Position numbers and translations under genes: made by a program
The notes under the pieces: model-generated
What the model was told of the DNA's origin: nothing
Database searches by the model: none
The model's input: only the letters and a program-made list of their open reading frames with translations
In this document: positions 1 through 63,082 of the stretch, one piece after another
How positions within the stretch are numbered: the first letter of the stretch is position 1
How the letters are laid out: each line of letters starts with the position of its first letter
Virus record (IMG/VR): IMGVR_UViG_3300045988_178671
Coordinates: 1 to 63,082 of that record
Strand: one strand, 5' to 3'
Source of the DNA: a virus
Length of the DNA stretch: 63,082 nucleotides

Positions 1-1173
1 CACAAAATCAGTAGCGTTTACCAAGGTCGCCCAAGTGGCAGTATCCTTAGCCAATAAATCCAGTAACGCCGATTTGGAAGCATTCGGCACGTTAGACAAA
101 TCCATATTGGCTTTGCCGGATAAAGCACCTGTAAACTCTGCCGCCTGTGCCGTACTAGCGGGCACCGCCGCATTATACGCGCACACCCACGGGTAAAGCG
201 TGGTATGGGCAGGTGTTACGGTATCGCTTGCGCCATATATGGAATTACTTTCAGAGGCAGGGGTGCTATCTTTCCCATACCCGTTTATTGTCGTAAACCA
301 TTCACTTGTTGCCGGGTGTGGATATCCGTTACCTTGCAAGTGGTAATCTCGATTATCATTTTTACCATAAGGTGCTCTGTGCGTATGGTCAGGCAACCCA
401 GCCTTGCCTTGCGTAATGCCATTCGTTTCGTCCGCGCTTTTAATGTAATTTACGAGTTTCGGCAAGCGCAGAGAGCCTGCCACCTCGTCTGCCACATAAT
501 AAGGGCACTCGCCGTAAGCGGACAGGGCTTGGTCGTACTGGGCTTTGGTTTTGCACAGTTCGGGGTGGCTTTTTACCCACGCGTAAAAATCGGGGTACAG
601 CGTGGAGGCGTTGGTGTAGTATTCGCCCGTCCAAAGCGGCAAACAGCCGGGGTTGTCTTTGGCTAATGAGGATTGGCTCCACACTAACTGCCCGATGGCA
701 AGTCCACGGGAATTTTGCGCGCTTTGCGCCGCATCCTGCGCATATTTTTTAGCCGAATAAAGGTCTTCCTCCACCGGGCCGTCTGTTTTGCTAGCCCAGT
801 TTTTAGCGGCCGCAATCTGTTCACTCCCCTCCTTTTGCACCTTACTTACTTGCGCAGTGCCAGCCGCCTCAACAGCCGATACTTGCTCCGCGCCGACAGT
901 TTCTACCGCGGCCTTTTGTGCCGTCCCGGCGGCAGTAACAATTCCAACCTGCTTGGTGCCCTCTGCCGTAATCTTTTCCATTTCGGCCGCACCACTCTGC
1001 TCTGTCAACTGTTTAATGGCCGTTGGAAACTGAATAACATCTTTTTCTGGCTCCATACCAGCCAGTTCTATCGCGCCCTGAATTTCATTTTTGATTTGGT
1101 TGTAATCCGTTGCCTTGATCCGGCTCGGGCTATCAGGTATATATACTGCGTCTACTTTATCATCAATTTTCAT
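1..1173 (-). CDS. Tail fibre / receptor-binding protein of phage A. Partial: the 3' end runs off the left edge (391 codons seen). Its N-terminal Ala/Thr-rich repeats resemble the 61772 ORF. The central region and C-terminus are homologous to the partial fibre at 62207-63082.
   Basis: ATG at 1173 with an AAGGAG RBS embedded in the upstream gene; open frame to position 1; C-terminal 40 aa identical to the right-end ORF. Confidence 0.6.
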   Translation of the reverse strand, partial: MKIDDKVDAVYIPDSPSRIKATDYNQIKNEIQGAIELAGMEPEKDVIQFPTAIKQLTEQSGAAEMEKITAEGTKQVGIVTAAGTAQKAAVETVGAEQVSAVEAAGTAQVSKVQKEGSEQIAAAKNWASKTDGPVEEDLYSAKKYAQDAAQSAQNSRGLAIGQLVWSQSSLAKDNPGCLPLWTGEYYTNASTLYPDFYAWVKSHPELCKTKAQYDQALSAYGECPYYVADEVAGSLRLPKLVNYIKSADETNGITQGKAGLPDHTHRAPYGKNDNRDYHLQGNGYPHPATSEWFTTINGYGKDSTPASESNSIYGASDTVTPAHTTLYPWVCAYNAAVPASTAQAAEFTGALSGKANMDLSNVPNASKSALLDLLAKDTATWATLVNATDFV

Positions 1174-1176
1174 TTC

Positions 1177-3528
1177 TTACTCCTTATAGTCAAGCGGTGT
1201 TGGGAATATGGTTTGATACTCGTAAAATTCTTTTTCCGGCGCGTTGTTTTTGTTGGAAACGTCGCGCAAAGTGTATTTAATCTGCCGTTTGGCAAAATCG
1301 TAATTTAAGCCGGTTATTTTGCACGCGCGGTAAAAGGTGTTTAGCCGCTCGTACTTGGTATAATCGGCGTAATTTGGCGGTACCGTGAGAGGCATTTCGC
1401 GTTGCAGGTTTACCACGTCGCCCAATTCCAATGAAAGGTTAAATTTGCCCGTGCAAGTGATAGTATTTGACAGGGCGGAATAAATCGCCAACAACTGCGG
1501 CCCGATAGCCTGCGCGAGTTCCGGGTTATCGTAGTTTATGATTTGCGGTTTATCAATATCGCGGTTTATCACGCCGTAACGGTCCACGGCGGTCGGCCTG
1601 TCGCCCGTATTGGCGTAAAATTCCAGCGGAATTGCGGCAAAATTAAGCGTGATTTTTGTCGCCAATTCTTTAACATCGCGTTGGACGGTATCTATTTTGA
1701 CCAGTTCTTTTTCGTCCAAAATATAAACCGGGGTGGTGCTAGTGGTGCGCGGGCGGAAGAAAAACACGTTGTTTCGGTCAATGCCGAACTCATAGCCGGA
1801 AATCAGGGCTAAATCTTTAATAACATCAAGTACCGTTTGGCCGGATAGGTCTATAAAGTTTAATGTTATGGCATCGGATAAAAAATAACATCTCGGATAA
1901 TCAATATCAGTTGAAGCATTTGTCGGATGTGTAACTATATTTGTTAGAAATTGGATGTAAACACTATTAACAGATATCCCATTTGCTGAGTCAAATTCAA
2001 TCCAATTTCCCCAATTTACATTGTCATTAGAAATGCGGTATAAGGTGGTATACTGAATATCTTTATTTGAAAAGTCGGCCTTAAAATCACTCCAAACCAC
2101 TGCCGACGAGTTATCTGTTTGTGGCACGAGTAATAAGGCCGGTTTATCCAGAACCGCAATAACTGAACCATTATTATCAAGGGCGGTTAATGAAAAACTA
2201 GACAATGTGCTTCTCCAGTCAAAAACCACGCCCTCGTTTTTTTTATTTGTTGGCATTTCAAAATCTAACTCTTGCGATACCGTAATCCCGTTTATTGTAA
2301 CCGAGTAGTTGTTTCCATTTTTTTCTACTGATACAGAATAATTACGAGTAGAGAATTCATAGCTTCGCACGGTTTGCCCATTTAACCGCCAATACGCAAA
2401 AATCCTAGTGCTTTCTTTATATAGGCATAGTCCACTTACAACACTGTCCTGTAAGTTATACCATCCATTGTGCGTCAAATTACTATTCAAATCTCCAAAA
2501 ACATACGAGCAATCACTGTAATCTATATGGTTTCCACCAAATGACAAATTAATGATAAACCTATTTGGAAATATACTCGTTCTTGCATTAGGTTGATTAA
2601 AATTATTATCTACAACTGTTCCCCAGAAAAAATGGTTTCCGGCGTCCTCAATATAATTTCCATTTTTACCAATAAACCCCAAACTGGCTAAAGCAGATAA
2701 ATTTTTTTCGCTCCTAATTTGGCTGTTAAAAGATACAGAAGATATATCCATATCTTCTACTTGATATCCAGCAACCTGCAAAAGTTCATTTAAGATGTTT
2801 TCAATACTCTTATTTCTTTTCCAGCAGTAATAATCGGCCGTTATGTTCGCACTGTAAAAATCTGCTTTGGTAATTTGTACAAAAGCTACAGAATTAGCCT
2901 CATTAACATTTGACACCTCGTAATCCACGCCATCATACAGTTTGACACCATTTGCATATACCGCATTAAAACCGCCCACGCCCAGGTTAGCCGTTTTGTA
3001 TACGGGTTGATTGTCATCTTCTTTGTGGTCCAGCGTTAAAACTTCGCCCACCACTTTATCGCTGTACTCTTTTGCCTCTACATCATTTAACAGCTCCAAG
3101 GGCGACACCAGCGTCAAAGACAGCTGATACTTTTCCGGCGTATAGTTCGGCAGTGTTTTAATTACACCGCTAAATAAGGGCGTTTTATCGGTTTCTGTCC
3201 CGCAGGAAATATCCACGCGCGACCCATAAATTTGATATCCGGCCGGGAAATAACTTTCCGGCGTTTCTTCCACAAAGTGGTTGTGCGGGTCCGACAGGGT
3301 CAGCGTCATATTGCTTGCCGTAAACTCGCTGATTTCGCCCACGTCTAGTTTAGTGGAAAGCGTGCCCCACTTTACAACCTGTTCCGTAATATCAAGGGGC
3401 GTTTCTTCCAATTTAAAAACGTTCTGTTCCGCGTCCCACTTGTTTCGGTAGAACGTGCAAAATACTTTAAGCTGGCGCAAATCGCCGCTTTTAATAACAG
3501 CAGCCAATTCTGCCGGGATTTCGGTCAT
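1177..3528 (-). CDS. Tail tip / tail-associated (Tal-like) protein, 783 aa
   Basis: Large ORF directly downstream of the TMP-Dit pair in siphovirus order; translationally coupled starts. Confidence 0.5.
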   Translation of the reverse strand: MTEIPAELAAVIKSGDLRQLKVFCTFYRNKWDAEQNVFKLEETPLDITEQVVKWGTLSTKLDVGEISEFTASNMTLTLSDPHNHFVEETPESYFPAGYQIYGSRVDISCGTETDKTPLFSGVIKTLPNYTPEKYQLSLTLVSPLELLNDVEAKEYSDKVVGEVLTLDHKEDDNQPVYKTANLGVGGFNAVYANGVKLYDGVDYEVSNVNEANSVAFVQITKADFYSANITADYYCWKRNKSIENILNELLQVAGYQVEDMDISSVSFNSQIRSEKNLSALASLGFIGKNGNYIEDAGNHFFWGTVVDNNFNQPNARTSIFPNRFIINLSFGGNHIDYSDCSYVFGDLNSNLTHNGWYNLQDSVVSGLCLYKESTRIFAYWRLNGQTVRSYEFSTRNYSVSVEKNGNNYSVTINGITVSQELDFEMPTNKKNEGVVFDWRSTLSSFSLTALDNNGSVIAVLDKPALLLVPQTDNSSAVVWSDFKADFSNKDIQYTTLYRISNDNVNWGNWIEFDSANGISVNSVYIQFLTNIVTHPTNASTDIDYPRCYFLSDAITLNFIDLSGQTVLDVIKDLALISGYEFGIDRNNVFFFRPRTTSTTPVYILDEKELVKIDTVQRDVKELATKITLNFAAIPLEFYANTGDRPTAVDRYGVINRDIDKPQIINYDNPELAQAIGPQLLAIYSALSNTITCTGKFNLSLELGDVVNLQREMPLTVPPNYADYTKYERLNTFYRACKITGLNYDFAKRQIKYTLRDVSNKNNAPEKEFYEYQTIFPTPLDYKE

Positions 3529-4238
3529 AGTTCTTTTGCCTCCAAAGTGGCCGAATACAGGGCCGTTTTTCTATCAACCTCATAGGAAAATTCGGGCGAA
3601 ACATAGCACTCATAGATAGCCGTCGGATCAAAATCCTTAAACGGAATAACCGTCAAGACATTATCTGCCATAATAGCCGCGTTCAGCGCGTCAAACTGCT
3701 CTTGCGGGAGGTTTTCTATTTTGATTTTGGCTTCCCATTTTTGATAATCACCATAAAAAACAATATCGCCCGATAGCGTGCGGTAGCTCCCTTGGTTTGT
3801 TTCCCTCTTAAAGTTTCCGTCAGTAAGGGCGAACAGATCCGTGATGTGGTTAAAAAATCCAATTTGCCCCACTTGCACCTTTTGCGGGTTTCCCTCTGCC
3901 GGAATGGTAATGCGCAAAGAAGAAGTAGTTACAGGCGCGGGGGCCGAGAACATAACCGTAGAGTCCGTATTGCCTTGCACATTGAAAAGTTCCGAATAGT
4001 TACCTGCGCTGTCTGCGGCTTCAATGCTGATATTTTGTAAATTCGTATCGCGCAAAATAAGCGTATCTAGGTTGTGGTTTTTAATCGTACCCCACCTGTC
4101 AGAGAGAAAGAAGGTAAGCGTAAGCGGTAAGGCCACCGTATCAATGTTGTTAAGCTGGCCGGAAATATCGTTTCCGTTTCCGTCCACTACCCGGCGCGAA
4201 AAATTTTGACTTAAAAATATGTAAGGTTTCTTAATCAT
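3525..4238 (-). CDS. Distal tail protein (Dit-like), 237 aa
   Basis: Position between tape measure and tail tip genes; 4-nt overlaps on both sides. Confidence 0.4.
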   Translation of the reverse strand: MIKKPYIFLSQNFSRRVVDGNGNDISGQLNNIDTVALPLTLTFFLSDRWGTIKNHNLDTLILRDTNLQNISIEAADSAGNYSELFNVQGNTDSTVMFSAPAPVTTSSLRITIPAEGNPQKVQVGQIGFFNHITDLFALTDGNFKRETNQGSYRTLSGDIVFYGDYQKWEAKIKIENLPQEQFDALNAAIMADNVLTVIPFKDFDPTAIYECYVSPEFSYEVDRKTALYSATLEAKEL

Positions 4239-6292
4239 ACGCTATACCCGCTTTGTTCGTTGCCCGCTTTAACTGCGACGTTTGCGTATCTTAACGCTTC
4301 CGTAACGCCGTTTTGCGTGGCTTCTGTAAGTTCGTTTAGAAAGGCTGGCAGGCCTCCGTTTGCCGTAACATTTACATTTACCGTAATGGCCCCAGCAAGC
4401 CCGGCGGGGCCGCTTTCTTCCGCGATAGCCCCACCTATGCGGCGCATAGCGCGGCTGTTGTCTAATGGCAGTACAGCTTCATCAGAGCCACCTTCGCCAA
4501 TAACAGCAGGCACGCCACCCGTAACCGCTTTCACTAAACCGCCTTTTGCAAGTTTTACAGCTTCAATTTGCGAAACTAACGCCGCCCCCTGTGCTAATAC
4601 TGTGGCTACAGCCGCAAGGTTTGCCGGGAAGGGTAATTCTAAGGCTTTGGCCGCACCTGTGAACATAGACATAGTGGCCTGAGCAATGCTTGCAACCTTA
4701 CCAACGGCCGCCACCTTTTTATTTTCAGACGAAGCCAAACCCGTAAGAGCCGACCACATAGAGCCATAGACTTGCTGTCTTGCTTGGGCTGATTTTTTGT
4801 CATTGGCAAGGCGTTGGGTGTTGTATTGCTGTTCAAGGTTGCGCAAGGCTTCTTGTTTGAGTGTTTCGTCCGTGATTTCTTGGTCTATGTACTGCTGTTT
4901 AAGTGCGCGCAATTCTTCCAAGCGTTCGGATTCCGCTTCGTATTGCATAACGGCATTTTCTGCCGTAGCTACTTGGCTCGCGCCGCCTGCAAATGTTTCT
5001 AACGGTGTAGGCCCTTTCTCGCTTTCGCTTGCGTTCCTATCCCAGCCTTTCAAATCTTCCGAAGAAGAAAGGCCCATATTATCCAAAATTTCCTGTTGCC
5101 GCTTTAATTCGTCCGTCTTTTCCTTGGTCACTTCAAGCGCTTGTTCTTGCGCTCCGCGCAAAGCGTTAATTTTAGCCGCCTGTGCGTCAAGCCCTGCTTG
5201 CTGTTCTTCCGAAACCTTATTTTCTAACTTGGATAGGTCAAAGATTTCCGTTTTCATTCGGTTTAGAGTAGAAATTTGGCGCACGCCACTTTCCACTTCA
5301 CGCGCCGCGCGTTCTTCTGCGGCTTGCGCCGCCGCTACTTGCTCATCAGATACTAGCTTTATTTTGTTGCCCAGTTCAGCCGCCGCAGTAATTGCTTTTC
5401 GGAAACCCAAAATAATACCATCTACAGCAACCTCAACAGACTTTGCGCCGATGTTTATAAGATCAAAAGTAAGCCCCCAACCGTTAGACAGAATAACAAA
5501 ACCTTTCTGCAACCACTCCATAAGCGTAGTAAGCCGGCCTAAAACGGGTGTAAGCCCTTGGGAAAGCCCTTCGCCTACAAGTTCCTTAAATCCTCCCCAA
5601 GTTTCCTTCAAAACGCCTACCTTGGAAGTCATATCCCCCATAGTAGCCTGCGCGGAAGCCCCGAACTGATCGTTTATTTTTCCTACTACCGCGGCGAATT
5701 TATCGCCCTCTTTTACATTTTCGTCAAGCGTAATTCCATAACGGGAAAGGGCGGAGGTAGATCCTGCGGCTGCGCGAGCGATAAGCATAAGCGCGTTTTC
5801 AAAGTTCATACCTTGGTTAGCAGATAAAGCAAAAGCGGCGCGGATTGCTTCTTGCGCTTCTACACCGACAACTTTGTAATTTGCCAAGGTGCGCTGGGCG
5901 TTTAGGAATGTTTCCCCTGCTAAACCTGTGGAGGCTTCCATTTCATCAGCGAATGCCTTAGCCTGCGCCATAGCCCCGGAAGCAGTATATCCCACATTTT
6001 GAAAGGCCGCGGCAAGCATAGACACGCTTCGGGCGTGTTCTTGGTATTCCGCAATACTGGAAGCAAAGAAATCAATAACGCCCTTTGCGGCGGCCAACGC
6101 ACCCGCAAAGCGCGCCACGCCGGATTGCAAGACATTGAAAGAGTTAGAGCCTTCTTTACCTGCGGTAACGGTTGCTTGGCCCACTTTTTCGGCTTTTTTA
6201 GCAACGGCGTCCATTCCCTTTTTGGCTTCTAGCTCGCCTTTGTTTTCATAGATAGTTTGAATGACTATAACTGCTTTTTCTTCTCCTGCCAT
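4235..6292 (-). CDS. Tail tape measure protein, 685 aa
   Basis: Long Ala/Gly-rich helical protein with coiled-coil segments (EELRALKQQY etc.), downstream of the tail chaperone. Confidence 0.8.
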   Translation of the reverse strand: MAGEEKAVIVIQTIYENKGELEAKKGMDAVAKKAEKVGQATVTAGKEGSNSFNVLQSGVARFAGALAAAKGVIDFFASSIAEYQEHARSVSMLAAAFQNVGYTASGAMAQAKAFADEMEASTGLAGETFLNAQRTLANYKVVGVEAQEAIRAAFALSANQGMNFENALMLIARAAAGSTSALSRYGITLDENVKEGDKFAAVVGKINDQFGASAQATMGDMTSKVGVLKETWGGFKELVGEGLSQGLTPVLGRLTTLMEWLQKGFVILSNGWGLTFDLINIGAKSVEVAVDGIILGFRKAITAAAELGNKIKLVSDEQVAAAQAAEERAAREVESGVRQISTLNRMKTEIFDLSKLENKVSEEQQAGLDAQAAKINALRGAQEQALEVTKEKTDELKRQQEILDNMGLSSSEDLKGWDRNASESEKGPTPLETFAGGASQVATAENAVMQYEAESERLEELRALKQQYIDQEITDETLKQEALRNLEQQYNTQRLANDKKSAQARQQVYGSMWSALTGLASSENKKVAAVGKVASIAQATMSMFTGAAKALELPFPANLAAVATVLAQGAALVSQIEAVKLAKGGLVKAVTGGVPAVIGEGGSDEAVLPLDNSRAMRRIGGAIAEESGPAGLAGAITVNVNVTANGGLPAFLNELTEATQNGVTEALRYANVAVKAGNEQSGYSV

Positions 6293-6460
6293 TGAAAAAA
6301 TCCTTTTTATTCATTACAATATAGGTATGACACTAAACGATATCTTCAAAGCTAATTATGGCAAGGACTGGAAACAAGCCTCTTTTATGGAAAAATTAGA
6401 GGCGGTAGTTTTTGGTGCTATCCTTATCCATTTTTTAGCCGCCTTGCTTCCTTTTAAGTC

Positions 6461-6666
6461 TTAATTGCTTCTGTTCCCTATTTTGAAACCTAGTTTTTTT
6501 AGCGACCCAAGGCTTTCGTTGCCTGTTAGCCGCGTAGTAGGCCCTTTATGCTTCAAGGCCTCTTTTTCCGCCTTTTGCGCTTTGGCCCATTCCAAAACAT
6601 AGGCGTTTATCTGCGTAAGACTTAAATCATCTATTTTCTGCCCGAAAAATTCATTTATTATTTTTG
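6461..6666 (-). CDS. Putative -1 programmed-frameshift extension of the tail assembly chaperone (gpG-T-like fusion product)
   Basis: The -1 frame is open from the 3' end of the chaperone gene to a TAA at 6461-6463. The slippery run CAAAAAUAA lies at the chaperone stop. The translated extension looks protein-like (KIINEFFGQKIDDLSLTQINAYVLEWAKAQKAEKEAL...). Confidence 0.4.
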
Positions 6667-7065
6667 CAACGCCGCCAAACCCTGCGTTAGTTGTGGTATC
6701 GACTGCGTTGCCCGGTAAAAATTTGCAAAAATACGCTCCAAATCATTGACGCACCACACCGCAAGGAGCAAATCGGCAAATTCTGCCAAGGTTACGCGGT
6801 CGGGGTCTATCTGTTTGCCCGGAATGCAAAAGTGCAGGATAACGGGCATTTTAACCAGTAAAGCGCGGTTTAATGCGGTTATATCCCCACCCGCCAGCTT
6901 TACCAGTTCTGTCGCGTTGCCTAACGCCGCGAACAATTCCAACGCCTTGCCCAGTTTAAAGGCTTCTATCACTACCGACTCGCCGCCGATAGTGATAGTT
7001 GCCCGCTTCTTGTTCAAAGCGTCCGTGATGTCTAACTCTTTCTTTGAAGAAAAGAATTTGAACAT
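6658..7065 (-). CDS. Tail assembly chaperone (gpG-like), about 135 aa from the internal Met
   Basis: Sits between the major tail and TMP genes; TAATG overlap with the major tail stop at 7065. Confidence 0.5.
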   Translation of the reverse strand: MFKFFSSKKELDITDALNKKRATITIGGESVVIEAFKLGKALELFAALGNATELVKLAGGDITALNRALLVKMPVILHFCIPGKQIDPDRVTLAEFADLLLAVWCVNDLERIFANFYRATQSIPQLTQGLAALQK

Positions 7066-7595
7066 TAGGCCCCCGCGTAGCTGTCGTTTACAGACATAAA
7101 GCCCGTGTTTTTGCCTTCCGTGGGGCAATTTACGATAGAGCCTTCCAAGGTTACGGTCTGCTGGTCGGTGCGGGACAAAGCGATTTCGCCCGTTCCGTTA
7201 AAGGACACCTTGGCAAAGTAAAATTCGCGGGTTGCTTTTACGCCGCTGTCATTTACTGGACCGTCGGTTTCGATCCATACTTGATAATAGGATTCCTTGG
7301 TTAAAGTAGCGATACCGCTTCCGTCAAGTTCCACGCCAAAGGCTAACGCCAAGTTTTCCGGCGTGATACCTGCCAACGGGATAGACAGCGTGTATTGTGC
7401 GGCCGTAGCAATTTTGCGCACAGGTACCACGCTTTGGTCGACTACTACATCCGTCTTTTCTACCGCCGCCGTTAAGGTTACGCCGCCATTGGTAAAGCCC
7501 AAATCAATAGCGGCCGTTTTTTCCGCGCCAAGCGGCGCAATTTTTACGCTTTTAGCACCGCCTAAAACGGTGTTTTGACATTGCTGTTCTGCCAT
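7065..7595 (-). CDS. Major tail protein, 176 aa
   Basis: Ser/Thr/Gly-rich beta protein in the canonical position upstream of the chaperone and TMP. Confidence 0.6.
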   Translation of the reverse strand: MAEQQCQNTVLGGAKSVKIAPLGAEKTAAIDLGFTNGGVTLTAAVEKTDVVVDQSVVPVRKIATAAQYTLSIPLAGITPENLALAFGVELDGSGIATLTKESYYQVWIETDGPVNDSGVKATREFYFAKVSFNGTGEIALSRTDQQTVTLEGSIVNCPTEGKNTGFMSVNDSYAGA

Positions 7596-7598
7596 TTT

Positions 7599-8036
7599 TT
7601 ACTCTCCTTGCGCTTGTGCGCACTTTGTGAATTGAAAATCAAAACTGACTACGGCGTTTATCGCCTGTTCCGTTTCCAGTTGGAAATTGTTTGTTAACTG
7701 CGCGGGTACTGCGTGGCACTCGCGGATAATAATCCCTTGGGCCATAGCCGAAGAATTAAAGAAACGGTCAAATTTATTAAAAATCGTATAGAGCCGATCT
7801 CGGATAGCCAAAGACTCCGTTTTTGTTTTGGCCCAAAATTCAAAGGTTATATTCTGCTGATATCCCCAAGGCTCATTGTTGGGGTTTGTAGGCTGATCCG
7901 CATAATAAACGATACAGGGCAAATTCCCAGGGTTTGCGTTATCCGGGTATATTTTGCTGTCGCTTTGCGTAGCCCCTAAAATGTTTTGAAGGGGCGTATC
8001 TGCTTTTAGAACGCCGTAAATAATGCTTTCTATCAT
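7599..8036 (-). CDS. Tail completion / tail terminator-like protein, 145 aa
   Basis: Gene order in an HK97-like head-tail joining cluster. Confidence 0.4.
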   Translation of the reverse strand: MIESIIYGVLKADTPLQNILGATQSDSKIYPDNANPGNLPCIVYYADQPTNPNNEPWGYQQNITFEFWAKTKTESLAIRDRLYTIFNKFDRFFNSSAMAQGIIIRECHAVPAQLTNNFQLETEQAINAVVSFDFQFTKCAQAQGE

Positions 8037-8037
8037 C

Positions 8038-8490
8038 TTATGCCCCCTTAGTCTGCGAAGCCCTGTAATGTTGCCAAAATCGCGCTAAAAGTTTATGAGA
8101 ATTATAGATAGGCTCCACATACCAAAGAAACGGTCTGATCCCGTCGCCGTTGTGCCCTTCCAAATACTTAGCGTAGTTAATGGGCGTATTCTTTGCGCCC
8201 GATCCGATTTCGCTTGTTACTTTATTGGCGGCTAACATAATCTTAAAGCCGATACTATTTCTTAGGCGCATAGTGTGGCCGTAAGGCAAAGCACCTTTTG
8301 GGCTGTTGGAATAATTCGGGTCTTTTTGATCCCGTCCGGCACGCTGTGAAAGCCCTTCTTTTAATTTGGTGGATGCTTGGGACGCAAGTTCGCTATGTGC
8401 TTTAACCATAGCGTCAAGCATAGAACGCTCCTTTTGCTCAAGGCGTTGGCGTACCTTCTCAAAATTTTTAGTAGTTAGCCTAATCATCAA
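8038..8490 (-). CDS. HK97 gp10-family tail component protein, 150 aa
   Basis: N-terminus MIRLTTKNFEKVRQRLEQ... typical of HK97 gp10-like proteins. Confidence 0.5.
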   Translation of the reverse strand: MMIRLTTKNFEKVRQRLEQKERSMLDAMVKAHSELASQASTKLKEGLSQRAGRDQKDPNYSNSPKGALPYGHTMRLRNSIGFKIMLAANKVTSEIGSGAKNTPINYAKYLEGHNGDGIRPFLWYVEPIYNSHKLLARFWQHYRASQTKGA

Positions 8491-8821
8491 GTGCCACCCG
8501 TTCTAAATTTACGCGCATATATCTTTTGCGCCCGCCTAAATCGGTTAATTCGGTAATGTTATACTGTTCCCCGCGTACCGCGATAACGTGAAAATGCTTT
8601 TTAAGGTCAAAATCAAGCGGGAATAAATAAATTCTGTCCGTATTGTTCCCCGTTTGTATGCGGCCTGTACGGTCAATGCTACCGCCGCCATTTTGAAAAG
8701 CGCATTTAATGCCCTGCGCCACAGGCTCTAATGTACTTACAGTTTGTCCCGTCGCTTCGTCCTGTCCTTCTACGCGCGCTAAGATGTCGCAGGTATCATT
8801 TAACAGGCCTCTAAAGCTCAT
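8480..8821 (-). CDS. Head closure / head-tail adaptor protein, 113 aa
   Basis: Size and position between the gp6-like connector and the gp10-like protein. Confidence 0.45.
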   Translation of the reverse strand: MSFRGLLNDTCDILARVEGQDEATGQTVSTLEPVAQGIKCAFQNGGGSIDRTGRIQTGNNTDRIYLFPLDFDLKKHFHVIAVRGEQYNITELTDLGGRKRYMRVNLERVALDD

Positions 8822-9372
8822 ATTTTAACTCCGTCAAGCATACCCGCGATAATTTCCGGCACGCCGCGCACCATTGCACCTTTGGTATAGCTATAATCGC
8901 CCAAATGTTCAGAGGCAAAGCCGTTTAATGCGTCGGGATTTGCGTTCCAAGCAAGCAGTTTTTCAGCCGCTTGGCTAAGTAAGGCCGGTGCTTGGGAAAA
9001 GTTATCATAAAGCCCTGCGTTATAGCTTATCTGCGCCGCGGCTATATGGCCCGGGTGTTGTCCACAAAGTAGCTCCACGCTGATTTTTCCTACGGCATAA
9101 TGCCCTTGATACGGTGCATATTCCCCGTCGGCTTTTAAGAAATTGATTTGCGCTACCGAATTAATCGGAGCAAAACGCGGACGCAATACAGACTGCCACC
9201 CATAGGGCAAAGTGATTTTTTCGTCCGTGTAGTCGGTCTTAATAAGCGTGACAGCAAGGTATGCTTCTATCATCTCTTGCACGGCGTTAATCTGCGCCGC
9301 CGCTTCTGCATCAGTTCCGGCCCCGGTAATTTGTTTCACTTTATCTAAGGGAATTAAGTATTCTTGTTCCAT
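8818..9372 (-). CDS. Head-tail connector (gp6-like DNA packaging protein), 184 aa
   Basis: Lies directly downstream of the capsid gene; the N-terminal LDKVKQITGAGTD...EAAAQINAVQEMIEAYL pattern is typical of gp6-like connectors. Confidence 0.55.
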   Translation of the reverse strand: MEQEYLIPLDKVKQITGAGTDAEAAAQINAVQEMIEAYLAVTLIKTDYTDEKITLPYGWQSVLRPRFAPINSVAQINFLKADGEYAPYQGHYAVGKISVELLCGQHPGHIAAAQISYNAGLYDNFSQAPALLSQAAEKLLAWNANPDALNGFASEHLGDYSYTKGAMVRGVPEIIAGMLDGVKI

Positions 9373-9389
9373 ATTGCGCCCGCATTAAA

Positions 9390-9575
9390 TTATTTAGTTC
9401 CAGCCTTGCCGCCATTTTTTTCATCGGCGGATTTTTCGGCTTCCTTCTCTTTCAATTCTTTTACATTCTCAGCGAAGCGTTTAGCGTCCTCGCCGTGAAA
9501 GGCTACTACTGCCCCTTCTTTATAAGGGCCGAAGGCTTTTTTTACTACATATCTTTTAAGGGTAAAATCTTTCAT
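9390..9575 (-). CDS. Small Lys/Glu-rich hypothetical protein, 61 aa
   Basis: ORF between the capsid and connector genes. Confidence 0.3.
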   Translation of the reverse strand: MKDFTLKRYVVKKAFGPYKEGAVVAFHGEDAKRFAENVKELKEKEAEKSADEKNGGKAGTK

Positions 9576-9632
9576 TTTTCTTGCTCCTATATTGGGGCGG
9601 CGTTTTTACCACCGCCCCATAATTGACTAGGC

Positions 9633-10754
9633 TTAGGCGGCCGGAACGGTCGCTTTGGCCCAAACGCTACCGATAACGGTAAGCGCGGCGCGGGACTCAA
9701 AGAGGTAAGCCTCTTTGTTCTCTTGGAAAAGATGATGGGTAGTAGATCCGTCCACCACTTCGGCGGTTTCGCTATATCTGACCGTCATATCCGTTCTCGG
9801 CGAAAAGATAATGTTGTTCAAATCGCCGAACACAGCATTGCGCGCACCGATAAGCGCGGTTTCCACAGGCTCAACGGCAGAGCCGTCAATGCGCATTTCG
9901 CCTTCTTCGTAATACAACCACGCAGGCGCGGCAGAACGACTCAACGAGGCCAATTCACCATAAAGCGCGGTATCGATGAAGAAAGAGCCGCTGGCGCGGA
10001 CGTGATCCGGCACGGCCATTTTAAGGGCCAGCAAGCTGGAAACGGAGGCAACCGTCGGATTAAGAACGCCGGAAGCGGTCAAAATGCCCGGGTTTTCATC
10101 GCCGTTGCCGTTAAAGATCCAGTTGTTGTAGTATTCCACGAAGGCCGGGGCGATAATATCGGGCAATAAGCGGGCCATATCAATCGCGCTATCTTCCGCC
10201 AATTCTTTGGTTAAAACCACGATAGCGGCGGCTTTTACTAATACCTGCGTAAACTGTCCAAACACCGGGTTAGATACGGGTTTAGAAGCACCTTCGCCGA
10301 CTTTGGAAACATTCGGGCGAGCCGCTAAGTTAGGGATTTGGCGGGTGTTACCGTCCAAGCCCCAAGGCAAAATGCGGGTGCGGCTGATGAAAGAAGGCTG
10401 TTTGGCGAGCAAATCAACCAAGGTTGGAACAAAACCTTCCGGCACTAAGTAAGAGCCGGGAGTCGCACCAGCCTGCAAGGCGGCCTTGGTAGCACCAAAG
10501 CGGGCAGCTTTAACATCGTTCAAAAAGGATTTGATTTTGCTGTTCAATTCCTTTTCATCGGCTTTTTTGCCAGCAGGAACAAAAGAAATATCCTGCATAT
10601 TTTTTTGAGAAGCAACCTGCGCTTCCAGTTCCGCTACTTTTTGCATAGCGGCTTTTGCGTTTTCGTCGGACTTGGCGGCGGCGGAAAGCACATCGTCAAG
10701 TTTAGCGTTTAACGCGTCCAGCCCATTTTGGGCGTTTTTCACTTGTTCTTCCAT
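9633..10754 (-). CDS. Major capsid protein, HK97 family, 373 aa, with N-terminal coiled-coil delta domain
   Basis: Coiled-coil N-terminus followed by an HK97-fold-like region; directly downstream of the prohead protease. Confidence 0.8.
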   Translation of the reverse strand: MEEQVKNAQNGLDALNAKLDDVLSAAAKSDENAKAAMQKVAELEAQVASQKNMQDISFVPAGKKADEKELNSKIKSFLNDVKAARFGATKAALQAGATPGSYLVPEGFVPTLVDLLAKQPSFISRTRILPWGLDGNTRQIPNLAARPNVSKVGEGASKPVSNPVFGQFTQVLVKAAAIVVLTKELAEDSAIDMARLLPDIIAPAFVEYYNNWIFNGNGDENPGILTASGVLNPTVASVSSLLALKMAVPDHVRASGSFFIDTALYGELASLSRSAAPAWLYYEEGEMRIDGSAVEPVETALIGARNAVFGDLNNIIFSPRTDMTVRYSETAEVVDGSTTHHLFQENKEAYLFESRAALTVIGSVWAKATVPAA

Positions 10755-10760
10755 TATTAG

Positions 10761-11453
10761 TTACTCCTTGCCCTGTTTCGGGCCTTTAAGTTTTGCTTCA
10801 AACTGTTTGATTTTGTTTTGGGCCTCAAAAACAAACATCTTTTCTAATGCCTGTTCTACCGCTTGCGCTTCTTCGGCTTTGGCTTCGGTGTCCGCTTGCT
10901 TAGCCTCTTGCGCTTGCGGTTTATCCTCGGGTTTTGCGGTTTCCGGCTCCGTGGTTTCTTCCGCGTTTTTTCTTTCGGTAAAAGTAGCGTTAGGGTCTGC
11001 CGGAATTGCCACAAGGGAAATTTCGTAAATTTTGGCGAGGGTCAGGTGGCTTTCGTTTAATTTGTCCTCATAAAACCACGTCCCGCCGATAGAAACTGTT
11101 TTCAAAAACCCTTCTTCAATGAGTTTTCGGGCGTGCGCTACTTCCGGCAAAGCACTATTAGACAGGGTGGCTTCAAAGTAGAGGCCTTTTTCGTCCTCGT
11201 GGATTTCGGTTACACCCCCGGCAATGTTTTTAACGGTTCCCCAATGGTCAAGCATTAAAACAGGATTTTTCTTGTAATCTTCCAATTCATACACATAATT
11301 GCGGCCGAAAGGCATAGGAATGTCCCCGTATCTGTCGGCTACATACTTTGTATTTGCGTACCCGCTAATGCGTACTACGCCGCCCTCAGATACCGCCTTT
11401 ACTTCTGCAATATCGAAGGACTTTTTACCCGTAAAGGTTTTACAGTTTTCCAT
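10761..11453 (-). CDS. Prohead protease (HK97 family) with acidic C-terminal tail, 230 aa
   Basis: HK97 protease-like N-terminal domain (GYANTKYVADRYGD...LDHW); sits between portal and capsid. Confidence 0.75.
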   Translation of the reverse strand: MENCKTFTGKKSFDIAEVKAVSEGGVVRISGYANTKYVADRYGDIPMPFGRNYVYELEDYKKNPVLMLDHWGTVKNIAGGVTEIHEDEKGLYFEATLSNSALPEVAHARKLIEEGFLKTVSIGGTWFYEDKLNESHLTLAKIYEISLVAIPADPNATFTERKNAEETTEPETAKPEDKPQAQEAKQADTEAKAEEAQAVEQALEKMFVFEAQNKIKQFEAKLKGPKQGKE

Positions 11454-13508
11454 TTATTCTTCCTCCAAAACTTGCGGCCCTATATCGCATAAGCAATTAA
11501 TGTCCTGATCTGCAAGTCCAAATCTGCCCGGGGCTTCTGTTTCGTCGCCCGTAATCGGGTTTATAAAAAGTTCATTGATACCCACAGTTTGCCCGTCCAT
11601 TTCTAAATGCCCTACATGGTGGTCGATAACGCCCTTTGTAGAGATCCACTTTTTGCCAGTTACATACGGGGTAGAACGGTAGGCGTCAAGCGCACTTTCG
11701 CTAATCGTGGCTAAGGTTTCGGTTTGAACAATGGTCCGCACGCGATTATACACGGTCTGCCCGTTTGCGTCGTCCGTTGGCTCGTAGCCGTTTTCAGAGA
11801 AGAAAGCCAATACCGCGCGGTTTATGGTTTCGTTGCTTTCCCCGTTTTTGACTAAGGTTTTAATGATAGCGTCTAAATCTTTAAGGGTGGTATGTTCAAT
11901 ACTGTCGGCCCATTTAAGCGCGTATTTCTCGGCCCAAAATCTAACGCGGTCTTGCATATCCTTTTTGCCCGTAAATCTAAAATCTTTGTTCGGGTTAAGG
12001 CTCTGTACGTACCCCTTTTCAAATTCAAGCCCTGCGTTAAAAATGGTAGAAAGCGCGGGTATTTTAAGCAGAAGCAAGGCTTTAACTTGGTCTTTTTGGC
12101 TTCCAAATACTGCGTCATAGGTTAGTGCGGTGTCTTTGTTCCCGTTTTCTAACCAGTCTTTAACCAGTTTATGCTGATTGGAGAAATGCTTCTTCATCGC
12201 TTCTTCCATAACCGGTCCTAGTTCTTCATAAAGTTTTAATTTAGCGGCTTTATGGGCGCGTTGCTGTGCGTCCGTAGGCTCGATAATGCGCAATTTCTTA
12301 ACGCCCTTATGTTGCATAGCAGGGGCAGACAAAGAGCCAAACGCCGAAAGAATAGGATCCGGCACTTCATCGCCGCCGGCTACATCAGAGAAAGGCAAGC
12401 CCAAGGCCCTTTTGCATTCATTAAGCGGGAATTTCTGCGCCAAAATCTGCAAGGCCTGCGCTTTGGTAAGCCAGTCTTCCTCTAACGCTTTTACGCGGCT
12501 GAAATCATAGGCCATATATACGCTTTCGTCTTTGTAGAAATCCGGGATAAGGTTTTCATTAATCGCGTCAGACAGCAGGCGCATAAGCGGGATAATGGTT
12601 GTTTCGTAGAAAATCTTTTGTTGTTCTTTGGTGTTAAACTGCGGGGCAAATTCAAACAAGCCCACCAAGGCAGGAGGCACGCCCATAGCAGAGAAAATTT
12701 GTTGTTGGCTGTATCTCTGCCCTTCGGCAAATTCCATATCTTTATGGGAAGTTTTGAAGCTCTCGTACTTGCCGCCCTGTTCCAAAATAGCGGTGCGGTG
12801 TGCTTTTTCGGCCCCGGCGTGCATATCATTAAACGCGCGCAGGATTTCTTCTTTATCTTCCTTGCGTACGCCGCGCACGCCTTCCGAGAACGTGATAACG
12901 CCGCCAACGCTTGCCCCGTTCTTAAAGAAGGCAAGGTTAAACACTTTTGCCGCGTTCATAATTTCCGCGTCTAGTTCGCACAGTTTGGCGCGCGGGAAGC
13001 CCTCAAATAAGTCATAGGCGTTCCCTTCGTAGATGTGGATAATGTCGGTAAGTTCAAAGTTTGTAGCTCCGTTTGTGGTGGTTACGCGGTAGCCGATAGG
13101 ATAGCCGCGGCCGTCTTTACGGATAGACACGCAGGGCGCAGGGATAGGGATTAAAGAAGTAGGGCGGCCCCGGTTATCGCGGCCGTTTTTAAGAAAATAG
13201 ACGTTGCCATAAATAAGCATTTGGCACGCGTAGATTTGCTTAAAGATGTTCTCGTTAAAGTAAGGCGAAGGCTGATAAAGCAGATCAAGCAGAGGGTCTT
13301 TGGTTTTGCGTTCGTAGGAAACTTCTTCACCGTCTGCTTTATAAAGTTTTAGTTCCCCGTTACAGCAAGCCGTGGCAATAGCGCGGATATTGGTCGCTAA
13401 AAAGCTATTTGGCCCGGCTTTGATGTTAGGCCCGCCGAATATGATTTGCCATACGCGGCCTGCGCCGGAAGTAAAAAATTTCTGTTTTAGTTTTTGTAAG
13501 ATGTTCAT
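11454..13508 (-). CDS. Portal protein fused to a MuF / SPP1 gp7-like head morphogenesis domain, 684 aa
   Basis: N-terminal about 400 aa is portal-like. The C-terminus carries the MuF-type motif VIDHHVGHLEMDGQ...FGLADQDINCLCDIGP. Confidence 0.75.
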   Translation of the reverse strand: MNILQKLKQKFFTSGAGRVWQIIFGGPNIKAGPNSFLATNIRAIATACCNGELKLYKADGEEVSYERKTKDPLLDLLYQPSPYFNENIFKQIYACQMLIYGNVYFLKNGRDNRGRPTSLIPIPAPCVSIRKDGRGYPIGYRVTTTNGATNFELTDIIHIYEGNAYDLFEGFPRAKLCELDAEIMNAAKVFNLAFFKNGASVGGVITFSEGVRGVRKEDKEEILRAFNDMHAGAEKAHRTAILEQGGKYESFKTSHKDMEFAEGQRYSQQQIFSAMGVPPALVGLFEFAPQFNTKEQQKIFYETTIIPLMRLLSDAINENLIPDFYKDESVYMAYDFSRVKALEEDWLTKAQALQILAQKFPLNECKRALGLPFSDVAGGDEVPDPILSAFGSLSAPAMQHKGVKKLRIIEPTDAQQRAHKAAKLKLYEELGPVMEEAMKKHFSNQHKLVKDWLENGNKDTALTYDAVFGSQKDQVKALLLLKIPALSTIFNAGLEFEKGYVQSLNPNKDFRFTGKKDMQDRVRFWAEKYALKWADSIEHTTLKDLDAIIKTLVKNGESNETINRAVLAFFSENGYEPTDDANGQTVYNRVRTIVQTETLATISESALDAYRSTPYVTGKKWISTKGVIDHHVGHLEMDGQTVGINELFINPITGDETEAPGRFGLADQDINCLCDIGPQVLEEE

Positions 13509-13511
13509 TTC

Positions 13512-14729
13512 CTATACCGTTAAAAATGTCCTGTTTGCCTGCTTGTCGTACTCATACACCGCGTACCTAACCGCGGCAATAGCGTCATCGTGTTGCTTAT
13601 TTGGCTCTAATTTGTCTAGGTACTCGCCCTGCAAGTTCTTTTTCCATTCGTACCCGTCAAATTCTTCCTGCAAATTCTTACTGTCCTTATGAATAAAAAT
13701 CTTGTACTTTTTAACCGTGTTAATCATTCCTACCACGCCCGCGCGCTTATCTGAGGGGTGTACATTGTAGCCCGCCAAAAAAATATCATCTATGCGATCC
13801 GGCTCCGCGCAGTCTGCTATGATTTCCGTTTCCTTGCTTACTTCGGCCCCGTCCATAAGTTCTATTAGTTCGGTGTTGGTTATGTGCCGTTTATAGAGGA
13901 TTTCTGACAAGTAAACTTCATTCTCTCTAAACTGCGCACGGATTAAGGCCGTAGCGTGGTTATAACCGAAGTCCAGCCCCAAAAATTCACCGTCAAAGTG
14001 TTTTGGTGCCGTACTGTTATCGTACAACTGCCATTTTTCAAATATCCGCCCTTCTGTTTGCCCCCATTCGCCCAGTACAAGCATTTTGTAAAGCCGGGGG
14101 TTTGTTTCCTTCATAGCCAAAAGGCTTTTAACGTATTCCGCAGAAAGAAAGGGATTATCTTTGTAAGTGCTATTAATCAAGGCCACTCCCTTTTGCGGTA
14201 ACAGTTTTGTTTTAATCCAGCCCCTAGCATCGCCGGGGTTAAGGCTTAAAATCGTTTGGTTTTGCTCCCAGCCCTCCGGCTTCGGTGCGCTTAAACGTGT
14301 TAGCAGAAAGCTATAATCGTCATAAGTGAAGTCGGTCGCTTCTTCCAGCCAAATGATATTGAACTCGGTAGATTTAATCTTATCAACGTCATCAAGGCCG
14401 AAAAATAGAATATCGCTTTGCTTTGGGTTTCTATCTTTCAAATCAAACTGGTAAAAGCGTTCCGATTTGTTAAAGTTATCCCTATCATAAACCCCAAAAT
14501 CAGCCAAGGCGGATAAGAATTGCTTTATCACGCTGTGCTGTAAGGTGCTGGCTATTTTGCGGCATATCCCAATATGTAGCCCCGGGTGTTGCAGGGCGTA
14601 GGATATAAGGCATTGCCTGATAGAGTAGCTTTTGCTAGAACGCACGCTTCCAACATTTACAACCGTCGGAGCGGGGTTTCTATAATTCTTTTCAAAGACC
14701 GTAGTACAAGCTATTTTCTTGGCTTGCAT
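13512..14729 (-). CDS. Terminase large subunit, 405 aa
   Basis: Walker A-like VGSVRSSKS; C-terminal nuclease-like acidic residues; directly upstream of the portal. Confidence 0.8.
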   Translation of the reverse strand: MQAKKIACTTVFEKNYRNPAPTVVNVGSVRSSKSYSIRQCLISYALQHPGLHIGICRKIASTLQHSVIKQFLSALADFGVYDRDNFNKSERFYQFDLKDRNPKQSDILFFGLDDVDKIKSTEFNIIWLEEATDFTYDDYSFLLTRLSAPKPEGWEQNQTILSLNPGDARGWIKTKLLPQKGVALINSTYKDNPFLSAEYVKSLLAMKETNPRLYKMLVLGEWGQTEGRIFEKWQLYDNSTAPKHFDGEFLGLDFGYNHATALIRAQFRENEVYLSEILYKRHITNTELIELMDGAEVSKETEIIADCAEPDRIDDIFLAGYNVHPSDKRAGVVGMINTVKKYKIFIHKDSKNLQEEFDGYEWKKNLQGEYLDKLEPNKQHDDAIAAVRYAVYEYDKQANRTFLTV

Positions 14730-14735
14730 AAAACT

Positions 14736-15143
14736 TCACTTCTTTTTTTCTTTCACAATTTCAAACACAAAGTTGCGCGGCTCTACATCTAGGGCCACTT
14801 CTTTGCGCTCTACATAAAGGCCCATAACCTTGCCTATAAGCTCTTCGCACTTAATAGCGGACGAGTGTTGCTTGTCTTTAAGCGAAAGACCTTTAAGCCG
14901 CATAAGTTCGGCAACGTGTTGCTCTAAGGTGTAGTTAAATTTGGCGGCGTTTTTTGCGCCTTCTTTTGCTAATTCTTCTTTGATTTCAGGTTTGTTCAGG
15001 TTTTCCGAGCCGATAGAATAGGCCGTTTTCTTTGAATATCCGGCCTTGCGTGCGGCTTCGGTAGCGTTAGAGGTGCGCAGGTATTCTTTGCAGAATTTAA
15101 CCTGTTTTTTGGTTAGCTTTGTTTTTGTTTTCTTAACAGCCAT
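14736..15143 (-). CDS. Terminase small subunit (Terminase_2-like HTH), about 135 aa from the internal Met
   Basis: KQVKFCKEYLRTSNATEAARKAGYSKKTAY motif. The annotated upstream extension would translate through a terminator hairpin, so I prefer the internal start at 15143. Confidence 0.65.
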   Translation of the reverse strand: MAVKKTKTKLTKKQVKFCKEYLRTSNATEAARKAGYSKKTAYSIGSENLNKPEIKEELAKEGAKNAAKFNYTLEQHVAELMRLKGLSLKDKQHSSAIKCEELIGKVMGLYVERKEVALDVEPRNFVFEIVKEKKK

Positions 15144-15174
15144 AAAAAAGCCCCTCTCGTGATAGAAAGGGGCT
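15144..15174 (-). terminator. Rho-independent terminator on the minus strand, immediately upstream of the small terminase start
   Basis: AGCCCCT / AGGGGCT stem with a 12-nt loop, followed by a U6 tract on the minus-strand transcript. Confidence 0.6.
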
Positions 15175-15253
15175 TTCAAAGCAGTCAAGGCAAAAAATAT
15201 GCCGAAAAACTGCGAGCTTGCCTAGCTCTTAGTTAATCAGCATTTACAATATC

Positions 15254-15282
15254 AGTATAAATACTTTAGCAAAAAAAGTCAA
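15254..15282 (-). promoter_or_regulatory. Near-consensus sigma70 promoter on the minus strand (late-promoter candidate): -35 TTGACT, 17-nt spacer, -10 TATACT
   Basis: Read from the reverse complement of 15254-15282; lies about 80 nt upstream of the terminator and the terS start. Confidence 0.5.
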
Positions 15283-15381
15283 GGGTTTGTATCTTTTTTC
15301 TTTTTAGTGGAATGGCTAAATAGTCTTGTACGGCCTTTGTCATAAACTCTCCAACAGGCAGTTAGATTTTTTCCTTACCTG

Positions 15382-15756
15382 TTAGGCCCCTAAATAATTC
15401 GCCGCGCAACTTTTTGGTCTTGCTTCCGGTGCCAGTTCAAAACTAATACGAACGCCAAAAACCCCCAAAATACGGGAAAGCGTGTCTAAAGACGGGTTGG
15501 CGTTGGCGCCATCTAAGGTGTCATAAATACAAACACGGCTTAAACCGATTTGGCGGGACACTTTGGATACGCCCAACCACTTGACAGCGCGCAGAATACA
15601 GCTAAAGAACAGTTCGCGGTTGCCGTCTTTTTTAAATCCTTTGACCGCCAGCTTAACAAATTCCCGCGCGTCTTCGGCCGTCCATTCCATTTTGGCGTCA
15701 AATTCGTCTTGTGTCAAAAAATCCACTTTGATTTCTGCTTTTTTTGATTTATTCAT
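15382..15756 (-). CDS. Addiction-module antidote protein (HTH antitoxin, HigA-like), 124 aa
   Basis: C-terminal HTH (QIGLSRVCIYDTLDGANANPSLDTLSRIL); 8-nt overlap with the upstream toxin gene. Confidence 0.6.
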   Translation of the reverse strand: MNKSKKAEIKVDFLTQDEFDAKMEWTAEDAREFVKLAVKGFKKDGNRELFFSCILRAVKWLGVSKVSRQIGLSRVCIYDTLDGANANPSLDTLSRILGVFGVRISFELAPEARPKSCAANYLGA

Positions 15757-16072
15757 AAACTTCCCTCCAGACGGTTAAATACCCGCGGGCCTTTTCTATA
15801 TCTTTCTTTTGAGTTCCTTTATCGCCGCCGCAAAGCAAAATAACCAGTTTGTCTCCCTCGTAAGCAAAGTAGATACGCAAGCCGGAAGAAACGTGCAGGC
15901 GGAGTTCCCACAGGCCGCCTTTTAAACTTTTGGCCGCCCCCGTATTGCCGCAGGCCAGCCGCTCTATATACATCGCGGACAAACGCTTCTCTTTAGCGGC
16001 TAACTGCTTCATCCAGTCCAGCACGGGCGTTTTGCCCTGTAAGGTAAAATAGCGTATCTCTTTCATATCCAT
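15749..16072 (-). CDS. Addiction-module killer protein (RelE/ParE superfamily, HigB-like), 107 aa
   Basis: LLCGGDKGTQKKDIEKA motif of this toxin family; toxin-first gene order; an operator-like TTGTAA/TTACAA repeat just upstream. Confidence 0.6.
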   Translation of the reverse strand: MDMKEIRYFTLQGKTPVLDWMKQLAAKEKRLSAMYIERLACGNTGAAKSLKGGLWELRLHVSSGLRIYFAYEGDKLVILLCGGDKGTQKKDIEKARGYLTVWREVYE

Positions 16073-16103
16073 ATTGTAAGTTATAATTTACAATTTTACA
16101 AGT

Positions 16104-16134
16104 AAAAAAAGGGCCTATTTTTTAATCTAGGCCC
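16104..16134 (-). terminator. Rho-independent terminator on the minus strand, closing the cI operon
   Basis: GGGCCTA / TAGGCCC stem followed by a U7 tract on the minus-strand transcript. Confidence 0.6.
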
Positions 16135-16142
16135 TTGTCAAA

Positions 16143-16436
16143 TTATAAGTGGGTGCCAATCGCTTGATTAATGGCAGCTTTCTGCGCAGAGTTTGATGCA
16201 AATAAAGAATTCCAATGTGTGCGCAAAATATCTTCTACGTCAATAGTGTTAATGTTCGTGCCCAAAGAAACGGGGGTGGTTCCTCCGCATTGTTTAAATG
16301 TCTCGACAATACCTTCTATAATGTTATAAATATCGCAAGCGAGCCCATCTAATGTAGGATTTTGCGAACGTTGATTTTTAGGACAAATATTTTTCAATGC
16401 TTTATAAGCATTTATTTTAAATTCCAACCCAGTCAT
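16143..16436 (-). CDS. Hypothetical protein, 97 aa; last gene of the cI operon
   Basis: ORF with a 10-nt gap to the upstream gene; AT-rich. Confidence 0.4.
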   Translation of the reverse strand: MTGLEFKINAYKALKNICPKNQRSQNPTLDGLACDIYNIIEGIVETFKQCGGTTPVSLGTNINTIDVEDILRTHWNSLFASNSAQKAAINQAIGTHL

Positions 16437-16446
16437 ACATCCTCCT

Positions 16447-16692
16447 TTACTTCGTCAGATTTTCAATAATGCAGTCGTAGACTTCTTTGTTGTCCACTTC
16501 CGTTTTTTGGCCCACGGTTGTGCCGGAGTTGTTATTGGCAGCGTTCGCGGCGGCTTTTGTTTCCGCCAGCATACGTTGGGCCGCCGCCTTATTTTCGCAC
16601 AAGGCGTACTGTTTGCGGGTGCCGTTTATCATCAGGCTTCCCCAATACAAGGGCGAGCCGGCGCGTTTATATACTGACGGTAATTTTGCCAT
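16447..16692 (-). CDS. Stand-alone integrase Arm-type (AP2-like) N-terminal DNA-binding domain protein, 81 aa
   Basis: MAKLPSVYKRAGSPLYWGSLMINGTRKQYAL...AAAQRMLAE resembles the N-termini of tyrosine integrases, including both integrases in this window. Confidence 0.4.
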   Translation of the reverse strand: MAKLPSVYKRAGSPLYWGSLMINGTRKQYALCENKAAAQRMLAETKAAANAANNNSGTTVGQKTEVDNKEVYDCIIENLTK

Positions 16693-16740
16693 AGATTAAA
16701 AACCTTTACAACGTTTTCGTTCCGCCATCGTACGGCACGG

Positions 16741-17688
16741 CTATTTTTTAGATAAAAGCCTATCTCCGTAGTTTTCCTTGAGTTCTTGATAAGTGGTGTA
16801 TCCTAAATAGTTCAAATCCCACCTATTTAGAATATCTAGTTTCCCATCCAAAGTTAGAATCACAGCAAAATTCTCATCTTCCAGGGAAATGATATCTGGT
16901 AGCATTAAAAAATTATTCCACACTCCTTTAATATCTAGATATGGACAGTATCTATATTTTTTTAGGTCCATTGTTAAATTCTGGAGGATTTTTTTCTTAT
17001 CTATGTAAACGATTCCGTCTTGTAAATAAGCATATTTATACCAAGCATTCTCTCCGATTAGTCTTGTTTTTATTCTGTGACAGCCAAAAGGGTTTAGTGT
17101 CCAACGCGAAACTCCATAACAAAAATCCTCATTTGCTAAACTTCTATCGACAGCACATCTTAAAAGTTTCGATAACTCGGTTTTTTCTATCAAGTCGCCA
17201 TTAATAAAAATTTGAGTTCCTTTTAAATTTTTAACTTCATCATATATTTTTTTAAAATCATGAAGGTTCTCTTTTTTAAAAGTAACCTCAAAGTTTTTTA
17301 TTTCTTCTGCTACATATTCCTTATACGATGGTAATTTTTTTATAATAGTTAAGGTCCTTTTAAATCCTATGCTTCTGCTTTCTGTCATTCTTAGTGTTAA
17401 TATCCATTCTTTGTTTTGCAGAAAAATAACAGGAGCAGATATATTTTCATTAATTGTAGGTGCTCTTTTTTTAGCCAATGAACAATGTTTTTTATTTATA
17501 AAATCTTCTGAATAGTGTGGTGTCCCATAAAAACCGCCTCTTCCAGTTGTTACCGTGAAAATAACCTCTTCTACCTTCTCTTTTTTGTCTCGAGTTGGCG
17601 TGGAGGTTTTTTGTGACTTCGATGTGCTAACTTTGACGCAAAAAATAATAAAAAAAGCCACACTTAAGACAAATATTAATGGCCCCAT
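16741..17688 (-). CDS. Membrane-anchored protein of unknown function (N-terminal TM helix), 315 aa; translationally coupled to the cI-like repressor
   Basis: TAATG overlap with the repressor stop at 17688; very AT-rich; hydrophobic N-terminus MGPLIFVLSVAFFIIFCV. Confidence 0.5.
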   Translation of the reverse strand: MGPLIFVLSVAFFIIFCVKVSTSKSQKTSTPTRDKKEKVEEVIFTVTTGRGGFYGTPHYSEDFINKKHCSLAKKRAPTINENISAPVIFLQNKEWILTLRMTESRSIGFKRTLTIIKKLPSYKEYVAEEIKNFEVTFKKENLHDFKKIYDEVKNLKGTQIFINGDLIEKTELSKLLRCAVDRSLANEDFCYGVSRWTLNPFGCHRIKTRLIGENAWYKYAYLQDGIVYIDKKKILQNLTMDLKKYRYCPYLDIKGVWNNFLMLPDIISLEDENFAVILTLDGKLDILNRWDLNYLGYTTYQELKENYGDRLLSKK

Positions 17689-18323
17689 TATTTTCGTTCC
17701 TTTTTCTTTTTTACTGGGCGGTAAACATTTACCACCTTGCCGATAATCTCTACGTTTTGAGCAGGTTTGATTATCGAGGTGCAGGCAGGATTATCGGGGA
17801 TTAATTTTACTTCTTTTCCTTTTGGAAAAAATCTTTTTATCGTGCTATATTCATCCTCAATGCGCGCAAGTACAACATCTCCAGGAGTTGCCTCGGCATC
17901 TGGGTCCACAATAATATAATTGCCGTGATAAATTGAATTTTGTGGATCTTCAGGATCTACCATACAATTTCCCTCTACGCGAACAGCAAATTGTTTTTTG
18001 TTTGACTTCTTAATGGGTAAATAACTTTCCAATTCTTCCAGAATAAACTTTTCTTCCGTTGCTGAAGATGTACCTAGAACAGGAATAAGCATTACTTCAT
18101 TTTGGTCTTCCAAGGATAAATTCGTAAAAACATTCTCCAATTCCTCGGGAGTAACTTTTAGCACATTGGCAATCTTTTTAATAGCCGCTTCGCTAGGTTT
18201 TTGCCTTCCAGAAATATAATTTGAAATCAAGGCTTTTGATAAACCTGTTTCCTCTACAAGGCGTGCTTGTGCGCCACGTTCTATTCCATTGTTCCATTTT
18301 TTTAACAAATTTTCAAAACTCAT
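17688..18323 (-). CDS. CI/LexA-like repressor: XRE-type HTH plus S24 peptidase domain, 211 aa. A Cys sits at the nucleophile position (GNCM).
   Basis: N-terminal HTH (LSKALISNYISGRQKPSEAAIKKIANVL). The C-terminus aligns to LexA/lambda CI, with VEGNCM matched to VEGNSM and IKRF matched to VKRL. Confidence 0.75.
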   Translation of the reverse strand: MSFENLLKKWNNGIERGAQARLVEETGLSKALISNYISGRQKPSEAAIKKIANVLKVTPEELENVFTNLSLEDQNEVMLIPVLGTSSATEEKFILEELESYLPIKKSNKKQFAVRVEGNCMVDPEDPQNSIYHGNYIIVDPDAEATPGDVVLARIEDEYSTIKRFFPKGKEVKLIPDNPACTSIIKPAQNVEIIGKVVNVYRPVKKKKERK

Positions 18324-18371
18324 TTTGCTTTACTCTCTCGTCGTAAAATAGGGAAACAACATAACTATCCC

Positions 18372-18400
18372 TTGACAAAGTATATAAACGTTTATATACT
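18372..18400 (+). promoter_or_regulatory. Rightward early promoter (-35 TTGACA, 17-nt spacer, -10 TATACT), overlapped by the 22-bp perfect palindrome AGTATATAAACGTTTATATACT (operator candidate)
   Basis: Read directly from the sequence; lies in the divergent region between the cI-like gene and the early operon. Confidence 0.55.
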
Positions 18401-18576
18401 TTAACTAACAAGGCGCAAGCCTACAAAATTTTAAGAGCCGCGCGTGGCTCTTACAGAGGAACGGCAGAAAAATTCAAACCGTCCTTTGCCCGGGGAATAA
18501 CAGAGCTAATACCCGGGACAATTATAAAACACGGCGCAGGTTGGCAACCCGCGAACGAAGCCCACCAAAAGGGCGG

Positions 18577-18688
18577 CTGATTAACAGATAAAAAACAGTT
18601 TTTGAAAGGGGCAAAATCCTTTCAAAGTTAATCAGCAAGGCTAGTATCGGGGCAGCCACCCCATAAAAGATACTAGCCCTTTTATTTT
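18577..18688 (+). promoter_or_regulatory. Structured 5' leader element: nested inverted repeats, then a terminator-like hairpin with a U tract
   Basis: Nested repeats CTGATTAAC...GTTAATCAG and TTTGAAAGG...CCTTTCAAA. Hairpin GCTAGTATC...GATACTAGC followed by CCTTTTATTTT. There is no ATG anywhere in 18401-18745. Confidence 0.45.
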
Positions 18689-18745
18689 ACCAAATTGAAA
18701 TTGATAATCAATAAGCGAATTTAATAATTACGGAGGAATAAACAA

Positions 18746-18967
18746 ATGATAGATGTAGGCGCAATTAAGAAAGGAACGCATTTCTTTCACCCGGGAATTG
18801 GGGAACTGGTGTTTGACAAAGAAGCCACCGCAGAACTTCTTGGTTGCACTCCCGCCAACCTGTTGAAAATTCGCGGGAAAGACGGCTTAAACCCTTTACG
18901 GGCGCGCGTCAACCGCAAAACAGTTTACGCACAGACGGACATTGAAGAATATCTGTCCTGCCGCTGA
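18746..18967 (+). CDS. Small HTH DNA-binding protein (Xis/AlpA-like; possible Cro analogue), 73 aa
   Basis: First gene of the early operon; HTH ELLGCTPANLLKIRGK. Confidence 0.5.
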   Translation: MIDVGAIKKGTHFFHPGIGELVFDKEATAELLGCTPANLLKIRGKDGLNPLRARVNRKTVYAQTDIEEYLSCR

Positions 18968-19317
18968 TTTGGCCCGCAAGGGCTCCCGCCGGCCTCCTGT
19001 GAAGGCTACCCTACAACGGCGGGAAAAATTTACCCCGAATTGAAACACAAACGGGGTATGGAAATGCCGAAGCTTGCTCTCTGATAGGTTGTAGTGTTGC
19101 GATACTGAGGGGGTCGCAACTGGGCAGGCAAAGGCAGGCGGAAATGATTACCCCGCTCGGGTGCGCCCGTTATAGCGCACGATTTGAAAGGTTTAGCAAT
19201 GGATTACGAAACAGGACTGGCCGTGTGCCAAGCAATTTTGGATTTGCTGTACATCGCGCTTATTTGCGCCGCACCGCTCTTTTGGCGCGATTTTAAAGAG
19301 TTCATCCGAGGGTAGTT

Positions 19318-19653
19318 ATGCAAGAAAGAACTTACACCAAAGAAGAAATAGAAGCCGCCCGCACAAGCGCGCGATATACGGCAAACGGAATAATCAGAAT
19401 TTGGGCATCCTCAATGGGGGCCGAAGCCGTACGCTTGGCCGAGCAGGTAAAAGACGTTTACGAAACCGATTTGCGGCGTTTACTGCGTGGCGCACCAACC
19501 TTGCAAGAGCATATACACGCGCACCTAAACCCCGATCACGGCGATTTACCGGTATGCGGCAAAAAGCCGGAGTGCCGGAACGCGGCAAACTGTAAGACTT
19601 GCACCGCGTACGAAGATTTTAAGGACAAAATGCGGGATAACTTCCGCGAATAA
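19318..19653 (+). CDS. Hypothetical protein with a C-terminal Cys cluster, 111 aa
   Basis: ORF with RBS; motif CGKKPECRNAANCKTC. Confidence 0.4.
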   Translation: MQERTYTKEEIEAARTSARYTANGIIRIWASSMGAEAVRLAEQVKDVYETDLRRLLRGAPTLQEHIHAHLNPDHGDLPVCGKKPECRNAANCKTCTAYEDFKDKMRDNFRE

Positions 19654-19674
19654 TCAAAAAAGGAGACCATACCA

Positions 19675-20955
19675 ATGACAAACGGCATCATATCATTGAC
19701 CGTAGAAAACATCAAAAAAATCAAGGCCGTAACCATCCGCCCAAGCGGCAATGTGGTGGAAATTACCGGCCGCAACGGGCAAGGCAAAAGCACCGTGTTG
19801 GACGCGATTTGGTGGGCGTTAAAAGGCAAGGATAATATCCAAACCGCGCCCATCCGCAACGGCGAACAAACGGGCAAAATCACGCTGGAAGTGGAGCAGT
19901 ACATCGTAGAGCGCACGTTCAAACGCAACGAACGCGGCGACGATTACACCACCAACATCAAAGTGATTACCAAAGCCCGCGCCCAAATGCGCAGCCCGCA
20001 GGCGGTACTGGACGGCTTTACGGGTATGTTGGGCTTTGACCCGTTGGCCTTTATGCGCCAAACACCCAAGCAACAGTATGACACCCTGCGCGGGCTCTGC
20101 AAATTAGACGTGTACGTGGAAGAACTGGACAGACAATATAAAGACCTGTTTGCCCAACGTACTGAGGTCAACCGCGACGTTAAAACGTGCGAAGCGCGGC
20201 TTGCCAATATGGTAATCCCCGCCGGCGCGCCGACCGAGCGCGTGGACGTGGCCGCTTTGGTTGACAAAGTGGAAGAAATCAACGCGGATAACTCCGCCAT
20301 CGCGCAACGGCAACGTATGCGCCAAACCTTGCTCGCTGATAACGTCCGCCGCGGCGAAGAAGCCAAAAAATTATACGCTCGGCTTGCCGAAATTGAAAAA
20401 GAAAACAAATCCGCCGCCGAACAAATCGGAACGATTACGGATTATCTGCGCGACAACAAACCGCAGGACGCTTCTTTTTACAGCGAAAAAATCAAACAGG
20501 CCGAACAAATCAACAGCATTATGGATTTGCGCGACAACCGCGCTTTGGAAGAAAAGACGCTCCGCGCCGCACAGAGCAAGGCGGACGGCTTAACCGCCCA
20601 AATGCAAGGACTGCAAGAGCAAAAGCGCGCGGCCATCGAATCGGCCCACCTGCCAGTTTCCGGCTTGGAATTTGGCGACGGGGAACTGCTTTTAAACGGA
20701 GTGCCGCTCGAACAGTTATCGACCGCGGAGCAGTTAAAGCTGTCTATGGATATCGCTATGGCGGAAAACCCCAAACTGCGCGTGATTTTGCTTAAAGACG
20801 CGTCGCTGTTAGACCCGCAAAGCACCGACTATGTACGCCGCCGCGCCGTGCAGGAAGGGTACCAAGTTTGGGAAGAACGCGTATCGGCCGAAGGTTCCGT
20901 CGGATTCGTCATTGAAGACGGAGAACTTAAACAGGAAACCGAGGTGGAAAAATGA
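19675..20955 (+). CDS. SMC/SbcC/RecF-like AAA ATPase with a central coiled coil, 426 aa
   Basis: Walker A GRNGQGKST; Walker B/signature ILLKDASLLD; long coiled-coil middle; AAGGAG RBS. Confidence 0.65.
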   Translation: MTNGIISLTVENIKKIKAVTIRPSGNVVEITGRNGQGKSTVLDAIWWALKGKDNIQTAPIRNGEQTGKITLEVEQYIVERTFKRNERGDDYTTNIKVITKARAQMRSPQAVLDGFTGMLGFDPLAFMRQTPKQQYDTLRGLCKLDVYVEELDRQYKDLFAQRTEVNRDVKTCEARLANMVIPAGAPTERVDVAALVDKVEEINADNSAIAQRQRMRQTLLADNVRRGEEAKKLYARLAEIEKENKSAAEQIGTITDYLRDNKPQDASFYSEKIKQAEQINSIMDLRDNRALEEKTLRAAQSKADGLTAQMQGLQEQKRAAIESAHLPVSGLEFGDGELLLNGVPLEQLSTAEQLKLSMDIAMAENPKLRVILLKDASLLDPQSTDYVRRRAVQEGYQVWEERVSAEGSVGFVIEDGELKQETEVEK

Positions 20956-21404
20956 AAATCACCAAAGTAAAAATCAAATCCTGCGACACGGAAATCGCCT
21001 ACCTGGAATCGGAAGCGAAAGACTCCAAAGAGGTGGTTTTTAAAAGTTGGGATTTACAAGCCAAAGAGTTCCTAGACGCTTTGCAAATTTTGAAGCCTTA
21101 CGTTATCTCGGCCTTGGAATTGCCGGAGGATTATGGCGAAACACTGAACGTGCGCGGCCTTACCATCAAGTACGAGGAGGAAGGTATCGGAGTAGTCATA
21201 TCGGCCATTAAGGGCTTATCAACGCTATCTGCGCCGCTGTGCCTTAATACACCGTATATTCCTCCGCTGCGAAACGAAAATGTTACCACGCCGATGTGCG
21301 AGGATTTGGAATACGACGTGGAAAAAATCACGGAGATGGCGCGCAAATTCATGCAAGGGCAGTACCGCGCGCAAGGCCAACTTTTTGACGAGGACAAAAA
21401 ATGA
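20952..21404 (+). CDS. Hypothetical protein, 150 aa
   Basis: ATGA-coupled to the flanking genes. Confidence 0.4.
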   Translation: MKITKVKIKSCDTEIAYLESEAKDSKEVVFKSWDLQAKEFLDALQILKPYVISALELPEDYGETLNVRGLTIKYEEEGIGVVISAIKGLSTLSAPLCLNTPYIPPLRNENVTTPMCEDLEYDVEKITEMARKFMQGQYRAQGQLFDEDKK

Positions 21405-22270
21405 ACACATTAACCGATAAAGAATACTTCGCCTATCCGGCGATTTCCAAGTCGCAACTCCACGCGTGGACGCGCGACAACCCGATGGCTTTTTGGCGCG
21501 GATGCCTTTTGAACCCGAAACACACGCCAGTTGAAGAAAACGACGCCATCTCAAACGGCAAACTGCGGCACACGCTTTTATTGGAGCCGCACAAGGCAGA
21601 AAGCGAGTTTCTCGTTATTGAGGGCGGTCGCGGATTTTCCACCCGCAATACAGCAGCGTTTCAAAAAGTAATTGCCGATAACCCAAATGTTACGGTTGTA
21701 ACGCAGGAAGAGTACGACCTTGCCAAACTGCAAATTGAAACGCTCAAAAGCTACAAGCCCGTGCAAAACCTGCTCGCCGGTGCGAGCGTGGAACAGGCGT
21801 ACTTTTGGACGGATAAAGCTACGGGCCTGCCGCTTAAGGCAAAACTGGACTTAATCAAACGGATTAAAGAGGGCGTGCTTATCGTGGAATACAAAACCAC
21901 AACAAAAGGTTTTGACCAAATAGAACGCGGCTTGGATGTGATGGGTTGGCAATGGGATGCCGGTATGCAATGCAAAGCCGTAAAAGCCAAGTACGGCGAA
22001 ATGCCCTTTCAAATGCTGTTCATCGTGCAAAGCCAAGCCGAGGGAGAAGAAAACCGCATCCGCCTGTTCGTAGTAGACCAAACAGATTTAGACACCTGCG
22101 TGTACTATGTGGACAGCGTTCTTGCGGAAATCAAAGAGCGGTACGGCCAATGGGGCCTCGGCAATCCGGAAGCGTGGAAAACGAAACTCGCCCACCACAC
22201 CTTCCAAGGCTATCAAGGAACGGCGTTCTCGTTTGCCTTTGATAAAGAATTGGCGGAAATGGGGAATTAA
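21401..22270 (+). CDS. PD-(D/E)XK recombination exonuclease (YqaJ / lambda Exo-like), 289 aa
   Basis: D...EYK motif (KLDLI...LIVEYKTT); immediately upstream of RecT. Confidence 0.65.
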   Translation: MNTLTDKEYFAYPAISKSQLHAWTRDNPMAFWRGCLLNPKHTPVEENDAISNGKLRHTLLLEPHKAESEFLVIEGGRGFSTRNTAAFQKVIADNPNVTVVTQEEYDLAKLQIETLKSYKPVQNLLAGASVEQAYFWTDKATGLPLKAKLDLIKRIKEGVLIVEYKTTTKGFDQIERGLDVMGWQWDAGMQCKAVKAKYGEMPFQMLFIVQSQAEGEENRIRLFVVDQTDLDTCVYYVDSVLAEIKERYGQWGLGNPEAWKTKLAHHTFQGYQGTAFSFAFDKELAEMGN

Positions 22271-22272
22271 TT

Positions 22273-23124
22273 ATGGAAAACAATACTCAACTTGCTATCA
22301 AAGATGCCGACATAGTCGTAAGCGGCGCGCGCGAAATCAGTGAATACTTGCGAACGCTCATCCAATCACCCAAGTTTATTACCAACCCCATGCAAAACTT
22401 GAATGACCGCATTTTAAGCTTCGTTTACCAATGCAAAAAGATGAAGCCGGAAGATTTGGCCCAATGTACACGCGGGTCTATCGCGGAAGCGTTTAAAACC
22501 TCGTTGGATGTGGGTCTGCCTGTTAACGCTTACCAGTTGGCTTACTTAACAAAATACGGCAAGGAATTGACTTACCATATCGGCTACAAGGGGTACCTGT
22601 ACAAGATACGGCAACTGCGCAAAGGCGCCTATGTGGAAGTTCATTTGTTGTGGGCTGACGATGAATTTTCCTACCAAAGCCAAAGCGGCCGCGCGGAATA
22701 TACCTACAAACCGGCAAAACCCGTACGGTCGGATTTTGGGACAGTAACAGGCGGTTTTGTGTATATGGCGTGGACACAGAACGGGCGGGAGTACTCCTGT
22801 ATTCACACAATGAGCCGCGAAGAAATTGATAAAGCCAAAAAAGCTTCCAAAGCCCAATACGGGCCGTGGGTTATGTGGACTGGCGAAATGATGAAGAAGG
22901 TACTTTTGCGCCGCGCCTGCAAACTTGAATTTATCGGGGAGCCGGAAATGGAGCGGATCATTGAAATTGACAACAAAGAGTATGACCGCCCCGCGCACCA
23001 AATGCAGCAACCCGATACCGTCAATTACGCGGATGTTCAACCGTTGGACGAACCGACGCAGGGCGGCGTTGTTTCCGCAGAAATCATAGACGAACCCGCC
23101 GATACCGGGGCGGCGGGCGAGTAA
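22273..23124 (+). CDS. recT: RecT-family single-strand annealing recombinase, 283 aa
   Basis: GPWVMWTGEMMKKVLLRRACKLE aligns to the E. coli RecT segment GPWVTHWEEMAKKTAIRRLFKYL; central region is also similar. Confidence 0.8.
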   Translation: MENNTQLAIKDADIVVSGAREISEYLRTLIQSPKFITNPMQNLNDRILSFVYQCKKMKPEDLAQCTRGSIAEAFKTSLDVGLPVNAYQLAYLTKYGKELTYHIGYKGYLYKIRQLRKGAYVEVHLLWADDEFSYQSQSGRAEYTYKPAKPVRSDFGTVTGGFVYMAWTQNGREYSCIHTMSREEIDKAKKASKAQYGPWVMWTGEMMKKVLLRRACKLEFIGEPEMERIIEIDNKEYDRPAHQMQQPDTVNYADVQPLDEPTQGGVVSAEIIDEPADTGAAGE

Positions 23125-23178
23125 GCCCAAGGGCGGCGGCGTTTACGGGAGAGCGCCGTCGCCCCTAAAAGGAGAAAT

Positions 23179-23661
23179 ATGTTTAACAAATACGGATGTT
23201 ATGCAATGGGTGTAAAACTGAAACCGCACCGCGAAGATTTGGAACACGGCTTGCAAAAAGAAATCTGTACGTTTTTAGATTTCCAATCCGCAACACTGCC
23301 GATGCTCTATTTTGCAGTACCAAACGCGCTTAAATTTTTAAGCACGCTCAAAGATACCCGCCGTATCAGCGCGGCCTACGCCAAAATGCGTGCCGAAGGT
23401 TTTAAAGATGGCGTCAGCGATTTGGTGGTAGTTATAAAACGCGATAACCGGCTGAAACTGGGGTTTTTTGAGCAGAAACGGCCTGCCACCTACAAAACTA
23501 GCGAAAAGACCGGCAAACGCGTTATAAATACCCCCGCGGGCAAACCTACGGAAAGCCAGTTGGCCTTTTTGGAAGAAGCGCGAAAACTGGGGGCTTACGG
23601 GGCCGTGTCTTACACGTTGGAAGAGTTTCAGAATCATTGGCAGGAATTTCTAGAAAGTTGA
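23179..23661 (+). CDS. VRR-NUC domain nuclease (PD-(D/E)XK), 160 aa
   Basis: GVSDLVVV...GFFEQKRP...ESQLAFLEEARKLGAYGAV matches the VRR-NUC D/E-K/Q pattern. Confidence 0.55.
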   Translation: MFNKYGCYAMGVKLKPHREDLEHGLQKEICTFLDFQSATLPMLYFAVPNALKFLSTLKDTRRISAAYAKMRAEGFKDGVSDLVVVIKRDNRLKLGFFEQKRPATYKTSEKTGKRVINTPAGKPTESQLAFLEEARKLGAYGAVSYTLEEFQNHWQEFLES

Positions 23662-23668
23662 GGCGACT

Positions 23669-24430
23669 ATGGGAAAGAGGTTTACAGACACCGACAAATG
23701 GACCAAACAATGGTTCGGCGATTTAAGCATACGTGAGAAGGTACTGTGGCTGTACTGCTGTGACGCGTGCGACGCGGCCGGAATAGCGGATTTTTCCACC
23801 AAATTTTTTAGCGTGTCGGTAGGATTCCCCGTTAAAAAAGAAACATTGGATAAAGCCTTTGGAGACCGCATCGTGTGGTTGGAATCAAGCAAGTTCTTCA
23901 TTCCGTCCTTTATCGAATTTCAGTACGGGCAACTTACCGAAGCCTGCAAGCCGCATAAACCGATTATCAAAGAATTGGAAAAACTGGGGCTTTTGGTTAT
24001 GGAAAACGGAAAGGGTACCGTAAGGGTATTGAAAGGGTATTCAAAGGGTATTAATACCCTTGAAGAAAAAGAAAAGGAACAAGAACAAGAAAAAGAAACA
24101 AAAGGGGTTGCAGGGGAAAAGGAACCCTTTGCCGATTTTTGGGCCGTATACCCCAAACAGAGAATCGGCAACAAGGACAAAGCCCGCGCGGCGTTTGTGC
24201 AAGCCGTCAAACGCACCGGTAAAACGCCGCAGGAAATCACGGACAAAGCGGCAGAATACGCCGCAAGCGAAGAAGTGGCGCGCGGATTTGCCAAGGGCGC
24301 GCAGGCGTGGCTGAATGACGACCGCTTCCTGCGCAATTATGCACCGGCCAAGACTTCCGGCGCCGCGTTGGCGGCGGCAAGAGAGGCCGGCACGGCCAAA
24401 ATTGACGAGATTTTCGGAGGTTCCAAATGA
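23669..24430 (+). CDS. Replisome organiser / replication initiator, 253 aa; carries the origin iterons internally
   Basis: N-terminal replisome-organiser-like domain. The C-terminal FWAVYPKQRIGNKDKARAAF domain is shared with the phage B initiator. Directly upstream of the helicase loader. Confidence 0.6.
   Translation: MGKRFTDTDKWTKQWFGDLSIREKVLWLYCCDACDAAGIADFSTKFFSVSVGFPVKKETLDKAFGDRIVWLESSKFFIPSFIEFQYGQLTEACKPHKPIIKELEKLGLLVMENGKGTVRVLKGYSKGINTLEEKEKEQEQEKETKGVAGEKEPFADFWAVYPKQRIGNKDKARAAFVQAVKRTGKTPQEITDKAAEYAASEEVARGFAKGAQAWLNDDRFLRNYAPAKTSGAALAAAREAGTAKIDEIFGGSK
24011..24061 (+). repeat. Four AAGGGTA(T/C)T iterons spaced exactly 11 bp apart, ending in the palindrome AAGGGTATTAATACCCTT; purine-rich A tract follows (ori candidate)
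   Basis: Iteron starts at 24011, 24022, 24033 and 24044; they lie inside the linker region of the organiser gene. Confidence 0.6.
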
Positions 24431-25131
24431 GCGAACAGTGCATTTTTTGCGGCAAACCGTACCAACAAGTCCGCTACGAAGTATGCGGACAGGTTCGCAG
24501 TATGCTTCAACCGGCCTGTGATTGCGAGGAGCGGGAAGCTGAAAAACAACGCCAAGCCGAAGAACACGCCCGCAAACTGGCCCGCGTGGCCGCGCTTAAT
24601 TTGCCGCCGATTTTCGCCCCGTGGTGGCTCAAAAATTTGGAATGCGAACACGCCGCGGATGCGCAAATCTACGTGGAGGGTTTCCGTCCTCGCCAAAGCA
24701 AGGGGCTGTTCCTCTCCGGCACCAACGGCAATGGAAAAAGCACGCTTGCCGCCGTTATTTGTAAAGAGTTGGCGTACCGCGGCCGCCGCGTGCTGTTTAC
24801 CACGATGACCGAAATGTTAGACAGAATGGAGCAGGGCGTTGGCGGCAACCGTGCGGCGCAGGCACGGCGCACACTTTGTGAGTTACTAGCGTATGACTTT
24901 ATCGTATTTGACGACTACGGACGCGAGAATTACACCCCCGTCCGCCTGCAAAACGTATTTCAAATTGTGGACAGATTGTATACGCACCAAATCGTGTTCG
25001 CTATGACGACCAACCCGGAATGTATCGCGCGGATAGCCAATATCCCCGAAATGGCAGCCATAAACGACCGTATCGGCCAAGTTTTAACACGTTGGGATTT
25101 TGCACGGACATCGTTCCGGCGCCAAAATTAA
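24427..25131 (+). CDS. DnaC/IstB-like helicase loader ATPase, 234 aa
   Basis: Walker A GTNGNGKST; Walker B FIVFDDYG; ATGA-coupled to the organiser. Confidence 0.7.
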   Translation: MSEQCIFCGKPYQQVRYEVCGQVRSMLQPACDCEEREAEKQRQAEEHARKLARVAALNLPPIFAPWWLKNLECEHAADAQIYVEGFRPRQSKGLFLSGTNGNGKSTLAAVICKELAYRGRRVLFTTMTEMLDRMEQGVGGNRAAQARRTLCELLAYDFIVFDDYGRENYTPVRLQNVFQIVDRLYTHQIVFAMTTNPECIARIANIPEMAAINDRIGQVLTRWDFARTSFRRQN

Positions 25132-25285
25132 AGTTTTGAGGTTATGACTGTTTTCCGCCGCATCCTGCGGCCCGCTTTGCAGCACAGCAGAAGCGCAAAG
25201 CAAGAAACAAGAAGAGGAAAAAAGTCAATGAAAAAAGAAGTTATCGGCAACATCCACGAAAATATGGAACTCTTGGAGATGGAAA

Positions 25286-25435
25286 ATGCCAAATGAACTT
25301 AAATTTTGTCCGTTCTGTGGGGAAGAGCCTCAAAAAGCAGGTTTTACCGTTATGCACTGTTGTAGAGTGCTTGATATGGAAATCAGAGTTCCTTTGTCTT
25401 GTTGGAACCACCGAGCGGAGGGTAAGAATGGCTAA
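25286..25435 (+). CDS. Lar-family restriction-alleviation zinc-ribbon protein, 49 aa
   Basis: MPNELKFCPFCGEEP...HCC...SCWNHRAEG matches the Lar family signature (ELKPCPFCG ... AWNRRA). Too short to appear in the supplied ORF track. Confidence 0.6.
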   Translation: MPNELKFCPFCGEEPQKAGFTVMHCCRVLDMEIRVPLSCWNHRAEGKNG

Positions 25436-25718
25436 AACCTTACATCTTACGCTTACCTACCACTGGTGGGAAGAAATAGCCGCCGACCGAAAAACGTGCG
25501 AATACCGCCGCTTTACGGAGGGCTGGCGCAAACGCTTAAACGGTTTAAGACGCGGTGATTCTATCGTATTCCACCGCGGCTATACCGGCCGCACTCTGAC
25601 ACGACGCATAGAGGATATCCGCGTAATTGTGGGATGGGATTTACCCAACGAAGTGTACGAGTATTTCAAAAAACCCAATGAGGAAAAATTCTTCGAAATT
25701 CAATTCAGCAAAGAATAA
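25428..25718 (+). CDS. ASCH (PUA-like) domain protein, about 96 aa from the internal Met
   Basis: KTLHLTLTYHWWEEIAADRKTCEYRR fits the ASCH GxKxxExR-like motif; start chosen at MAKTLHL, which carries an RBS. Confidence 0.5.
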   Translation: MAKTLHLTLTYHWWEEIAADRKTCEYRRFTEGWRKRLNGLRRGDSIVFHRGYTGRTLTRRIEDIRVIVGWDLPNEVYEYFKKPNEEKFFEIQFSKE

Positions 25719-25747
25719 ATAAATCAGAAAAATAAAGTCGTTGAATC

Positions 25748-25777
25748 GGCCCCTATTATGGGGTAGGGGCTTTTTTT
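25748..25777 (+). terminator. Rho-independent terminator directly upstream of integrase A
   Basis: GCCCCTA / TAGGGGC stem followed by a T7 run. Confidence 0.6.
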
Positions 25778-25795
25778 GCAAATTTTGAGGTTTTT

Positions 25796-26938
25796 ATGTC
25801 AGACAAAATTCACTTATATGAAATTCGGCAAGGTGTTTTTCGGTGCCAAAAGCAGATTAACAGTATTCGTTTTGTGAAAGATTTTTACGGAACCGAAAAA
25901 CAATGCGAAACACAAGCACGTGCGTGGTGGGAAGATATCAAATCCCGCTATCGCGATAACTGGGATGGAACAAAAACATGGGACTTTTTCAAAACAAAAT
26001 GGGAGGAATGGGCCCGCTTGGAAACAAAATCCAAAGTTCCTATGGCAGAACGTACGATTACAGAATACAAGTGGGCATTTAAACAGGCTGAACGCCTTAT
26101 TTCCCCGATCCGTTATCTTGCCGATATTACACTTCAAAAACTACGTCTTGCCCGTGGAGTATTGGAAGATGAAGCGCGTGCAAAGGATGCGGACAATTAT
26201 GGCCCCAATAAGTTCGTTGGTTGTATGCGTGCCAGCCTGATGTGGGCTATGGAGCGTGGGTATATGAAAGATATTATATTAGATAACTTCCGCGCACTCC
26301 CAGTAGCAGAGGTAAAAGTAAAAACCCAAAGTATCCGAGAAATAGAACTACTCTTAAAATACGGTAGTACCAAAGAACGTGTGGTTGTTCTATTGGGCTT
26401 TGACTGCGGTTGCCGGCCCGAAGAAATCGCCAATATGCTTATTAACAACTTAGATTTGGAAAACGGTTTTGCCGATATTACACCACACGAAGAAGACAGC
26501 AAGCACGGCATTACGCGGTGGCATCCAAAGGTTTGGAAACGCCGTCAAATCCGACTTACGCCACGCCTTATTGCAGAAATTAAAAAACTGGGCAGCGAGG
26601 GCCCCTACTTGATTTCAAACCAATATGGCGAACCATATACGCAACTGGGATTCCCGCAGTTTTATGGCAAATTTGTAAAAAAAGTAAATGCCTGCATTCG
26701 GGATAAAGAAAAAGACCCCATAAAAATTACGGCTAGTTGCAAAACCTTGCGCAAAAATTACAGCACAAGCCGGCAAGGGCAAGGAGCCACCATTGAAGAA
26801 ACGGGTAAGAGTATGGGCCACGCGGACAGCAAAGTTACGCGCAAAAACTATACGGACACATTAACCCCCGAAATGCGCGCACAGGAGCGGGAACGACTTA
26901 AAAAAATGGATCAGTTTATCGTACCGTTGGAGTATTAA
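25796..26938 (+). CDS. int: Tyrosine recombinase / integrase A, 380 aa
   Basis: C-terminal MGHADSKVTRKNYTD (the HxxR...Y region); Arm-type N-terminal domain. Confidence 0.8.
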   Translation: MSDKIHLYEIRQGVFRCQKQINSIRFVKDFYGTEKQCETQARAWWEDIKSRYRDNWDGTKTWDFFKTKWEEWARLETKSKVPMAERTITEYKWAFKQAERLISPIRYLADITLQKLRLARGVLEDEARAKDADNYGPNKFVGCMRASLMWAMERGYMKDIILDNFRALPVAEVKVKTQSIREIELLLKYGSTKERVVVLLGFDCGCRPEEIANMLINNLDLENGFADITPHEEDSKHGITRWHPKVWKRRQIRLTPRLIAEIKKLGSEGPYLISNQYGEPYTQLGFPQFYGKFVKKVNACIRDKEKDPIKITASCKTLRKNYSTSRQGQGATIEETGKSMGHADSKVTRKNYTDTLTPEMRAQERERLKKMDQFIVPLEY

Positions 26939-27011
26939 CAACCGCTACTATAAACGCTACTGCCCCGACGTGCGTTGTACGGCCTCCCTCTCCGTTTTGC
27001 TATACAACCAT

Positions 27012-27040
27012 AAACCCCGACGAGGTCGGGGTTTTTTGTT
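27012..27040 (+). terminator. Rho-independent terminator between the two convergent integrase genes
   Basis: CCCCGAC-gag-GTCGGGG stem followed by TTTTTTGTT. Confidence 0.65.
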
Positions 27041-27112
27041 GACTTTTACGACGGAAAACATAGTAAAGAGTAGTAAACAAAATTAAACAAAGTTAAACTA
27101 AAACAAAGACAA

Positions 27113-27184
27113 AGTGGGGGCAAAAGTGGGGGCAGAATACCTAAAAATCAAGTGGGGGACACTCGGACAAAAGTGGGGGACACT
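27113..27184 (+). repeat. Four direct AGTGGGGG repeats: two as AGTGGGGGCA and two as AGTGGGGGACACT. Putative integrase arm-type binding sites (attP arm or prophage junction).
   Basis: Repeats at 27113, 27125, 27151 and 27172, abutting the 3' end of integrase B. Confidence 0.5.
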
Positions 27185-28358
27185 ATTTTTGCACCATTTG
27201 GGGCAGTTTGAGAACAAACGATTTCATCCGCTCTAAATGCTCCAAACGGGCCTTTGCATCCGCCTTGCGCAGGGTTTCTTTGTCAATATAATGGCGCTCG
27301 GTGGTCTTTTTGTCCGCATGCGAAACGTATTTTGATACGTCTATTTCCGCCGCGCCGGCCTGTATCATATACGACGTATGCGTTTTACGCAAAGACTTAT
27401 ACGTGCACACTATCTTATGGCCGTTTTCTTCTTTACGCAAAATCATTTCGTTGACGTTTTTTAAGTTTTTGTTCCAATGCTTGGAAAAAGTGCTGTCATC
27501 CAGCGGGTGGCCGTTTTCGTTGGTAAGTAGATATGTTTTGGCATGCAAGGATAAAATGTCCGCCACGGTGTCCGGCGTGAAATAAACCGGGCGTTCTTTG
27601 TCTCTTTTGACCGTCCACGCGCGGATGCCGCGGTTTTTGTTTTCCGCGTTATGGCTAATCCACGCAATGCCTGTGGCGGGGTCCAACTTTTCTATTAAAA
27701 AGTTGTACATTTCTTCCGGGCGCAAGTTCCCCTCAAAGCCCATACGAACGGCCACGCGCATTTGAGGACTGCTGTACTTTAAGAGCATAGCAAGTTCCCA
27801 CGTGGTAAGTACGCGCACCACAGGCGCGCTGGTCTTTTTGGGCGAATTGCGTAGTGGGGTAAGGTCTATATACGGGATATACCCCTCCACCATTCCCCAG
27901 TCAAAGGCGCGCAAAAGGCAACCCATATCTTTATTGACCCCGTAATTATCGTCCCCGTTGCGTTGGGCTTCGGCCGCCTTGGTACGGCGGAACAAGGCTA
28001 TATCTTCAAAGGTTAAATCCCGCACATAGTGTGGCTTGGCAATTTTTTCAAAGTGGGCCAAAGCGTAGGAGTATTCGGCAATGGTGCGGGTGCGCCAAGT
28101 GGGCTTGCCTGTTTTGGCGTCCTTTTCGGTACGCAGGGCTTTAAGAAAGGCACTCGTAAAAAAGGCCCACGTTTTAGAGCCGTCCACTCGGCGGGACTTG
28201 TTTTCCCGTTCCAATTTTTCTACCCAAATTTTATAGTCGTGTTCCCGTTGCTCCCGGTTGCCAGTCAAAAAAATCTCGTACCGCCTGCCATTTATTTGCT
28301 TGCGGTATCTTTGGCCTAGACGGCCGGGGCGTTTGAAACTGGAAATTTTCTCAGCCAT
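27183..28358 (-). CDS. int: Tyrosine recombinase / integrase B, 391 aa; paralogous to integrase A
   Basis: C-terminal VSHADKKTTERHYIDKE; the RKQINGRRYEIF Arm-type N-terminus parallels integrase A. Confidence 0.8.
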   Translation of the reverse strand: MAEKISSFKRPGRLGQRYRKQINGRRYEIFLTGNREQREHDYKIWVEKLERENKSRRVDGSKTWAFFTSAFLKALRTEKDAKTGKPTWRTRTIAEYSYALAHFEKIAKPHYVRDLTFEDIALFRRTKAAEAQRNGDDNYGVNKDMGCLLRAFDWGMVEGYIPYIDLTPLRNSPKKTSAPVVRVLTTWELAMLLKYSSPQMRVAVRMGFEGNLRPEEMYNFLIEKLDPATGIAWISHNAENKNRGIRAWTVKRDKERPVYFTPDTVADILSLHAKTYLLTNENGHPLDDSTFSKHWNKNLKNVNEMILRKEENGHKIVCTYKSLRKTHTSYMIQAGAAEIDVSKYVSHADKKTTERHYIDKETLRKADAKARLEHLERMKSFVLKLPQMVQK

Positions 28359-28644
28359 TGTTTTTTACCCACTTTGACATTTCGGCCAAAACCTCTTGGG
28401 CTTGGGCAGACGTTAAATAATGACGTTGTACCTGTTTATCCAACAAGTATTTCCACAAGGGAAAAAGTTGCTTTGGGGTGGCGTTTACGTCTGCACCGTG
28501 TTTAATTTGTGCGGAAACCTGTGCGAATAGAAAAGAATACCCCTCAGCGTCGGCGGTACGCATGAACGGAAAAACGGTATCAAAATAAGCGGATAAATCC
28601 GGGAATGCTGCCCGCAGAGAGGATTCCATAAATGCCAGGTTCAT
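28351..28644 (-). CDS. Hypothetical protein, 97 aa; its 3' end overlaps the integrase B start
   Basis: ORF in the operon xre-lipoprotein-this gene-int. Confidence 0.4.
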   Translation of the reverse strand: MNLAFMESSLRAAFPDLSAYFDTVFPFMRTADAEGYSFLFAQVSAQIKHGADVNATPKQLFPLWKYLLDKQVQRHYLTSAQAQEVLAEMSKWVKNNG

Positions 28645-29594
28645 TTTAAGAAATTAAACCGCACGTTGGCGGCCACTCCAAAGGTTTTTATACGGTCTAT
28701 GCCGTCTGCATCTATGTTGGTTTGGGAATAAAAAGCAATAATATCCATATCTGTTTTATCCCCTAATGGAAATTCCATTCCGACAAAGGCTGACGGAGTA
28801 AAAGCAAATTTACTCTTGAACAATTCAAAACGGTAGGTCCTGCCGCTTATTGTTACTTTGAGGTCGTTTATGTCCGTTCCGTTTATAGAAAATTTGGGCT
28901 GTACGCGCGTGGCGGCAATACCGGCTCCAAGAAAAAAGCGTACATTGGAATACGGATTTGCATACAAGAAAGCATTGGCCCCAACATCCCACATCTGCAC
29001 TTTGGATGTGTAGGAATATCGGGATAAGGGAGCGCGGAATTGGCCGCTTTTGGACATTTCCCCACGCCACTGAAAAAACACTTCGGTCCGTGTCCAAGCG
29101 GATAAGTGCGCGCCGTAGGTGGCTTTGATACCCGCTTGCATAGAGGACAAGGAGTTTTCCATATACTGGGAAAAGGCACTTTCGTCAGACAGGGATAAAG
29201 AACTGCTCATTCCCGCCGCACCAATGGAAACATACGGCCGGTTGGTGGCGGCAAGAGAAGTCTTGTTTTGTGGCACAGGTTTCTCTTTGGGAGTAGGAAC
29301 CGTTTGCGGCTTTTGCGGAGCAGCAGGCTTGGGGGTTGTGGTGCTTTCCCCGCGGGCCCAGCGGGCAGCCTCATCATTTAAGGCGGCATCTTGCTGGTGG
29401 GTATTTTCTTGCCCGACGATAACGGGGTTTGCGTAGCCCTGTTCGTTTACCGGAACATACTCATATTCCCCCTCTAAAATGCGATAGGTGCCATCCCCTG
29501 CGGGCACCAATTTAGGCACTTTTTGATAATAAGTTTGAGAATACGCAGGAAGAAAACATCCAGCCGCCAACAGGGCAAGAAGTATTTTTTTCAT
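28641..29594 (-). CDS. Outer-membrane lipoprotein with a Pro-rich linker and a C-terminal beta-barrel-like domain, 317 aa
   Basis: Signal peptide plus lipobox MKKILLALLAAGC; TTTPKPAAPQKPQTVPTPKEKPVPQ linker; alternating hydrophobic beta pattern; AT-rich; 3 nt downstream of the regulator gene. Confidence 0.55.
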   Translation of the reverse strand: MKKILLALLAAGCFLPAYSQTYYQKVPKLVPAGDGTYRILEGEYEYVPVNEQGYANPVIVGQENTHQQDAALNDEAARWARGESTTTPKPAAPQKPQTVPTPKEKPVPQNKTSLAATNRPYVSIGAAGMSSSLSLSDESAFSQYMENSLSSMQAGIKATYGAHLSAWTRTEVFFQWRGEMSKSGQFRAPLSRYSYTSKVQMWDVGANAFLYANPYSNVRFFLGAGIAATRVQPKFSINGTDINDLKVTISGRTYRFELFKSKFAFTPSAFVGMEFPLGDKTDMDIIAFYSQTNIDADGIDRIKTFGVAANVRFNFLK

Positions 29595-29597
29595 AAG

Positions 29598-29969
29598 TTA
29601 TTTTCCCTTTTTGAGCAAATTATATTTTAATTCCAAATTTTCTATTTTGCTTTCTAATGCTTCAATTTTTACCCGCATCAAAGCTATATCTTTTTCCACG
29701 TTGGGCGAGACGGTGATATTTTTGCCAACGATATTTTGGTTTCCCTTGACGTCGGTAGAATTATCAAAAAAATAATTAATGGGCCGCTTTGTAAGTGTGG
29801 CTATTTTTTCTAAATTCTCCATAGTGATAGTGGAACCGCCATTAAGCATTTTATTAATAGCACTATGGGTCTTTCCCATTTTTTTCGCGAGCGAAACTTG
29901 ATTAAAACCGCTTTCAATCATAGCAATTTTGATTTTTTTAATGATATTGTCAGTTTCTTTTTTCGTCAT
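29598..29969 (-). CDS. Small CI-type repressor: XRE HTH plus C-terminal coiled coil, 123 aa
   Basis: HTH SLAKKMGKTHSAINKMLNGG; C-terminal heptad repeats; divergent from the phage B early operon. Confidence 0.55.
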   Translation of the reverse strand: MTKKETDNIIKKIKIAMIESGFNQVSLAKKMGKTHSAINKMLNGGSTITMENLEKIATLTKRPINYFFDNSTDVKGNQNIVGKNITVSPNVEKDIALMRVKIEALESKIENLELKYNLLKKGK

Positions 29970-29996
29970 AAAACCTCTCTTTGTACAAAATAGAAC

Positions 29997-30043
29997 TTGA
30001 CAAATGTTCCTGTTATTCCTAAAATATGAGTGTTAGGAACATT
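29997..30043 (+). promoter_or_regulatory. Phage B early promoter (-35 TTGACA, 17-nt spacer, -10 TAAAAT), with the operator-like inverted repeat AATGTTCCT...AGGAACATT flanking the -10
   Basis: Read from the sequence: -35 at 29997-30002, -10 at 30020-30025, inverted repeats at 30003-30011 and 30035-30043. Confidence 0.55.
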
Positions 30044-30121
30044 ATAAGAACTAACGCCCCGGTAAAACGGGTTTTGGTTGGCAGAAAAAAACGCTTAAAC
30101 AATTTGGGCAACATGTGTGAG

Positions 30122-30193
30122 TAAGGGTGGTGTAAGCGACCACCCTTGCCAACCAAACCGTACAACTTTACCAGAGGCTGTACGGTTTTATTT
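30122..30193 (+). promoter_or_regulatory. Leader hairpin followed by an intrinsic terminator, lying between the early promoter and the first gene
   Basis: AAGGGTGGT...ACCACCCTT stem-loop at 30122-30146. Then the AACCGTACA...TGTACGGTT stem followed by TTATTTT at 30155-30193. Confidence 0.5.
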
Positions 30194-30245
30194 TACCATA
30201 AAAACCGCACCAATATGGAATTGCGGCTACGATTTGCAGAAAATT

Positions 30246-30500
30246 ATGAAAAAAGGCGAACTGGCAATAAAAAAATTGGATGTACGGATATTTCCAAATG
30301 CAGAAGTGATTACCGATTTGGCCGGAAATACGTTTTTAACACGGACGGCGGTGGCACGGTTGTTTGGCTGTTCCTTGCCGACGTTGGCCACCACCTACAA
30401 GCGTAAGGGCTTACGGCCGTTGGACCGATATGTAAACGGCCGCGTAGTGTATTTACTGGAAGATGTGGAACTGATGTATAACCGCCGGGCAACTTATTAA
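30246..30500 (+). CDS. KilA-N / ORF6N-like DNA-binding protein (antirepressor or Cro-like candidate), about 84 aa
   Basis: Start moved to MKKGELAIKK because the annotated upstream extension would translate through two hairpins; weak pattern match TFLTRTAVARLFGCS. Confidence 0.35.
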   Translation: MKKGELAIKKLDVRIFPNAEVITDLAGNTFLTRTAVARLFGCSLPTLATTYKRKGLRPLDRYVNGRVVYLLEDVELMYNRRATY

Positions 30501-30520
30501 ACAAAGTGAGGAAGTGAATT

Positions 30521-31051
30521 ATGATAACTGGGAATCAAAACAATACTTATAAGTATGTAGCACCTTATGTGCTGACGAGAAAAAACTGTCATTATGACTA
30601 CCGCGAATGCCCGGACTACTTGGCTGGTGCCGGCCCGGCAGTTATGAACGTGAGTATTGTGCATAGTGATATTTACAACGGACGCTGGATTTATTTTGCG
30701 TGGGTAGAATTGGAGGACTTGACCGATTGTCCGCGTGAAATTTTAATGGAATTTGACCAAGACGAATTATTTGACACTGCACAGGGCGCGTGGAATGACC
30801 AAGAAAAATACGCGCAAGCCCTGAGTGCAACCCGCTATAAATATGCGCGCTGCTACCACCATAAAAAGCAGGGTTGGTTTTCTCGTCTGTTTAAGTGGTG
30901 GTCCCCGATAAAGGCACTCGGGGCTGATGCAAACAGCAATTTCCTGGCGAAAAAGCACCAGGCGTCCGCGCTCCAACTTCCGGCGCGGCCCGAAAATACG
31001 CCGGGCGGGACAACCCAACCCGCCCGGCTGCTTGGCCGGGGGCAATTATGA
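30521..31051 (+). CDS. Hypothetical protein, 176 aa
   Basis: ORF with a GAGGAAG RBS. Confidence 0.4.
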   Translation: MITGNQNNTYKYVAPYVLTRKNCHYDYRECPDYLAGAGPAVMNVSIVHSDIYNGRWIYFAWVELEDLTDCPREILMEFDQDELFDTAQGAWNDQEKYAQALSATRYKYARCYHHKKQGWFSRLFKWWSPIKALGADANSNFLAKKHQASALQLPARPENTPGGTTQPARLLGRGQL

Positions 31052-31533
31052 GCCGAGGCCAACAACCCGCACAAGCGGCGGTGCTGCTTGATTTGGACGG
31101 TGTTCTTTGTGAAAACACGTTCCGCCGGGAGTTTGGGGACGATAGAGACTATGCGCTTTTCGGACGGCGGTGCAAAAACGCGTGTGCCAATATGGACTTT
31201 ATTTGCATGGCTCGTGCCTTAAAATTGGACGGCGTGGCGGTGTACATTTTAACGGCACGGAGCGAAAAACTGCGCGCCCAAACAGAGGCTTGGCTACGCG
31301 AAAAAGGCGTGCCGGTGGACCAGCTGCTTATGCGCCCGCTGGGAAACAAACTAAACGACAACCAGTTAAAACAAAAAATGCTGTCGCGCCTTGTACGGCA
31401 GGAAGCATTAAGCCGCCCCGGCGGCCCGGTGCCGCTACTGGCGGTGGACGACGACGAAAGCGTGGTAAAAATGTACCGGGATGCGGGAATCCCCGCCTAT
31501 TTGCCGCCCCATGTGCCGGAGGTGCTCTTATGA
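31048..31533 (+). CDS. HAD-superfamily phosphatase (nucleotidase / PNK-phosphatase-like), 161 aa
   Basis: Motif I LLDLDGVL; motif II ILTARSE; motif IV VDDDESV. Confidence 0.6.
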   Translation: MSRGQQPAQAAVLLDLDGVLCENTFRREFGDDRDYALFGRRCKNACANMDFICMARALKLDGVAVYILTARSEKLRAQTEAWLREKGVPVDQLLMRPLGNKLNDNQLKQKMLSRLVRQEALSRPGGPVPLLAVDDDESVVKMYRDAGIPAYLPPHVPEVLL

Positions 31534-31706
31534 GCCGGCGGCGCCAGGCGCAGGAAATAGACACGTTTGCCATTGGTCCGTCCGTTTGCGGGAATTTTAC
31601 CCACAAAGACCTGTGCCACGCCTGTGTGGCCAAAGGACTATTTGCAAGGGCTATTTGTTTTACGCAGCCGGGTAAGTGTGGCCGGCTTTACGGATATATG
31701 AAATGA
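31530..31706 (+). CDS. Cys-rich small protein (zinc-ribbon-like), 58 aa
   Basis: ATGA overlap with the HAD gene stop; CGNFTHKDLCHAC...CFTQPGKCG. Confidence 0.4.
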   Translation: MSRRRQAQEIDTFAIGPSVCGNFTHKDLCHACVAKGLFARAICFTQPGKCGRLYGYMK

Positions 31707-31945
31707 AACCCAACACCATGAATCTTATTATTGGCTCCACCAAACACGCACGAGATAAACACCCGGACTTTGCGGATAACATCTGCCGCGCCCTTTGTTT
31801 GGCCCAAGAGGAAATGGGCGAAGTGGCCAAGGCCATTAACGACCGGGCCGACTGGGAAGAGGTGGAAAGCGAAATTTACGACACCATAGCCGTTTTGGTG
31901 CGGATCGCGGAAAAGGATTTTAAGGGAGGATTCAATGAAAAATAG
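31703..31945 (+). CDS. MazG-like nucleotide pyrophosphohydrolase domain protein, about 80 aa
   Basis: ATGA overlap with the preceding gene; EEMGEVAKAI ... EIYDTIAVLVRIA resembles a MazG helical core. Confidence 0.4.
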   Translation: MKPNTMNLIIGSTKHARDKHPDFADNICRALCLAQEEMGEVAKAINDRADWEEVESEIYDTIAVLVRIAEKDFKGGFNEK

Positions 31946-32054
31946 CGCATTTGCTTGCTGTTCCCATTGCGGGGACCAGTTTTTTAAGACGGACTTAATC
32001 AAAACAACGCACGGCCGCTTGTGCCCGTGCTGTAAAGAAAAAGGAGGCTTTTAA
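31935..32054 (+). CDS. Zinc-ribbon peptide, 39 aa
   Basis: MKNSAFACCSHCGDQFFKTDLIKTTHGRLCPCCKEKGGF; its stop abuts the next ATG. Confidence 0.3.
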   Translation: MKNSAFACCSHCGDQFFKTDLIKTTHGRLCPCCKEKGGF

Positions 32055-32055
32055 T

Positions 32056-32259
32056 ATGGGAAGAAATCATAGACGGAAACGCAAATATAAATTTAACCAA
32101 AGAGAACGTGCGGCCAAGGCGCGTGCAAATGTGGCTTTACGGGCGTATCAGCCTTGGCGGCTGCTTGATGTACGCGATGTTACCCCGGTGGGGTGGGTTG
32201 TGTTGGTGCTGGGGTTTGCGTTGTTATTGACCCTAATTTTGAAAATCGTTGGAGCGTAA
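32056..32259 (+). CDS. Small basic protein with a C-terminal TM helix, 67 aa
   Basis: ORF; TM segment GWVVLVLGFALLLTLILKIVGA. Confidence 0.35.
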   Translation: MGRNHRRKRKYKFNQRERAAKARANVALRAYQPWRLLDVRDVTPVGWVVLVLGFALLLTLILKIVGA

Positions 32260-32262
32260 AAA

Positions 32263-32430
32263 ATGCAACAATGCACGATTACCTTTGAGCAAGACGGCCG
32301 CAAGGCAGTAGTGGTAGTTACCGAGGATTATAAGGTCAAAACAACCTTTACTCCCCCAATGGACAAAGAACACCCGCAGGCAAAGGATATTTTGTGCCTG
32401 GACTTTTTGAGGATGCTAAAAAATGACTAA
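32263..32430 (+). CDS. Hypothetical small protein, 55 aa
   Basis: Short ORF, ATGA-coupled to the next gene. Confidence 0.3.
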   Translation: MQQCTITFEQDGRKAVVVVTEDYKVKTTFTPPMDKEHPQAKDILCLDFLRMLKND

Positions 32431-32716
32431 ACAGGAATTGGACGAACAATTACAAAAAGGGGTAACAGCCCCATTTTTGGCCAAACTGGGCGCGGAGCGC
32501 GTGAACTTTTACCCCTTTGAGGATACGCTGACGGACGGAGAAAAACAGGTTTATGCGTGGGCCACCGACCCAGACAATGAGGAAATTTGTGCGCCGGCTG
32601 AAGATATAGAAATTTTTGCGGAAAGCCTATACAGTACCGTTTATCACGGGTGGCGGTGGTACTTTAAAACCCCGCAGGAACTGCAATCCTTTTGCGAACT
32701 GGTGGGGCAAGTATGA
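32423..32716 (+). CDS. Hypothetical acidic protein, 97 aa
   Basis: ORF. Confidence 0.4.
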   Translation: MTKQELDEQLQKGVTAPFLAKLGAERVNFYPFEDTLTDGEKQVYAWATDPDNEEICAPAEDIEIFAESLYSTVYHGWRWYFKTPQELQSFCELVGQV

Positions 32717-32803
32717 TGCTGGAAATAGGACCGAATTTAACTTGTCTGATTATGATTGGACTCGTTTTTGCCCTTATGTGGCTTATGGTATGGAGGGCGT
32801 AAT

Positions 32804-33055
32804 ATGGCAAAGTATCGTAAAAAACCAGTAGTTATTGAGGCCGTGCAGTACACCTATCCGGCTAGCGTGGAATTATTAATGCTGCTTAAAAGGGGGAACC
32901 GGGAATACTGTTTCGGCGGGGAACGTCTATTTTTAAACACGTTGGAGGGAACGATGCACGCAAATCCGGGGGATTATGTGATTTTGGGTGTAAACAAAGA
33001 ACTATACCCCTGCAAGCCGGATATATTCAAAAAAACCTATGAAAAAGTGGAGTAA
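32804..33055 (+). CDS. Hypothetical phage protein, about 83 aa from the internal start MAKYRKKPVV
   Basis: GGAGGG RBS in front of the internal Met. Confidence 0.4.
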   Translation: MAKYRKKPVVIEAVQYTYPASVELLMLLKRGNREYCFGGERLFLNTLEGTMHANPGDYVILGVNKELYPCKPDIFKKTYEKVE

Positions 33056-33058
33056 AAA

Positions 33059-33355
33059 ATGAAAATTTATTGTGAAGACTGCAAAGAAACATCTTCGGTT
33101 AATATGCAATGGTTTAACGGCATTTGCCCACGGTGCTACTCTGAAAAAACACACGACTATAACCGCTGGAAAATGCGCAATATGCCGCAAGAGTTCGTAC
33201 GTAAAGCGCACGAGTTATACGACGACGAAATGCAGTGCCCGAAATGCCACGGCCTACTGACGGGGCTGCATATGATGAGCGGCTGTTATCAAACTTTTAT
33301 CCGCAATGTGGCTTATAAGTTGTGGCAAAAACAGTTAAAGGAGAAAAAACAGTGA
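33059..33355 (+). CDS. Zinc-finger protein (two CxxC pairs), 98 aa
   Basis: CEDCKE...CPRCYSE...CPKCHG. Confidence 0.4.
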   Translation: MKIYCEDCKETSSVNMQWFNGICPRCYSEKTHDYNRWKMRNMPQEFVRKAHELYDDEMQCPKCHGLLTGLHMMSGCYQTFIRNVAYKLWQKQLKEKKQ

Positions 33356-33702
33356 GTGAAAAAAGAATTTTGTGCTTGGAAGTGAGCGGCGAGTGTAAAT
33401 ATTTGCTGGATGTAAACCGACCGGCATTAGCACATCTTTGTGAAAGTACCCAAGGGCTTTACTGTGCAAAAAATTTTTCCTGGAAACCGATTGTAAAAGA
33501 AACCTGCAAATTTTGCCAAGCCGCAAAGTATCAAGGCATAACCCGCGAGCAGGCGATTAAGCAAATGACGGATGCTATATTTAAAGAAATTGCTCCTTGT
33601 TTGAAACCTTTTTACAAAGTGCCAAAAGGAAAAAGAGGGTGTGTTAAAGTCGCCGCCGAAGCGGCATTAAATGCACTGTTGGAGGCGAACGCATGCAAGT
33701 AA
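33352..33702 (+). CDS. Cys-containing hypothetical protein, about 116 aa; GTG start overlapping the upstream stop
   Basis: AAGGAG sits 9 nt upstream of the GTG; the annotated ATG start would overlap the previous gene by 34 nt. Confidence 0.35.
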   Translation: MSEKRILCLEVSGECKYLLDVNRPALAHLCESTQGLYCAKNFSWKPIVKETCKFCQAAKYQGITREQAIKQMTDAIFKEIAPCLKPFYKVPKGKRGCVKVAAEAALNALLEANACK

Positions 33703-33908
33703 GTGGTTCTGTGTTAAAGCCGAGGTTTAAGGTGGGGCAAGATATTTGGTTTAGATACAAAACAAATAGGCCCGCGCCGGTTAGTGTGTTGGGCTTTGGC
33801 GTATATCCAAAGACCTATGATGTGGGAAGCTTGGAAACCGTTTTAATCTTACAAAACGTAGAAGAAAAATTCTTATACGCTACATTGGAGGAGGCAAATA
33901 ATGAATAG
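33693..33908 (+). CDS. Hypothetical protein, 71 aa
   Basis: ORF with overlapping coupling. Confidence 0.35.
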   Translation: MQVSGSVLKPRFKVGQDIWFRYKTNRPAPVSVLGFGVYPKTYDVGSLETVLILQNVEEKFLYATLEEANNE

Positions 33909-34083
33909 CGAAATAAAAATGCAATTTTTTGACCTACTGGCAATGATGTTTGTTGTTGGCTGCCTGACAGCGTTTGCCGGCATAGTAATCGGTGGTAGTA
34001 TTCGCGCGGGTAGCATTAACGACGTGTATAAGAACGGGCAGGCCAGTTGCAGGGTGTGCGAGGTGATGCAAAATGAAAAATAA
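33901..34083 (+). CDS. Small membrane protein, 60 aa
   Basis: TM segment FFDLLAMMFVVGCLTAFAGIVIGG. Confidence 0.35.
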   Translation: MNSEIKMQFFDLLAMMFVVGCLTAFAGIVIGGSIRAGSINDVYKNGQASCRVCEVMQNEK

Positions 34084-34246
34084 ATTAAAGCCGTGCCCGT
34101 TTTGTGGCGGTATTTTTATACGGACCACCCGCGTTGGCAATAACGGGGAGTATGCCAGTTGGTGCGAAATTTGTATGGCTGAGGGCCCTTGGAAATTTAG
34201 AAGGAGTAAAGCCATAGAAGCGTGGAACCGCCGCGCGGAGGAATAG
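34073..34246 (+). CDS. Lar-family restriction-alleviation zinc-ribbon protein, 57 aa; paralogue of 25286-25435
   Basis: MKNKLKPCPFCGG...WCEICMAEGPW...AIEAWNRRAEE. Confidence 0.6.
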   Translation: MKNKLKPCPFCGGIFIRTTRVGNNGEYASWCEICMAEGPWKFRRSKAIEAWNRRAEE

Positions 34247-34372
34247 ATGACAGAATTTGTGGATTTTTTATACTGGTCGTTTTTTTGTGCGTGGACTGCT
34301 ATATGTTTTAGGTTGGGACAAGCAACGGCAAATGCCTTGTTGAAAAAAAAGTATCGCCCTTGGGAGGATTAA
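34247..34372 (+). CDS. Micro membrane peptide, 41 aa
   Basis: ATG overlaps the Lar2 stop; hydrophobic FVDFLYWSFFCAWTAICF. Confidence 0.25.
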   Translation: MTEFVDFLYWSFFCAWTAICFRLGQATANALLKKKYRPWED

Positions 34373-34375
34373 ATT

Positions 34376-34747
34376 ATGATTACACCTGTGCAGATGTATT
34401 GGTTGTTAAAGTTGGATGATATTGGCGTGTTCTGTGTGTTTGCTATTTTTGCGTCTTTTGGTTTACTGGCTATTTCTGTAATGGCATATTGTAACGCAAA
34501 TGAAGATCTAAACGAAAAAGAAAAAAAGGGCGCTAGGATATTATTCTGTTTAGCAGTTATTGGTGTTGTGTTTTTCGGCAGCGTTAGAACACTTTTGCCG
34601 ACCACAAAGCAAATGGCTGCTATCTATGTAGTGCCTGCTATTACGAACAACGAGAAAATTCAACAAATTGGCGGCAAAACGCTGGATATTACTAACCAGT
34701 TGTTGGATTTAACCAAAGATTATTTATCAGAGAAGTCGGCAGATTGA
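34376..34747 (+). CDS. Membrane protein with two TM helices, 123 aa
   Basis: Two hydrophobic segments. Confidence 0.4.
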   Translation: MITPVQMYWLLKLDDIGVFCVFAIFASFGLLAISVMAYCNANEDLNEKEKKGARILFCLAVIGVVFFGSVRTLLPTTKQMAAIYVVPAITNNEKIQQIGGKTLDITNQLLDLTKDYLSEKSAD

Positions 34748-34873
34748 TGACTATTATCATAGACAGTATCGGTATCATTCTCGCCGTATGGTGTATCGGC
34801 GTTATGTTATGGTGGTTTATAGCGGAAGAGTGGTAAACGGGCCGCGCAGGCGGCCCAAATCATAAAAAAGGAA

Positions 34874-36016
34874 GTGGGTATGGGAAAAGGGTTCGTACGG
34901 ATTTACAGAAGCGAGGCGGATATTCCACAGTTGTGGGAGAATGCCGCGCTTTTTTGCGTGTATCAAAAGTTAAAAATTGTGGCCTTGTGGCCCGAGGGCG
35001 TGATAAAACGGCCAAGCCGTGTATTGGCCCGGCAGTGTGCCGTCAGCAGGAATACACTTTACAAAGCGATAGGTGAGTTAGAAAAATTGGGGCTGCTGGA
35101 TGTGGATATTTCGGACCGCAACACGTGGGCGCTGCGCGTAAAATATGTAGAGCAGGAGCCTCGGCAAAACACGCCCTTGGAAAAGCCGGAAGCAGCGGAC
35201 GAGGCCCAACTATCAAACGAAACCGAAAACGCGGCTCCGAGCGTTTTGGAGCCCGCCATGGCCGCGGCGGAACCCTCTGCGCAAGCCAACCATTTTGTTG
35301 GCTCCACCCAAATGGTCCCGGCTGGTTCAAAAAATGAACCAATCCCGGTACCAGTGGTTCAAAATTTGAACCAAGGTGGTTCAAAAAATGAACCAGTAGC
35401 GGTTCAAAATTTGAACCAACCACCTTTATATAGAGATTATTTATATATAAATAATATATATAACCCCCATAATCCCCCAACCCTTGCGCAAAAGGATGCT
35501 GGCTTTGAACTTTTTTGGAACGCCTATCCAAACAAGAGAGGAAAACAGGCAGCCTTAAAAAAATGGACAAGCGGAAAATACAATCCGGCTGATATTCTAC
35601 CGAGTTTGGAAAAACAAAAGAAACTGCGCGATTGGGTAAAAGCGGATGGAAAATTTGTGCCCCACGCAAGAACGTACCTCAATCAAAAACGGTACGAGGA
35701 CTGTTTGCCGCAAAGTGAGGAATACTACATTCTGAACTTTGAACACCCCCACACGGCCCGGGAAAAGACCTTGCGGGCTTGGATAGAGGCTACGAACCCG
35801 GCCCTTTTGAAAAACGACAACCAAAAAATAAACAACGTGTTTGAAACGGACCGGGCACTGTTTGAGCAAATAGTGGCCAAATGCGGCGGAGACTTGGACT
35901 TTGCCTTTGCCGTGATGCGCCACGGGTGGCAGTTGGGCTGCAACACGATGCGCGCCATAGCCGAACGTGCGGCGGCGTACATCAATGACTTAAACGAAAA
36001 AGGAGTAAAACAATGA
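34874..36016 (+). CDS. Replication initiator (winged-helix N-terminus, FWxAYP C-terminal domain), 380 aa; carries the origin internally
   Basis: C-terminal FELFWNAYPNKRGKQAALKKW is shared with the phage A organiser; iterons and an AT-rich block lie inside the gene. Confidence 0.55.
   Translation: MGMGKGFVRIYRSEADIPQLWENAALFCVYQKLKIVALWPEGVIKRPSRVLARQCAVSRNTLYKAIGELEKLGLLDVDISDRNTWALRVKYVEQEPRQNTPLEKPEAADEAQLSNETENAAPSVLEPAMAAAEPSAQANHFVGSTQMVPAGSKNEPIPVPVVQNLNQGGSKNEPVAVQNLNQPPLYRDYLYINNIYNPHNPPTLAQKDAGFELFWNAYPNKRGKQAALKKWTSGKYNPADILPSLEKQKKLRDWVKADGKFVPHARTYLNQKRYEDCLPQSEEYYILNFEHPHTAREKTLRAWIEATNPALLKNDNQKINNVFETDRALFEQIVAKCGGDLDFAFAVMRHGWQLGCNTMRAIAERAAAYINDLNEKGVKQ
35324..35465 (+). repeat. 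Ori candidate: four palindromic iterons alternating GGTTCAAAAAATGAACC and GGTTCAAAATTTGAACC, followed by a 40-nt AT-rich unwinding element
   Basis: Iterons at 35324, 35356, 35378 and 35401; AT-rich TTTATATAGAGATTATTTATATATAAATAATATATATAACC at about 35425-35465. Confidence 0.65.
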
Positions 36017-36462
36017 GGGAATACAAACGGAATTTTGGCCTAGTGGAAAGCAACCCTGCGCCTGCGGCGTCGGGTAACCAGTGCCAGTTTTGCGGTAAAA
36101 ACGGGCGGTGTGCCGTGCCGGTGTTTATCCGCGAGGAGCCAACGGCCCCCGCGCAAGTGGTTTGCTACAAGGTGGTGTGCGTTTTTTGTGGAAATATCCA
36201 GCAAGTAGCAGATACGGACAAGGACGGAAAGACCGTCCGCCGCCCGGCCTTTTTTGCCTATGGCACCGGGCGGGGCATTTTGACCACCTTGCGTAATTTT
36301 TTCCTGCCGCCGGACCTGTATGCCACACCGGACGGAAAAGCCGATGTGGGGCTTAAAGTGCGTCTGATTCGCGCACTGTTGCGCCTGCAAGTAGCGCGAC
36401 CTACGGAACGGGAATTTGGCCTGCGTGAAGTGTATGACGAGTACAAAAAAGAAAATCGGTAG
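36013..36462 (+). CDS. Zn-ribbon protein, 149 aa; candidate Q-like late regulator (speculative)
   Basis: CQFCGKNGRC ... CVFCGN; last early gene before the TA module and the late promoter. Confidence 0.4.
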   Translation: MREYKRNFGLVESNPAPAASGNQCQFCGKNGRCAVPVFIREEPTAPAQVVCYKVVCVFCGNIQQVADTDKDGKTVRRPAFFAYGTGRGILTTLRNFFLPPDLYATPDGKADVGLKVRLIRALLRLQVARPTEREFGLREVYDEYKKENR

Positions 36463-36627
36463 CCCCGTTTGCTTTTTGGACGGATTTACGCTGCGCCATG
36501 GCGTGGTGCTGGGCGGGCGGTGCGGGGTGTGGCGAGTGCGTAGCGGCGGGCAGATTTGGCACGTGTGGGAAGAGGACTTATTTACCTCACCCGCCGGCGC
36601 GCGGGCGGTGTTAAATAAACTGGTGGG

Positions 36628-36656
36628 TTGACAAACTGCCAATTATAAATTACACT
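36628..36656 (+). promoter_or_regulatory. Promoter of TA module 2 (-35 TTGACA, 17-nt spacer, -10 TACACT), abutting the ATG; implies a leaderless or second-AUG start
   Basis: Read from the sequence; the -10 ends 1 nt before the annotated ATG, and a second ATG lies at 36663. Confidence 0.45.
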
Positions 36657-37019
36657 ATGAGTATGAAAAAGAGCACAAAACAAATTAAAATTTATGAAAC
36701 GAAAACGGGCAATAGACCCTTTTCTAAGTGGCTCAAAAAATTGAAGGACCAAGAGGCCGTAAACCGCATCCGCAAGCGGATATTAAACGCGGCGGAAGGG
36801 TATTTTGGCGACCACCGCAATTTGCCGGGTGGACTAATTGAACTGAAATTCCGCGCAGGGTGGCGGGTTTATTTGGCCGATTTTGATTATGTATGCATTA
36901 TTCTGCTTTTATGCGGCGGGGATAAAAATACCGCAAAAGGGCAGCAGGCTGATATTGAACAGGCTTATGCTTACTTGAATGATTTTATGGATGGTGAATT
37001 GTATGAAAAAGACAAATAA
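36657..37019 (+). CDS. Addiction-module killer protein (RelE/ParE superfamily), paralogue 2, 120 aa
   Basis: LLCGGDKNTAKGQQADIEQA motif, the same family as 15749-16072. Confidence 0.6.
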   Translation: MSMKKSTKQIKIYETKTGNRPFSKWLKKLKDQEAVNRIRKRILNAAEGYFGDHRNLPGGLIELKFRAGWRVYLADFDYVCIILLLCGGDKNTAKGQQADIEQAYAYLNDFMDGELYEKDK

Positions 37020-37341
37020 ATTAACAGCGGCGCAGTTAAAAAAATTGGCGGGATTTGCGGATTTTGAGGAAGAAACCGCCAAAGAAATGAAAAATAATCC
37101 GGCCGCGCAAAAGAAATTTTTACGCTTGGCCTTTGAAGAATATGCCCAAGACGGGAACCAAAAGACGCTCCTGCGGGCGTTGGGGCTCGTGTTGCGCGCC
37201 CGCGGTATTAGCGCATCCGCCCGTAAGGTAGGCGTAAGACGTAATACACTCTACACCGGGTTTAGTGCGGACGGAAACCCGCGCTTAAACACCTTTTTGG
37301 GAGCACTTCAAACGGTAGGGGCTGTGATTACCCTGCCCTAA
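37003..37341 (+). CDS. Addiction-module antidote HTH protein, paralogue 2, about 112 aa
   Basis: Start MKKTNKLTAAQ overlaps the toxin stop; C-terminal HTH RKVGVRRNTLYTGFSADGNPRLNTFLGAL parallels antidote 1. Confidence 0.55.
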   Translation: MKKTNKLTAAQLKKLAGFADFEEETAKEMKNNPAAQKKFLRLAFEEYAQDGNQKTLLRALGLVLRARGISASARKVGVRRNTLYTGFSADGNPRLNTFLGALQTVGAVITLP

Positions 37342-37356
37342 ACAAAAAGGCTTTAC

Positions 37357-37394
37357 AAACCCGCTTTCCGACGGTGGAAAGCGGGTTTTGTTTT
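37357..37394 (+). terminator. Strong rho-independent terminator downstream of TA module 2
   Basis: CCCGCTTTCC-gacggt-GGAAAGCGGG stem followed by TTTTGTTTT. Confidence 0.7.
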
Positions 37395-37402
37395 GCCCGG
37401 GT

Positions 37403-37477
37403 TTGACTATTTTAAGAAAATTACTTATACTATCCCTATCTGGTACACGCATGTTGCGTGAGTTTTAAAATTTTTTT
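37403..37477 (+). promoter_or_regulatory. Phage B late promoter (-35 TTGACT, 17-nt spacer, -10 TATACT), followed by a short hairpin (CACGCA-tgt-TGCGTG) and a U-rich tract, upstream of terS
   Basis: Read from the sequence: -35 at 37403-37408, -10 at 37426-37431, hairpin at 37446-37460 followed by AGTTTTAAAATTTTTTT. Confidence 0.45.
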
Positions 37478-37542
37478 GGTTGGCAAGAGGCCGCTTATTC
37501 CCCCACTGCAAAAAATTGCAGCGGAAGTGAGCGGCTATTTTT

Positions 37543-38160
37543 ATGACCAAAAAAAGCAAGGCGATACCGGATAAAGAACTTTTTGAACGCATTGAGCAAG
37601 AAACAAAAAACTTGCTCACCGCCGCTGTGCCCACGCCAAACAAGCAACTCTGCCTGTTTGAGGACTGGGCCGACTGGAACGCCCAAGCGCGTGAAAAACA
37701 CCTCAAAACACAGGCGGGGCTGACCCTTTCCCAAGAGATTTTTGCCCAACTGGTAGCCGCCGGATATACCAAGACCGAGGCCTACCGCCAAGCCTATCCA
37801 AATTGTAAGACCGAAAATTTAAATACTGTCTATCCCAAGGCCTGCCGCCTGGCAAAACTGGGCAATGTGGGGGCAAGGATAGAGGCGGTGAGAAAGCAAC
37901 TGGTGGACAAGGCGTTGATGTCCCCGACGGAACTCTTCCAGCGCTTGACCGACGAGGCGCGAAACGGGGGCAAGGCGGAAATACGCCTAAAAGCGGCCGA
38001 ACTGATTGGAAAAATTCACGGGCTGTTTAAGCCCGAAAAAGAAACAAGCGTCAACGTGGGCCCGGCTATTGTTGTGCAAACCATAGACTACTCCAACGCC
38101 GGGCTTCCCTCCACGGATAAGGCAACGGGTACGCGTAACCCAGACGAGGTGAAGAAATGA
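37543..38160 (+). CDS. Terminase small subunit (Terminase_2-like), 205 aa
   Basis: LTLSQEIFAQLVAAGYTKTEAYRQAY...GNVGARIEAVRKQL pattern; sits upstream of the large terminase. Confidence 0.6.
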   Translation: MTKKSKAIPDKELFERIEQETKNLLTAAVPTPNKQLCLFEDWADWNAQAREKHLKTQAGLTLSQEIFAQLVAAGYTKTEAYRQAYPNCKTENLNTVYPKACRLAKLGNVGARIEAVRKQLVDKALMSPTELFQRLTDEARNGGKAEIRLKAAELIGKIHGLFKPEKETSVNVGPAIVVQTIDYSNAGLPSTDKATGTRNPDEVKK

Positions 38161-39524
38161 CCTACATTACTTTGCCCCATAACTGGACCCCTCGCGCGTA
38201 TCAGTTGCCTTTTTTTCGTTATTTTGCACGTGGCGGCAAGCGTGCCGTGCTGGTATGGTCCCGCCGTTTAGGCAAAGACGACGCCTGTTTGCATTTAACC
38301 GCTATGCAGGCAATGCACGTGCCCGGCACGTATTGGATGATGTTGCCCGAATACGGCCAAGCCCGCAAAGCAATATGGGACGCCGTAAATAAACACACGG
38401 GAAAACGCCGTATTGATGAGGCGTTCCCGGCCGAAATACGCGCCCGCACCAACGACAGCGAAATGAAAATTGTGTTTAAGTCCGGCTCCGTGTGGCAGTT
38501 GTGCGGAAGCGACAACTATAACGGGTTAGTCGGCTCCAACTGCGCGGGCATTGTGTTTAGCGAGTACGCCTTATCCAATCCCGAGGCGTGGGACTACCTA
38601 GAGCCGATTTTAGAGGAAAACGGCGGGTGGGCTGTGTTTAACTCTACCGTGCGCGGCCGCAACCATTTTACCACCTTGGCACACTACGCACAAAGTACGC
38701 CCGGGTGGTTTTGCTCTAACGTAAAAGCCAGCGAGGCGGGCGTGTTTACACACGAACAATTAGAGGGGATTAAACAAAAATACATCTTGCAAAAAGGATA
38801 TGACCGCGGCCTTGGGATGTATCTGCAAGAGTACGAGAACGACGAAAATGCTTTTGTGAGTACTTTTAACTCAGTCTTTGCACGCGGCGCTGGTGAGAAA
38901 ATGCGGCAAGCCGCCCCGGCTAACGTGCCGTCCGTAGCCCGTGTGGCCGGAATTGACCTGGCACGCTTTGGCGGGGATAACAATGTAGTGTTTATTGCCG
39001 ACCGTTTGACGGACCGCTCTTTGGTGGAAGTGCGCGTGGAAGCGTGGGCCGGAACGGATGCCGTGTTTACGCAAGGGAAAATTGCCGAACTGCTGTCCAC
39101 TTACCACGTACACCAAGCATTAATGGACGGCGACGGCGTGGGCGGACCGATTATTGACAACGTGCGCGCGCTGTGCGTTGGCCGCAACATTGCGTTTGAG
39201 GAATACCACAACACCGCCACCACGGGCTCTTACGGGACAAAAACCACCCAAGGGTATTTTGACCTGGCACGCGAAGCGCTGAGCGGGAAAGTGTTTTTGA
39301 GAGACGAGCGCGTTTTAAGCGAATTAGGTGCCCGTCTCTATGAGTTTAACCAAAAGGGGCAGGTAGTGCTGCAAAACAAACGGGAGTGGCGTAAAGAGGC
39401 CGGCACCAGCCCGGACTTCGCAGACGCGGCTGTTATGGCCTCTATGATTTTGCCGCTGCCCAAAGATTTTAGCGTGCAGGGCGGAAAACCCGCCTTTGCG
39501 CGTACGGAATACGATGTCATTTAG
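38157..39524 (+). CDS. Terminase large subunit, 455 aa
   Basis: ATPase motifs (SRRLGKDD; GIVFSEYA with DE); RNaseH-like nuclease residues GIDLARFGGDNN...DGDGVGG. Confidence 0.7.
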   Translation: MTYITLPHNWTPRAYQLPFFRYFARGGKRAVLVWSRRLGKDDACLHLTAMQAMHVPGTYWMMLPEYGQARKAIWDAVNKHTGKRRIDEAFPAEIRARTNDSEMKIVFKSGSVWQLCGSDNYNGLVGSNCAGIVFSEYALSNPEAWDYLEPILEENGGWAVFNSTVRGRNHFTTLAHYAQSTPGWFCSNVKASEAGVFTHEQLEGIKQKYILQKGYDRGLGMYLQEYENDENAFVSTFNSVFARGAGEKMRQAAPANVPSVARVAGIDLARFGGDNNVVFIADRLTDRSLVEVRVEAWAGTDAVFTQGKIAELLSTYHVHQALMDGDGVGGPIIDNVRALCVGRNIAFEEYHNTATTGSYGTKTTQGYFDLAREALSGKVFLRDERVLSELGARLYEFNQKGQVVLQNKREWRKEAGTSPDFADAAVMASMILPLPKDFSVQGGKPAFARTEYDVI

Positions 39525-39532
39525 GAGAAAGT

Positions 39533-39865
39533 ATGTGTGATCCGATAAGCGTTGGATTTGGAGTTGCCAGCATAGCCGCCAGCATTGGGATAAGTGCTAA
39601 GAACGCACACGACCAACGCAAGGCCTCCCGCGAGGCACAAAAAGTGCAGGAAGATACGGAGCGTAAGCAAAAGGCGCTCTTAGAAGCCAAAGGCGCGGCC
39701 CAAACCAGCCGCACCGATAGGACCGCCACCGAAGCGGAACGCAAACGCCGCACCGCCGTGGCCAATAATACCGTGCTGACCAGCCGCCAAGGTGCCTTGG
39801 GTACGCCCAACACCGCGGGCACGGCTTTGTACAGCGGGATAGCCTCCCGCAATACCTTGGGGTAA
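39533..39865 (+). CDS. Hypothetical protein with a hydrophobic N-terminus, 110 aa
   Basis: ORF between the large terminase and the portal. Confidence 0.35.
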   Translation: MCDPISVGFGVASIAASIGISAKNAHDQRKASREAQKVQEDTERKQKALLEAKGAAQTSRTDRTATEAERKRRTAVANNTVLTSRQGALGTPNTAGTALYSGIASRNTLG

Positions 39866-39867
39866 TT

Positions 39868-41529
39868 ATGGATATTAACGACGCAAACAACATCTTTGGC
39901 CAGTTGAAAGGCGAGTACGACCTGTGGGTGCCGCAGTGGAAGGAGTTAGCCAGTTATTTGGCCCCCACCTCCGGCAGTTTTGACGACGACGCCAAGAGCA
40001 AGCAGGGCCAAAAAATTGACGCCAAGAAGATATTGGATTCTACGGCCAGCCGGGCGGTGGCTATTTTGTCCGCCGGGATGATGAGCGGGCTGACTTCGCC
40101 CAGCCGCTCTTGGTTTGAACTGACCTTGGACGGGCCGAACGAGCAGCAGACCCACGCCGTTAAAGAGTGGCTCTATGACGTAAAGCAAATCATTGAACGC
40201 GTGTTTGCCAAAAGCAACCTATATGCCGTCCTGCGCAATTTTTACGAAGAAATGGCCGTATTCTGCACCGGGGCGTTTTTGGTGGAAGAAGATTACGACA
40301 ATGTGATACATTGCCGGCCGCTGACCATTGGCGAATTTATGTTGGCGCACGACCAACGCGGCAGAATTGATACTTACGGCCGCGAGTTTTATATGACGGT
40401 AGCCCAACTGGTTGGCGAATTTGGTATGGATAACGTACCGCAGACCGTCCGCCAGCAGTATAACGATAAAAAATATAGTGCAACCTACAAGGTACGCCAC
40501 CTGATTACCCCCAACCGCGACCGCAAACCGGGCGAGTTAGGCCATAACAATATGCCCTATATCAGCGTGTACTGGATGAGCGGGCAACCGACGTTCCTGC
40601 GCAAAAGCGGGTATGAGGACTTCCCGGTTATTGCCAGCCGCTGGGAAATAAAACGCCCCAACGACACCTACGGGCGTGGCCCCGGCTGGACGGTGCTGGG
40701 CGACGTGAAAATGCTGCAAAAAATGCAGAAAAAGAAACTGGTGGCACTGGACAAAAGTATTGACCCGCCCATTATGGTATCTAACCGCGTGCAGGGAGAG
40801 ATTAACTTGCTTCCCGGTGGGATTACCCGGTATAGCGATAACGCCGACGCGGCAGTAAAACCCGTCTATCAGGTAGCCGCGGACCTAAAAAGCGTGGAAT
40901 ATAGCATTGAACAAACACGCCAAAGAATCAGCGAGCAGTTTTTTGCCGATATGTTTTTAATGATTTCCAATGTGGACGCGGGCAAAATGACTGCTACCGA
41001 AGTAGCGGAACGCTCCCAAGAAAAAATGATGATGTTGGGCCCGGTATTGGAACGCCTGAAAAACGAACTATTGGACCCGCTTATTGAGCGGACCTTTAAC
41101 ATTTGTTCCCGCGCGGGGATTTTGCCACCACCGCCTGACGAAATACAGGGGCGGGATATACAAGTGTCTTATATCTCCATGATCGCGCAGGCGCAAAAGG
41201 CTACCGCCTTAAACTCTATCCGCCAAGGCGCGCAATTTGCAGCCGAATTGGCCCAAATACAAGCCGCCGGTGCGGCCGAAGTATTGGACAATGTGGACTT
41301 TGACGGAGCCTTGCGTGAGGGGCTGGCGGCCATTGGCGCCACGCCGAAAATGATTCGCCCGGAAGAAGAGGTGCAAACCTCCCGCCAAGCCCGAGCCCAG
41401 CAGGCGCAGAAAATGGCCCAGCAGGCCCAAATTGCCCAGGCAGTACAGAGCGCCAAAACCTTGGCCAACACCCCCTTAGGAACGGGTAGCGCACTGGACG
41501 CGTTTGCCCAAGGAGCAGCCAATGAATAA
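39868..41529 (+). CDS. Portal / head-to-tail connector protein, T7 gp8-like, 553 aa
   Basis: KMTATEVAERSQEKMMMLGPVLERLKNELLDPL parallels the T7 gp8 segment ERVTAEEIRYVASELEDTLGGVYSILSQELQLPL; Gln/Ala-rich C-terminal tail. Confidence 0.7.
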   Translation: MDINDANNIFGQLKGEYDLWVPQWKELASYLAPTSGSFDDDAKSKQGQKIDAKKILDSTASRAVAILSAGMMSGLTSPSRSWFELTLDGPNEQQTHAVKEWLYDVKQIIERVFAKSNLYAVLRNFYEEMAVFCTGAFLVEEDYDNVIHCRPLTIGEFMLAHDQRGRIDTYGREFYMTVAQLVGEFGMDNVPQTVRQQYNDKKYSATYKVRHLITPNRDRKPGELGHNNMPYISVYWMSGQPTFLRKSGYEDFPVIASRWEIKRPNDTYGRGPGWTVLGDVKMLQKMQKKKLVALDKSIDPPIMVSNRVQGEINLLPGGITRYSDNADAAVKPVYQVAADLKSVEYSIEQTRQRISEQFFADMFLMISNVDAGKMTATEVAERSQEKMMMLGPVLERLKNELLDPLIERTFNICSRAGILPPPPDEIQGRDIQVSYISMIAQAQKATALNSIRQGAQFAAELAQIQAAGAAEVLDNVDFDGALREGLAAIGATPKMIRPEEEVQTSRQARAQQAQKMAQQAQIAQAVQSAKTLANTPLGTGSALDAFAQGAANE

Positions 41530-41842
41530 GCAACTTTTGCAACGCGCGAATGCCAAAGAAATGCGTACGCTGCGCGACTGGCGTCGCGTGCTGAATTTGG
41601 TAGAGGGCCGGCGGGTAGTGTGGCAAATCTTACTTGCCTGTGGGCACCGCCAAGAGGCGTTTGTCCCGGGCGACCCTGAGGCCACCGCCTACCATTGTGG
41701 CAAACGGGCGCTAGGAAATGAAATAGAGGAAGTTATCCGACGTGCCGACCCGCAAGCCTATGAGCAAATGCGGCAGGAGTACGAAGCAGAATTAAAGCAA
41801 AACCAAAAGGAATTAAAAAACGTGGAGGACGAAGATGAATAG
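41522..41842 (+). CDS. Hypothetical protein, about 106 aa
   Basis: ATGAATAA overlap with the portal stop. Confidence 0.35.
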   Translation: MNKQLLQRANAKEMRTLRDWRRVLNLVEGRRVVWQILLACGHRQEAFVPGDPEATAYHCGKRALGNEIEEVIRRADPQAYEQMRQEYEAELKQNQKELKNVEDEDE

Positions 41843-42602
41843 ATACAAACTGATCCGTATGCAGTTAGAAACTGCCGGAACCCCGGCGGACGCGGGGGCG
41901 GCAGGAACTACCCCGGCTACTGAACCCGCAGGAAACGAACCGGCACAGGAACCAGTTGGCAAACCGGCCCCGGCCACGCCGCCTGCGTCGCAGGACAATG
42001 AGCCAAAAAATAATCCGGCGGGAACCGCTCCGGCTACTGAACCCGCAGGAAACGATAAACACTCTTTACTCGGGGGAGCCCAAACGGCAGGCACTCAACC
42101 GGCCACCGGCTCCGCTGGGACCAACCCGGACGGCGGCATGCAAAAACCCGGCGACGGACAAAACGCCACGCAGGACCCGTACAAGGACTTAACCTTGCCG
42201 GACGGGGCTGCTGTGGATCAAACACAAATGGCCAAATACAAAGATTTGGCCAAAAACTTAAACCTCAAACCCGAAGCCGCACAGGCGATTTTGGACTTTG
42301 AGGCGGAACGCTTATCTGCCGGAGCCGCGGCGGCTGCCGCTGCCTGGCAGGAACAGGTGAAACAGGAACACGGCGACAAATTGCCCCTCGTCTTGGCCAC
42401 ATGCGCCAAAGCGATTGACCAATTTGGCGGCGACGAACTGCGCACCTTGTTGGACCAAACGGGCCTGGGGAACCACCCCTTGCTCGTAAAAGCGTTCTAT
42501 AAAGCGGGGACACTGATGAAAGAAGACAAGTCCGTGTCCTCTAACGGGACCGCAACCGGCGACCTGACGTTTACGGAAGCCCTTTACGGCCGTTCCAAAT
42601 AA
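41835..42602 (+). CDS. Scaffolding protein, Pro/Ala/Thr-rich with internal repeats, 255 aa
   Basis: Position between portal and capsid; low-complexity repeats (TPATEPAGNE twice). Confidence 0.55.
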   Translation: MNRYKLIRMQLETAGTPADAGAAGTTPATEPAGNEPAQEPVGKPAPATPPASQDNEPKNNPAGTAPATEPAGNDKHSLLGGAQTAGTQPATGSAGTNPDGGMQKPGDGQNATQDPYKDLTLPDGAAVDQTQMAKYKDLAKNLNLKPEAAQAILDFEAERLSAGAAAAAAAWQEQVKQEHGDKLPLVLATCAKAIDQFGGDELRTLLDQTGLGNHPLLVKAFYKAGTLMKEDKSVSSNGTATGDLTFTEALYGRSK

Positions 42603-42617
42603 TCAGAGGTAAAAAAT

Positions 42618-43601
42618 ATGGCAGTTATTGCTGATAAAATGTACAACCTCCGCGATTATGCCGCCCAGTTTGGCGCCAATGGACAAGAGTTAGCCATTGC
42701 GGAAGTATTAAGCCAAACCAACGATATTATTGCGGATATGCCCCTGGTGGAAGGCAACTCCGACGCCGGACACGAATTTGCCGTGCGTACGGGTATTCCC
42801 AAGGGTGCGTTTCGCCAGGCGTATAAGGGCATTCCGCCCGAAAAAGCCACGAGCCAAGTGGTTTTGGCCCGCTTTGGAACCTTGGGCGCGTACTCCGTCA
42901 TTGACAAACTGACCGCCGAAAAGGGCGGCCACGTGGACGCCGTGCGCTCCGGACAGAGCCGGGCGATTTTGTCCGGGATGTCCAACACTATGGCCGACGC
43001 CATTATTTATGGCGGCGAATACGAATTGGACAAATTCCCGGGCTTGGAAGCACACTATGGCAGTTTATCCGCCAAAGTTCCGTCCAGCCGCAACATCGTC
43101 AACGCGGGAGGCAACAGCGCGGCGAAGAACTCCTCCATTTACTTGGTGGTGTGGGACACCGACAAGGTGTTTTCGTTCTTCCCCAAAGGGGCCAAAGCCG
43201 GGCTGGAACGCAAAGACTTCGGCTTAGTCAACCATACCGATGCCGAGGGTGAGGAATACCCGGCCTACAAGGAATACTTTGAGTGGAAACTGGGTATTGC
43301 CGTGCAGGACTGGCGCTACGCCGGCCGTATTAGCAACATTAATACCGCCGACTTGGCCAATGTGGACCTGGTGGGCCTGATGCAGGACTTGGAAGAAAAA
43401 ATCCAAGCCACCAATGTGGGCCACCCCGTGTGGTATATGAACCGCACCGTAAGAAGCGCCCTGCGCAAGCAGTTGGGCAATAAGGCCAACGTGCAATACA
43501 CGCCTGATACGCCCAATGCTAAACCGATTTTGCGGTTTAGCGAAATCCCGGTGCATTTGTGCGATGCCATTAAAGACACCGAAGCCAAGTTAGGAGCGTA
43601 A
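42618..43601 (+). CDS. Major capsid protein, 327 aa
   Basis: Directly after the scaffold in T7-like order; RBS GAGG. Confidence 0.6.
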   Translation: MAVIADKMYNLRDYAAQFGANGQELAIAEVLSQTNDIIADMPLVEGNSDAGHEFAVRTGIPKGAFRQAYKGIPPEKATSQVVLARFGTLGAYSVIDKLTAEKGGHVDAVRSGQSRAILSGMSNTMADAIIYGGEYELDKFPGLEAHYGSLSAKVPSSRNIVNAGGNSAAKNSSIYLVVWDTDKVFSFFPKGAKAGLERKDFGLVNHTDAEGEEYPAYKEYFEWKLGIAVQDWRYAGRISNINTADLANVDLVGLMQDLEEKIQATNVGHPVWYMNRTVRSALRKQLGNKANVQYTPDTPNAKPILRFSEIPVHLCDAIKDTEAKLGA

Positions 43602-43602
43602 T

Positions 43603-43983
43603 ATGAGAGACGAAACCTTATTCTACTCCAAAGAACAGGCCGTTACGGCCACGGCTAACTCCACCAACGTCCTTGATTTGGGCGGCGGCGACTTGGTACA
43701 CGGGTTGTACCTGGTCTTGCAGGTCGGTACGGCATTTGCCGGACTTACCAAACTGGTGGCCACGCTGGAAACTGCGGACGATGCGGCATTCTCGTCTGCT
43801 GAAACGGTTATGACGTTGCCGGACTACTCGGCGGCGAGTTTAACCGAAAACAAAGTGCTCTGCAAGGTGTGTTTGCCCGTGGGTATGAAAAAATACTCCC
43901 GCATTAAATACACCGTGACGGGCACAGGCACCGCCGGGACCATGAGTGCTTTCTTAATGGACAACCCCGGTATTGGGCTGTAA
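43603..43983 (+). CDS. Minor capsid / decoration-like protein, 126 aa
   Basis: Small beta-rich ORF immediately downstream of the capsid gene. Confidence 0.35.
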   Translation: MRDETLFYSKEQAVTATANSTNVLDLGGGDLVHGLYLVLQVGTAFAGLTKLVATLETADDAAFSSAETVMTLPDYSAASLTENKVLCKVCLPVGMKKYSRIKYTVTGTGTAGTMSAFLMDNPGIGL

Positions 43984-43996
43984 GCAAAATACACAA

Positions 43997-44023
43997 CCCC
44001 GGCCGGAACAAAAACGGCCGGGG
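43997..44023 (+). promoter_or_regulatory. Post-capsid stem-loop (CCCCGGCCG / CGGCCGGGG) with no U tract; resembles the T7 T-phi position
   Basis: 9-bp GC stem read from the sequence, just upstream of the gp11-like start. Confidence 0.4.
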
Positions 44024-44035
44024 TACAGGGGAATT

Positions 44036-44635
44036 ATGGCAAACGACATTTCTAAAACCGCTATCATTAATTTGGCCTTGGCCAACTTGGGGCAAAAACT
44101 GGTACACGACGATGCCGAGGAGACCAATACCGCCCGCACGGCACGGCTGATGTACGATTTTGTACGCCGCAATTTACTGCGCGCCCACGACTGGGCTTTT
44201 GCCTTGCGCTGGGCCGATTTGGCCGCACGCGATGTGGAAACACCCGACCTTAAACTGCCGTATGTGTTTGCCCTGCCGGCAGACTGTATTTTTGTTAAGA
44301 AAATTTCTTACAAAGACGTGCCCCCTTGCCACCAAATCCCCTATACCCTCTTTTATGACAACCAGGGCAATAAACTGGTGGCGTGCCCCTACGGCGGTGC
44401 GCGGGTCTGCTATGTGGCGGATGTGGAAAATACGGCCGTATTTGACCCCTCTTTTGTGGCCTGCTTTGCGCTGCTCTTAGCGGCGGAACTGGCCGTACCG
44501 ATAACAGGCGACAGCCAACTGGCGCAACTGATGCTTGCCAAATACCAAAGCAAACTGGACGAAGCGCGGCAGACCAACAAAATTGAACAGTTTGAAATGC
44601 CCGAAAAGACCAGTGCCTTTGTGGAGGTGCGCTAA
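44036..44635 (+). CDS. Tail tubular protein A (T7 gp11-like), about 199 aa
   Basis: Start moved to MANDISKTAI (RBS present; the hairpin lies inside the upstream extension). Size and N-terminal pattern resemble gp11. Confidence 0.5.
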   Translation: MANDISKTAIINLALANLGQKLVHDDAEETNTARTARLMYDFVRRNLLRAHDWAFALRWADLAARDVETPDLKLPYVFALPADCIFVKKISYKDVPPCHQIPYTLFYDNQGNKLVACPYGGARVCYVADVENTAVFDPSFVACFALLLAAELAVPITGDSQLAQLMLAKYQSKLDEARQTNKIEQFEMPEKTSAFVEVR

Positions 44636-47600
44636 TGCCTGTACACATTTTACAACCCACGCTAAACGGCGGCGTGGCCGCACCAGGGCTGTGGCGCCGG
44701 GTGGACCAGCAGAAATTTTCCACCTGGTTGCGCGAGTGCGTAAACTATTACGTTTATCCGCAAGGTGGCGCGGCTAACCGGCCCGGCACTATAATGCTGG
44801 CCACGGTTAAGAAAACGCCCTACACCTATGAGGCCCCCATGACGCTTTACGCGTGGGGTATGAGCGGGTATGAACAGACCCAAGGGGTGTATTACACTGA
44901 ATCCGAAACGCCGCAGGCGGGCTGCCCGGTTTATAAAAATGACGAAAAAACACCCTCTTTGAGCGCGACGTCCTTTGATTTGCAGGCCAACCCCGCTACC
45001 ATGACGATAACGGACGGCTCTTTGACCTGGACCGTCCTGCGCCAGCCCACGTGGGACCAAGAACGAACCGTACAAAAAACCGCTTACCAAACCAAAAAAG
45101 CACGTTTGCTGCCGTTTGTATTTTCTAAGACACAAGCCTACTCGCTGGAACTGGGCGCGGGATATATCCGCTTTTTTAATTCAGACGGCCAATTATTAGA
45201 CCAGCACCATTTGGTGTATGAGGTAGAAACCGATTTGGCCGAAGCAGACTTGAAAGATTTGTATTATTGCCAAAGCGCTGATGTGATGTATTTTGCCCGC
45301 AACGGCAAACGCCCCAAACAGTTGGAACGCTACGGCCATACGGATTGGAAATTTTCCGACTATGTTTTTTTGTATGGGCCGATGAAACTGGCCAACAAAG
45401 ACGACGGACTTAAAATCTCGGCCGTGTATAACCAAAACTTGGCCAAGTTTTATTTAACGTGTGCCAATGATGTATTTTCGGCCGGCGATGTGGGCGCGTG
45501 GTGGAAGTTGAAACACCGTCTGCGGGCCGTAAACTTTGCCCCACAATACACCACACAACAAAACACCTTGTCAGACGCTATGCTGGTAAGCGGTGAACTG
45601 ACCGTACAAACCACCGGCACATGGGGCGGACAGGTGGAACTGCAATATTCCGCCGACCCCAAAGACGAAAATTCTTGGCTCCCCCTACACACGATAAGCA
45701 GTATTATGTACCACGACCAAGCCGCCGACCAAGACGTAAACAGTTTTAACGCCAATGACGTGGTATCCGTGCCGGCCGGGCTATGGTGGATCCGGGTAAA
45801 ACCGAGCGTAAACAATGGCCGTTGCTACCTGCGCCTGGACTGCGAAGCGCAGGAAGTGGATATTTTTTACAAAATAAGCGAGTTTATCTCGCCTATCAAA
45901 GTGGCGGCGGAACTGGTAAATAACACCAAAGATTTGGAAATGTATTTTTCCACGGGCCGGGAATACAAAGACTGCATCCCCGTATTCACCTCTGCTACCG
46001 CGCCCGCCGGCACATTTACCAGTTTGCAGGCTGATGCCTGGCACGCCTTGGACGGCACCACGGACACCTATGCCGAAGTGCCCAAGGACGGTAGTTTGGG
46101 CTTTACCTATACCTTTCCGGCCGCAGTAGTCATTACATCCATATCCGTGCTGGGCTATGGGATAGACGAACCTTTTATTGCCAGCGGGGTTTCCGGTGAT
46201 GATACCCAATTTTTGACTTATGACGACGCCAAGGCCTTTAATATCCGCAGTGAAGAACGCGGCAAAAGCGTATGTTTTACCGCCGGCGGACAAGAACGCA
46301 CCAACACGTGGCGGATTTTACACATTAACCCACAGGTGGCCAGCAGTATTACGCTGGGGATTAACAACGGCAAAACGAAAGATAAATACCTGGTGTCTTT
46401 TGTAGTGCGCGGCTACGATTACGAAGCCGGAAAAGAAATTACCATTAACGCCACCAGCGAGTGGAGCGAGGGCGCTTGGAGCACCAAAAACGGTTGGCCC
46501 GCCAGCGTTTGCCAGCACGGCGGCCGCTTGGTGTGGGGCCAAAATGACGGTGTACAGGGTACGCGCATTGGCGATAATCACTCTTTTGCCCTGTCGTCGC
46601 CGTTGGAGGACAGCGACGCAGTATCCACCACGCTCAAAGACGAGGGTGTCAACGCCATTAATGCCTTAGTCAGCATGAAGAGTTTGGTGGCCTTTACGGC
46701 GGGTGGCGTATTTGCCTCTAACGCGGGCGTGATGACCCCCACCGATGCCGGAATGCCCAAACAGTCGGCCGAGGGCGGCGCTAACGTGCGCCCGGCGGTT
46801 ATCGGTTCGCGCGTGCTGTATGCCCTGCCCAAACGGACCAAATTGCGCGACAGTGCGTATGATTATTCTACCGACGCTTTTCACGGCGACAACCTGTGCT
46901 ATATTGCCGCCCACTTATTTGATAACGATAAAATCTTGGAAATGGCTTACCAACAAGAGCCGGACGGGCTTTTGTGGGTGCTTATGGAAAGCGGTAAACT
47001 GCTGTGCCTGACCTATGTGCACGCGGAAAATGTCTGCTCGTGGACGGAAATGGAAACGGATGGACGGGTGGAGAGCATTTGCTGCATACCGGGCCAAGGG
47101 CGCGACGAATTATTTTTAATCGTCAACCGTGACGGCACGCGCTATGTGGAAAAAATGGCAGACCGTTTGGCAAGCAAAGAGCCGGCGGAACAATACTTTG
47201 TGGACTGCGGCCGCACCTACCGAGGCGAGCCCACTACTGCGGTAAGCGGGCTGGATTATTTAGAGGGCAAAGAGGTATCCATTTTGGCAGACGGACAAGT
47301 AATGCCCCGCCAAACGGTACAAAACGGACAAATTACGCTTTCCGCGCCCGCCAGCGTGGTGCACGTGGGGTTGCCTTATACGGCGCGCCTGCGCACGTTA
47401 AGCGGGGATATCAACACAGACAGCGGCAGCGTACTGGCCAAAAAGAAACGCATTACCGGGGCGTTGGTTTGCGTGGTGGACAGCCGCAACGCCCGCGTAG
47501 GCACGGACCCGGACCATATGGAAACCTGGAACCCGGAAAAGCCACTTGCCTATAACACCGGGAAAGAATTAGTTAGCGAAGACATCCGCTTCACCTTTGC

Positions 47601-47703
47601 GGGGCAATATGAGCAAATGCCCAGCGTGATAGTGGAGCAGCGGGACCCGCTCCCGTTAATGATAACGGCTATTGTGCCGTGTGTAACGGTGGGTAATTTA
47701 TGA
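44635..47703 (+). CDS. Tail tubular protein B (T7 gp12-like), 1022 aa
   Basis: Large beta-rich protein following the gp11-like gene; coupled overlap. Confidence 0.5.
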   Translation: MPVHILQPTLNGGVAAPGLWRRVDQQKFSTWLRECVNYYVYPQGGAANRPGTIMLATVKKTPYTYEAPMTLYAWGMSGYEQTQGVYYTESETPQAGCPVYKNDEKTPSLSATSFDLQANPATMTITDGSLTWTVLRQPTWDQERTVQKTAYQTKKARLLPFVFSKTQAYSLELGAGYIRFFNSDGQLLDQHHLVYEVETDLAEADLKDLYYCQSADVMYFARNGKRPKQLERYGHTDWKFSDYVFLYGPMKLANKDDGLKISAVYNQNLAKFYLTCANDVFSAGDVGAWWKLKHRLRAVNFAPQYTTQQNTLSDAMLVSGELTVQTTGTWGGQVELQYSADPKDENSWLPLHTISSIMYHDQAADQDVNSFNANDVVSVPAGLWWIRVKPSVNNGRCYLRLDCEAQEVDIFYKISEFISPIKVAAELVNNTKDLEMYFSTGREYKDCIPVFTSATAPAGTFTSLQADAWHALDGTTDTYAEVPKDGSLGFTYTFPAAVVITSISVLGYGIDEPFIASGVSGDDTQFLTYDDAKAFNIRSEERGKSVCFTAGGQERTNTWRILHINPQVASSITLGINNGKTKDKYLVSFVVRGYDYEAGKEITINATSEWSEGAWSTKNGWPASVCQHGGRLVWGQNDGVQGTRIGDNHSFALSSPLEDSDAVSTTLKDEGVNAINALVSMKSLVAFTAGGVFASNAGVMTPTDAGMPKQSAEGGANVRPAVIGSRVLYALPKRTKLRDSAYDYSTDAFHGDNLCYIAAHLFDNDKILEMAYQQEPDGLLWVLMESGKLLCLTYVHAENVCSWTEMETDGRVESICCIPGQGRDELFLIVNRDGTRYVEKMADRLASKEPAEQYFVDCGRTYRGEPTTAVSGLDYLEGKEVSILADGQVMPRQTVQNGQITLSAPASVVHVGLPYTARLRTLSGDINTDSGSVLAKKKRITGALVCVVDSRNARVGTDPDHMETWNPEKPLAYNTGKELVSEDIRFTFAGQYEQMPSVIVEQRDPLPLMITAIVPCVTVGNL

Positions 47704-48158
47704 TAACCATTGAAAGGACCAAAGACGAACACATCCGATTTGTTTCGGCGCGCCTGCGTAAGGGCGACAAATTGGAACTGGAACACGCCGGAAGAAAGGA
47801 TTATCAAGCGGCGGTAAAAGAAAGCGTGGCCGTAAGCCCGTTTGCTTTTACGGCCCTGCACAATGGGGTGCCTATGTGTTTGTTTGGCCTACGGCCAGAC
47901 GGGTTGCTGTCCCGCCGGGCACGGGTGTGGCTGCTAGGCACAGGCGAAATAAATACCACCAAAAAAGACTTTGTGATAACCTGCCGCGCGGTGCTGAACG
48001 GCCTCTTGGATATTTATCCGGAACTATACAACGCAGTAGATGACGGGTATCCGCAAGCCAAGCGGCTGCTTCAATTTTTGGGGGCTCGGTTTACCCGGAA
48101 GGTATTTGCCAAAACCGGGCAGCCCTTTATTTTGTTTGAAATACGGAGGAATCAATAA
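47700..48158 (+). CDS. Internal virion protein (gp13-like), 152 aa
   Basis: T7-like gene order and size. Confidence 0.4.
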   Translation: MITIERTKDEHIRFVSARLRKGDKLELEHAGRKDYQAAVKESVAVSPFAFTALHNGVPMCLFGLRPDGLLSRRARVWLLGTGEINTTKKDFVITCRAVLNGLLDIYPELYNAVDDGYPQAKRLLQFLGARFTRKVFAKTGQPFILFEIRRNQ

Positions 48159-48766
48159 TGTGTACTGCCAACAACGCTGCCGCCAAAGGCGCGGCCGCTA
48201 CGCAAACGAAAACACCGTTTTATAAGAACCCACAATTTTGGCGCGGTGCCGGGACGGGCCTTGCCATAGGCAGCGGGATTATGGATGCCTCGTCCGCCCT
48301 TTCCAGCGGGCGTGCTGCGGCCGCCAAATACAATGCCCAGGCGTTTGCCGAAGAAAGCCAAGCGGCTTTGGACGAACAGACGGCCGCACGGCAGACTACG
48401 TACGATTTACAGCAGGCGGCCGATCAGGTAAAACAGGTCCGCCGGGCAGGGCGCCAAACCTACGGCAAGCAACTGGCCGCCGCCGTAGCCAGCGGAATGG
48501 ATTTGGCCAGCGGGTCTTTTGAAGATACCGTAAATGACAGTTTGCGCGCGGAGCAGGAAGATATGGAGTATCTTAAACGCACCGTATCTACCCGCGCCAG
48601 CGAACGGGCCTTGCAGGCACAATTAAACACCCTTACGGCCAAAGGGCAAGCCGAGCAAATGCGCATTGCCGGACGGGCCGCCAAAAAGGCTGCACGGCTT
48701 AATAGTTATTCTTCGCTGTTATCTACCGCGGCCAGCGTGGCCGGGATGTGGGGAGGCGCTAAATGA
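48158..48766 (+). CDS. Internal virion protein A (gp14-like), 202 aa
   Basis: T7-like gene order and size; Ala/Gln-rich helical. Confidence 0.4.
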   Translation: MCTANNAAAKGAAATQTKTPFYKNPQFWRGAGTGLAIGSGIMDASSALSSGRAAAAKYNAQAFAEESQAALDEQTAARQTTYDLQQAADQVKQVRRAGRQTYGKQLAAAVASGMDLASGSFEDTVNDSLRAEQEDMEYLKRTVSTRASERALQAQLNTLTAKGQAEQMRIAGRAAKKAARLNSYSSLLSTAASVAGMWGGAK

Positions 48767-50577
48767 AAGTACCGCAATATGAAAACCGGGTAGCCCCCGG
48801 ATCCATTACCGCCGCACGGCCGCAAGCGGTTACACCTGTGGCCGGCGCCTTTGGCGAAAGCGTGGCCGCCGCCGGCAAAAATGTGGCCCAAGGAATAGAC
48901 CGTATGGCCGCCGCTATGGACAACGCGGCCAACCGCTTGGCCGTCCGCCAGCGCAACCTGCGCACGACGGCCGCCATTTTGAACTGGCGCAAGGACAATG
49001 ACGAACTGTTAAACGGCAAACTGGGCGACGACGGAAAACGTATTGACGGCGGGCTACTCAGCAAGGAATACGGCCAAGCCGACACCATTGCCGCCGATTA
49101 CCAAACCAAGGGGCAAGAACTAATGAAAAAATACTTGGATATGGCCCCCACCGATGATGAACGCGAAGAACTGGCGTTGGAGTTTCAAAAGGACTTTCAA
49201 AATAATTTTGACACCGTGGCACGCTACCAGTTAAAACAACAGCGCGCCCAAGGCGACTTGCTGACGGATGCCTACAAAAAACAGCAGGCGGGCCTGGCCG
49301 GAGCGATCACCACCGTCGCAGGCATGCGCGCCAATTTGGACGATACGTATAAGAAGTCCAATGAAAACGCCACGGCCGCCGGCGTGCCGCCGCAAGCGCA
49401 GGCTTTGCTGCGCTTTGATATTGCGCGCGACAACGTATCGGCCGCGGTGAAAGGGAGCATTATCAACGGTAACCTGTCCGCCGCCCGCCAAGTATTGGAC
49501 GGAGTAAAGGACGATTTATTGCCCGACGATTACAACCAGTTAAATAACTTTATTAAAAAGGCCGAACAAACCCAAGTACAGGGCACCAAAAGCGAACGCT
49601 TGGGCCCGCTTTATGAGCGCGCCTTGCTTATGGCCGAAACCGAGCCCGAAAAATTGCAAGAAGAAATTGTCGGGCTGATGCGCAACCCCGCCAGTGCGCT
49701 TACCCAATACAGCCAAAACTTTGGCCCGTTGGATGCCAAGGGGCTTTTGGAATACGGCAAATGGGTGCAAAACAATTTGTTAGACAGCCCGGACACGCGT
49801 TCCGGGCGAATAAAACAGGCCAACTGGCAGGCGCACGAGAGCGGCTTTAACGCTTTTGAGTGGAAAATAAAAAGCGGAAAGGACCCAAAAATTGGCAACA
49901 AGGATATGAACAACCCGCAAACCGTGCTGGCCGCCATTGGTGCGCTTTCGGGCCAAATTGCCCACCACGACTTTGACGGCGAGGACCTAAAAAAGGCCGA
50001 AAAACAGTTGTCCCAACTGCGTCAGGCGCTGGGCACTATGGATATAAAAGCCAATGATACGGCTTTGGGCGAAATTGTACGGCAGGCTAATTTGCTTTCC
50101 GACGGAGCAGAAAAACGTGCGGAAACCGGCACTACCACCCGCCTGGCTCCGCTGGAAGTGGAAGGAATTTCCTTACTGAACGACCGCGAAGTAAAGAACT
50201 ATGAAAATTACCCCGTGGGCGGATTTTTAACCCCGGAAGAAAAGAGCCTTATTATAGAGCAAGCCGCCCAATTTTTACAAGCGGCCAATGTCAATTTGCT
50301 GGCCGAGGATACCAACACCCGCACCCAAGCGGTGGCCGCCGTGCAAACCGTGGCGCGCGATTATGTACGCAGTAAATTTGCCATAAACCGGGACGACGTA
50401 ATGGACGTGCAGGTGGGTGAGAATACCTTTAAGTCTTACGGTATTAAGCCTAATCCCCGTTTGGGTGCTGACGTAAAAAGCCGCTTGGACGGCTACCGCT
50501 ACCAAGAAGAAAACGGCGCCGCGTATTTGATTAAACGCGATAAAAACAACAAAGAATTACACAGGCAACTTTTATGA
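48763..50577 (+). CDS. Internal virion protein B (gp15-like), 604 aa
   Basis: T7-like gene order; helical. Confidence 0.4.
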   Translation: MKVPQYENRVAPGSITAARPQAVTPVAGAFGESVAAAGKNVAQGIDRMAAAMDNAANRLAVRQRNLRTTAAILNWRKDNDELLNGKLGDDGKRIDGGLLSKEYGQADTIAADYQTKGQELMKKYLDMAPTDDEREELALEFQKDFQNNFDTVARYQLKQQRAQGDLLTDAYKKQQAGLAGAITTVAGMRANLDDTYKKSNENATAAGVPPQAQALLRFDIARDNVSAAVKGSIINGNLSAARQVLDGVKDDLLPDDYNQLNNFIKKAEQTQVQGTKSERLGPLYERALLMAETEPEKLQEEIVGLMRNPASALTQYSQNFGPLDAKGLLEYGKWVQNNLLDSPDTRSGRIKQANWQAHESGFNAFEWKIKSGKDPKIGNKDMNNPQTVLAAIGALSGQIAHHDFDGEDLKKAEKQLSQLRQALGTMDIKANDTALGEIVRQANLLSDGAEKRAETGTTTRLAPLEVEGISLLNDREVKNYENYPVGGFLTPEEKSLIIEQAAQFLQAANVNLLAEDTNTRTQAVAAVQTVARDYVRSKFAINRDDVMDVQVGENTFKSYGIKPNPRLGADVKSRLDGYRYQEENGAAYLIKRDKNNKELHRQLL

Positions 50578-53500
50578 ACGAACAAGAACAAACCGCTAAA
50601 ACCCCTTTAACTGCCCCCGCACCGCTTGCCACTTTGGAGCCGGAGCGCAGAAGCGTATATTTGCCCAAGGAAAACTTAATTGTAAATACCTCCTTGCGCC
50701 GCGCGCAGGACTTACAATTTGCCATTGAGACCGAACTGCGCAACAAAAATAAAGACAATTATTTTGCCTACCAGCGTTTGGACGAAAGCATCCCCGATAC
50801 GACCCACCGCTGGTGGAAAACCCCTTACCGCGCGGTGGCCAATGCGGGTGTGTCTATGTGGCAGTCGGGCGAGCGCCTTATGGCGGGCGGCATCGGCGCC
50901 ATACTGGACGAATACGAATACAGCAAGGCTGCGCGCGCGACCAGCCGCAAATACGCCCAGCAGGCCGAGGAATTAAACCAAGGAGCCTTGGCCGTGCCCG
51001 GGGCGCAAACCCTGGATAAACGAAAAAAGGACCTCTACGATGCGTATTTGGCGGAACTGCACCAAATCCGTCAAGATTATGAGCACAACCGCAAATTGGG
51101 GCGGGATGCCTTGCTGGTGATGAGCAAAAATAACGCCAAATTCCGCGAACTAGCCGGCATTGAAAAGAACGAAAAGGACGGCTTTCTGTACGATTTGTTT
51201 GGCGCCGGCGGCAGCCTTATGGCGGCCATTGGCCTTACGGTGCTGACAGGCAGCCCCGCGGCGGCCGCTATTGCCTTTGGCGCTACGGCCGGGCAGCAGG
51301 ACTATGAAGAGGCCTTGCAAAACGGCGTGGCCCCGGACCGGGCGTTACTCTCTGGCATTGCCGGCGGTGCGTTTGAGGGCGGCATTGAACTACTGGGTAT
51401 GGAAATGCTGTTTAAGAGTTTAACCAAAACGGGCGTATTGGGGCGTATTGCCGCCTCGGCTTTGAGTGAGGGCAGTGAAGAGGCCGCCCAGCAAACCGCT
51501 GAGGAAATTATTATGCAGCACTTTGGCGGCCGCCAGCAGGACCTGGCCGACACCTTACAGGGTATTGGGTATTCGTTTGTTATTGGCTCTTTAACGGCTG
51601 TGCCTGTGGCTACGTTGGTAAACCGCGCGAGCAAAAAACTGCAAGACAAGGGCATTAAAAAAGAAACGGCCGACAAAATGGCCCTGAATATGGCCAAGGC
51701 AACGGCTACGCCGGAAAATAACGCGCAAGTGCATAAGATTTTATCCAACGCCACGAGCCCGCTTGTTTACCCCAATGGAGATGTGGAACAAGGGGCCCAG
51801 GCGTTTAAGGAGTCTGTTGATAAGGCACGCAACCCGGACAGGGAAACCACCCGCAAAATGTATGAGGTGGCGGAACGCACGGAGCAAAAAGCCTTGGCCG
51901 CCGGCTACGATACGGACAGCGCGGCACTGCTGGGCAACCTGGAACAAAGCCGCGCCAATAGCGTGCTGAACGTGGCGGGCCTGAAACCGGGCGAGTTTGA
52001 AATGACGGAAGTGGATTTTGAAAACGCCCCCGTGCAAGACAATACCGAAGCCGTGCAGTCCTCCGTGGCCGCCCAGCGCGAACAATGGAAGCGCGAATAC
52101 GAGGAACAACAAGCGCGCAAAGCGCAAGAGCAAGCGACCGCCAATGAGGAATTTGACCGCAAACTGGCGGAAGCCAACTTACAACCAGAAGATATTTTGT
52201 TTCAATCTGCCGCTATGTATAAGAACAAGGCTAATTCTTTGGTAGAGTTCAAAGATTTTGCCGTAAACAACAAAGGAAACAAACAAGAAGATAATAAAAG
52301 TTTCTACCGTTTTACAAACAAAGACGGGGTACAAATTGATGTACCGTTTGAGTGGGCTTTACACATTAAAGAAAAACACCATTTAACCGACCAACAACTG
52401 GATGTAGCGGAAAAGGAACTAAACAACGCAGAGTATGCCGTTCTTATGCCGGATGTCGGGGAATATCAAGGCAAGCAGGTAAAAATAAAAGTAAATACTT
52501 CTTTGGGCAAAATGGGTGCAGTTTTAGAAATTTTGCCCAATGGGCGCGTTTTCTTGGATACTGCTTTTTTTGACAGCGACGCCCATATAGATAATTGGGC
52601 AAAAGAAAACCACCCCAATGCGCCTAGCAAAAAGCCGGTGTTCATTGGCGGTGGTACTATTAGTATAGCGGATATTATGCGAGAAATCAAGGGGAATAAG
52701 AGCGGAACCTTTGACAGCGCTAACCCAAATATCTATCTGCAAGAGGATATTACCGCGGTAGATTTAACGGCTCCGTTTGCTGCCATTGCCAAATTGCCGG
52801 CAGACCAGCGCGCCCAACAAGTGGAATCTTTCTTGAATGCCCTTATCGGTCCTGCTATGGATACGGCTACCCCACCCTTGCAAATACAAATTACGGCAGA
52901 TAACAAGGTCCATATTAAAAACTCTAACGTAAAACTAAAAAATGGAAAATTAAAACGCCACCAAACCGCCCTGACCACATTGGAAAAAATTGTTAATGTG
53001 GCCCAAAAAACGGATAGAAAGGGCGCGGTGGACGTGTCCCATAATACCAGTAAAAAAACATTGGCTCATAAGGCTAATGTAGAAGAATATGTGTATTTCC
53101 AAGCCCCGGTAAAAATTGGAGAAGATACTTTTTTGGTGGAATTGGCTACGGAACGCGTAAAAGGGCAGGATAAAAATTTGTTAGACCTGTATAATGTACA
53201 CGTAAAAAGGAACCCTGCCACCGCGCATTTAAGCACTTACGGGCAGGGTTCCAGTACAGATAGGATAACTAATAACGAAGAATTTGTCAAGGCCCAAGAA
53301 AGCGGAAAGACAAACATCTATCTGAAAGAGGACATAGAAAACGTCCGCCCGAGCACTGCGGATATCTTCGGACCGGATGCCCAAACGGCAGAGCGGTTTA
53401 AGGAAAATGTAAAAACTGTATTGTCTGATGAAAACATATCCAACAAGCAACAGGTGGAAATGGGACAACTTCCGCCACTATACACAGAACTTGGCCTACC

Positions 53501-56500
53501 CCAACAGGAATTGAAAACCAATAAACTTGCCCTGCGTAAAGCCCTCGGGCTTTTAACTCCGCAGGAATTAGCAGAACATAAGGATTGGCATAATCATAAT
53601 GTGCCACAAGAAACGATAGATAATTTACCCGCGCTACTTTCTGACCCGGTGGCCGTGTTACGTTCCAACACTAAAAACGGAAGTTTTGTGGCGGTATTAG
53701 ATAGTGAAGTGCAGGGAAAGCCTGTGGTGGCTATTGTGTCGCCCAACCTTAGAAAAGGAGGATATACTTTTATCCCTTCCGTTTATGAAAGAAATAATTA
53801 CGAAACTTTTTTGAAAACGACAGCAGAAAAAGGAAATGTATTGTATTGGGATAAAAACAGAATGTCATTACCAGGGGCGCTTACGCGAGCCGCCATCATA
53901 GGTAACGACATTCTTATAGATAATATAACAACAAAAGAGGATGTTGTCAAGGCCCAAGAAAGCGGAAAAACAAATAATCCGTCTGAACTGTTGCAGGAAA
54001 ATTTATTTAATATCCAGCAAAACCTGTTTGATAAACAGCAGAGTTTGTTTGATACGCAGGTCAATGTGGAGGAACGGACCGCACTCACGCAAGAGGACAG
54101 CGAACTCAAAGAGACGGCAGACGGGCTTTTTAGCGAAGAAGAATTAAAACAGGACTTGCCGCCCTTTACCCCCACGGGCAAGCCCGAGCGCATAGAGGAT
54201 TTTGGCGAAAAGATTTTAGGGGCCCGCAAGGATATGTGGGGCAAGTACCGCGCCGCTATGACGAGCGAACTGCCCGCCGACGTGCGCAGTATTACGCTAT
54301 CCCAATACTTCCCGGAACCAAATTACGAAGCGGCCATAGCCAAGGGCATTACAACCGAACAACTGGCTATTGTAAAGGCTTTGCGCGACAGCCTGCCCGT
54401 TAAGCCGCAACGCCCCGCCCGCGCGGCCCAATGGGTAGAGGGCTTAAAGGCGGCGCGCGAAACGGCCAACCAAGTGCTGCAACATTCGGAAATGGTAAAC
54501 CTGTTCAAAGAAACAGACCAAACGGATGCTATCCACAACCGCGTGGCTTTTTACCTAGAACTGGGCTATCCGGCATTTACCAAGGCCAAGGAATACTCCT
54601 TGCGCCCGGGCAACTTTTTAATGTTTAACGGACAACGCTTTAATGAGCCCCAAAAGATATATTTACTGGAACGCGGATATAAACGGGTGGCCGGTTCGCA
54701 AAACCGGGCCGAAATGGTGGCCCTGGCCCGCAAAATGCTGGCGCAGTCGGCCGCGCCCGCCAAAGCACCTACCAAATTGGACGTCTATCAAAGGCGCGAC
54801 ACGGGCGAAATTATCATTGGCAAGAAAATTGCCACAGGCAAATTTATTGACTTAAAGGGCGGCTTTGAACGTGTAAAGGATGCGTTTGATTTTTTGACTA
54901 AAAACCAAGCGCATTTAGAAGCCCTTTTGGCCGAAAAGCGCAAAATTTACCCCGTCCGCCGCGACACCAACGCGCCGCGCGTGGGCAAGGAATACCGCCC
55001 GGCCGGAACGGTTATCACGCCGGAGCGGTTTAGCCAAGAGTTTGGCTTCCGCGGCGTACAGTTTGGCAACTGGGTGGAACAGGAACGCCGCGCGCAAGAC
55101 TTAAATAATGCTTATGATGCGCTGTTGGATATGGCAGATATTATCCGCATACCGGCCCGGGCGGTGTCTTTGGACGGCACACTGGGGCTGGCCTTTGGCG
55201 CACGCGGCAAAGCCAATGAACTGGCCCATTACGAACGCGACCAAGTGGTTATCAACTTAAATAAAAAGAACGGTGCGGGCAGTTTGGGCCACGAATGGTG
55301 GCACGCCTTGGATAACTATTTTAGCCGACAGGACGGGCAAAACGAAATGACCTCGGAAAACCCCAAGGCTAACAGCGCCTTGCGCCCGGAAATGAAAGAG
55401 GCTTACCAAGGTGTATTAAAAGCCATTACGGACACGTTTTACAGCCGTAGTGTAAACTTGGATAAATTGCGTTCAAAGCCCTATTGGAGTACCCGCACGG
55501 AAATGACCGCCCGCGCCTTTGAAAGTTATTTGATTTATAAGGCCAAGCAAGAGGGACACTCCAACGATTACTTGGCCAACATTGTAAACCCGGAGGCCTA
55601 TTTGGGCGGGAAAGAACGTTTCCCGTATCCGACCGATACGGAAATGCCCGCTATTGCGGCCGCGTTTGACCGCTTTTTTAACACGTTAAAAACGGCCGAA
55701 ACCCCGCGCGGCTATACGCTTTACGCGGAAAGCGAGGGCGACACGTCGTTTGATTTTGGCCAGAATGTGGCCCAGCCGGACTTTTTGGGGAAGGTGGTTT
55801 TTGCCCAAGACAGCAACCGCGCTATTATTGTAGCCAGCACTTCTGCCAATAAATCTACCGCCATTCACGAGTATTTCCATATTTGGGAACGCGACCTCTA
55901 CCGGGCGGAAAAAGCCAGCACAGACCCTGCGTTTTTGCAGTTGATGCAGAACCTGCGGCAAATCCACGCGGACAGCGCGCCCTTTGTAATGGAGTATTTG
56001 GGCAAAACCAAACTGCTAAACGATACCGCCCGCGCCCGCGTTTTACAAACCATTAAAGAGCGCGGCGGGAACGAATACATCAAACGCCTGGCGTTTAGTG
56101 ATGTGTTAGACGAAAACGACACAACCGCCCAATTTGTACGCCGCGGGTTTAGGGAAAACTTTGCCACCAAGGCCGAAAAATACTTCCAAAACGGCAAAGC
56201 CCCTAACGCGACCTACAAAAACCTGTTTGAAAAATTTGCCGCCTGGCTGCGCGAGATTTACGGCTCCTTAACGGGTGTGGAACTTTCGCCCGAGGTGCAG
56301 GAGTTCTTTGATAAACTCTTGGCCAAAGAGGCCCGCCGCGTGGACAGTAAACTGTTTACGGGTAAGGTGGATAAATTAAAACAACAAATTAACAACATCC
56401 GCCAAGGCAGCCCGCGGGGCGATTTTACATTGGAACAAATTAAAGACCTCGTCAATACATTAGATGCGCCCGCGCCCAAACTGCCCACGAATCATTTGCT

Positions 56501-59500
56501 TAAAGATTTGCGTCGCTATGGGGCCGAATATGCCAACGCCGGACAAATTGATAAAGAAGCCTATAAAAATGCCCGCGTATTTAATAAAAAGGGCGGCATT
56601 GGCGATGACACGGCCCGGTGGCTGGCCGACCACGGATATCTAACCGAGGCCGAAGGGCGGACCTATGAGGAGCAGGACCGTATCAACCAGCAGGCCTACG
56701 ACCTGATAGACCGCGCGTTAAACGGCGAAGTTATTTACCCCGTGGGCACGGAAAAACAGGTGCAGGACTTTGAAAACTACAAGGCCCTTGTGAATACCGT
56801 GCGCGACGTGTGGGGCGACCCGCGCGAAGCCAAAAAGACCTTAAAGGCTATTTTAGACCTGGAAGAAAAGGGCTACCGCGTGGTGGAAAAGCGCGACCTG
56901 GCGGATTTTTCCCTGCGGCTTGGGGAACTAAACCGCTTGGCCGAAAAGTTGGACCCCAAGGGCGCTACTACACAAGCCAAAGAACAGGCCTCCGCCGCCA
57001 CCTTGGATGCGGCCCGCAAGATTAAGCGCCACTTAATTACCGAACTCAACAAGCGGCAAATTGAGGGCAAAGACGGTTTAATTAAACAGTTGGAAAACGC
57101 CAAGACCTTTGAGGAAATACAAACCGCGGCCGCGGGTGCGCTGGACTTTTTGGAGGACGCCTACGACCGCACGAACGAGGGGCAGGAGGAACGCCGGCGC
57201 ACCGATTTGCCCAATACAAATTGGGACAACGTGCGCGCCGAACTGCTGCGCGCTTATACCGAATCTATCGGACACGTGGACGAAAAGATACAGCAGGCCT
57301 GGCGTGTGCAGACTATGGCCGCCAGCGGGCAACTGAAACTTTACGAAAACCTGACGGACGAAGAAGTGGCCCGCCGGCGAACCGCCGCCGAAAAGGTGTT
57401 AAAAGAAGCGGAGCCAAAATTGGAAGCCGCCCTAATGCGGGCTATGGAAAGCGTACTGCGCAAACAAGGCGGGTTGGAAAGCGACCAAGTGCGCCGCCTG
57501 GTGGCCAAGTACGCGCGCAACGCTAGCCGCCAACGCTCGCTTTGGAAAAATGAAATAGACAAACTGATAGACAAAGCACGCGAAATTCAAGAGGACAATT
57601 ATAAGCAGTATATGAACCGCAAAATCCAAGCCCTTTTGAATATGAACTTGTTTGACCGCCGGGGCAATTTCCGCCGAGCGATGACGGACCCGGCCACAAT
57701 GACCGCCTTGGAAGAATTACGGCGCGTAGCACATTTGGGGCCGCAAAGCGCCGCCGACGAATTGCAAAACCGTATGCTTGTAGATAAACCCACCAGCCCG
57801 ACGGATAGAATTATTAACGAAATGCTTTCCATACAGGCTTATGCGCGCAAGGACGTGTCCTGCCAACTGTTTAAGCAGGCTTACGAGGATATCCACGCCC
57901 TGCGCAAGGCCGGCAGAGAGGCTAAAAGTTTGGAAAAAATGATTAAAGATTACCGCACCGAACAGGACAAGAGCGAAGTGTTGGGCGCTATCAAAAAAAA
58001 TAAAAAGGCCGGCAAGTTAAAGCAGATGTACGCCAGTTGGATAGCCAACTGGGAAAGTTTCTTGGATATGGTAACGGATAAAGAAACCAAGGAAAAATAC
58101 TCTATGCTCAACCTGGAAGCCGATACCATTACCTACACTTGGCAGCGCAGAACGGAAATTATGGACGGCGTAAAGCGCATTTACGGGCTGGGCAGCAACC
58201 GCGAGGTGCAAAACAAAATGAACGCCTTGCGCAACGAAAAATATACGTTTACCAATTATGCCCTGGTGGATAAAAACACCAACCCCGGAGCCATAAAGCG
58301 AACGGGCGAAGCCTTCCCCGAGGAACTGAACAAACTGCAAATTATTACGGCCTATATCTATGCCAAGAACGATAACTTAATGGACCGCTTATTAAACCAG
58401 TACGGGGGCCAATTAAACGATATGTTTGCCCTGCTAGATAAGCAGGACAGGGCCTTGGGGGATTTTTTACAAAAAGAGGCGAAAAAAACCTACGCGCAAA
58501 TTAACAGCGTGTTTGTAAAAGAACGCGGCTACGATTTGCCCCGCGTGGAAAATTATTTCCCCAGCAAAACGGAGCGGGTGGAAAGTGAACTGGACTTTTT
58601 AAACGCGGCCGCCGCTATGAGCAAAAACCCGTCTTTTACCAAAATGCGCGTAAGCAGCGCGTTTGTGCAAATGAAGTTGGAAAACCCGTTTGGCATTTTG
58701 TTCACCCACATTGACCGTGCGGCCGATTACACCTTTAAGGCGGAAAAGTTAAACCAAATCCGCCGCGTGTTCAAAAGCCCGGTGTTAAAACCCGCGATTA
58801 TTGAGCAGGTGGGCGAGGACTGCTACAAGCGTATGCTGGAACTCATTGACCAGTTTAGCGTAACCAAGCCGCGGCTTAATTACGAAATGGACAAATTGGG
58901 CGACTGGCTGACCAACAACTATGTAAAGGGCGCGATTGCCTTAAAGCCAACGATTGCCGTAAAGCAGTTAATCTCGGCCATAAACTACGCGGAAAATATG
59001 CCGGCCACCCAATGGGTAAGCGGATTTACCAAGGCCATTATGCACCCCAAAGAAACGGTGGCCTTTATGATGGCCGGAGACCCGTATTTGAAAGCGCGGT
59101 ATGAAAGCGGCTCTATGAACGAGGCTTTGGCCCGCGCCACCGCAGATGCCAACGCCCTTACGGCCCGGGGTAAATTCCTGCGCTTTACCGACCTATTAAC
59201 AATTAATACGCGCTTAGGCGACGTGGGCGCTATTATGTTTGGCGGCAAGCCGTATGTGGACTATTTAATGCAGACCAAGGGAATGAGTAAAAAAGAAGCG
59301 TTTGCCGAGTTTAGAAAGTCCACCCTGAGAAGCCAACAGGCCAATACGAGAAGCAGTTTATCTACCTTGCAGGCGCGGGATATGAACTTTATCGTGCGCG
59401 GACTGTTTGCCTTTAAGAATACGCCCGCCCAGTACGCCCGCAAAATTGCCGACGCAATTTATGAATACCAACGTGGGGAAATTTCCCGCGCGCAACTGGC

Positions 59501-59993
59501 CAAGGTGGTGGCTATTTACGGGTTGTTTAACTCGTGGATGTACTCCGCCCTGACAACGCTGGGGCTTTTGGCCTGGTATTATGACGATGATGATGCGGAC
59601 GAAATACTGGCGGACGAACTGTTTTTTAGCCCGTTTGTGCAAATGGCCGGCTGTTTGCCCGTGCTGGATATGGCCGTGGGGACGGCCGCCCAAGTGGCCA
59701 AAGCAAAGATGTTTGACCATACAGTGCGTATGGAACGCCCGGAACTGCCGGTAGTAAGCGAACTGTTCAAAATGGGACAAATGGCCGTAAAGGACGATTT
59801 AGCCGCCGAAGATGTATTGAATATGCTAGTGGAAGGCGGGCAATTAATCGGCGGGCTTCCTACCAAATATGCCAAGGGCTTTGCCACGGGCACGGCAGAT
59901 ATTGCCAGCGGAGAAAACCCGATGCGCGGATTTCTACAAATGCTGGGCTACACCGAAAACCGCGCACAAATTGCCACCAATACCAAAAAATAA
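50574..59993 (+). CDS. Giant internal virion / ejection protein (gp16-like position), 3139 aa. Carries two HExxH zincin-like motifs and Gly-zipper membrane segments; polyvalent-protein-like.
   Basis: HEWWH at 55290-55304 and HEYFH at 55866-55880; hydrophobic GxxxG segments near the N- and C-termini; AT-rich internal block 52200-54100. Confidence 0.55.
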   Translation: MNEQEQTAKTPLTAPAPLATLEPERRSVYLPKENLIVNTSLRRAQDLQFAIETELRNKNKDNYFAYQRLDESIPDTTHRWWKTPYRAVANAGVSMWQSGERLMAGGIGAILDEYEYSKAARATSRKYAQQAEELNQGALAVPGAQTLDKRKKDLYDAYLAELHQIRQDYEHNRKLGRDALLVMSKNNAKFRELAGIEKNEKDGFLYDLFGAGGSLMAAIGLTVLTGSPAAAAIAFGATAGQQDYEEALQNGVAPDRALLSGIAGGAFEGGIELLGMEMLFKSLTKTGVLGRIAASALSEGSEEAAQQTAEEIIMQHFGGRQQDLADTLQGIGYSFVIGSLTAVPVATLVNRASKKLQDKGIKKETADKMALNMAKATATPENNAQVHKILSNATSPLVYPNGDVEQGAQAFKESVDKARNPDRETTRKMYEVAERTEQKALAAGYDTDSAALLGNLEQSRANSVLNVAGLKPGEFEMTEVDFENAPVQDNTEAVQSSVAAQREQWKREYEEQQARKAQEQATANEEFDRKLAEANLQPEDILFQSAAMYKNKANSLVEFKDFAVNNKGNKQEDNKSFYRFTNKDGVQIDVPFEWALHIKEKHHLTDQQLDVAEKELNNAEYAVLMPDVGEYQGKQVKIKVNTSLGKMGAVLEILPNGRVFLDTAFFDSDAHIDNWAKENHPNAPSKKPVFIGGGTISIADIMREIKGNKSGTFDSANPNIYLQEDITAVDLTAPFAAIAKLPADQRAQQVESFLNALIGPAMDTATPPLQIQITADNKVHIKNSNVKLKNGKLKRHQTALTTLEKIVNVAQKTDRKGAVDVSHNTSKKTLAHKANVEEYVYFQAPVKIGEDTFLVELATERVKGQDKNLLDLYNVHVKRNPATAHLSTYGQGSSTDRITNNEEFVKAQESGKTNIYLKEDIENVRPSTADIFGPDAQTAERFKENVKTVLSDENISNKQQVEMGQLPPLYTELGLPQQELKTNKLALRKALGLLTPQELAEHKDWHNHNVPQETIDNLPALLSDPVAVLRSNTKNGSFVAVLDSEVQGKPVVAIVSPNLRKGGYTFIPSVYERNNYETFLKTTAEKGNVLYWDKNRMSLPGALTRAAIIGNDILIDNITTKEDVVKAQESGKTNNPSELLQENLFNIQQNLFDKQQSLFDTQVNVEERTALTQEDSELKETADGLFSEEELKQDLPPFTPTGKPERIEDFGEKILGARKDMWGKYRAAMTSELPADVRSITLSQYFPEPNYEAAIAKGITTEQLAIVKALRDSLPVKPQRPARAAQWVEGLKAARETANQVLQHSEMVNLFKETDQTDAIHNRVAFYLELGYPAFTKAKEYSLRPGNFLMFNGQRFNEPQKIYLLERGYKRVAGSQNRAEMVALARKMLAQSAAPAKAPTKLDVYQRRDTGEIIIGKKIATGKFIDLKGGFERVKDAFDFLTKNQAHLEALLAEKRKIYPVRRDTNAPRVGKEYRPAGTVITPERFSQEFGFRGVQFGNWVEQERRAQDLNNAYDALLDMADIIRIPARAVSLDGTLGLAFGARGKANELAHYERDQVVINLNKKNGAGSLGHEWWHALDNYFSRQDGQNEMTSENPKANSALRPEMKEAYQGVLKAITDTFYSRSVNLDKLRSKPYWSTRTEMTARAFESYLIYKAKQEGHSNDYLANIVNPEAYLGGKERFPYPTDTEMPAIAAAFDRFFNTLKTAETPRGYTLYAESEGDTSFDFGQNVAQPDFLGKVVFAQDSNRAIIVASTSANKSTAIHEYFHIWERDLYRAEKASTDPAFLQLMQNLRQIHADSAPFVMEYLGKTKLLNDTARARVLQTIKERGGNEYIKRLAFSDVLDENDTTAQFVRRGFRENFATKAEKYFQNGKAPNATYKNLFEKFAAWLREIYGSLTGVELSPEVQEFFDKLLAKEARRVDSKLFTGKVDKLKQQINNIRQGSPRGDFTLEQIKDLVNTLDAPAPKLPTNHLLKDLRRYGAEYANAGQIDKEAYKNARVFNKKGGIGDDTARWLADHGYLTEAEGRTYEEQDRINQQAYDLIDRALNGEVIYPVGTEKQVQDFENYKALVNTVRDVWGDPREAKKTLKAILDLEEKGYRVVEKRDLADFSLRLGELNRLAEKLDPKGATTQAKEQASAATLDAARKIKRHLITELNKRQIEGKDGLIKQLENAKTFEEIQTAAAGALDFLEDAYDRTNEGQEERRRTDLPNTNWDNVRAELLRAYTESIGHVDEKIQQAWRVQTMAASGQLKLYENLTDEEVARRRTAAEKVLKEAEPKLEAALMRAMESVLRKQGGLESDQVRRLVAKYARNASRQRSLWKNEIDKLIDKAREIQEDNYKQYMNRKIQALLNMNLFDRRGNFRRAMTDPATMTALEELRRVAHLGPQSAADELQNRMLVDKPTSPTDRIINEMLSIQAYARKDVSCQLFKQAYEDIHALRKAGREAKSLEKMIKDYRTEQDKSEVLGAIKKNKKAGKLKQMYASWIANWESFLDMVTDKETKEKYSMLNLEADTITYTWQRRTEIMDGVKRIYGLGSNREVQNKMNALRNEKYTFTNYALVDKNTNPGAIKRTGEAFPEELNKLQIITAYIYAKNDNLMDRLLNQYGGQLNDMFALLDKQDRALGDFLQKEAKKTYAQINSVFVKERGYDLPRVENYFPSKTERVESELDFLNAAAAMSKNPSFTKMRVSSAFVQMKLENPFGILFTHIDRAADYTFKAEKLNQIRRVFKSPVLKPAIIEQVGEDCYKRMLELIDQFSVTKPRLNYEMDKLGDWLTNNYVKGAIALKPTIAVKQLISAINYAENMPATQWVSGFTKAIMHPKETVAFMMAGDPYLKARYESGSMNEALARATADANALTARGKFLRFTDLLTINTRLGDVGAIMFGGKPYVDYLMQTKGMSKKEAFAEFRKSTLRSQQANTRSSLSTLQARDMNFIVRGLFAFKNTPAQYARKIADAIYEYQRGEISRAQLAKVVAIYGLFNSWMYSALTTLGLLAWYYDDDDADEILADELFFSPFVQMAGCLPVLDMAVGTAAQVAKAKMFDHTVRMERPELPVVSELFKMGQMAVKDDLAAEDVLNMLVEGGQLIGGLPTKYAKGFATGTADIASGENPMRGFLQMLGYTENRAQIATNTKK

Positions 59994-60004
59994 GGAGCAA
60001 GGAA

Positions 60005-61138
60005 ATGACCGTATCTAATACCACTACAAAAATAACTTACGTTGGGGACGGAAAAAACCGCACATTTGGGATTCCTTTCCCCATTCTATCCGCCGCGGAT
60101 CTGCGGGTGGTGATAACCGACAGCGAGGGCGTGGAAACCAGTGCAGACGGGCAGTTTACCGTTAATATGGCCCAAAAGCAACTGACGTACCCAACGGTAG
60201 GGAGCCGTGTGCCTACGCTGTCCAAAGACTGCAAAATTACCATTTTGCGCCAAACGCCGCTTACGCAAGACATAGACCTGCAAAGCGGCCACGCATTGGA
60301 CGCCGAAGAACTGGAACGGGGGTTTGACAAACTAACGTATGTATTGCAGGAACTAAGCGAAAAGATGTCCCGCGCGCTGACCTATAAGGTGAGTGAAACA
60401 AACGAACATACAGCCGAGGAGTATTTGAGCAAAATTGCCGCTTCTCTGCAAGCGGCCGCCGGCGCAGCCCAGCAGGCGGCAACCGCGGCTACGCAAGCCA
60501 AAAATGCCGCGCAGGAGGTTTCTTCGTCCGTAAATGAACACAATGCCAGCCAAACAGCACATAATGATTTGCGCAACCTTATTGCCAAGAAGCAAAACAT
60601 CTTAACAGCCGGACCGGGCGTAGATATTACGGACGATATAATTTCCATAACGGGCGCCGGTGGCGGAAACGGTGGAACGGGCATAACGGTAGATAGCACC
60701 CTGGACAGCGAGAGCACCAACCCAGTGCAAAACAAAGTGATTAAAGCCGCCCTGGACGGCAAACAAAAAACCTTAATTCCTGGGCCAAATGTGAGTATTG
60801 CGGCCGACGGAACAATTAATTTTACGGGAGACACGGGAAGCGGAAGCAGCACTGGACTAACCGGGCTAGTGGTATATAACGAGCGAGGTTATAGCAAGGC
60901 AGCCCGAACAGGCAACTTCCGCACCAATATCGGCACCCGGGAATATAAGTTTATCACGTTGGAACTGTGCAACGCAGACGGCACTGTATGGTGCACTCCT
61001 CTGCACTCCGCGGTTGGATACGGGAACAGAAGCGGAAACTTTGCCACCGTTTACTATGCAATTTCTGCCAGCGAATTTGAGGGCAATACGATTTTGGCTG
61101 ACGACACTTACGGGATTAAAATTACCCTCTGGTACTAG
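60005..61138 (+). CDS. Tail fibre protein with a T7 gp17-like N-terminal anchor domain, 377 aa
   Basis: N-terminal TKITYVGDGKNRTFGIPFPIL parallels the gp17 segment LTYQLDGSNRDFNIPFEYL; C-terminal beta domain. Confidence 0.55.
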   Translation: MTVSNTTTKITYVGDGKNRTFGIPFPILSAADLRVVITDSEGVETSADGQFTVNMAQKQLTYPTVGSRVPTLSKDCKITILRQTPLTQDIDLQSGHALDAEELERGFDKLTYVLQELSEKMSRALTYKVSETNEHTAEEYLSKIAASLQAAAGAAQQAATAATQAKNAAQEVSSSVNEHNASQTAHNDLRNLIAKKQNILTAGPGVDITDDIISITGAGGGNGGTGITVDSTLDSESTNPVQNKVIKAALDGKQKTLIPGPNVSIAADGTINFTGDTGSGSSTGLTGLVVYNERGYSKAARTGNFRTNIGTREYKFITLELCNADGTVWCTPLHSAVGYGNRSGNFATVYYAISASEFEGNTILADDTYGIKITLWY

Positions 61139-61147
61139 GAGCCAAAA

Positions 61148-61768
61148 ATGACCGTAGCGAATACAACCACCAAATTACAATACAAGGGCAACGGCGAAAA
61201 CCGCATGTTTGGGATCACGTTTCCGTTGGCGGACGGCAGCCACCTGCGCCTATTTCTAACCACCCCACAAGGAGTGGAAAGCGAAATTACAAAAAATTTT
61301 GCATTTAGCGATACATTGGACAGTGTTACTTATCCGACCTTGGAAAGTGGCATGGAAGCGTTGGCGGACGGATATACGCTGACGCTTTTGCGTCAAACTC
61401 CCCCCACGCAAGAACTTGATTTGCAAAGCGGCCACGCGTTGGATGCCGAAGAACTGGAACGGGGTTTTGACAAATTGACGTGTTTGGTCCAGGAAGCGCA
61501 AGAGCAAATGGCCCGCGCCATTTGTTACCCCGTGAGCGCTGAGGAAAAACCCAGTGCAGAAGGCTTTTTAGAGCAGTTAAACGAACTGAAAGACACGGCT
61601 CAAAAAGCGCAGGCAGAGGCCCAAAAGGCTTTATCCCAAGCCTCCGACTTGAAAGACGAGACCTTGCAAATTGCGCGGTGCGCACGCAATATAGCCGGTG
61701 CGGATGAAGATGTGCCGGTGGATATTGCTATTTTGTTAGACGAGATAAAAGAAACACAGGAGAACTAA
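61148..61768 (+). CDS. Second tail fibre/spike protein sharing the gp17-like N-terminal anchor, 206 aa
   Basis: The first ~110 aa are about 60% identical to the preceding fibre (QSGHALDAEELERGFDKLT shared). Confidence 0.5.
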   Translation: MTVANTTTKLQYKGNGENRMFGITFPLADGSHLRLFLTTPQGVESEITKNFAFSDTLDSVTYPTLESGMEALADGYTLTLLRQTPPTQELDLQSGHALDAEELERGFDKLTCLVQEAQEQMARAICYPVSAEEKPSAEGFLEQLNELKDTAQKAQAEAQKALSQASDLKDETLQIARCARNIAGADEDVPVDIAILLDEIKETQEN

Positions 61769-61771
61769 ATT

Positions 61772-62197
61772 ATGGCAGACGAAACGACTATCTATTCTGC
61801 GAAACATTGGGCGGCCAAGGCGGCTAAAAGCGCTACGGCAGCGGCAGGCAGCAAGGAGGATGTTGCGGCCAACGCTACTGCGGCGGCCACCAGCGCCCAA
61901 ACGGCAAGCGAAAAAGCTGAGGATGCGGCCAGTTCCGCCACCAGCGCGGCGGCGAGTGCGACGGCCGCGGCTGGAAAGGCTACGCAAGCGGCTACTTCGG
62001 CCACCAATGCAGGGCAAAGTGAAACGGCAGCGGCCGCATCGGCTACGAATGCGGCGAACAGTGCCACGGCGGCGTCTAGCAGTGCAACTTCCGCCCAAAC
62101 GGCCCAAACCAAGGCACAGGCTTTGGCCGAATTGTGTAAACAACTGGCCAATGCGCCGGAAGACCAAGCGGTGGATGTTTCCGTGCTGAACAGTTAG
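61772..62197 (+). CDS. Ala/Ser/Thr-rich fibre-associated protein, 141 aa
   Basis: N-terminus IYSAKHWAAKAAKSA is shared with the next ORF and with the phage A fibre; low-complexity ATSA repeats as in side tail fibres. Confidence 0.4.
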   Translation: MADETTIYSAKHWAAKAAKSATAAAGSKEDVAANATAAATSAQTASEKAEDAASSATSAAASATAAAGKATQAATSATNAGQSETAAAASATNAANSATAASSSATSAQTAQTKAQALAELCKQLANAPEDQAVDVSVLNS

Positions 62198-62206
62198 GAG
62201 GGCATT

Positions 62207-63082
62207 ATGAGCGAAGAACAAGTTTATTCTGCCCGGCATTGGGCCGCCAAAGCGGCGGCCAGCGCGCAGGACGCGGCGCAAAGCGCGCAAAATTCCAGTG
62301 GACTTGCTATCGGGCAGTTAGTGTGGAGCCAGTCCTCATTAGCCAAAGACAACCCCGGCTGTTTGCCGCTTTGGACGGGCGAGTATTATCCTAACGCCTC
62401 CACGCTGTACCCCGATTTTTACGCGTGGGTCAAAAGTCACCCTGAACTATGCAAAACCAAGGCAGTTTATGACGAACTGGTAAACACGGCACAGGGGTGT
62501 CTGTTCTATGTGGTGGACGAGGTGGAGGGCTCCTTGCGTTTGCCCAAGTATAAGTTGGGTGGGCGCGTCTTGGTGGATAGCAAACAACCCACAGCAACAT
62601 CCCCTTCTTGGTATAACTTGTATTCTGACGGCTGGCTTGAACAGGGAGCCAGATATGAAACCAACGTAAATATTGAAAATATCACGTTCTTTAAGCCGTT
62701 TGCGAGTGTTCCGTTAGTTTTAACCAGCGTGCAATCAACAAGCAGAACAAGTTATAACGACTTTGGGATTGATGTTTACAATCTAACTACTACTGGTTTT
62801 ACAAAGCAGGATTTGCGTGCTGTTGGTATGGGATGGGGCTGGGAAGCCAAAGGTTATGCCGCGGGTACTCCTATGGGAAATATCAAGTATCCGTGGGTCT
62901 GCGCCTATAACGCCGCTATTCCAGCAAGCACTGCCCAAGCGGCAGAGTTTACAGGGGCGCTTGCCGGCAAAGCCAATATGGATTTGTCTAACGTGCCGAA
63001 TGCTTCCAAATCGGCGTTACTGGATTTATTGGCTAAGGATACTGCCACTTGGGCGACCTTGGTAAACGCTACTGATTTTGTG
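62207..63082 (+). CDS. Tail fibre / receptor-binding protein of phage B. Partial: runs off the right edge (292 codons seen). Homologous to the left-edge fibre.
   Basis: ATG at 62207 with a GGAGGG RBS; open to the window end; N-terminal region and C-terminal 40 aa match the 1-1173 ORF. Confidence 0.6.
   Translation, partial: MSEEQVYSARHWAAKAAASAQDAAQSAQNSSGLAIGQLVWSQSSLAKDNPGCLPLWTGEYYPNASTLYPDFYAWVKSHPELCKTKAVYDELVNTAQGCLFYVVDEVEGSLRLPKYKLGGRVLVDSKQPTATSPSWYNLYSDGWLEQGARYETNVNIENITFFKPFASVPLVLTSVQSTSRTSYNDFGIDVYNLTTTGFTKQDLRAVGMGWGWEAKGYAAGTPMGNIKYPWVCAYNAAIPASTAQAAEFTGALAGKANMDLSNVPNASKSALLDLLAKDTATWATLVNATDFV

Follow-up and report, generated by a model that had tools for sequence, protein, structure and literature searches.

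The locus at positions 50574–59993 of the window (the whole stretch of 63,082 nucleotides that was analysed, from a viral record in IMG/VR) raises the question of what a protein of 3,139 amino acids might do at the point in a phage genome where T7 encodes gp16. The first-pass annotation had described an ejection protein more than twice the size of gp16, with two HExxH motifs and a horizontally acquired internal block; the protein is in fact 2.4 times as long as T7 gp16 (1,318 aa). We conclude that it is probably the largest internal-virion (ejection) protein of the phage, a polyvalent protein in which a conserved frame carries swappable cargo, and we give this reading, including the mechanism set out below apart from its more tentative cleavage step, a probability of about 0.75.

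The giant gene among the internal-virion genes

47700–50577, plus strand: upstream internal-virion genes of 152 aa (gp13-like), 202 aa (gp14/Bbp12-like) and 604 aa (gp15/Bbp11 position)
50574–59993, plus strand: giant open reading frame, 3,139 aa plus stop, a polyvalent protein at the internal-virion (IVP-D) position
60005–61138, plus strand: tail-fibre gene, with PHROG tail and tail-fibre N-terminal matches

The giant frame is real, being a single ATG-initiated open reading frame on the plus strand, and NCBI holds an identical protein as 'LPD5 domain-containing protein [Candidatus Avelusimicrobium fimicolum]' (10 contigs). The gene most likely belongs to a BPP-1/T7-type podovirus prophage of this gut Elusimicrobium. 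Genes are ordered TerL, portal, scaffold, capsid, tail A, tail B, gp13-like, gp14-like, 604 aa, giant and fibre, so that the giant is preceded by tail tubular A and B, two PHROG 'internal virion proteins' and the 604-aa frame. The upstream genes match PHROG 308 and 418, with blastp matches to T7 gp13 (E 1e-3) and Bbp12 (E 3e-4); in the 604-aa frame, neither a muralytic domain nor a Pfam or NCBIfam family scoring above noise was found. The assignment to the gp16 position is thus borne out by gene order, as in BPP-1, while the link by similarity runs through BPP-1 Bbp10, which Hardies et al. assign to the IVP-D (gp16) family (PMC4819975). Neither sequence nor profile comparison found direct similarity between the giant and T7 gp16 or the C2 domain of N4.

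Could the giant be a multi-domain toxin or anti-defence protein acting in the cytoplasm, whose gene only happens to lie among the structural ones? Its N- and C-terminal domains are without characterised function, but the gene order strictly matches that around BPP-1 Bbp10 and T7 gp16, and proteomics has found the homologous LPD5 giant of phi24B (gp47, 2,811 aa, with LPD5, LPD1 and MuF-C) in virions (bioRxiv 10.64898/2026.04.10.717836). In uncultured tailed phages, moreover, the C-terminal domain is always the end of a giant protein, and transfer of the gene takes along parts of the internal-virion and fibre genes on either side: the first 133 nt of the tail-fibre gene move with it between phage backbones, and homology to two other alleles (L003 and L004) stops at 60138. 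We therefore regard a non-virion role as very improbable.

Frame, cargo unit and zincins

50574–52178, plus strand: conserved N-terminal domain, aa 1–535, with Gly/Ala-rich hydrophobic helices at aa 208–233 and 331–349
54000–54173, plus strand: Gln/Leu-Phe linker (NLFNIQ QNLFDKQ QSLFDTQ ...), aa 1143–1200, where GC is back to normal
54174–55697, plus strand: LPD5–zincin 1–LPD1 unit, aa 1201–1708, a fixed cargo unit (LPD5 aa 1351–1488; zincin 1, CLCA_X, aa 1469–1707, residues H1552, H1573, E1574, H1577, D1580, E1643 and E1650; LPD1 aa 1629–1708)
55776–56273, plus strand: zincin 2 (zn2), aa 1735–1900, residues S1761, T1762, H1765, E1766, H1769 and E1861
56274–58130, plus strand: helical middle region, aa 1901–2519
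58131–59990, plus strand: conserved all-alpha C-terminal domain, aa 2520–3139, the last 620 aa

The frame most likely consists of the N-terminal domain with its Gly/Ala-rich membrane helices, zn2 and a C-terminal alpha-helical region of about 1,240 aa. The N-terminal domain is 88–96% identical among close alleles and was found in 37 of 145 diverse representatives; it matches the N-terminal domain of N4 gp50 and Bbp10 weakly, and only with the HMMER filters off. Gly-zipper membrane segments had been proposed at both ends. Hydrophobic helices do occur at both (the third at aa 3017–3035), but zipper character is clear at the N-terminal end only, with 12 small-xxx-small-xxx-small motifs in aa 190–360 against 2 in aa 2960–3060. 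The Gln/Leu-Phe linker is kept in relatives at the start of the constant region. The helical middle region is 44–51% identical even in distant alleles and has no Pfam match. In the C-terminal domain, hydrophobic helices near aa 2972–3046 flank an acidic DDDD patch. This domain is present in 3,321 cluster representatives of giant phage proteins (E ≤ 1e-3), was not found in Pfam or PHROGs, and is modelled by AF2 as helical throughout (pLDDT 76); the model has no fold match in the PDB and gives TM scores of 0.7–0.77 against the C-termini of uncultured-phage polyvalent proteins (BFVD).

Of the two HExxH motifs, the first lies at aa 1573 (GSLGHEWWHALD, nt 55290) and the second at aa 1765 (TAIHEYFHIW, nt 55866), where chance would supply only 0.036. 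On sequence comparison the catalytic residues are conserved and both motifs are conserved zincin sites. For zn2, the H, E and H and the downstream Glu are invariant columns across 24 diverse relatives, and the ST..HExxH form is present in 64 of the 145 representatives. Its profile matches BPP-1 Bbp10 at aa 762–927 (hmmsearch, E 1e-39) and, by hhalign, domain C1 of N4 gp50 (probability 70%, E 3.9e-5). Pfam recognises LPD5 (1e-28), LPD1 (2e-21) and MuF_C (8e-20, at aa 1001–1097), which are hallmark domains of polyvalent proteins (Iyer et al., PMC5512222), in support of the architecture first suggested. The giant thus holds MuF-C, LPD5, LPD1 and a conserved second HExxH site, rather than coiled coil and transglycosylase alone with HExxH motifs as chance strings.

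One or both zincins might instead be entry enzymes that cut the peptide stems of peptidoglycan, or a periplasmic or membrane protein of the host, standing in for the lytic transglycosylase of T7 gp16 and being neither processing nor cytoplasmic effector peptidases. In none of the four internal-virion frames of this phage was a lysozyme or transglycosylase domain found, and internal proteins of podoviruses usually host a muralytic domain, including the Pf-WMP3 endopeptidase (PMC4819975); the authors of the phi24B study propose that the gp47 metallopeptidase degrades peptidoglycan (bioRxiv 10.64898/2026.04.10.717836). BPP-1, however, carries zn2 (in Bbp10) alongside a transglycosylase (in Bbp11), which means that zn2 does not simply replace the latter, and the structural neighbours of the zincins (MtfA, PPEP, lethal factor, CLCA-like) act as endopeptidases on proteins or peptides and are not known murein hydrolases. 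HExxH zincins are not known as a usual class of murein peptidase. An entry role is rather unlikely on these grounds.

Cassettes and their junctions

52176–52205, plus strand: junction J1, NLQPEDILFQ, aa 535–544, where low GC starts
52206–52709, plus strand: cassette A, aa 545–712, PBECR/MuF-C-like by motif (HIKEKHHLTDQQL ... GEYQGKQVKIKV)
52710–52745, plus strand: cassette tail and junction J2, FDSANPNIYLQE, aa 713–724
52746–53285, plus strand: cassette B, aa 725–904, LPD3-like
53286–53330, plus strand: tail and junction J3, VKAQESGKTNIYLKE, aa 905–919, within copy 1 of direct repeat D1 (53255–53314)
53331–53945, plus strand: cassette C, aa 920–1124, MuF-C domain, a predicted BECR-fold RNase
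53946–53999, plus strand: tail and junction J4, VKAQESGKTNNPSELLQE, aa 1125–1142, with D1 copy 2 (53915–53974)
55710–55775, plus strand: degenerate junction J5, GYTLYAESEGDTSFDFGQNVAQ, aa 1713–1734, a disordered linker ahead of zn2

The reported drop in GC is present, at 0.39–0.45 over about 52,200–54,100 against 0.50–0.60 on either side. The block was thought to hold three to four repeated modules of 60–70 aa; it is made up instead of three cassettes of about 170–220 aa (545–712, 725–904 and 920–1124), among which BLAST self-comparison finds no similarity. Profiles give a weak signal between A and C (hhalign, probability 17%, E 1.5e-3, 127 columns), and B and C have a C-terminal tail in common. 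GEYQGKQVKIKV does occur, at aa 628, and so does VQGKPVVAIV, at aa 1046. The VKAQESGKTN repeat is present as well, at aa 905 (nt 53286) and aa 1125 (nt 53946), one base from where it had been placed, within the two copies of the 60-nt D1, which are 82% identical and spaced 660 nt apart. Cassette A (GC3 0.42) has no Pfam or NCBIfam match. Cassette B matches Pfam LPD3 at E 1.8e-4 with 22 bits, under the 27-bit cutoff, and has a homologue in other alleles, cassette X (hhalign, probability 92%, E 5e-7). Cassette C shares 26–30% identity with the MuF-C region of Stx-phage giants.

The codon composition of these cassettes is foreign, and phages gain them, lose them and swap them with one another at the repeats that encode the junctions. 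Nine cassette arrangements occur in 115 alleles, the commonest (63 of 115) carrying cassette B alone, and cassettes are present or absent among genes otherwise 98–99% identical. One allele (L002), 98.7% identical over 22 kb, lacks A and C; it parts from the window at nt 52174/52175 (J1), and cassette C is missing as exactly one unit between the D1 repeats. In L004, cassette X replaces C between the same repeats. Sister alleles of the giant carry an ADP-ribosyltransferase cassette or a further LPD3-like cassette. A copy of the block 95.6% identical in nucleotides lies inside a protein whose frame is only 31–35% identical. The horizontal origin first proposed is upheld by this copy, the presence and absence of cassettes and the GC3 shift, and the block is indeed swapped among relatives. 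Assembly artefacts are an unlikely source of the differences between alleles, because these come from independent contigs in ENA, Logan and NCBI. The L001 contig derives from a metagenome-assembled genome and may be chimeric.

An ancestral block whose composition reflects amino-acid content, or a local mutational or selective bias, hardly seems probable. GC1 (0.49–0.54 against 0.51–0.61) and GC2 (0.31–0.35 against 0.36–0.42) are also lower in the block, so amino-acid composition contributes, but the biggest drop, of about 0.2, is at third positions (GC3 0.39–0.43 in the cassettes here against 0.61–0.64 elsewhere) and thus at synonymous sites. The drop recurs in each of the five cassette types at three other loci, and over every cassette type GC3 is 0.30–0.46 against 0.55–0.70 in the frame. 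The step in composition falls at J1 and J4, and the presence or absence of cassettes in near-identical genes also speaks for a foreign origin.

A short hydrophobic-hydrophobic-Gln motif marks each cassette boundary in close and distant alleles. At J5, where the AF2 model has pLDDT <50 (model residues 379–396), relatives have TLYQE, TLFQD or TLYEE. The motif is about five-fold enriched 30–50 aa upstream of the zn2 HExxH (64 diverse representatives), is present in Bbp10, and is nearly missing from the 4,611 aa of this phage's other structural proteins. It was not found in the Stx-phage giant and is therefore no general feature of polyvalent proteins. It is possible, at somewhat less than even odds, that the junction peptides are cleavage sites for zn2. 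Conservation of the motif could also merely reflect travel with the cassettes, or the last strand of each module.

A serious contender, not far short of an even chance, is that cassettes are never released: the junctions would be flexible linkers or terminal strands whose coding DNA serves as recombination homology, the zincins would have other substrates, and cargo would work while tethered to the membrane-bound frame. The junction DNA is repeated (the 60-nt repeat, 82% identical, and a J2/J3 core of 17 nt with one mismatch) and all observed swaps break there; in the model, the final strand of zincin 1 is formed by GYTLY; and N4 vRNAP is packaged and ejected unprocessed despite its HExxH domain (PMC5512222). 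Against this, the protein sequence of the motif is conserved in alleles only 33–50% identical and in representatives without DNA identity, which exceeds what recombination homology requires, and it stands at a fixed distance upstream of a predicted protease domain with intact catalytic residues.

Proposed mechanism and relation to known systems

In the polyvalent ejection protein that we propose, cargo sits between the N-terminal domain and zn2, as a variable cassette array (here one PBECR-like module, one LPD3-like module and one MuF-C predicted RNase) followed by the fixed LPD5/CLCA_X-zincin/LPD1 unit. We infer packaging, ejection, membrane insertion, cleavage and the enzyme activities of all domains as follows. 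A few copies would be packed in the capsid and leave through the tail before the DNA, as suggested by gene order, phi24B gp47, N4 gp50 and T7 gp16. The terminal hydrophobic and helical parts would then engage the inner membrane, forming the cytoplasmic end of the ejection channel. Cargo reaching the cytoplasm may act on host RNA and on host proteins during the earliest minutes of infection, as its domain families suggest. Lastly, and more tentatively, zn2, which directly follows the last junction, might cut the hydrophobic-hydrophobic-Gln(-Glu) junctions in the manner of a polyprotein protease, freeing the modules.

The giant's C-terminal region has no sequence or profile similarity to that of the Stx-phage giant, which is 37% identical over aa 1205–1718 and has the same two-HExxH layout. 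BPP-1 shares the gene order, with the giant at the position of Bbp10, and Bbp10 has the same layout as the frame and is matched by the C-terminal profile at E 5e-9. The N4 virion RNA polymerase gp50, a gp16 analogue, is similar in outline: a membrane N-terminal domain, cargo, the HExxH domain C1 and the helical C2 (PMC13434306). Bbp10, the Stx-phage giant and the C-terminal domain of N4 gp50 have been described as IVP-D homologues that host domains destined for the cytoplasm (PMC4819975). This type of protein is therefore already known; what stands out here is how unusually clear the swapping of cassettes is.

Genomic context and domain content of the giant protein

The giant is encoded by a single ORF with an ATG start (50574–59993, + strand, 3,139 aa), and a PHROG scan of the surrounding genes gave the following order:

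38157, large terminase
39868, portal
41835, scaffold/'protease'
42618, major capsid protein
43973, tail tubular protein A
44635, tail tubular protein B
47700 and 48158, two 'internal virion proteins'
48763–50577, 604-aa ORF at the gp15/Bbp11 position (no match in Pfam or PHROGs, noise-level match only in NCBIfam)
50574–59993 (+), the giant
60005, tail fibre

Placed between the internal-virion genes and the tail-fibre gene, the giant has the phage-type context of polyvalent proteins. When T7 gp13–16 were compared with the window ORFs, only a 152-aa ORF matched, aligning weakly, yet end to end, with gp13; a 202-aa ORF aligns with Bbp12 of phage BPP-1. Searches of Pfam, PHROGs and NCBIfam found no muralytic domain in any internal-virion ORF of the window phage. 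Related loci carry the Pfam families Head-tail_con, Phage_Bbp19, GP7 and Bbp16, with a weak match to T7_gp14. NCBI lists an identical protein under the name 'LPD5 domain-containing protein [Candidatus Avelusimicrobium fimicolum]'; it occurs on 10 contigs of up to 735 kb, which indicates that the element is a prophage of an Elusimicrobiota gut bacterium. The 24-kb right arm matched none of 50,697 phage records (megablast), the whole giant matched no PDB sequence (phmmer), and a tRNA scan found no tRNA gene in the window that might serve as an attachment site.

A second phage-like structural module, unrelated to the first, occupies 9636–14729 (− strand) in the left half of the window, and a pair of integrase genes is also present; the arrangement has the appearance of two neighbouring prophages or mobile elements:

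9636–10754 (−), HK97-type capsid
11457–13508 (−), Phage_portal
13515–14729 (−), Terminase_3
25796–26935 (+) and 27186–28358 (−), two consecutive tyrosine-integrase genes, facing each other

Four loci of related phages or prophages with other alleles of the giant (L001–L004) carry an Acb2/Tad1-hairpin gene, of the anti-CBASS/anti-Thoeris sponge family, 3′ of the lysis genes (22526–22882 in L002, past the right end of the window; ~16.3–16.8, 24.2–24.7 and 24.9–25.4 kb in L001, L003 and L004). A BrnT/CopG toxin–antitoxin pair is also present in related prophages.

Pfam places MuF_C at aa 1001–1097 (8e-20), LPD5 at aa 1351–1488 (1e-28) and LPD1 at aa 1629–1708 (2e-21) of the giant, with a sub-threshold LPD3 match at aa 770–860. 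Both HExxH motifs reported in the first-pass annotation are present, at aa 1573 (GSLGHEWWHALD) and aa 1765 (TAIHEYFHIW), where composition alone predicts 0.036, and each belongs to a conserved domain, here called zn1 and zn2. Across a 48-sequence alignment of aa 1340–1900, H1552, E1643 and E1650 are invariant, as are R205, G206 and 24 other columns (A48), and conservation is at least 90% at H1573, E1574, H1577 and D1580. The first domain, zn1, has a zincin fold and combines HExxH with a further conserved ligand. It also carries the signature that Iyer et al. (2017, PMC5512222) give for the widespread phage-type MPTase clade, a conserved histidine where strand 2 ends and an aspartate three residues past HExxH. 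The NCBIfam family CLCA_X, phage and plasmid zincins with the consensus HExxHxxxD for which the self-cleaving CLCA proteases have been named as the sister group (PMC3650047), matches aa 1469–1707 end to end (E 2e-40; 139 bits against a curated cutoff of 260). LPD1 thus appears to be the helical, Glu-bearing half of zn1.

The HExxH of zn2 is retained in all 11 non-redundant family members, and an alignment of 24 sequences (23–41% identity) has the consensus ADxSTxxHExxH ... QEKFAxxFExY, in which a serine, a threonine, H1765, E1766, H1769, the downstream glutamate E1861, an alanine and a glycine are invariant. The pattern ST..HExxH recurs in 64 of 145 diverse representatives. A zn2 profile matches aa 762–927 of Bbp10 (E 1e-39), and comparison with C1, the HExxH domain of N4 gp50, gave an hhalign probability of 70% (E 3.9e-5).

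Together with the N-terminal domain (~aa 1–540) and a helical C-terminal region, zn2 forms a conserved frame within which the other domains lie as cargo. Hydrophobic helices are found at aa 208–233 and 331–349 and, near the C-terminus, at aa 3017–3035. The membrane segments suggested earlier for both ends are therefore supported as hydrophobic helices, while a Gly/Ala-zipper-like stretch is clear at the N end only. Pfam searches of the N-terminal 542 aa, aa 1901–2519 and the C-terminal 620–797 aa returned noise. An N-terminal profile matched N4 and Bbp10 with the HMMER filters off, matches that disappeared under default filters and that hint at kinship of this domain with N4 and Bbp10 but fall short of evidence for it.

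The C-terminal domain (aa 2520–3139, nt 58131–59990; ~620 aa) has no family in Pfam or PHROGs. Its AF2 model is a large body built almost entirely of helices (pLDDT 76) and has no fold relative in the PDB. Many proteins from uncultured phages superpose on it with their C-terminal parts (TM 0.7–0.77); they go by the names MuF-C, ART-PolyVal, nuclease, 'large polyvalent protein-associated' or 'crystallin', the last being also a name of Bbp10. A search of 1.84 billion proteins with a profile of the last 620 aa recovered 3,321 cluster representatives (50%-identity clusters of giant proteins), 842 of them at <1e-30, and the match always sits at the C-terminus of a protein of ~1,200–4,700 aa. The same profile matches Bbp10 (E 5e-9). 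Two hydrophobic helices flank an acidic DDDD patch, and a dozen residues, including R2842, G2882, D2883, Q2922 and R2956, are nearly invariant.

Low-GC cassettes and their exchange

The first-pass annotation had described a low-GC stretch at ~52,200–54,100, and GC there is indeed 0.39–0.45 against 0.50–0.60 in the flanks. Third codon positions drop most, with GC3 of 0.39–0.43 in the block and 0.61–0.64 in the remaining gene and the neighbouring structural genes. The peptide VKAQESGKTN, reported as repeated, was found at aa 905 and aa 1125, within a 60-nt direct repeat, D1 (53255–53314 and 53915–53974; 82% identical, 660 nt apart). The three to four repeated modules of 60–70 aa that had been read into the block have to be abandoned: BLAST self-comparison revealed no internal repeat, and the block is made up of three cassettes of ~170–220 aa. 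When 120 relatives were mapped on the giant, ~aa 1–540 proved conserved and aa 1116/1130–3139 conserved at 96–99% identity, with the stretch between them variable. Cassette types were set by manual and profile comparison; single-linkage clustering had merged them all.

Cassette A, no family match in Pfam or NCBIfam (Pfam noise only)
Cassette B, LPD3-like (Pfam LPD3, 22.1 bits, below the cutoff of 27)
Cassette C, MuF-C (Pfam, 71–75 bits, above the cutoff of 27.6)
Cassette X, LPD3-like, a homologue of B (hhalign probability 92%)
Cassette R, ART-PolyVal (1e-23), in sister alleles

A full LPD3 match (1e-23) is present in one relative, P0104. In PMC5512222, MuF-C is a PBECR domain, a predicted RNase with the BECR fold, and cassette C is accordingly a predicted RNase by its domain match. 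Cassettes A and C gave an hhalign probability of 17% (E 1.5e-3), and a common K-H-x-[LV] ... [PE]-[VY]-A-V pattern is visible by eye only. Nine cassette arrangements occur among 115 alleles, the commonest being B alone (63 alleles, 2,742 aa), and GC3 is low (0.30–0.46) for all cassette types in all loci. No cassette donor was found among deposited phages, where Stx phages match in the MuF-C part only, at 26–30%.

Individual loci document the turnover. L002 is the same phage as that of the window (98.7% identical over 22 kb) without 52175–52754 (cassette A) and 53327–53914 (cassette C), and at cassette C the gap removes precisely one repeat-to-repeat unit of D1. L004 has cassette X in place of C between the same repeats. 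In L001, the block is present at 95.6% nucleotide identity inside a protein otherwise 31–35% identical, on a MAG contig that is a possible chimera. Taken with the low GC3 of the cassettes, these gains, losses and replacements make horizontal exchange of the block well supported by sequence comparison.

The giant gene itself also moves, as one unit, from one podophage backbone to another. L003 and L004 come from other podophages whose gene order differs and whose DNA is otherwise unrelated, yet they share 49430–53326 and 53985–60138 with the window at 93–98% identity. This homology begins inside the 604-aa gene (49430) and stops 133 nt into the tail-fibre gene (60138), which indicates that the N-terminal adaptor of the fibre and the end of the gp15-position protein travel with the giant. 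Judged from these alignments, the mobile module comprises the whole giant gene together with the last part of the gene before it and 133 nt at the start of the fibre gene.

The junction motif and possible self-processing

At every cassette boundary two hydrophobic or aromatic residues are followed by glutamine and often then by glutamate. The junctions in the giant are:

aa 540, ILFQ-S
aa 720, IYLQ-E
aa 915, IYLK-E
aa 1138, ELLQ-E
aa 1715, TLYA-E, a degenerate junction before zn2

Junctions in relatives read FLLQE, IYYQE, TLWQE, TLFQ and TFYQ. In 64 diverse representatives the motif [LYFI][FYLWNV]Q is enriched about five-fold 30–50 aa upstream of the zn2 HExxH (25 matches in two 10-aa bins, with 2.5 per bin expected), and Bbp10 has KFYQ 31 aa upstream. 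A stricter form occurs once in the 4,611 aa of the window phage's other structural proteins. The linker past TLYAE is disordered in the structure model. Directly after the last junction lies a triple peptide repeat, NLFNIQ-QNLFDKQ-QSLFDTQ (aa 1143–1165, nt 54000–54070; NLFDMQ..LFD in relatives), which could provide further junction-like sites.

An autoprocessing role has been proposed for MPTases by Iyer et al. (2017, PMC5512222), and we infer from this that zn2 might cut the hydrophobic-hydrophobic-Gln(-Glu) junctions, making the ejection protein a self-processing polyprotein. Effector modules would then be freed in the host after junction cleavage, and they would be swappable as cassettes in that each bears the same cleavage-and-recombination junction. 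We give this reading roughly three chances in ten. Its main rival takes the junctions to be merely linkers and their conserved coding sequence to be recombination homology; D1 lies around two of the junctions and bounds the unit lost in L002 and replaced in L004, and the motif upstream of zn2 is found in representatives well beyond these alleles. The prohead protease was also considered as the junction-cutting enzyme and is a less favoured candidate: the other structural proteins contain practically no copy of the motif, and only a PHROG name makes the 255-aa ORF a 'protease'.

A term search of PMC5512222 found no passage on a junction motif. If zn2 does cut at the junctions, the autoprocessing that Iyer et al. 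proposed for MPTases in polyvalent proteins would gain direct backing from sequence, along with a site at which it could be tested, and the giant would represent a cassette system inside a virion protein. The reach would extend beyond this family, as a similar motif stands upstream of zn2 in many of the >3,000 clusters with the C-terminal domain and in Bbp10. A junction motif beside a conserved protease would make the long-standing idea of polyvalent autoprocessing directly testable.

Relation to known ejection, polyvalent and polymorphic toxin proteins

The giant is of a type already known, and what it adds is cassette turnover, the junction motif and a widespread C-terminal domain absent from Pfam and PHROGs, a piece that could be named and tested. 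With it, the giant effector-carrying ejection proteins known from N4 (gp50), Stx phages (gp47) and BPP-1 (Bbp10) reach the prophages of a gut phylum that has received little study, the Elusimicrobiota. Among characterised proteins, the closest relatives are Bbp10 for the frame, the Stx-phage giant for the LPD5-zincin-LPD1 unit, second HExxH and MuF-C, and N4 gp50 for the layout.

BPP-1 has a gene order identical to that of the window phage, with the 2,052-aa Bbp10 in place of the giant. The two proteins share a homologous zn2 and C-terminal region, but neither the cassette array nor the LPD5-zn1-LPD1 unit is present in Bbp10 (no match to the A1 profile), and BPP-1 has at the gp15 position a separate transglycosylase protein, Bbp11, whereas the 604-aa ORF has no such domain. 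T7 gp16 (1,318 aa) likewise follows the gp13-, gp14- and gp15-position genes and precedes the fibre, and is a large helical protein with membrane-active parts; the giant is 2.4 times larger, shows no similarity to gp16 by phmmer, blastp or hhalign, and has no SLT or lysozyme match in Pfam, PHROGs or NCBIfam that would correspond to the lytic transglycosylase domain at the N-terminus of gp16. Hardies et al. (2016, PMC4819975) assign Bbp10, the giant of Stx phages (VT2-Sakai orf71) and the gp50 C-terminal domain of N4 to an extended IVP-D (T7 gp16) family, and they point out that internal virion proteins carry domains bound for the cytoplasm. Gene order and homology to Bbp10, an indirect chain to gp16, place the giant with these IVP-D-type ejection proteins.

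The Stx-phage giant (phi24B gp47, VT2-Sakai orf71, Shigella phage 75/02 gp68; 2,793–2,811 aa) shares with ours the LPD5/HExxHxxxD zincin/LPD1 unit (37% identity over ~515 aa) and a further HExxH ~270 aa downstream, and like ours has MuF-C and is Gly-rich in its N-terminal region. It differs in that MuF-C follows the zincins instead of preceding them, its C-terminal 840 aa have no detectable similarity to the giant, including by the C-terminal profile, and its domain boundaries lack the junction motif, the stricter form of which occurs once only, far from any boundary. The tail module of Stx phages is also of another type, assigned to the F116 group (PMC4819975) or called GP4-like (bioRxiv 10.64898/2026.04.10.717836). 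The latter preprint, which reports phi24B gp47 in virions and proposes it as an ejection protein, labels MuF-C a metallopeptidase; in Iyer et al. (PMC5512222) it is a PBECR domain of RNase fold, and the predicted metallopeptidase of these proteins is the HExxH region between LPD5 and LPD1.

N4 gp50 (3,500 aa), a giant third ejection protein described as the gp16 analogue, has a membrane domain at its N-terminus, then cargo, the HExxH domain C1 and finally C2, a large all-alpha domain of 110 kDa that lacks structural relatives (PMC13434306). The window giant, a predicted third ejection protein, has the same layout. The N-terminal domains of the two show weak motif-level similarity, and the C-terminal profile of the giant has no similarity to C2. 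The cargo of gp50 is an RNA polymerase, whereas that of the giant, in which Pfam, PHROGs and NCBIfam find no RNA polymerase family, consists of effector cassettes and a second zincin unit. According to PMC5512222, gp50 has been reported to be packaged unprocessed.

In polyvalent proteins, as described by Iyer, Burroughs, Anand, de Souza and Aravind (2017, PMC5512222), a single polypeptide unites numerous enzymatic and LPD domains that are unrelated to one another. The giant has at least two such unrelated catalytic or LPD domains, with MuF-C/PBECR, LPD5, LPD1, a sub-threshold LPD3 and predicted zincin MPTases among the hallmark ones and ART-PolyVal in sister alleles, and its domain content identifies it as a predicted polyvalent protein. 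The frame of N-terminal domain, zn2 and 620-aa C-terminal domain, documented here, is not defined in PMC5512222. The polyvalent interpretation of the first-pass annotation is supported by MuF_C, LPD5, LPD1 and the two conserved HExxH domains. For its functional steps, we infer packaging, ejection, membrane insertion, catalysis and cleavage by the giant, and its delivery into the host with the DNA would follow the analogy of phi24B gp47, seen by virion proteomics, and N4 gp50.

The many near-identical alleles form an unusually clean natural record of cassette insertion, deletion and replacement at defined junctions, and turnover of this kind would be expected where phages and host defences are in an arms race. 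Next to the giant, no immunity gene was seen. In polymorphic toxin systems (CdiA with its VENN motif, Rhs, MuF toxins), variable effectors are demarcated by a short conserved motif and exchanged between near-identical genes. The giant likewise has motif-bounded, exchangeable effectors, but where polymorphic toxins vary one C-terminal tip, it lines up several of them, one after another, within a virion protein.
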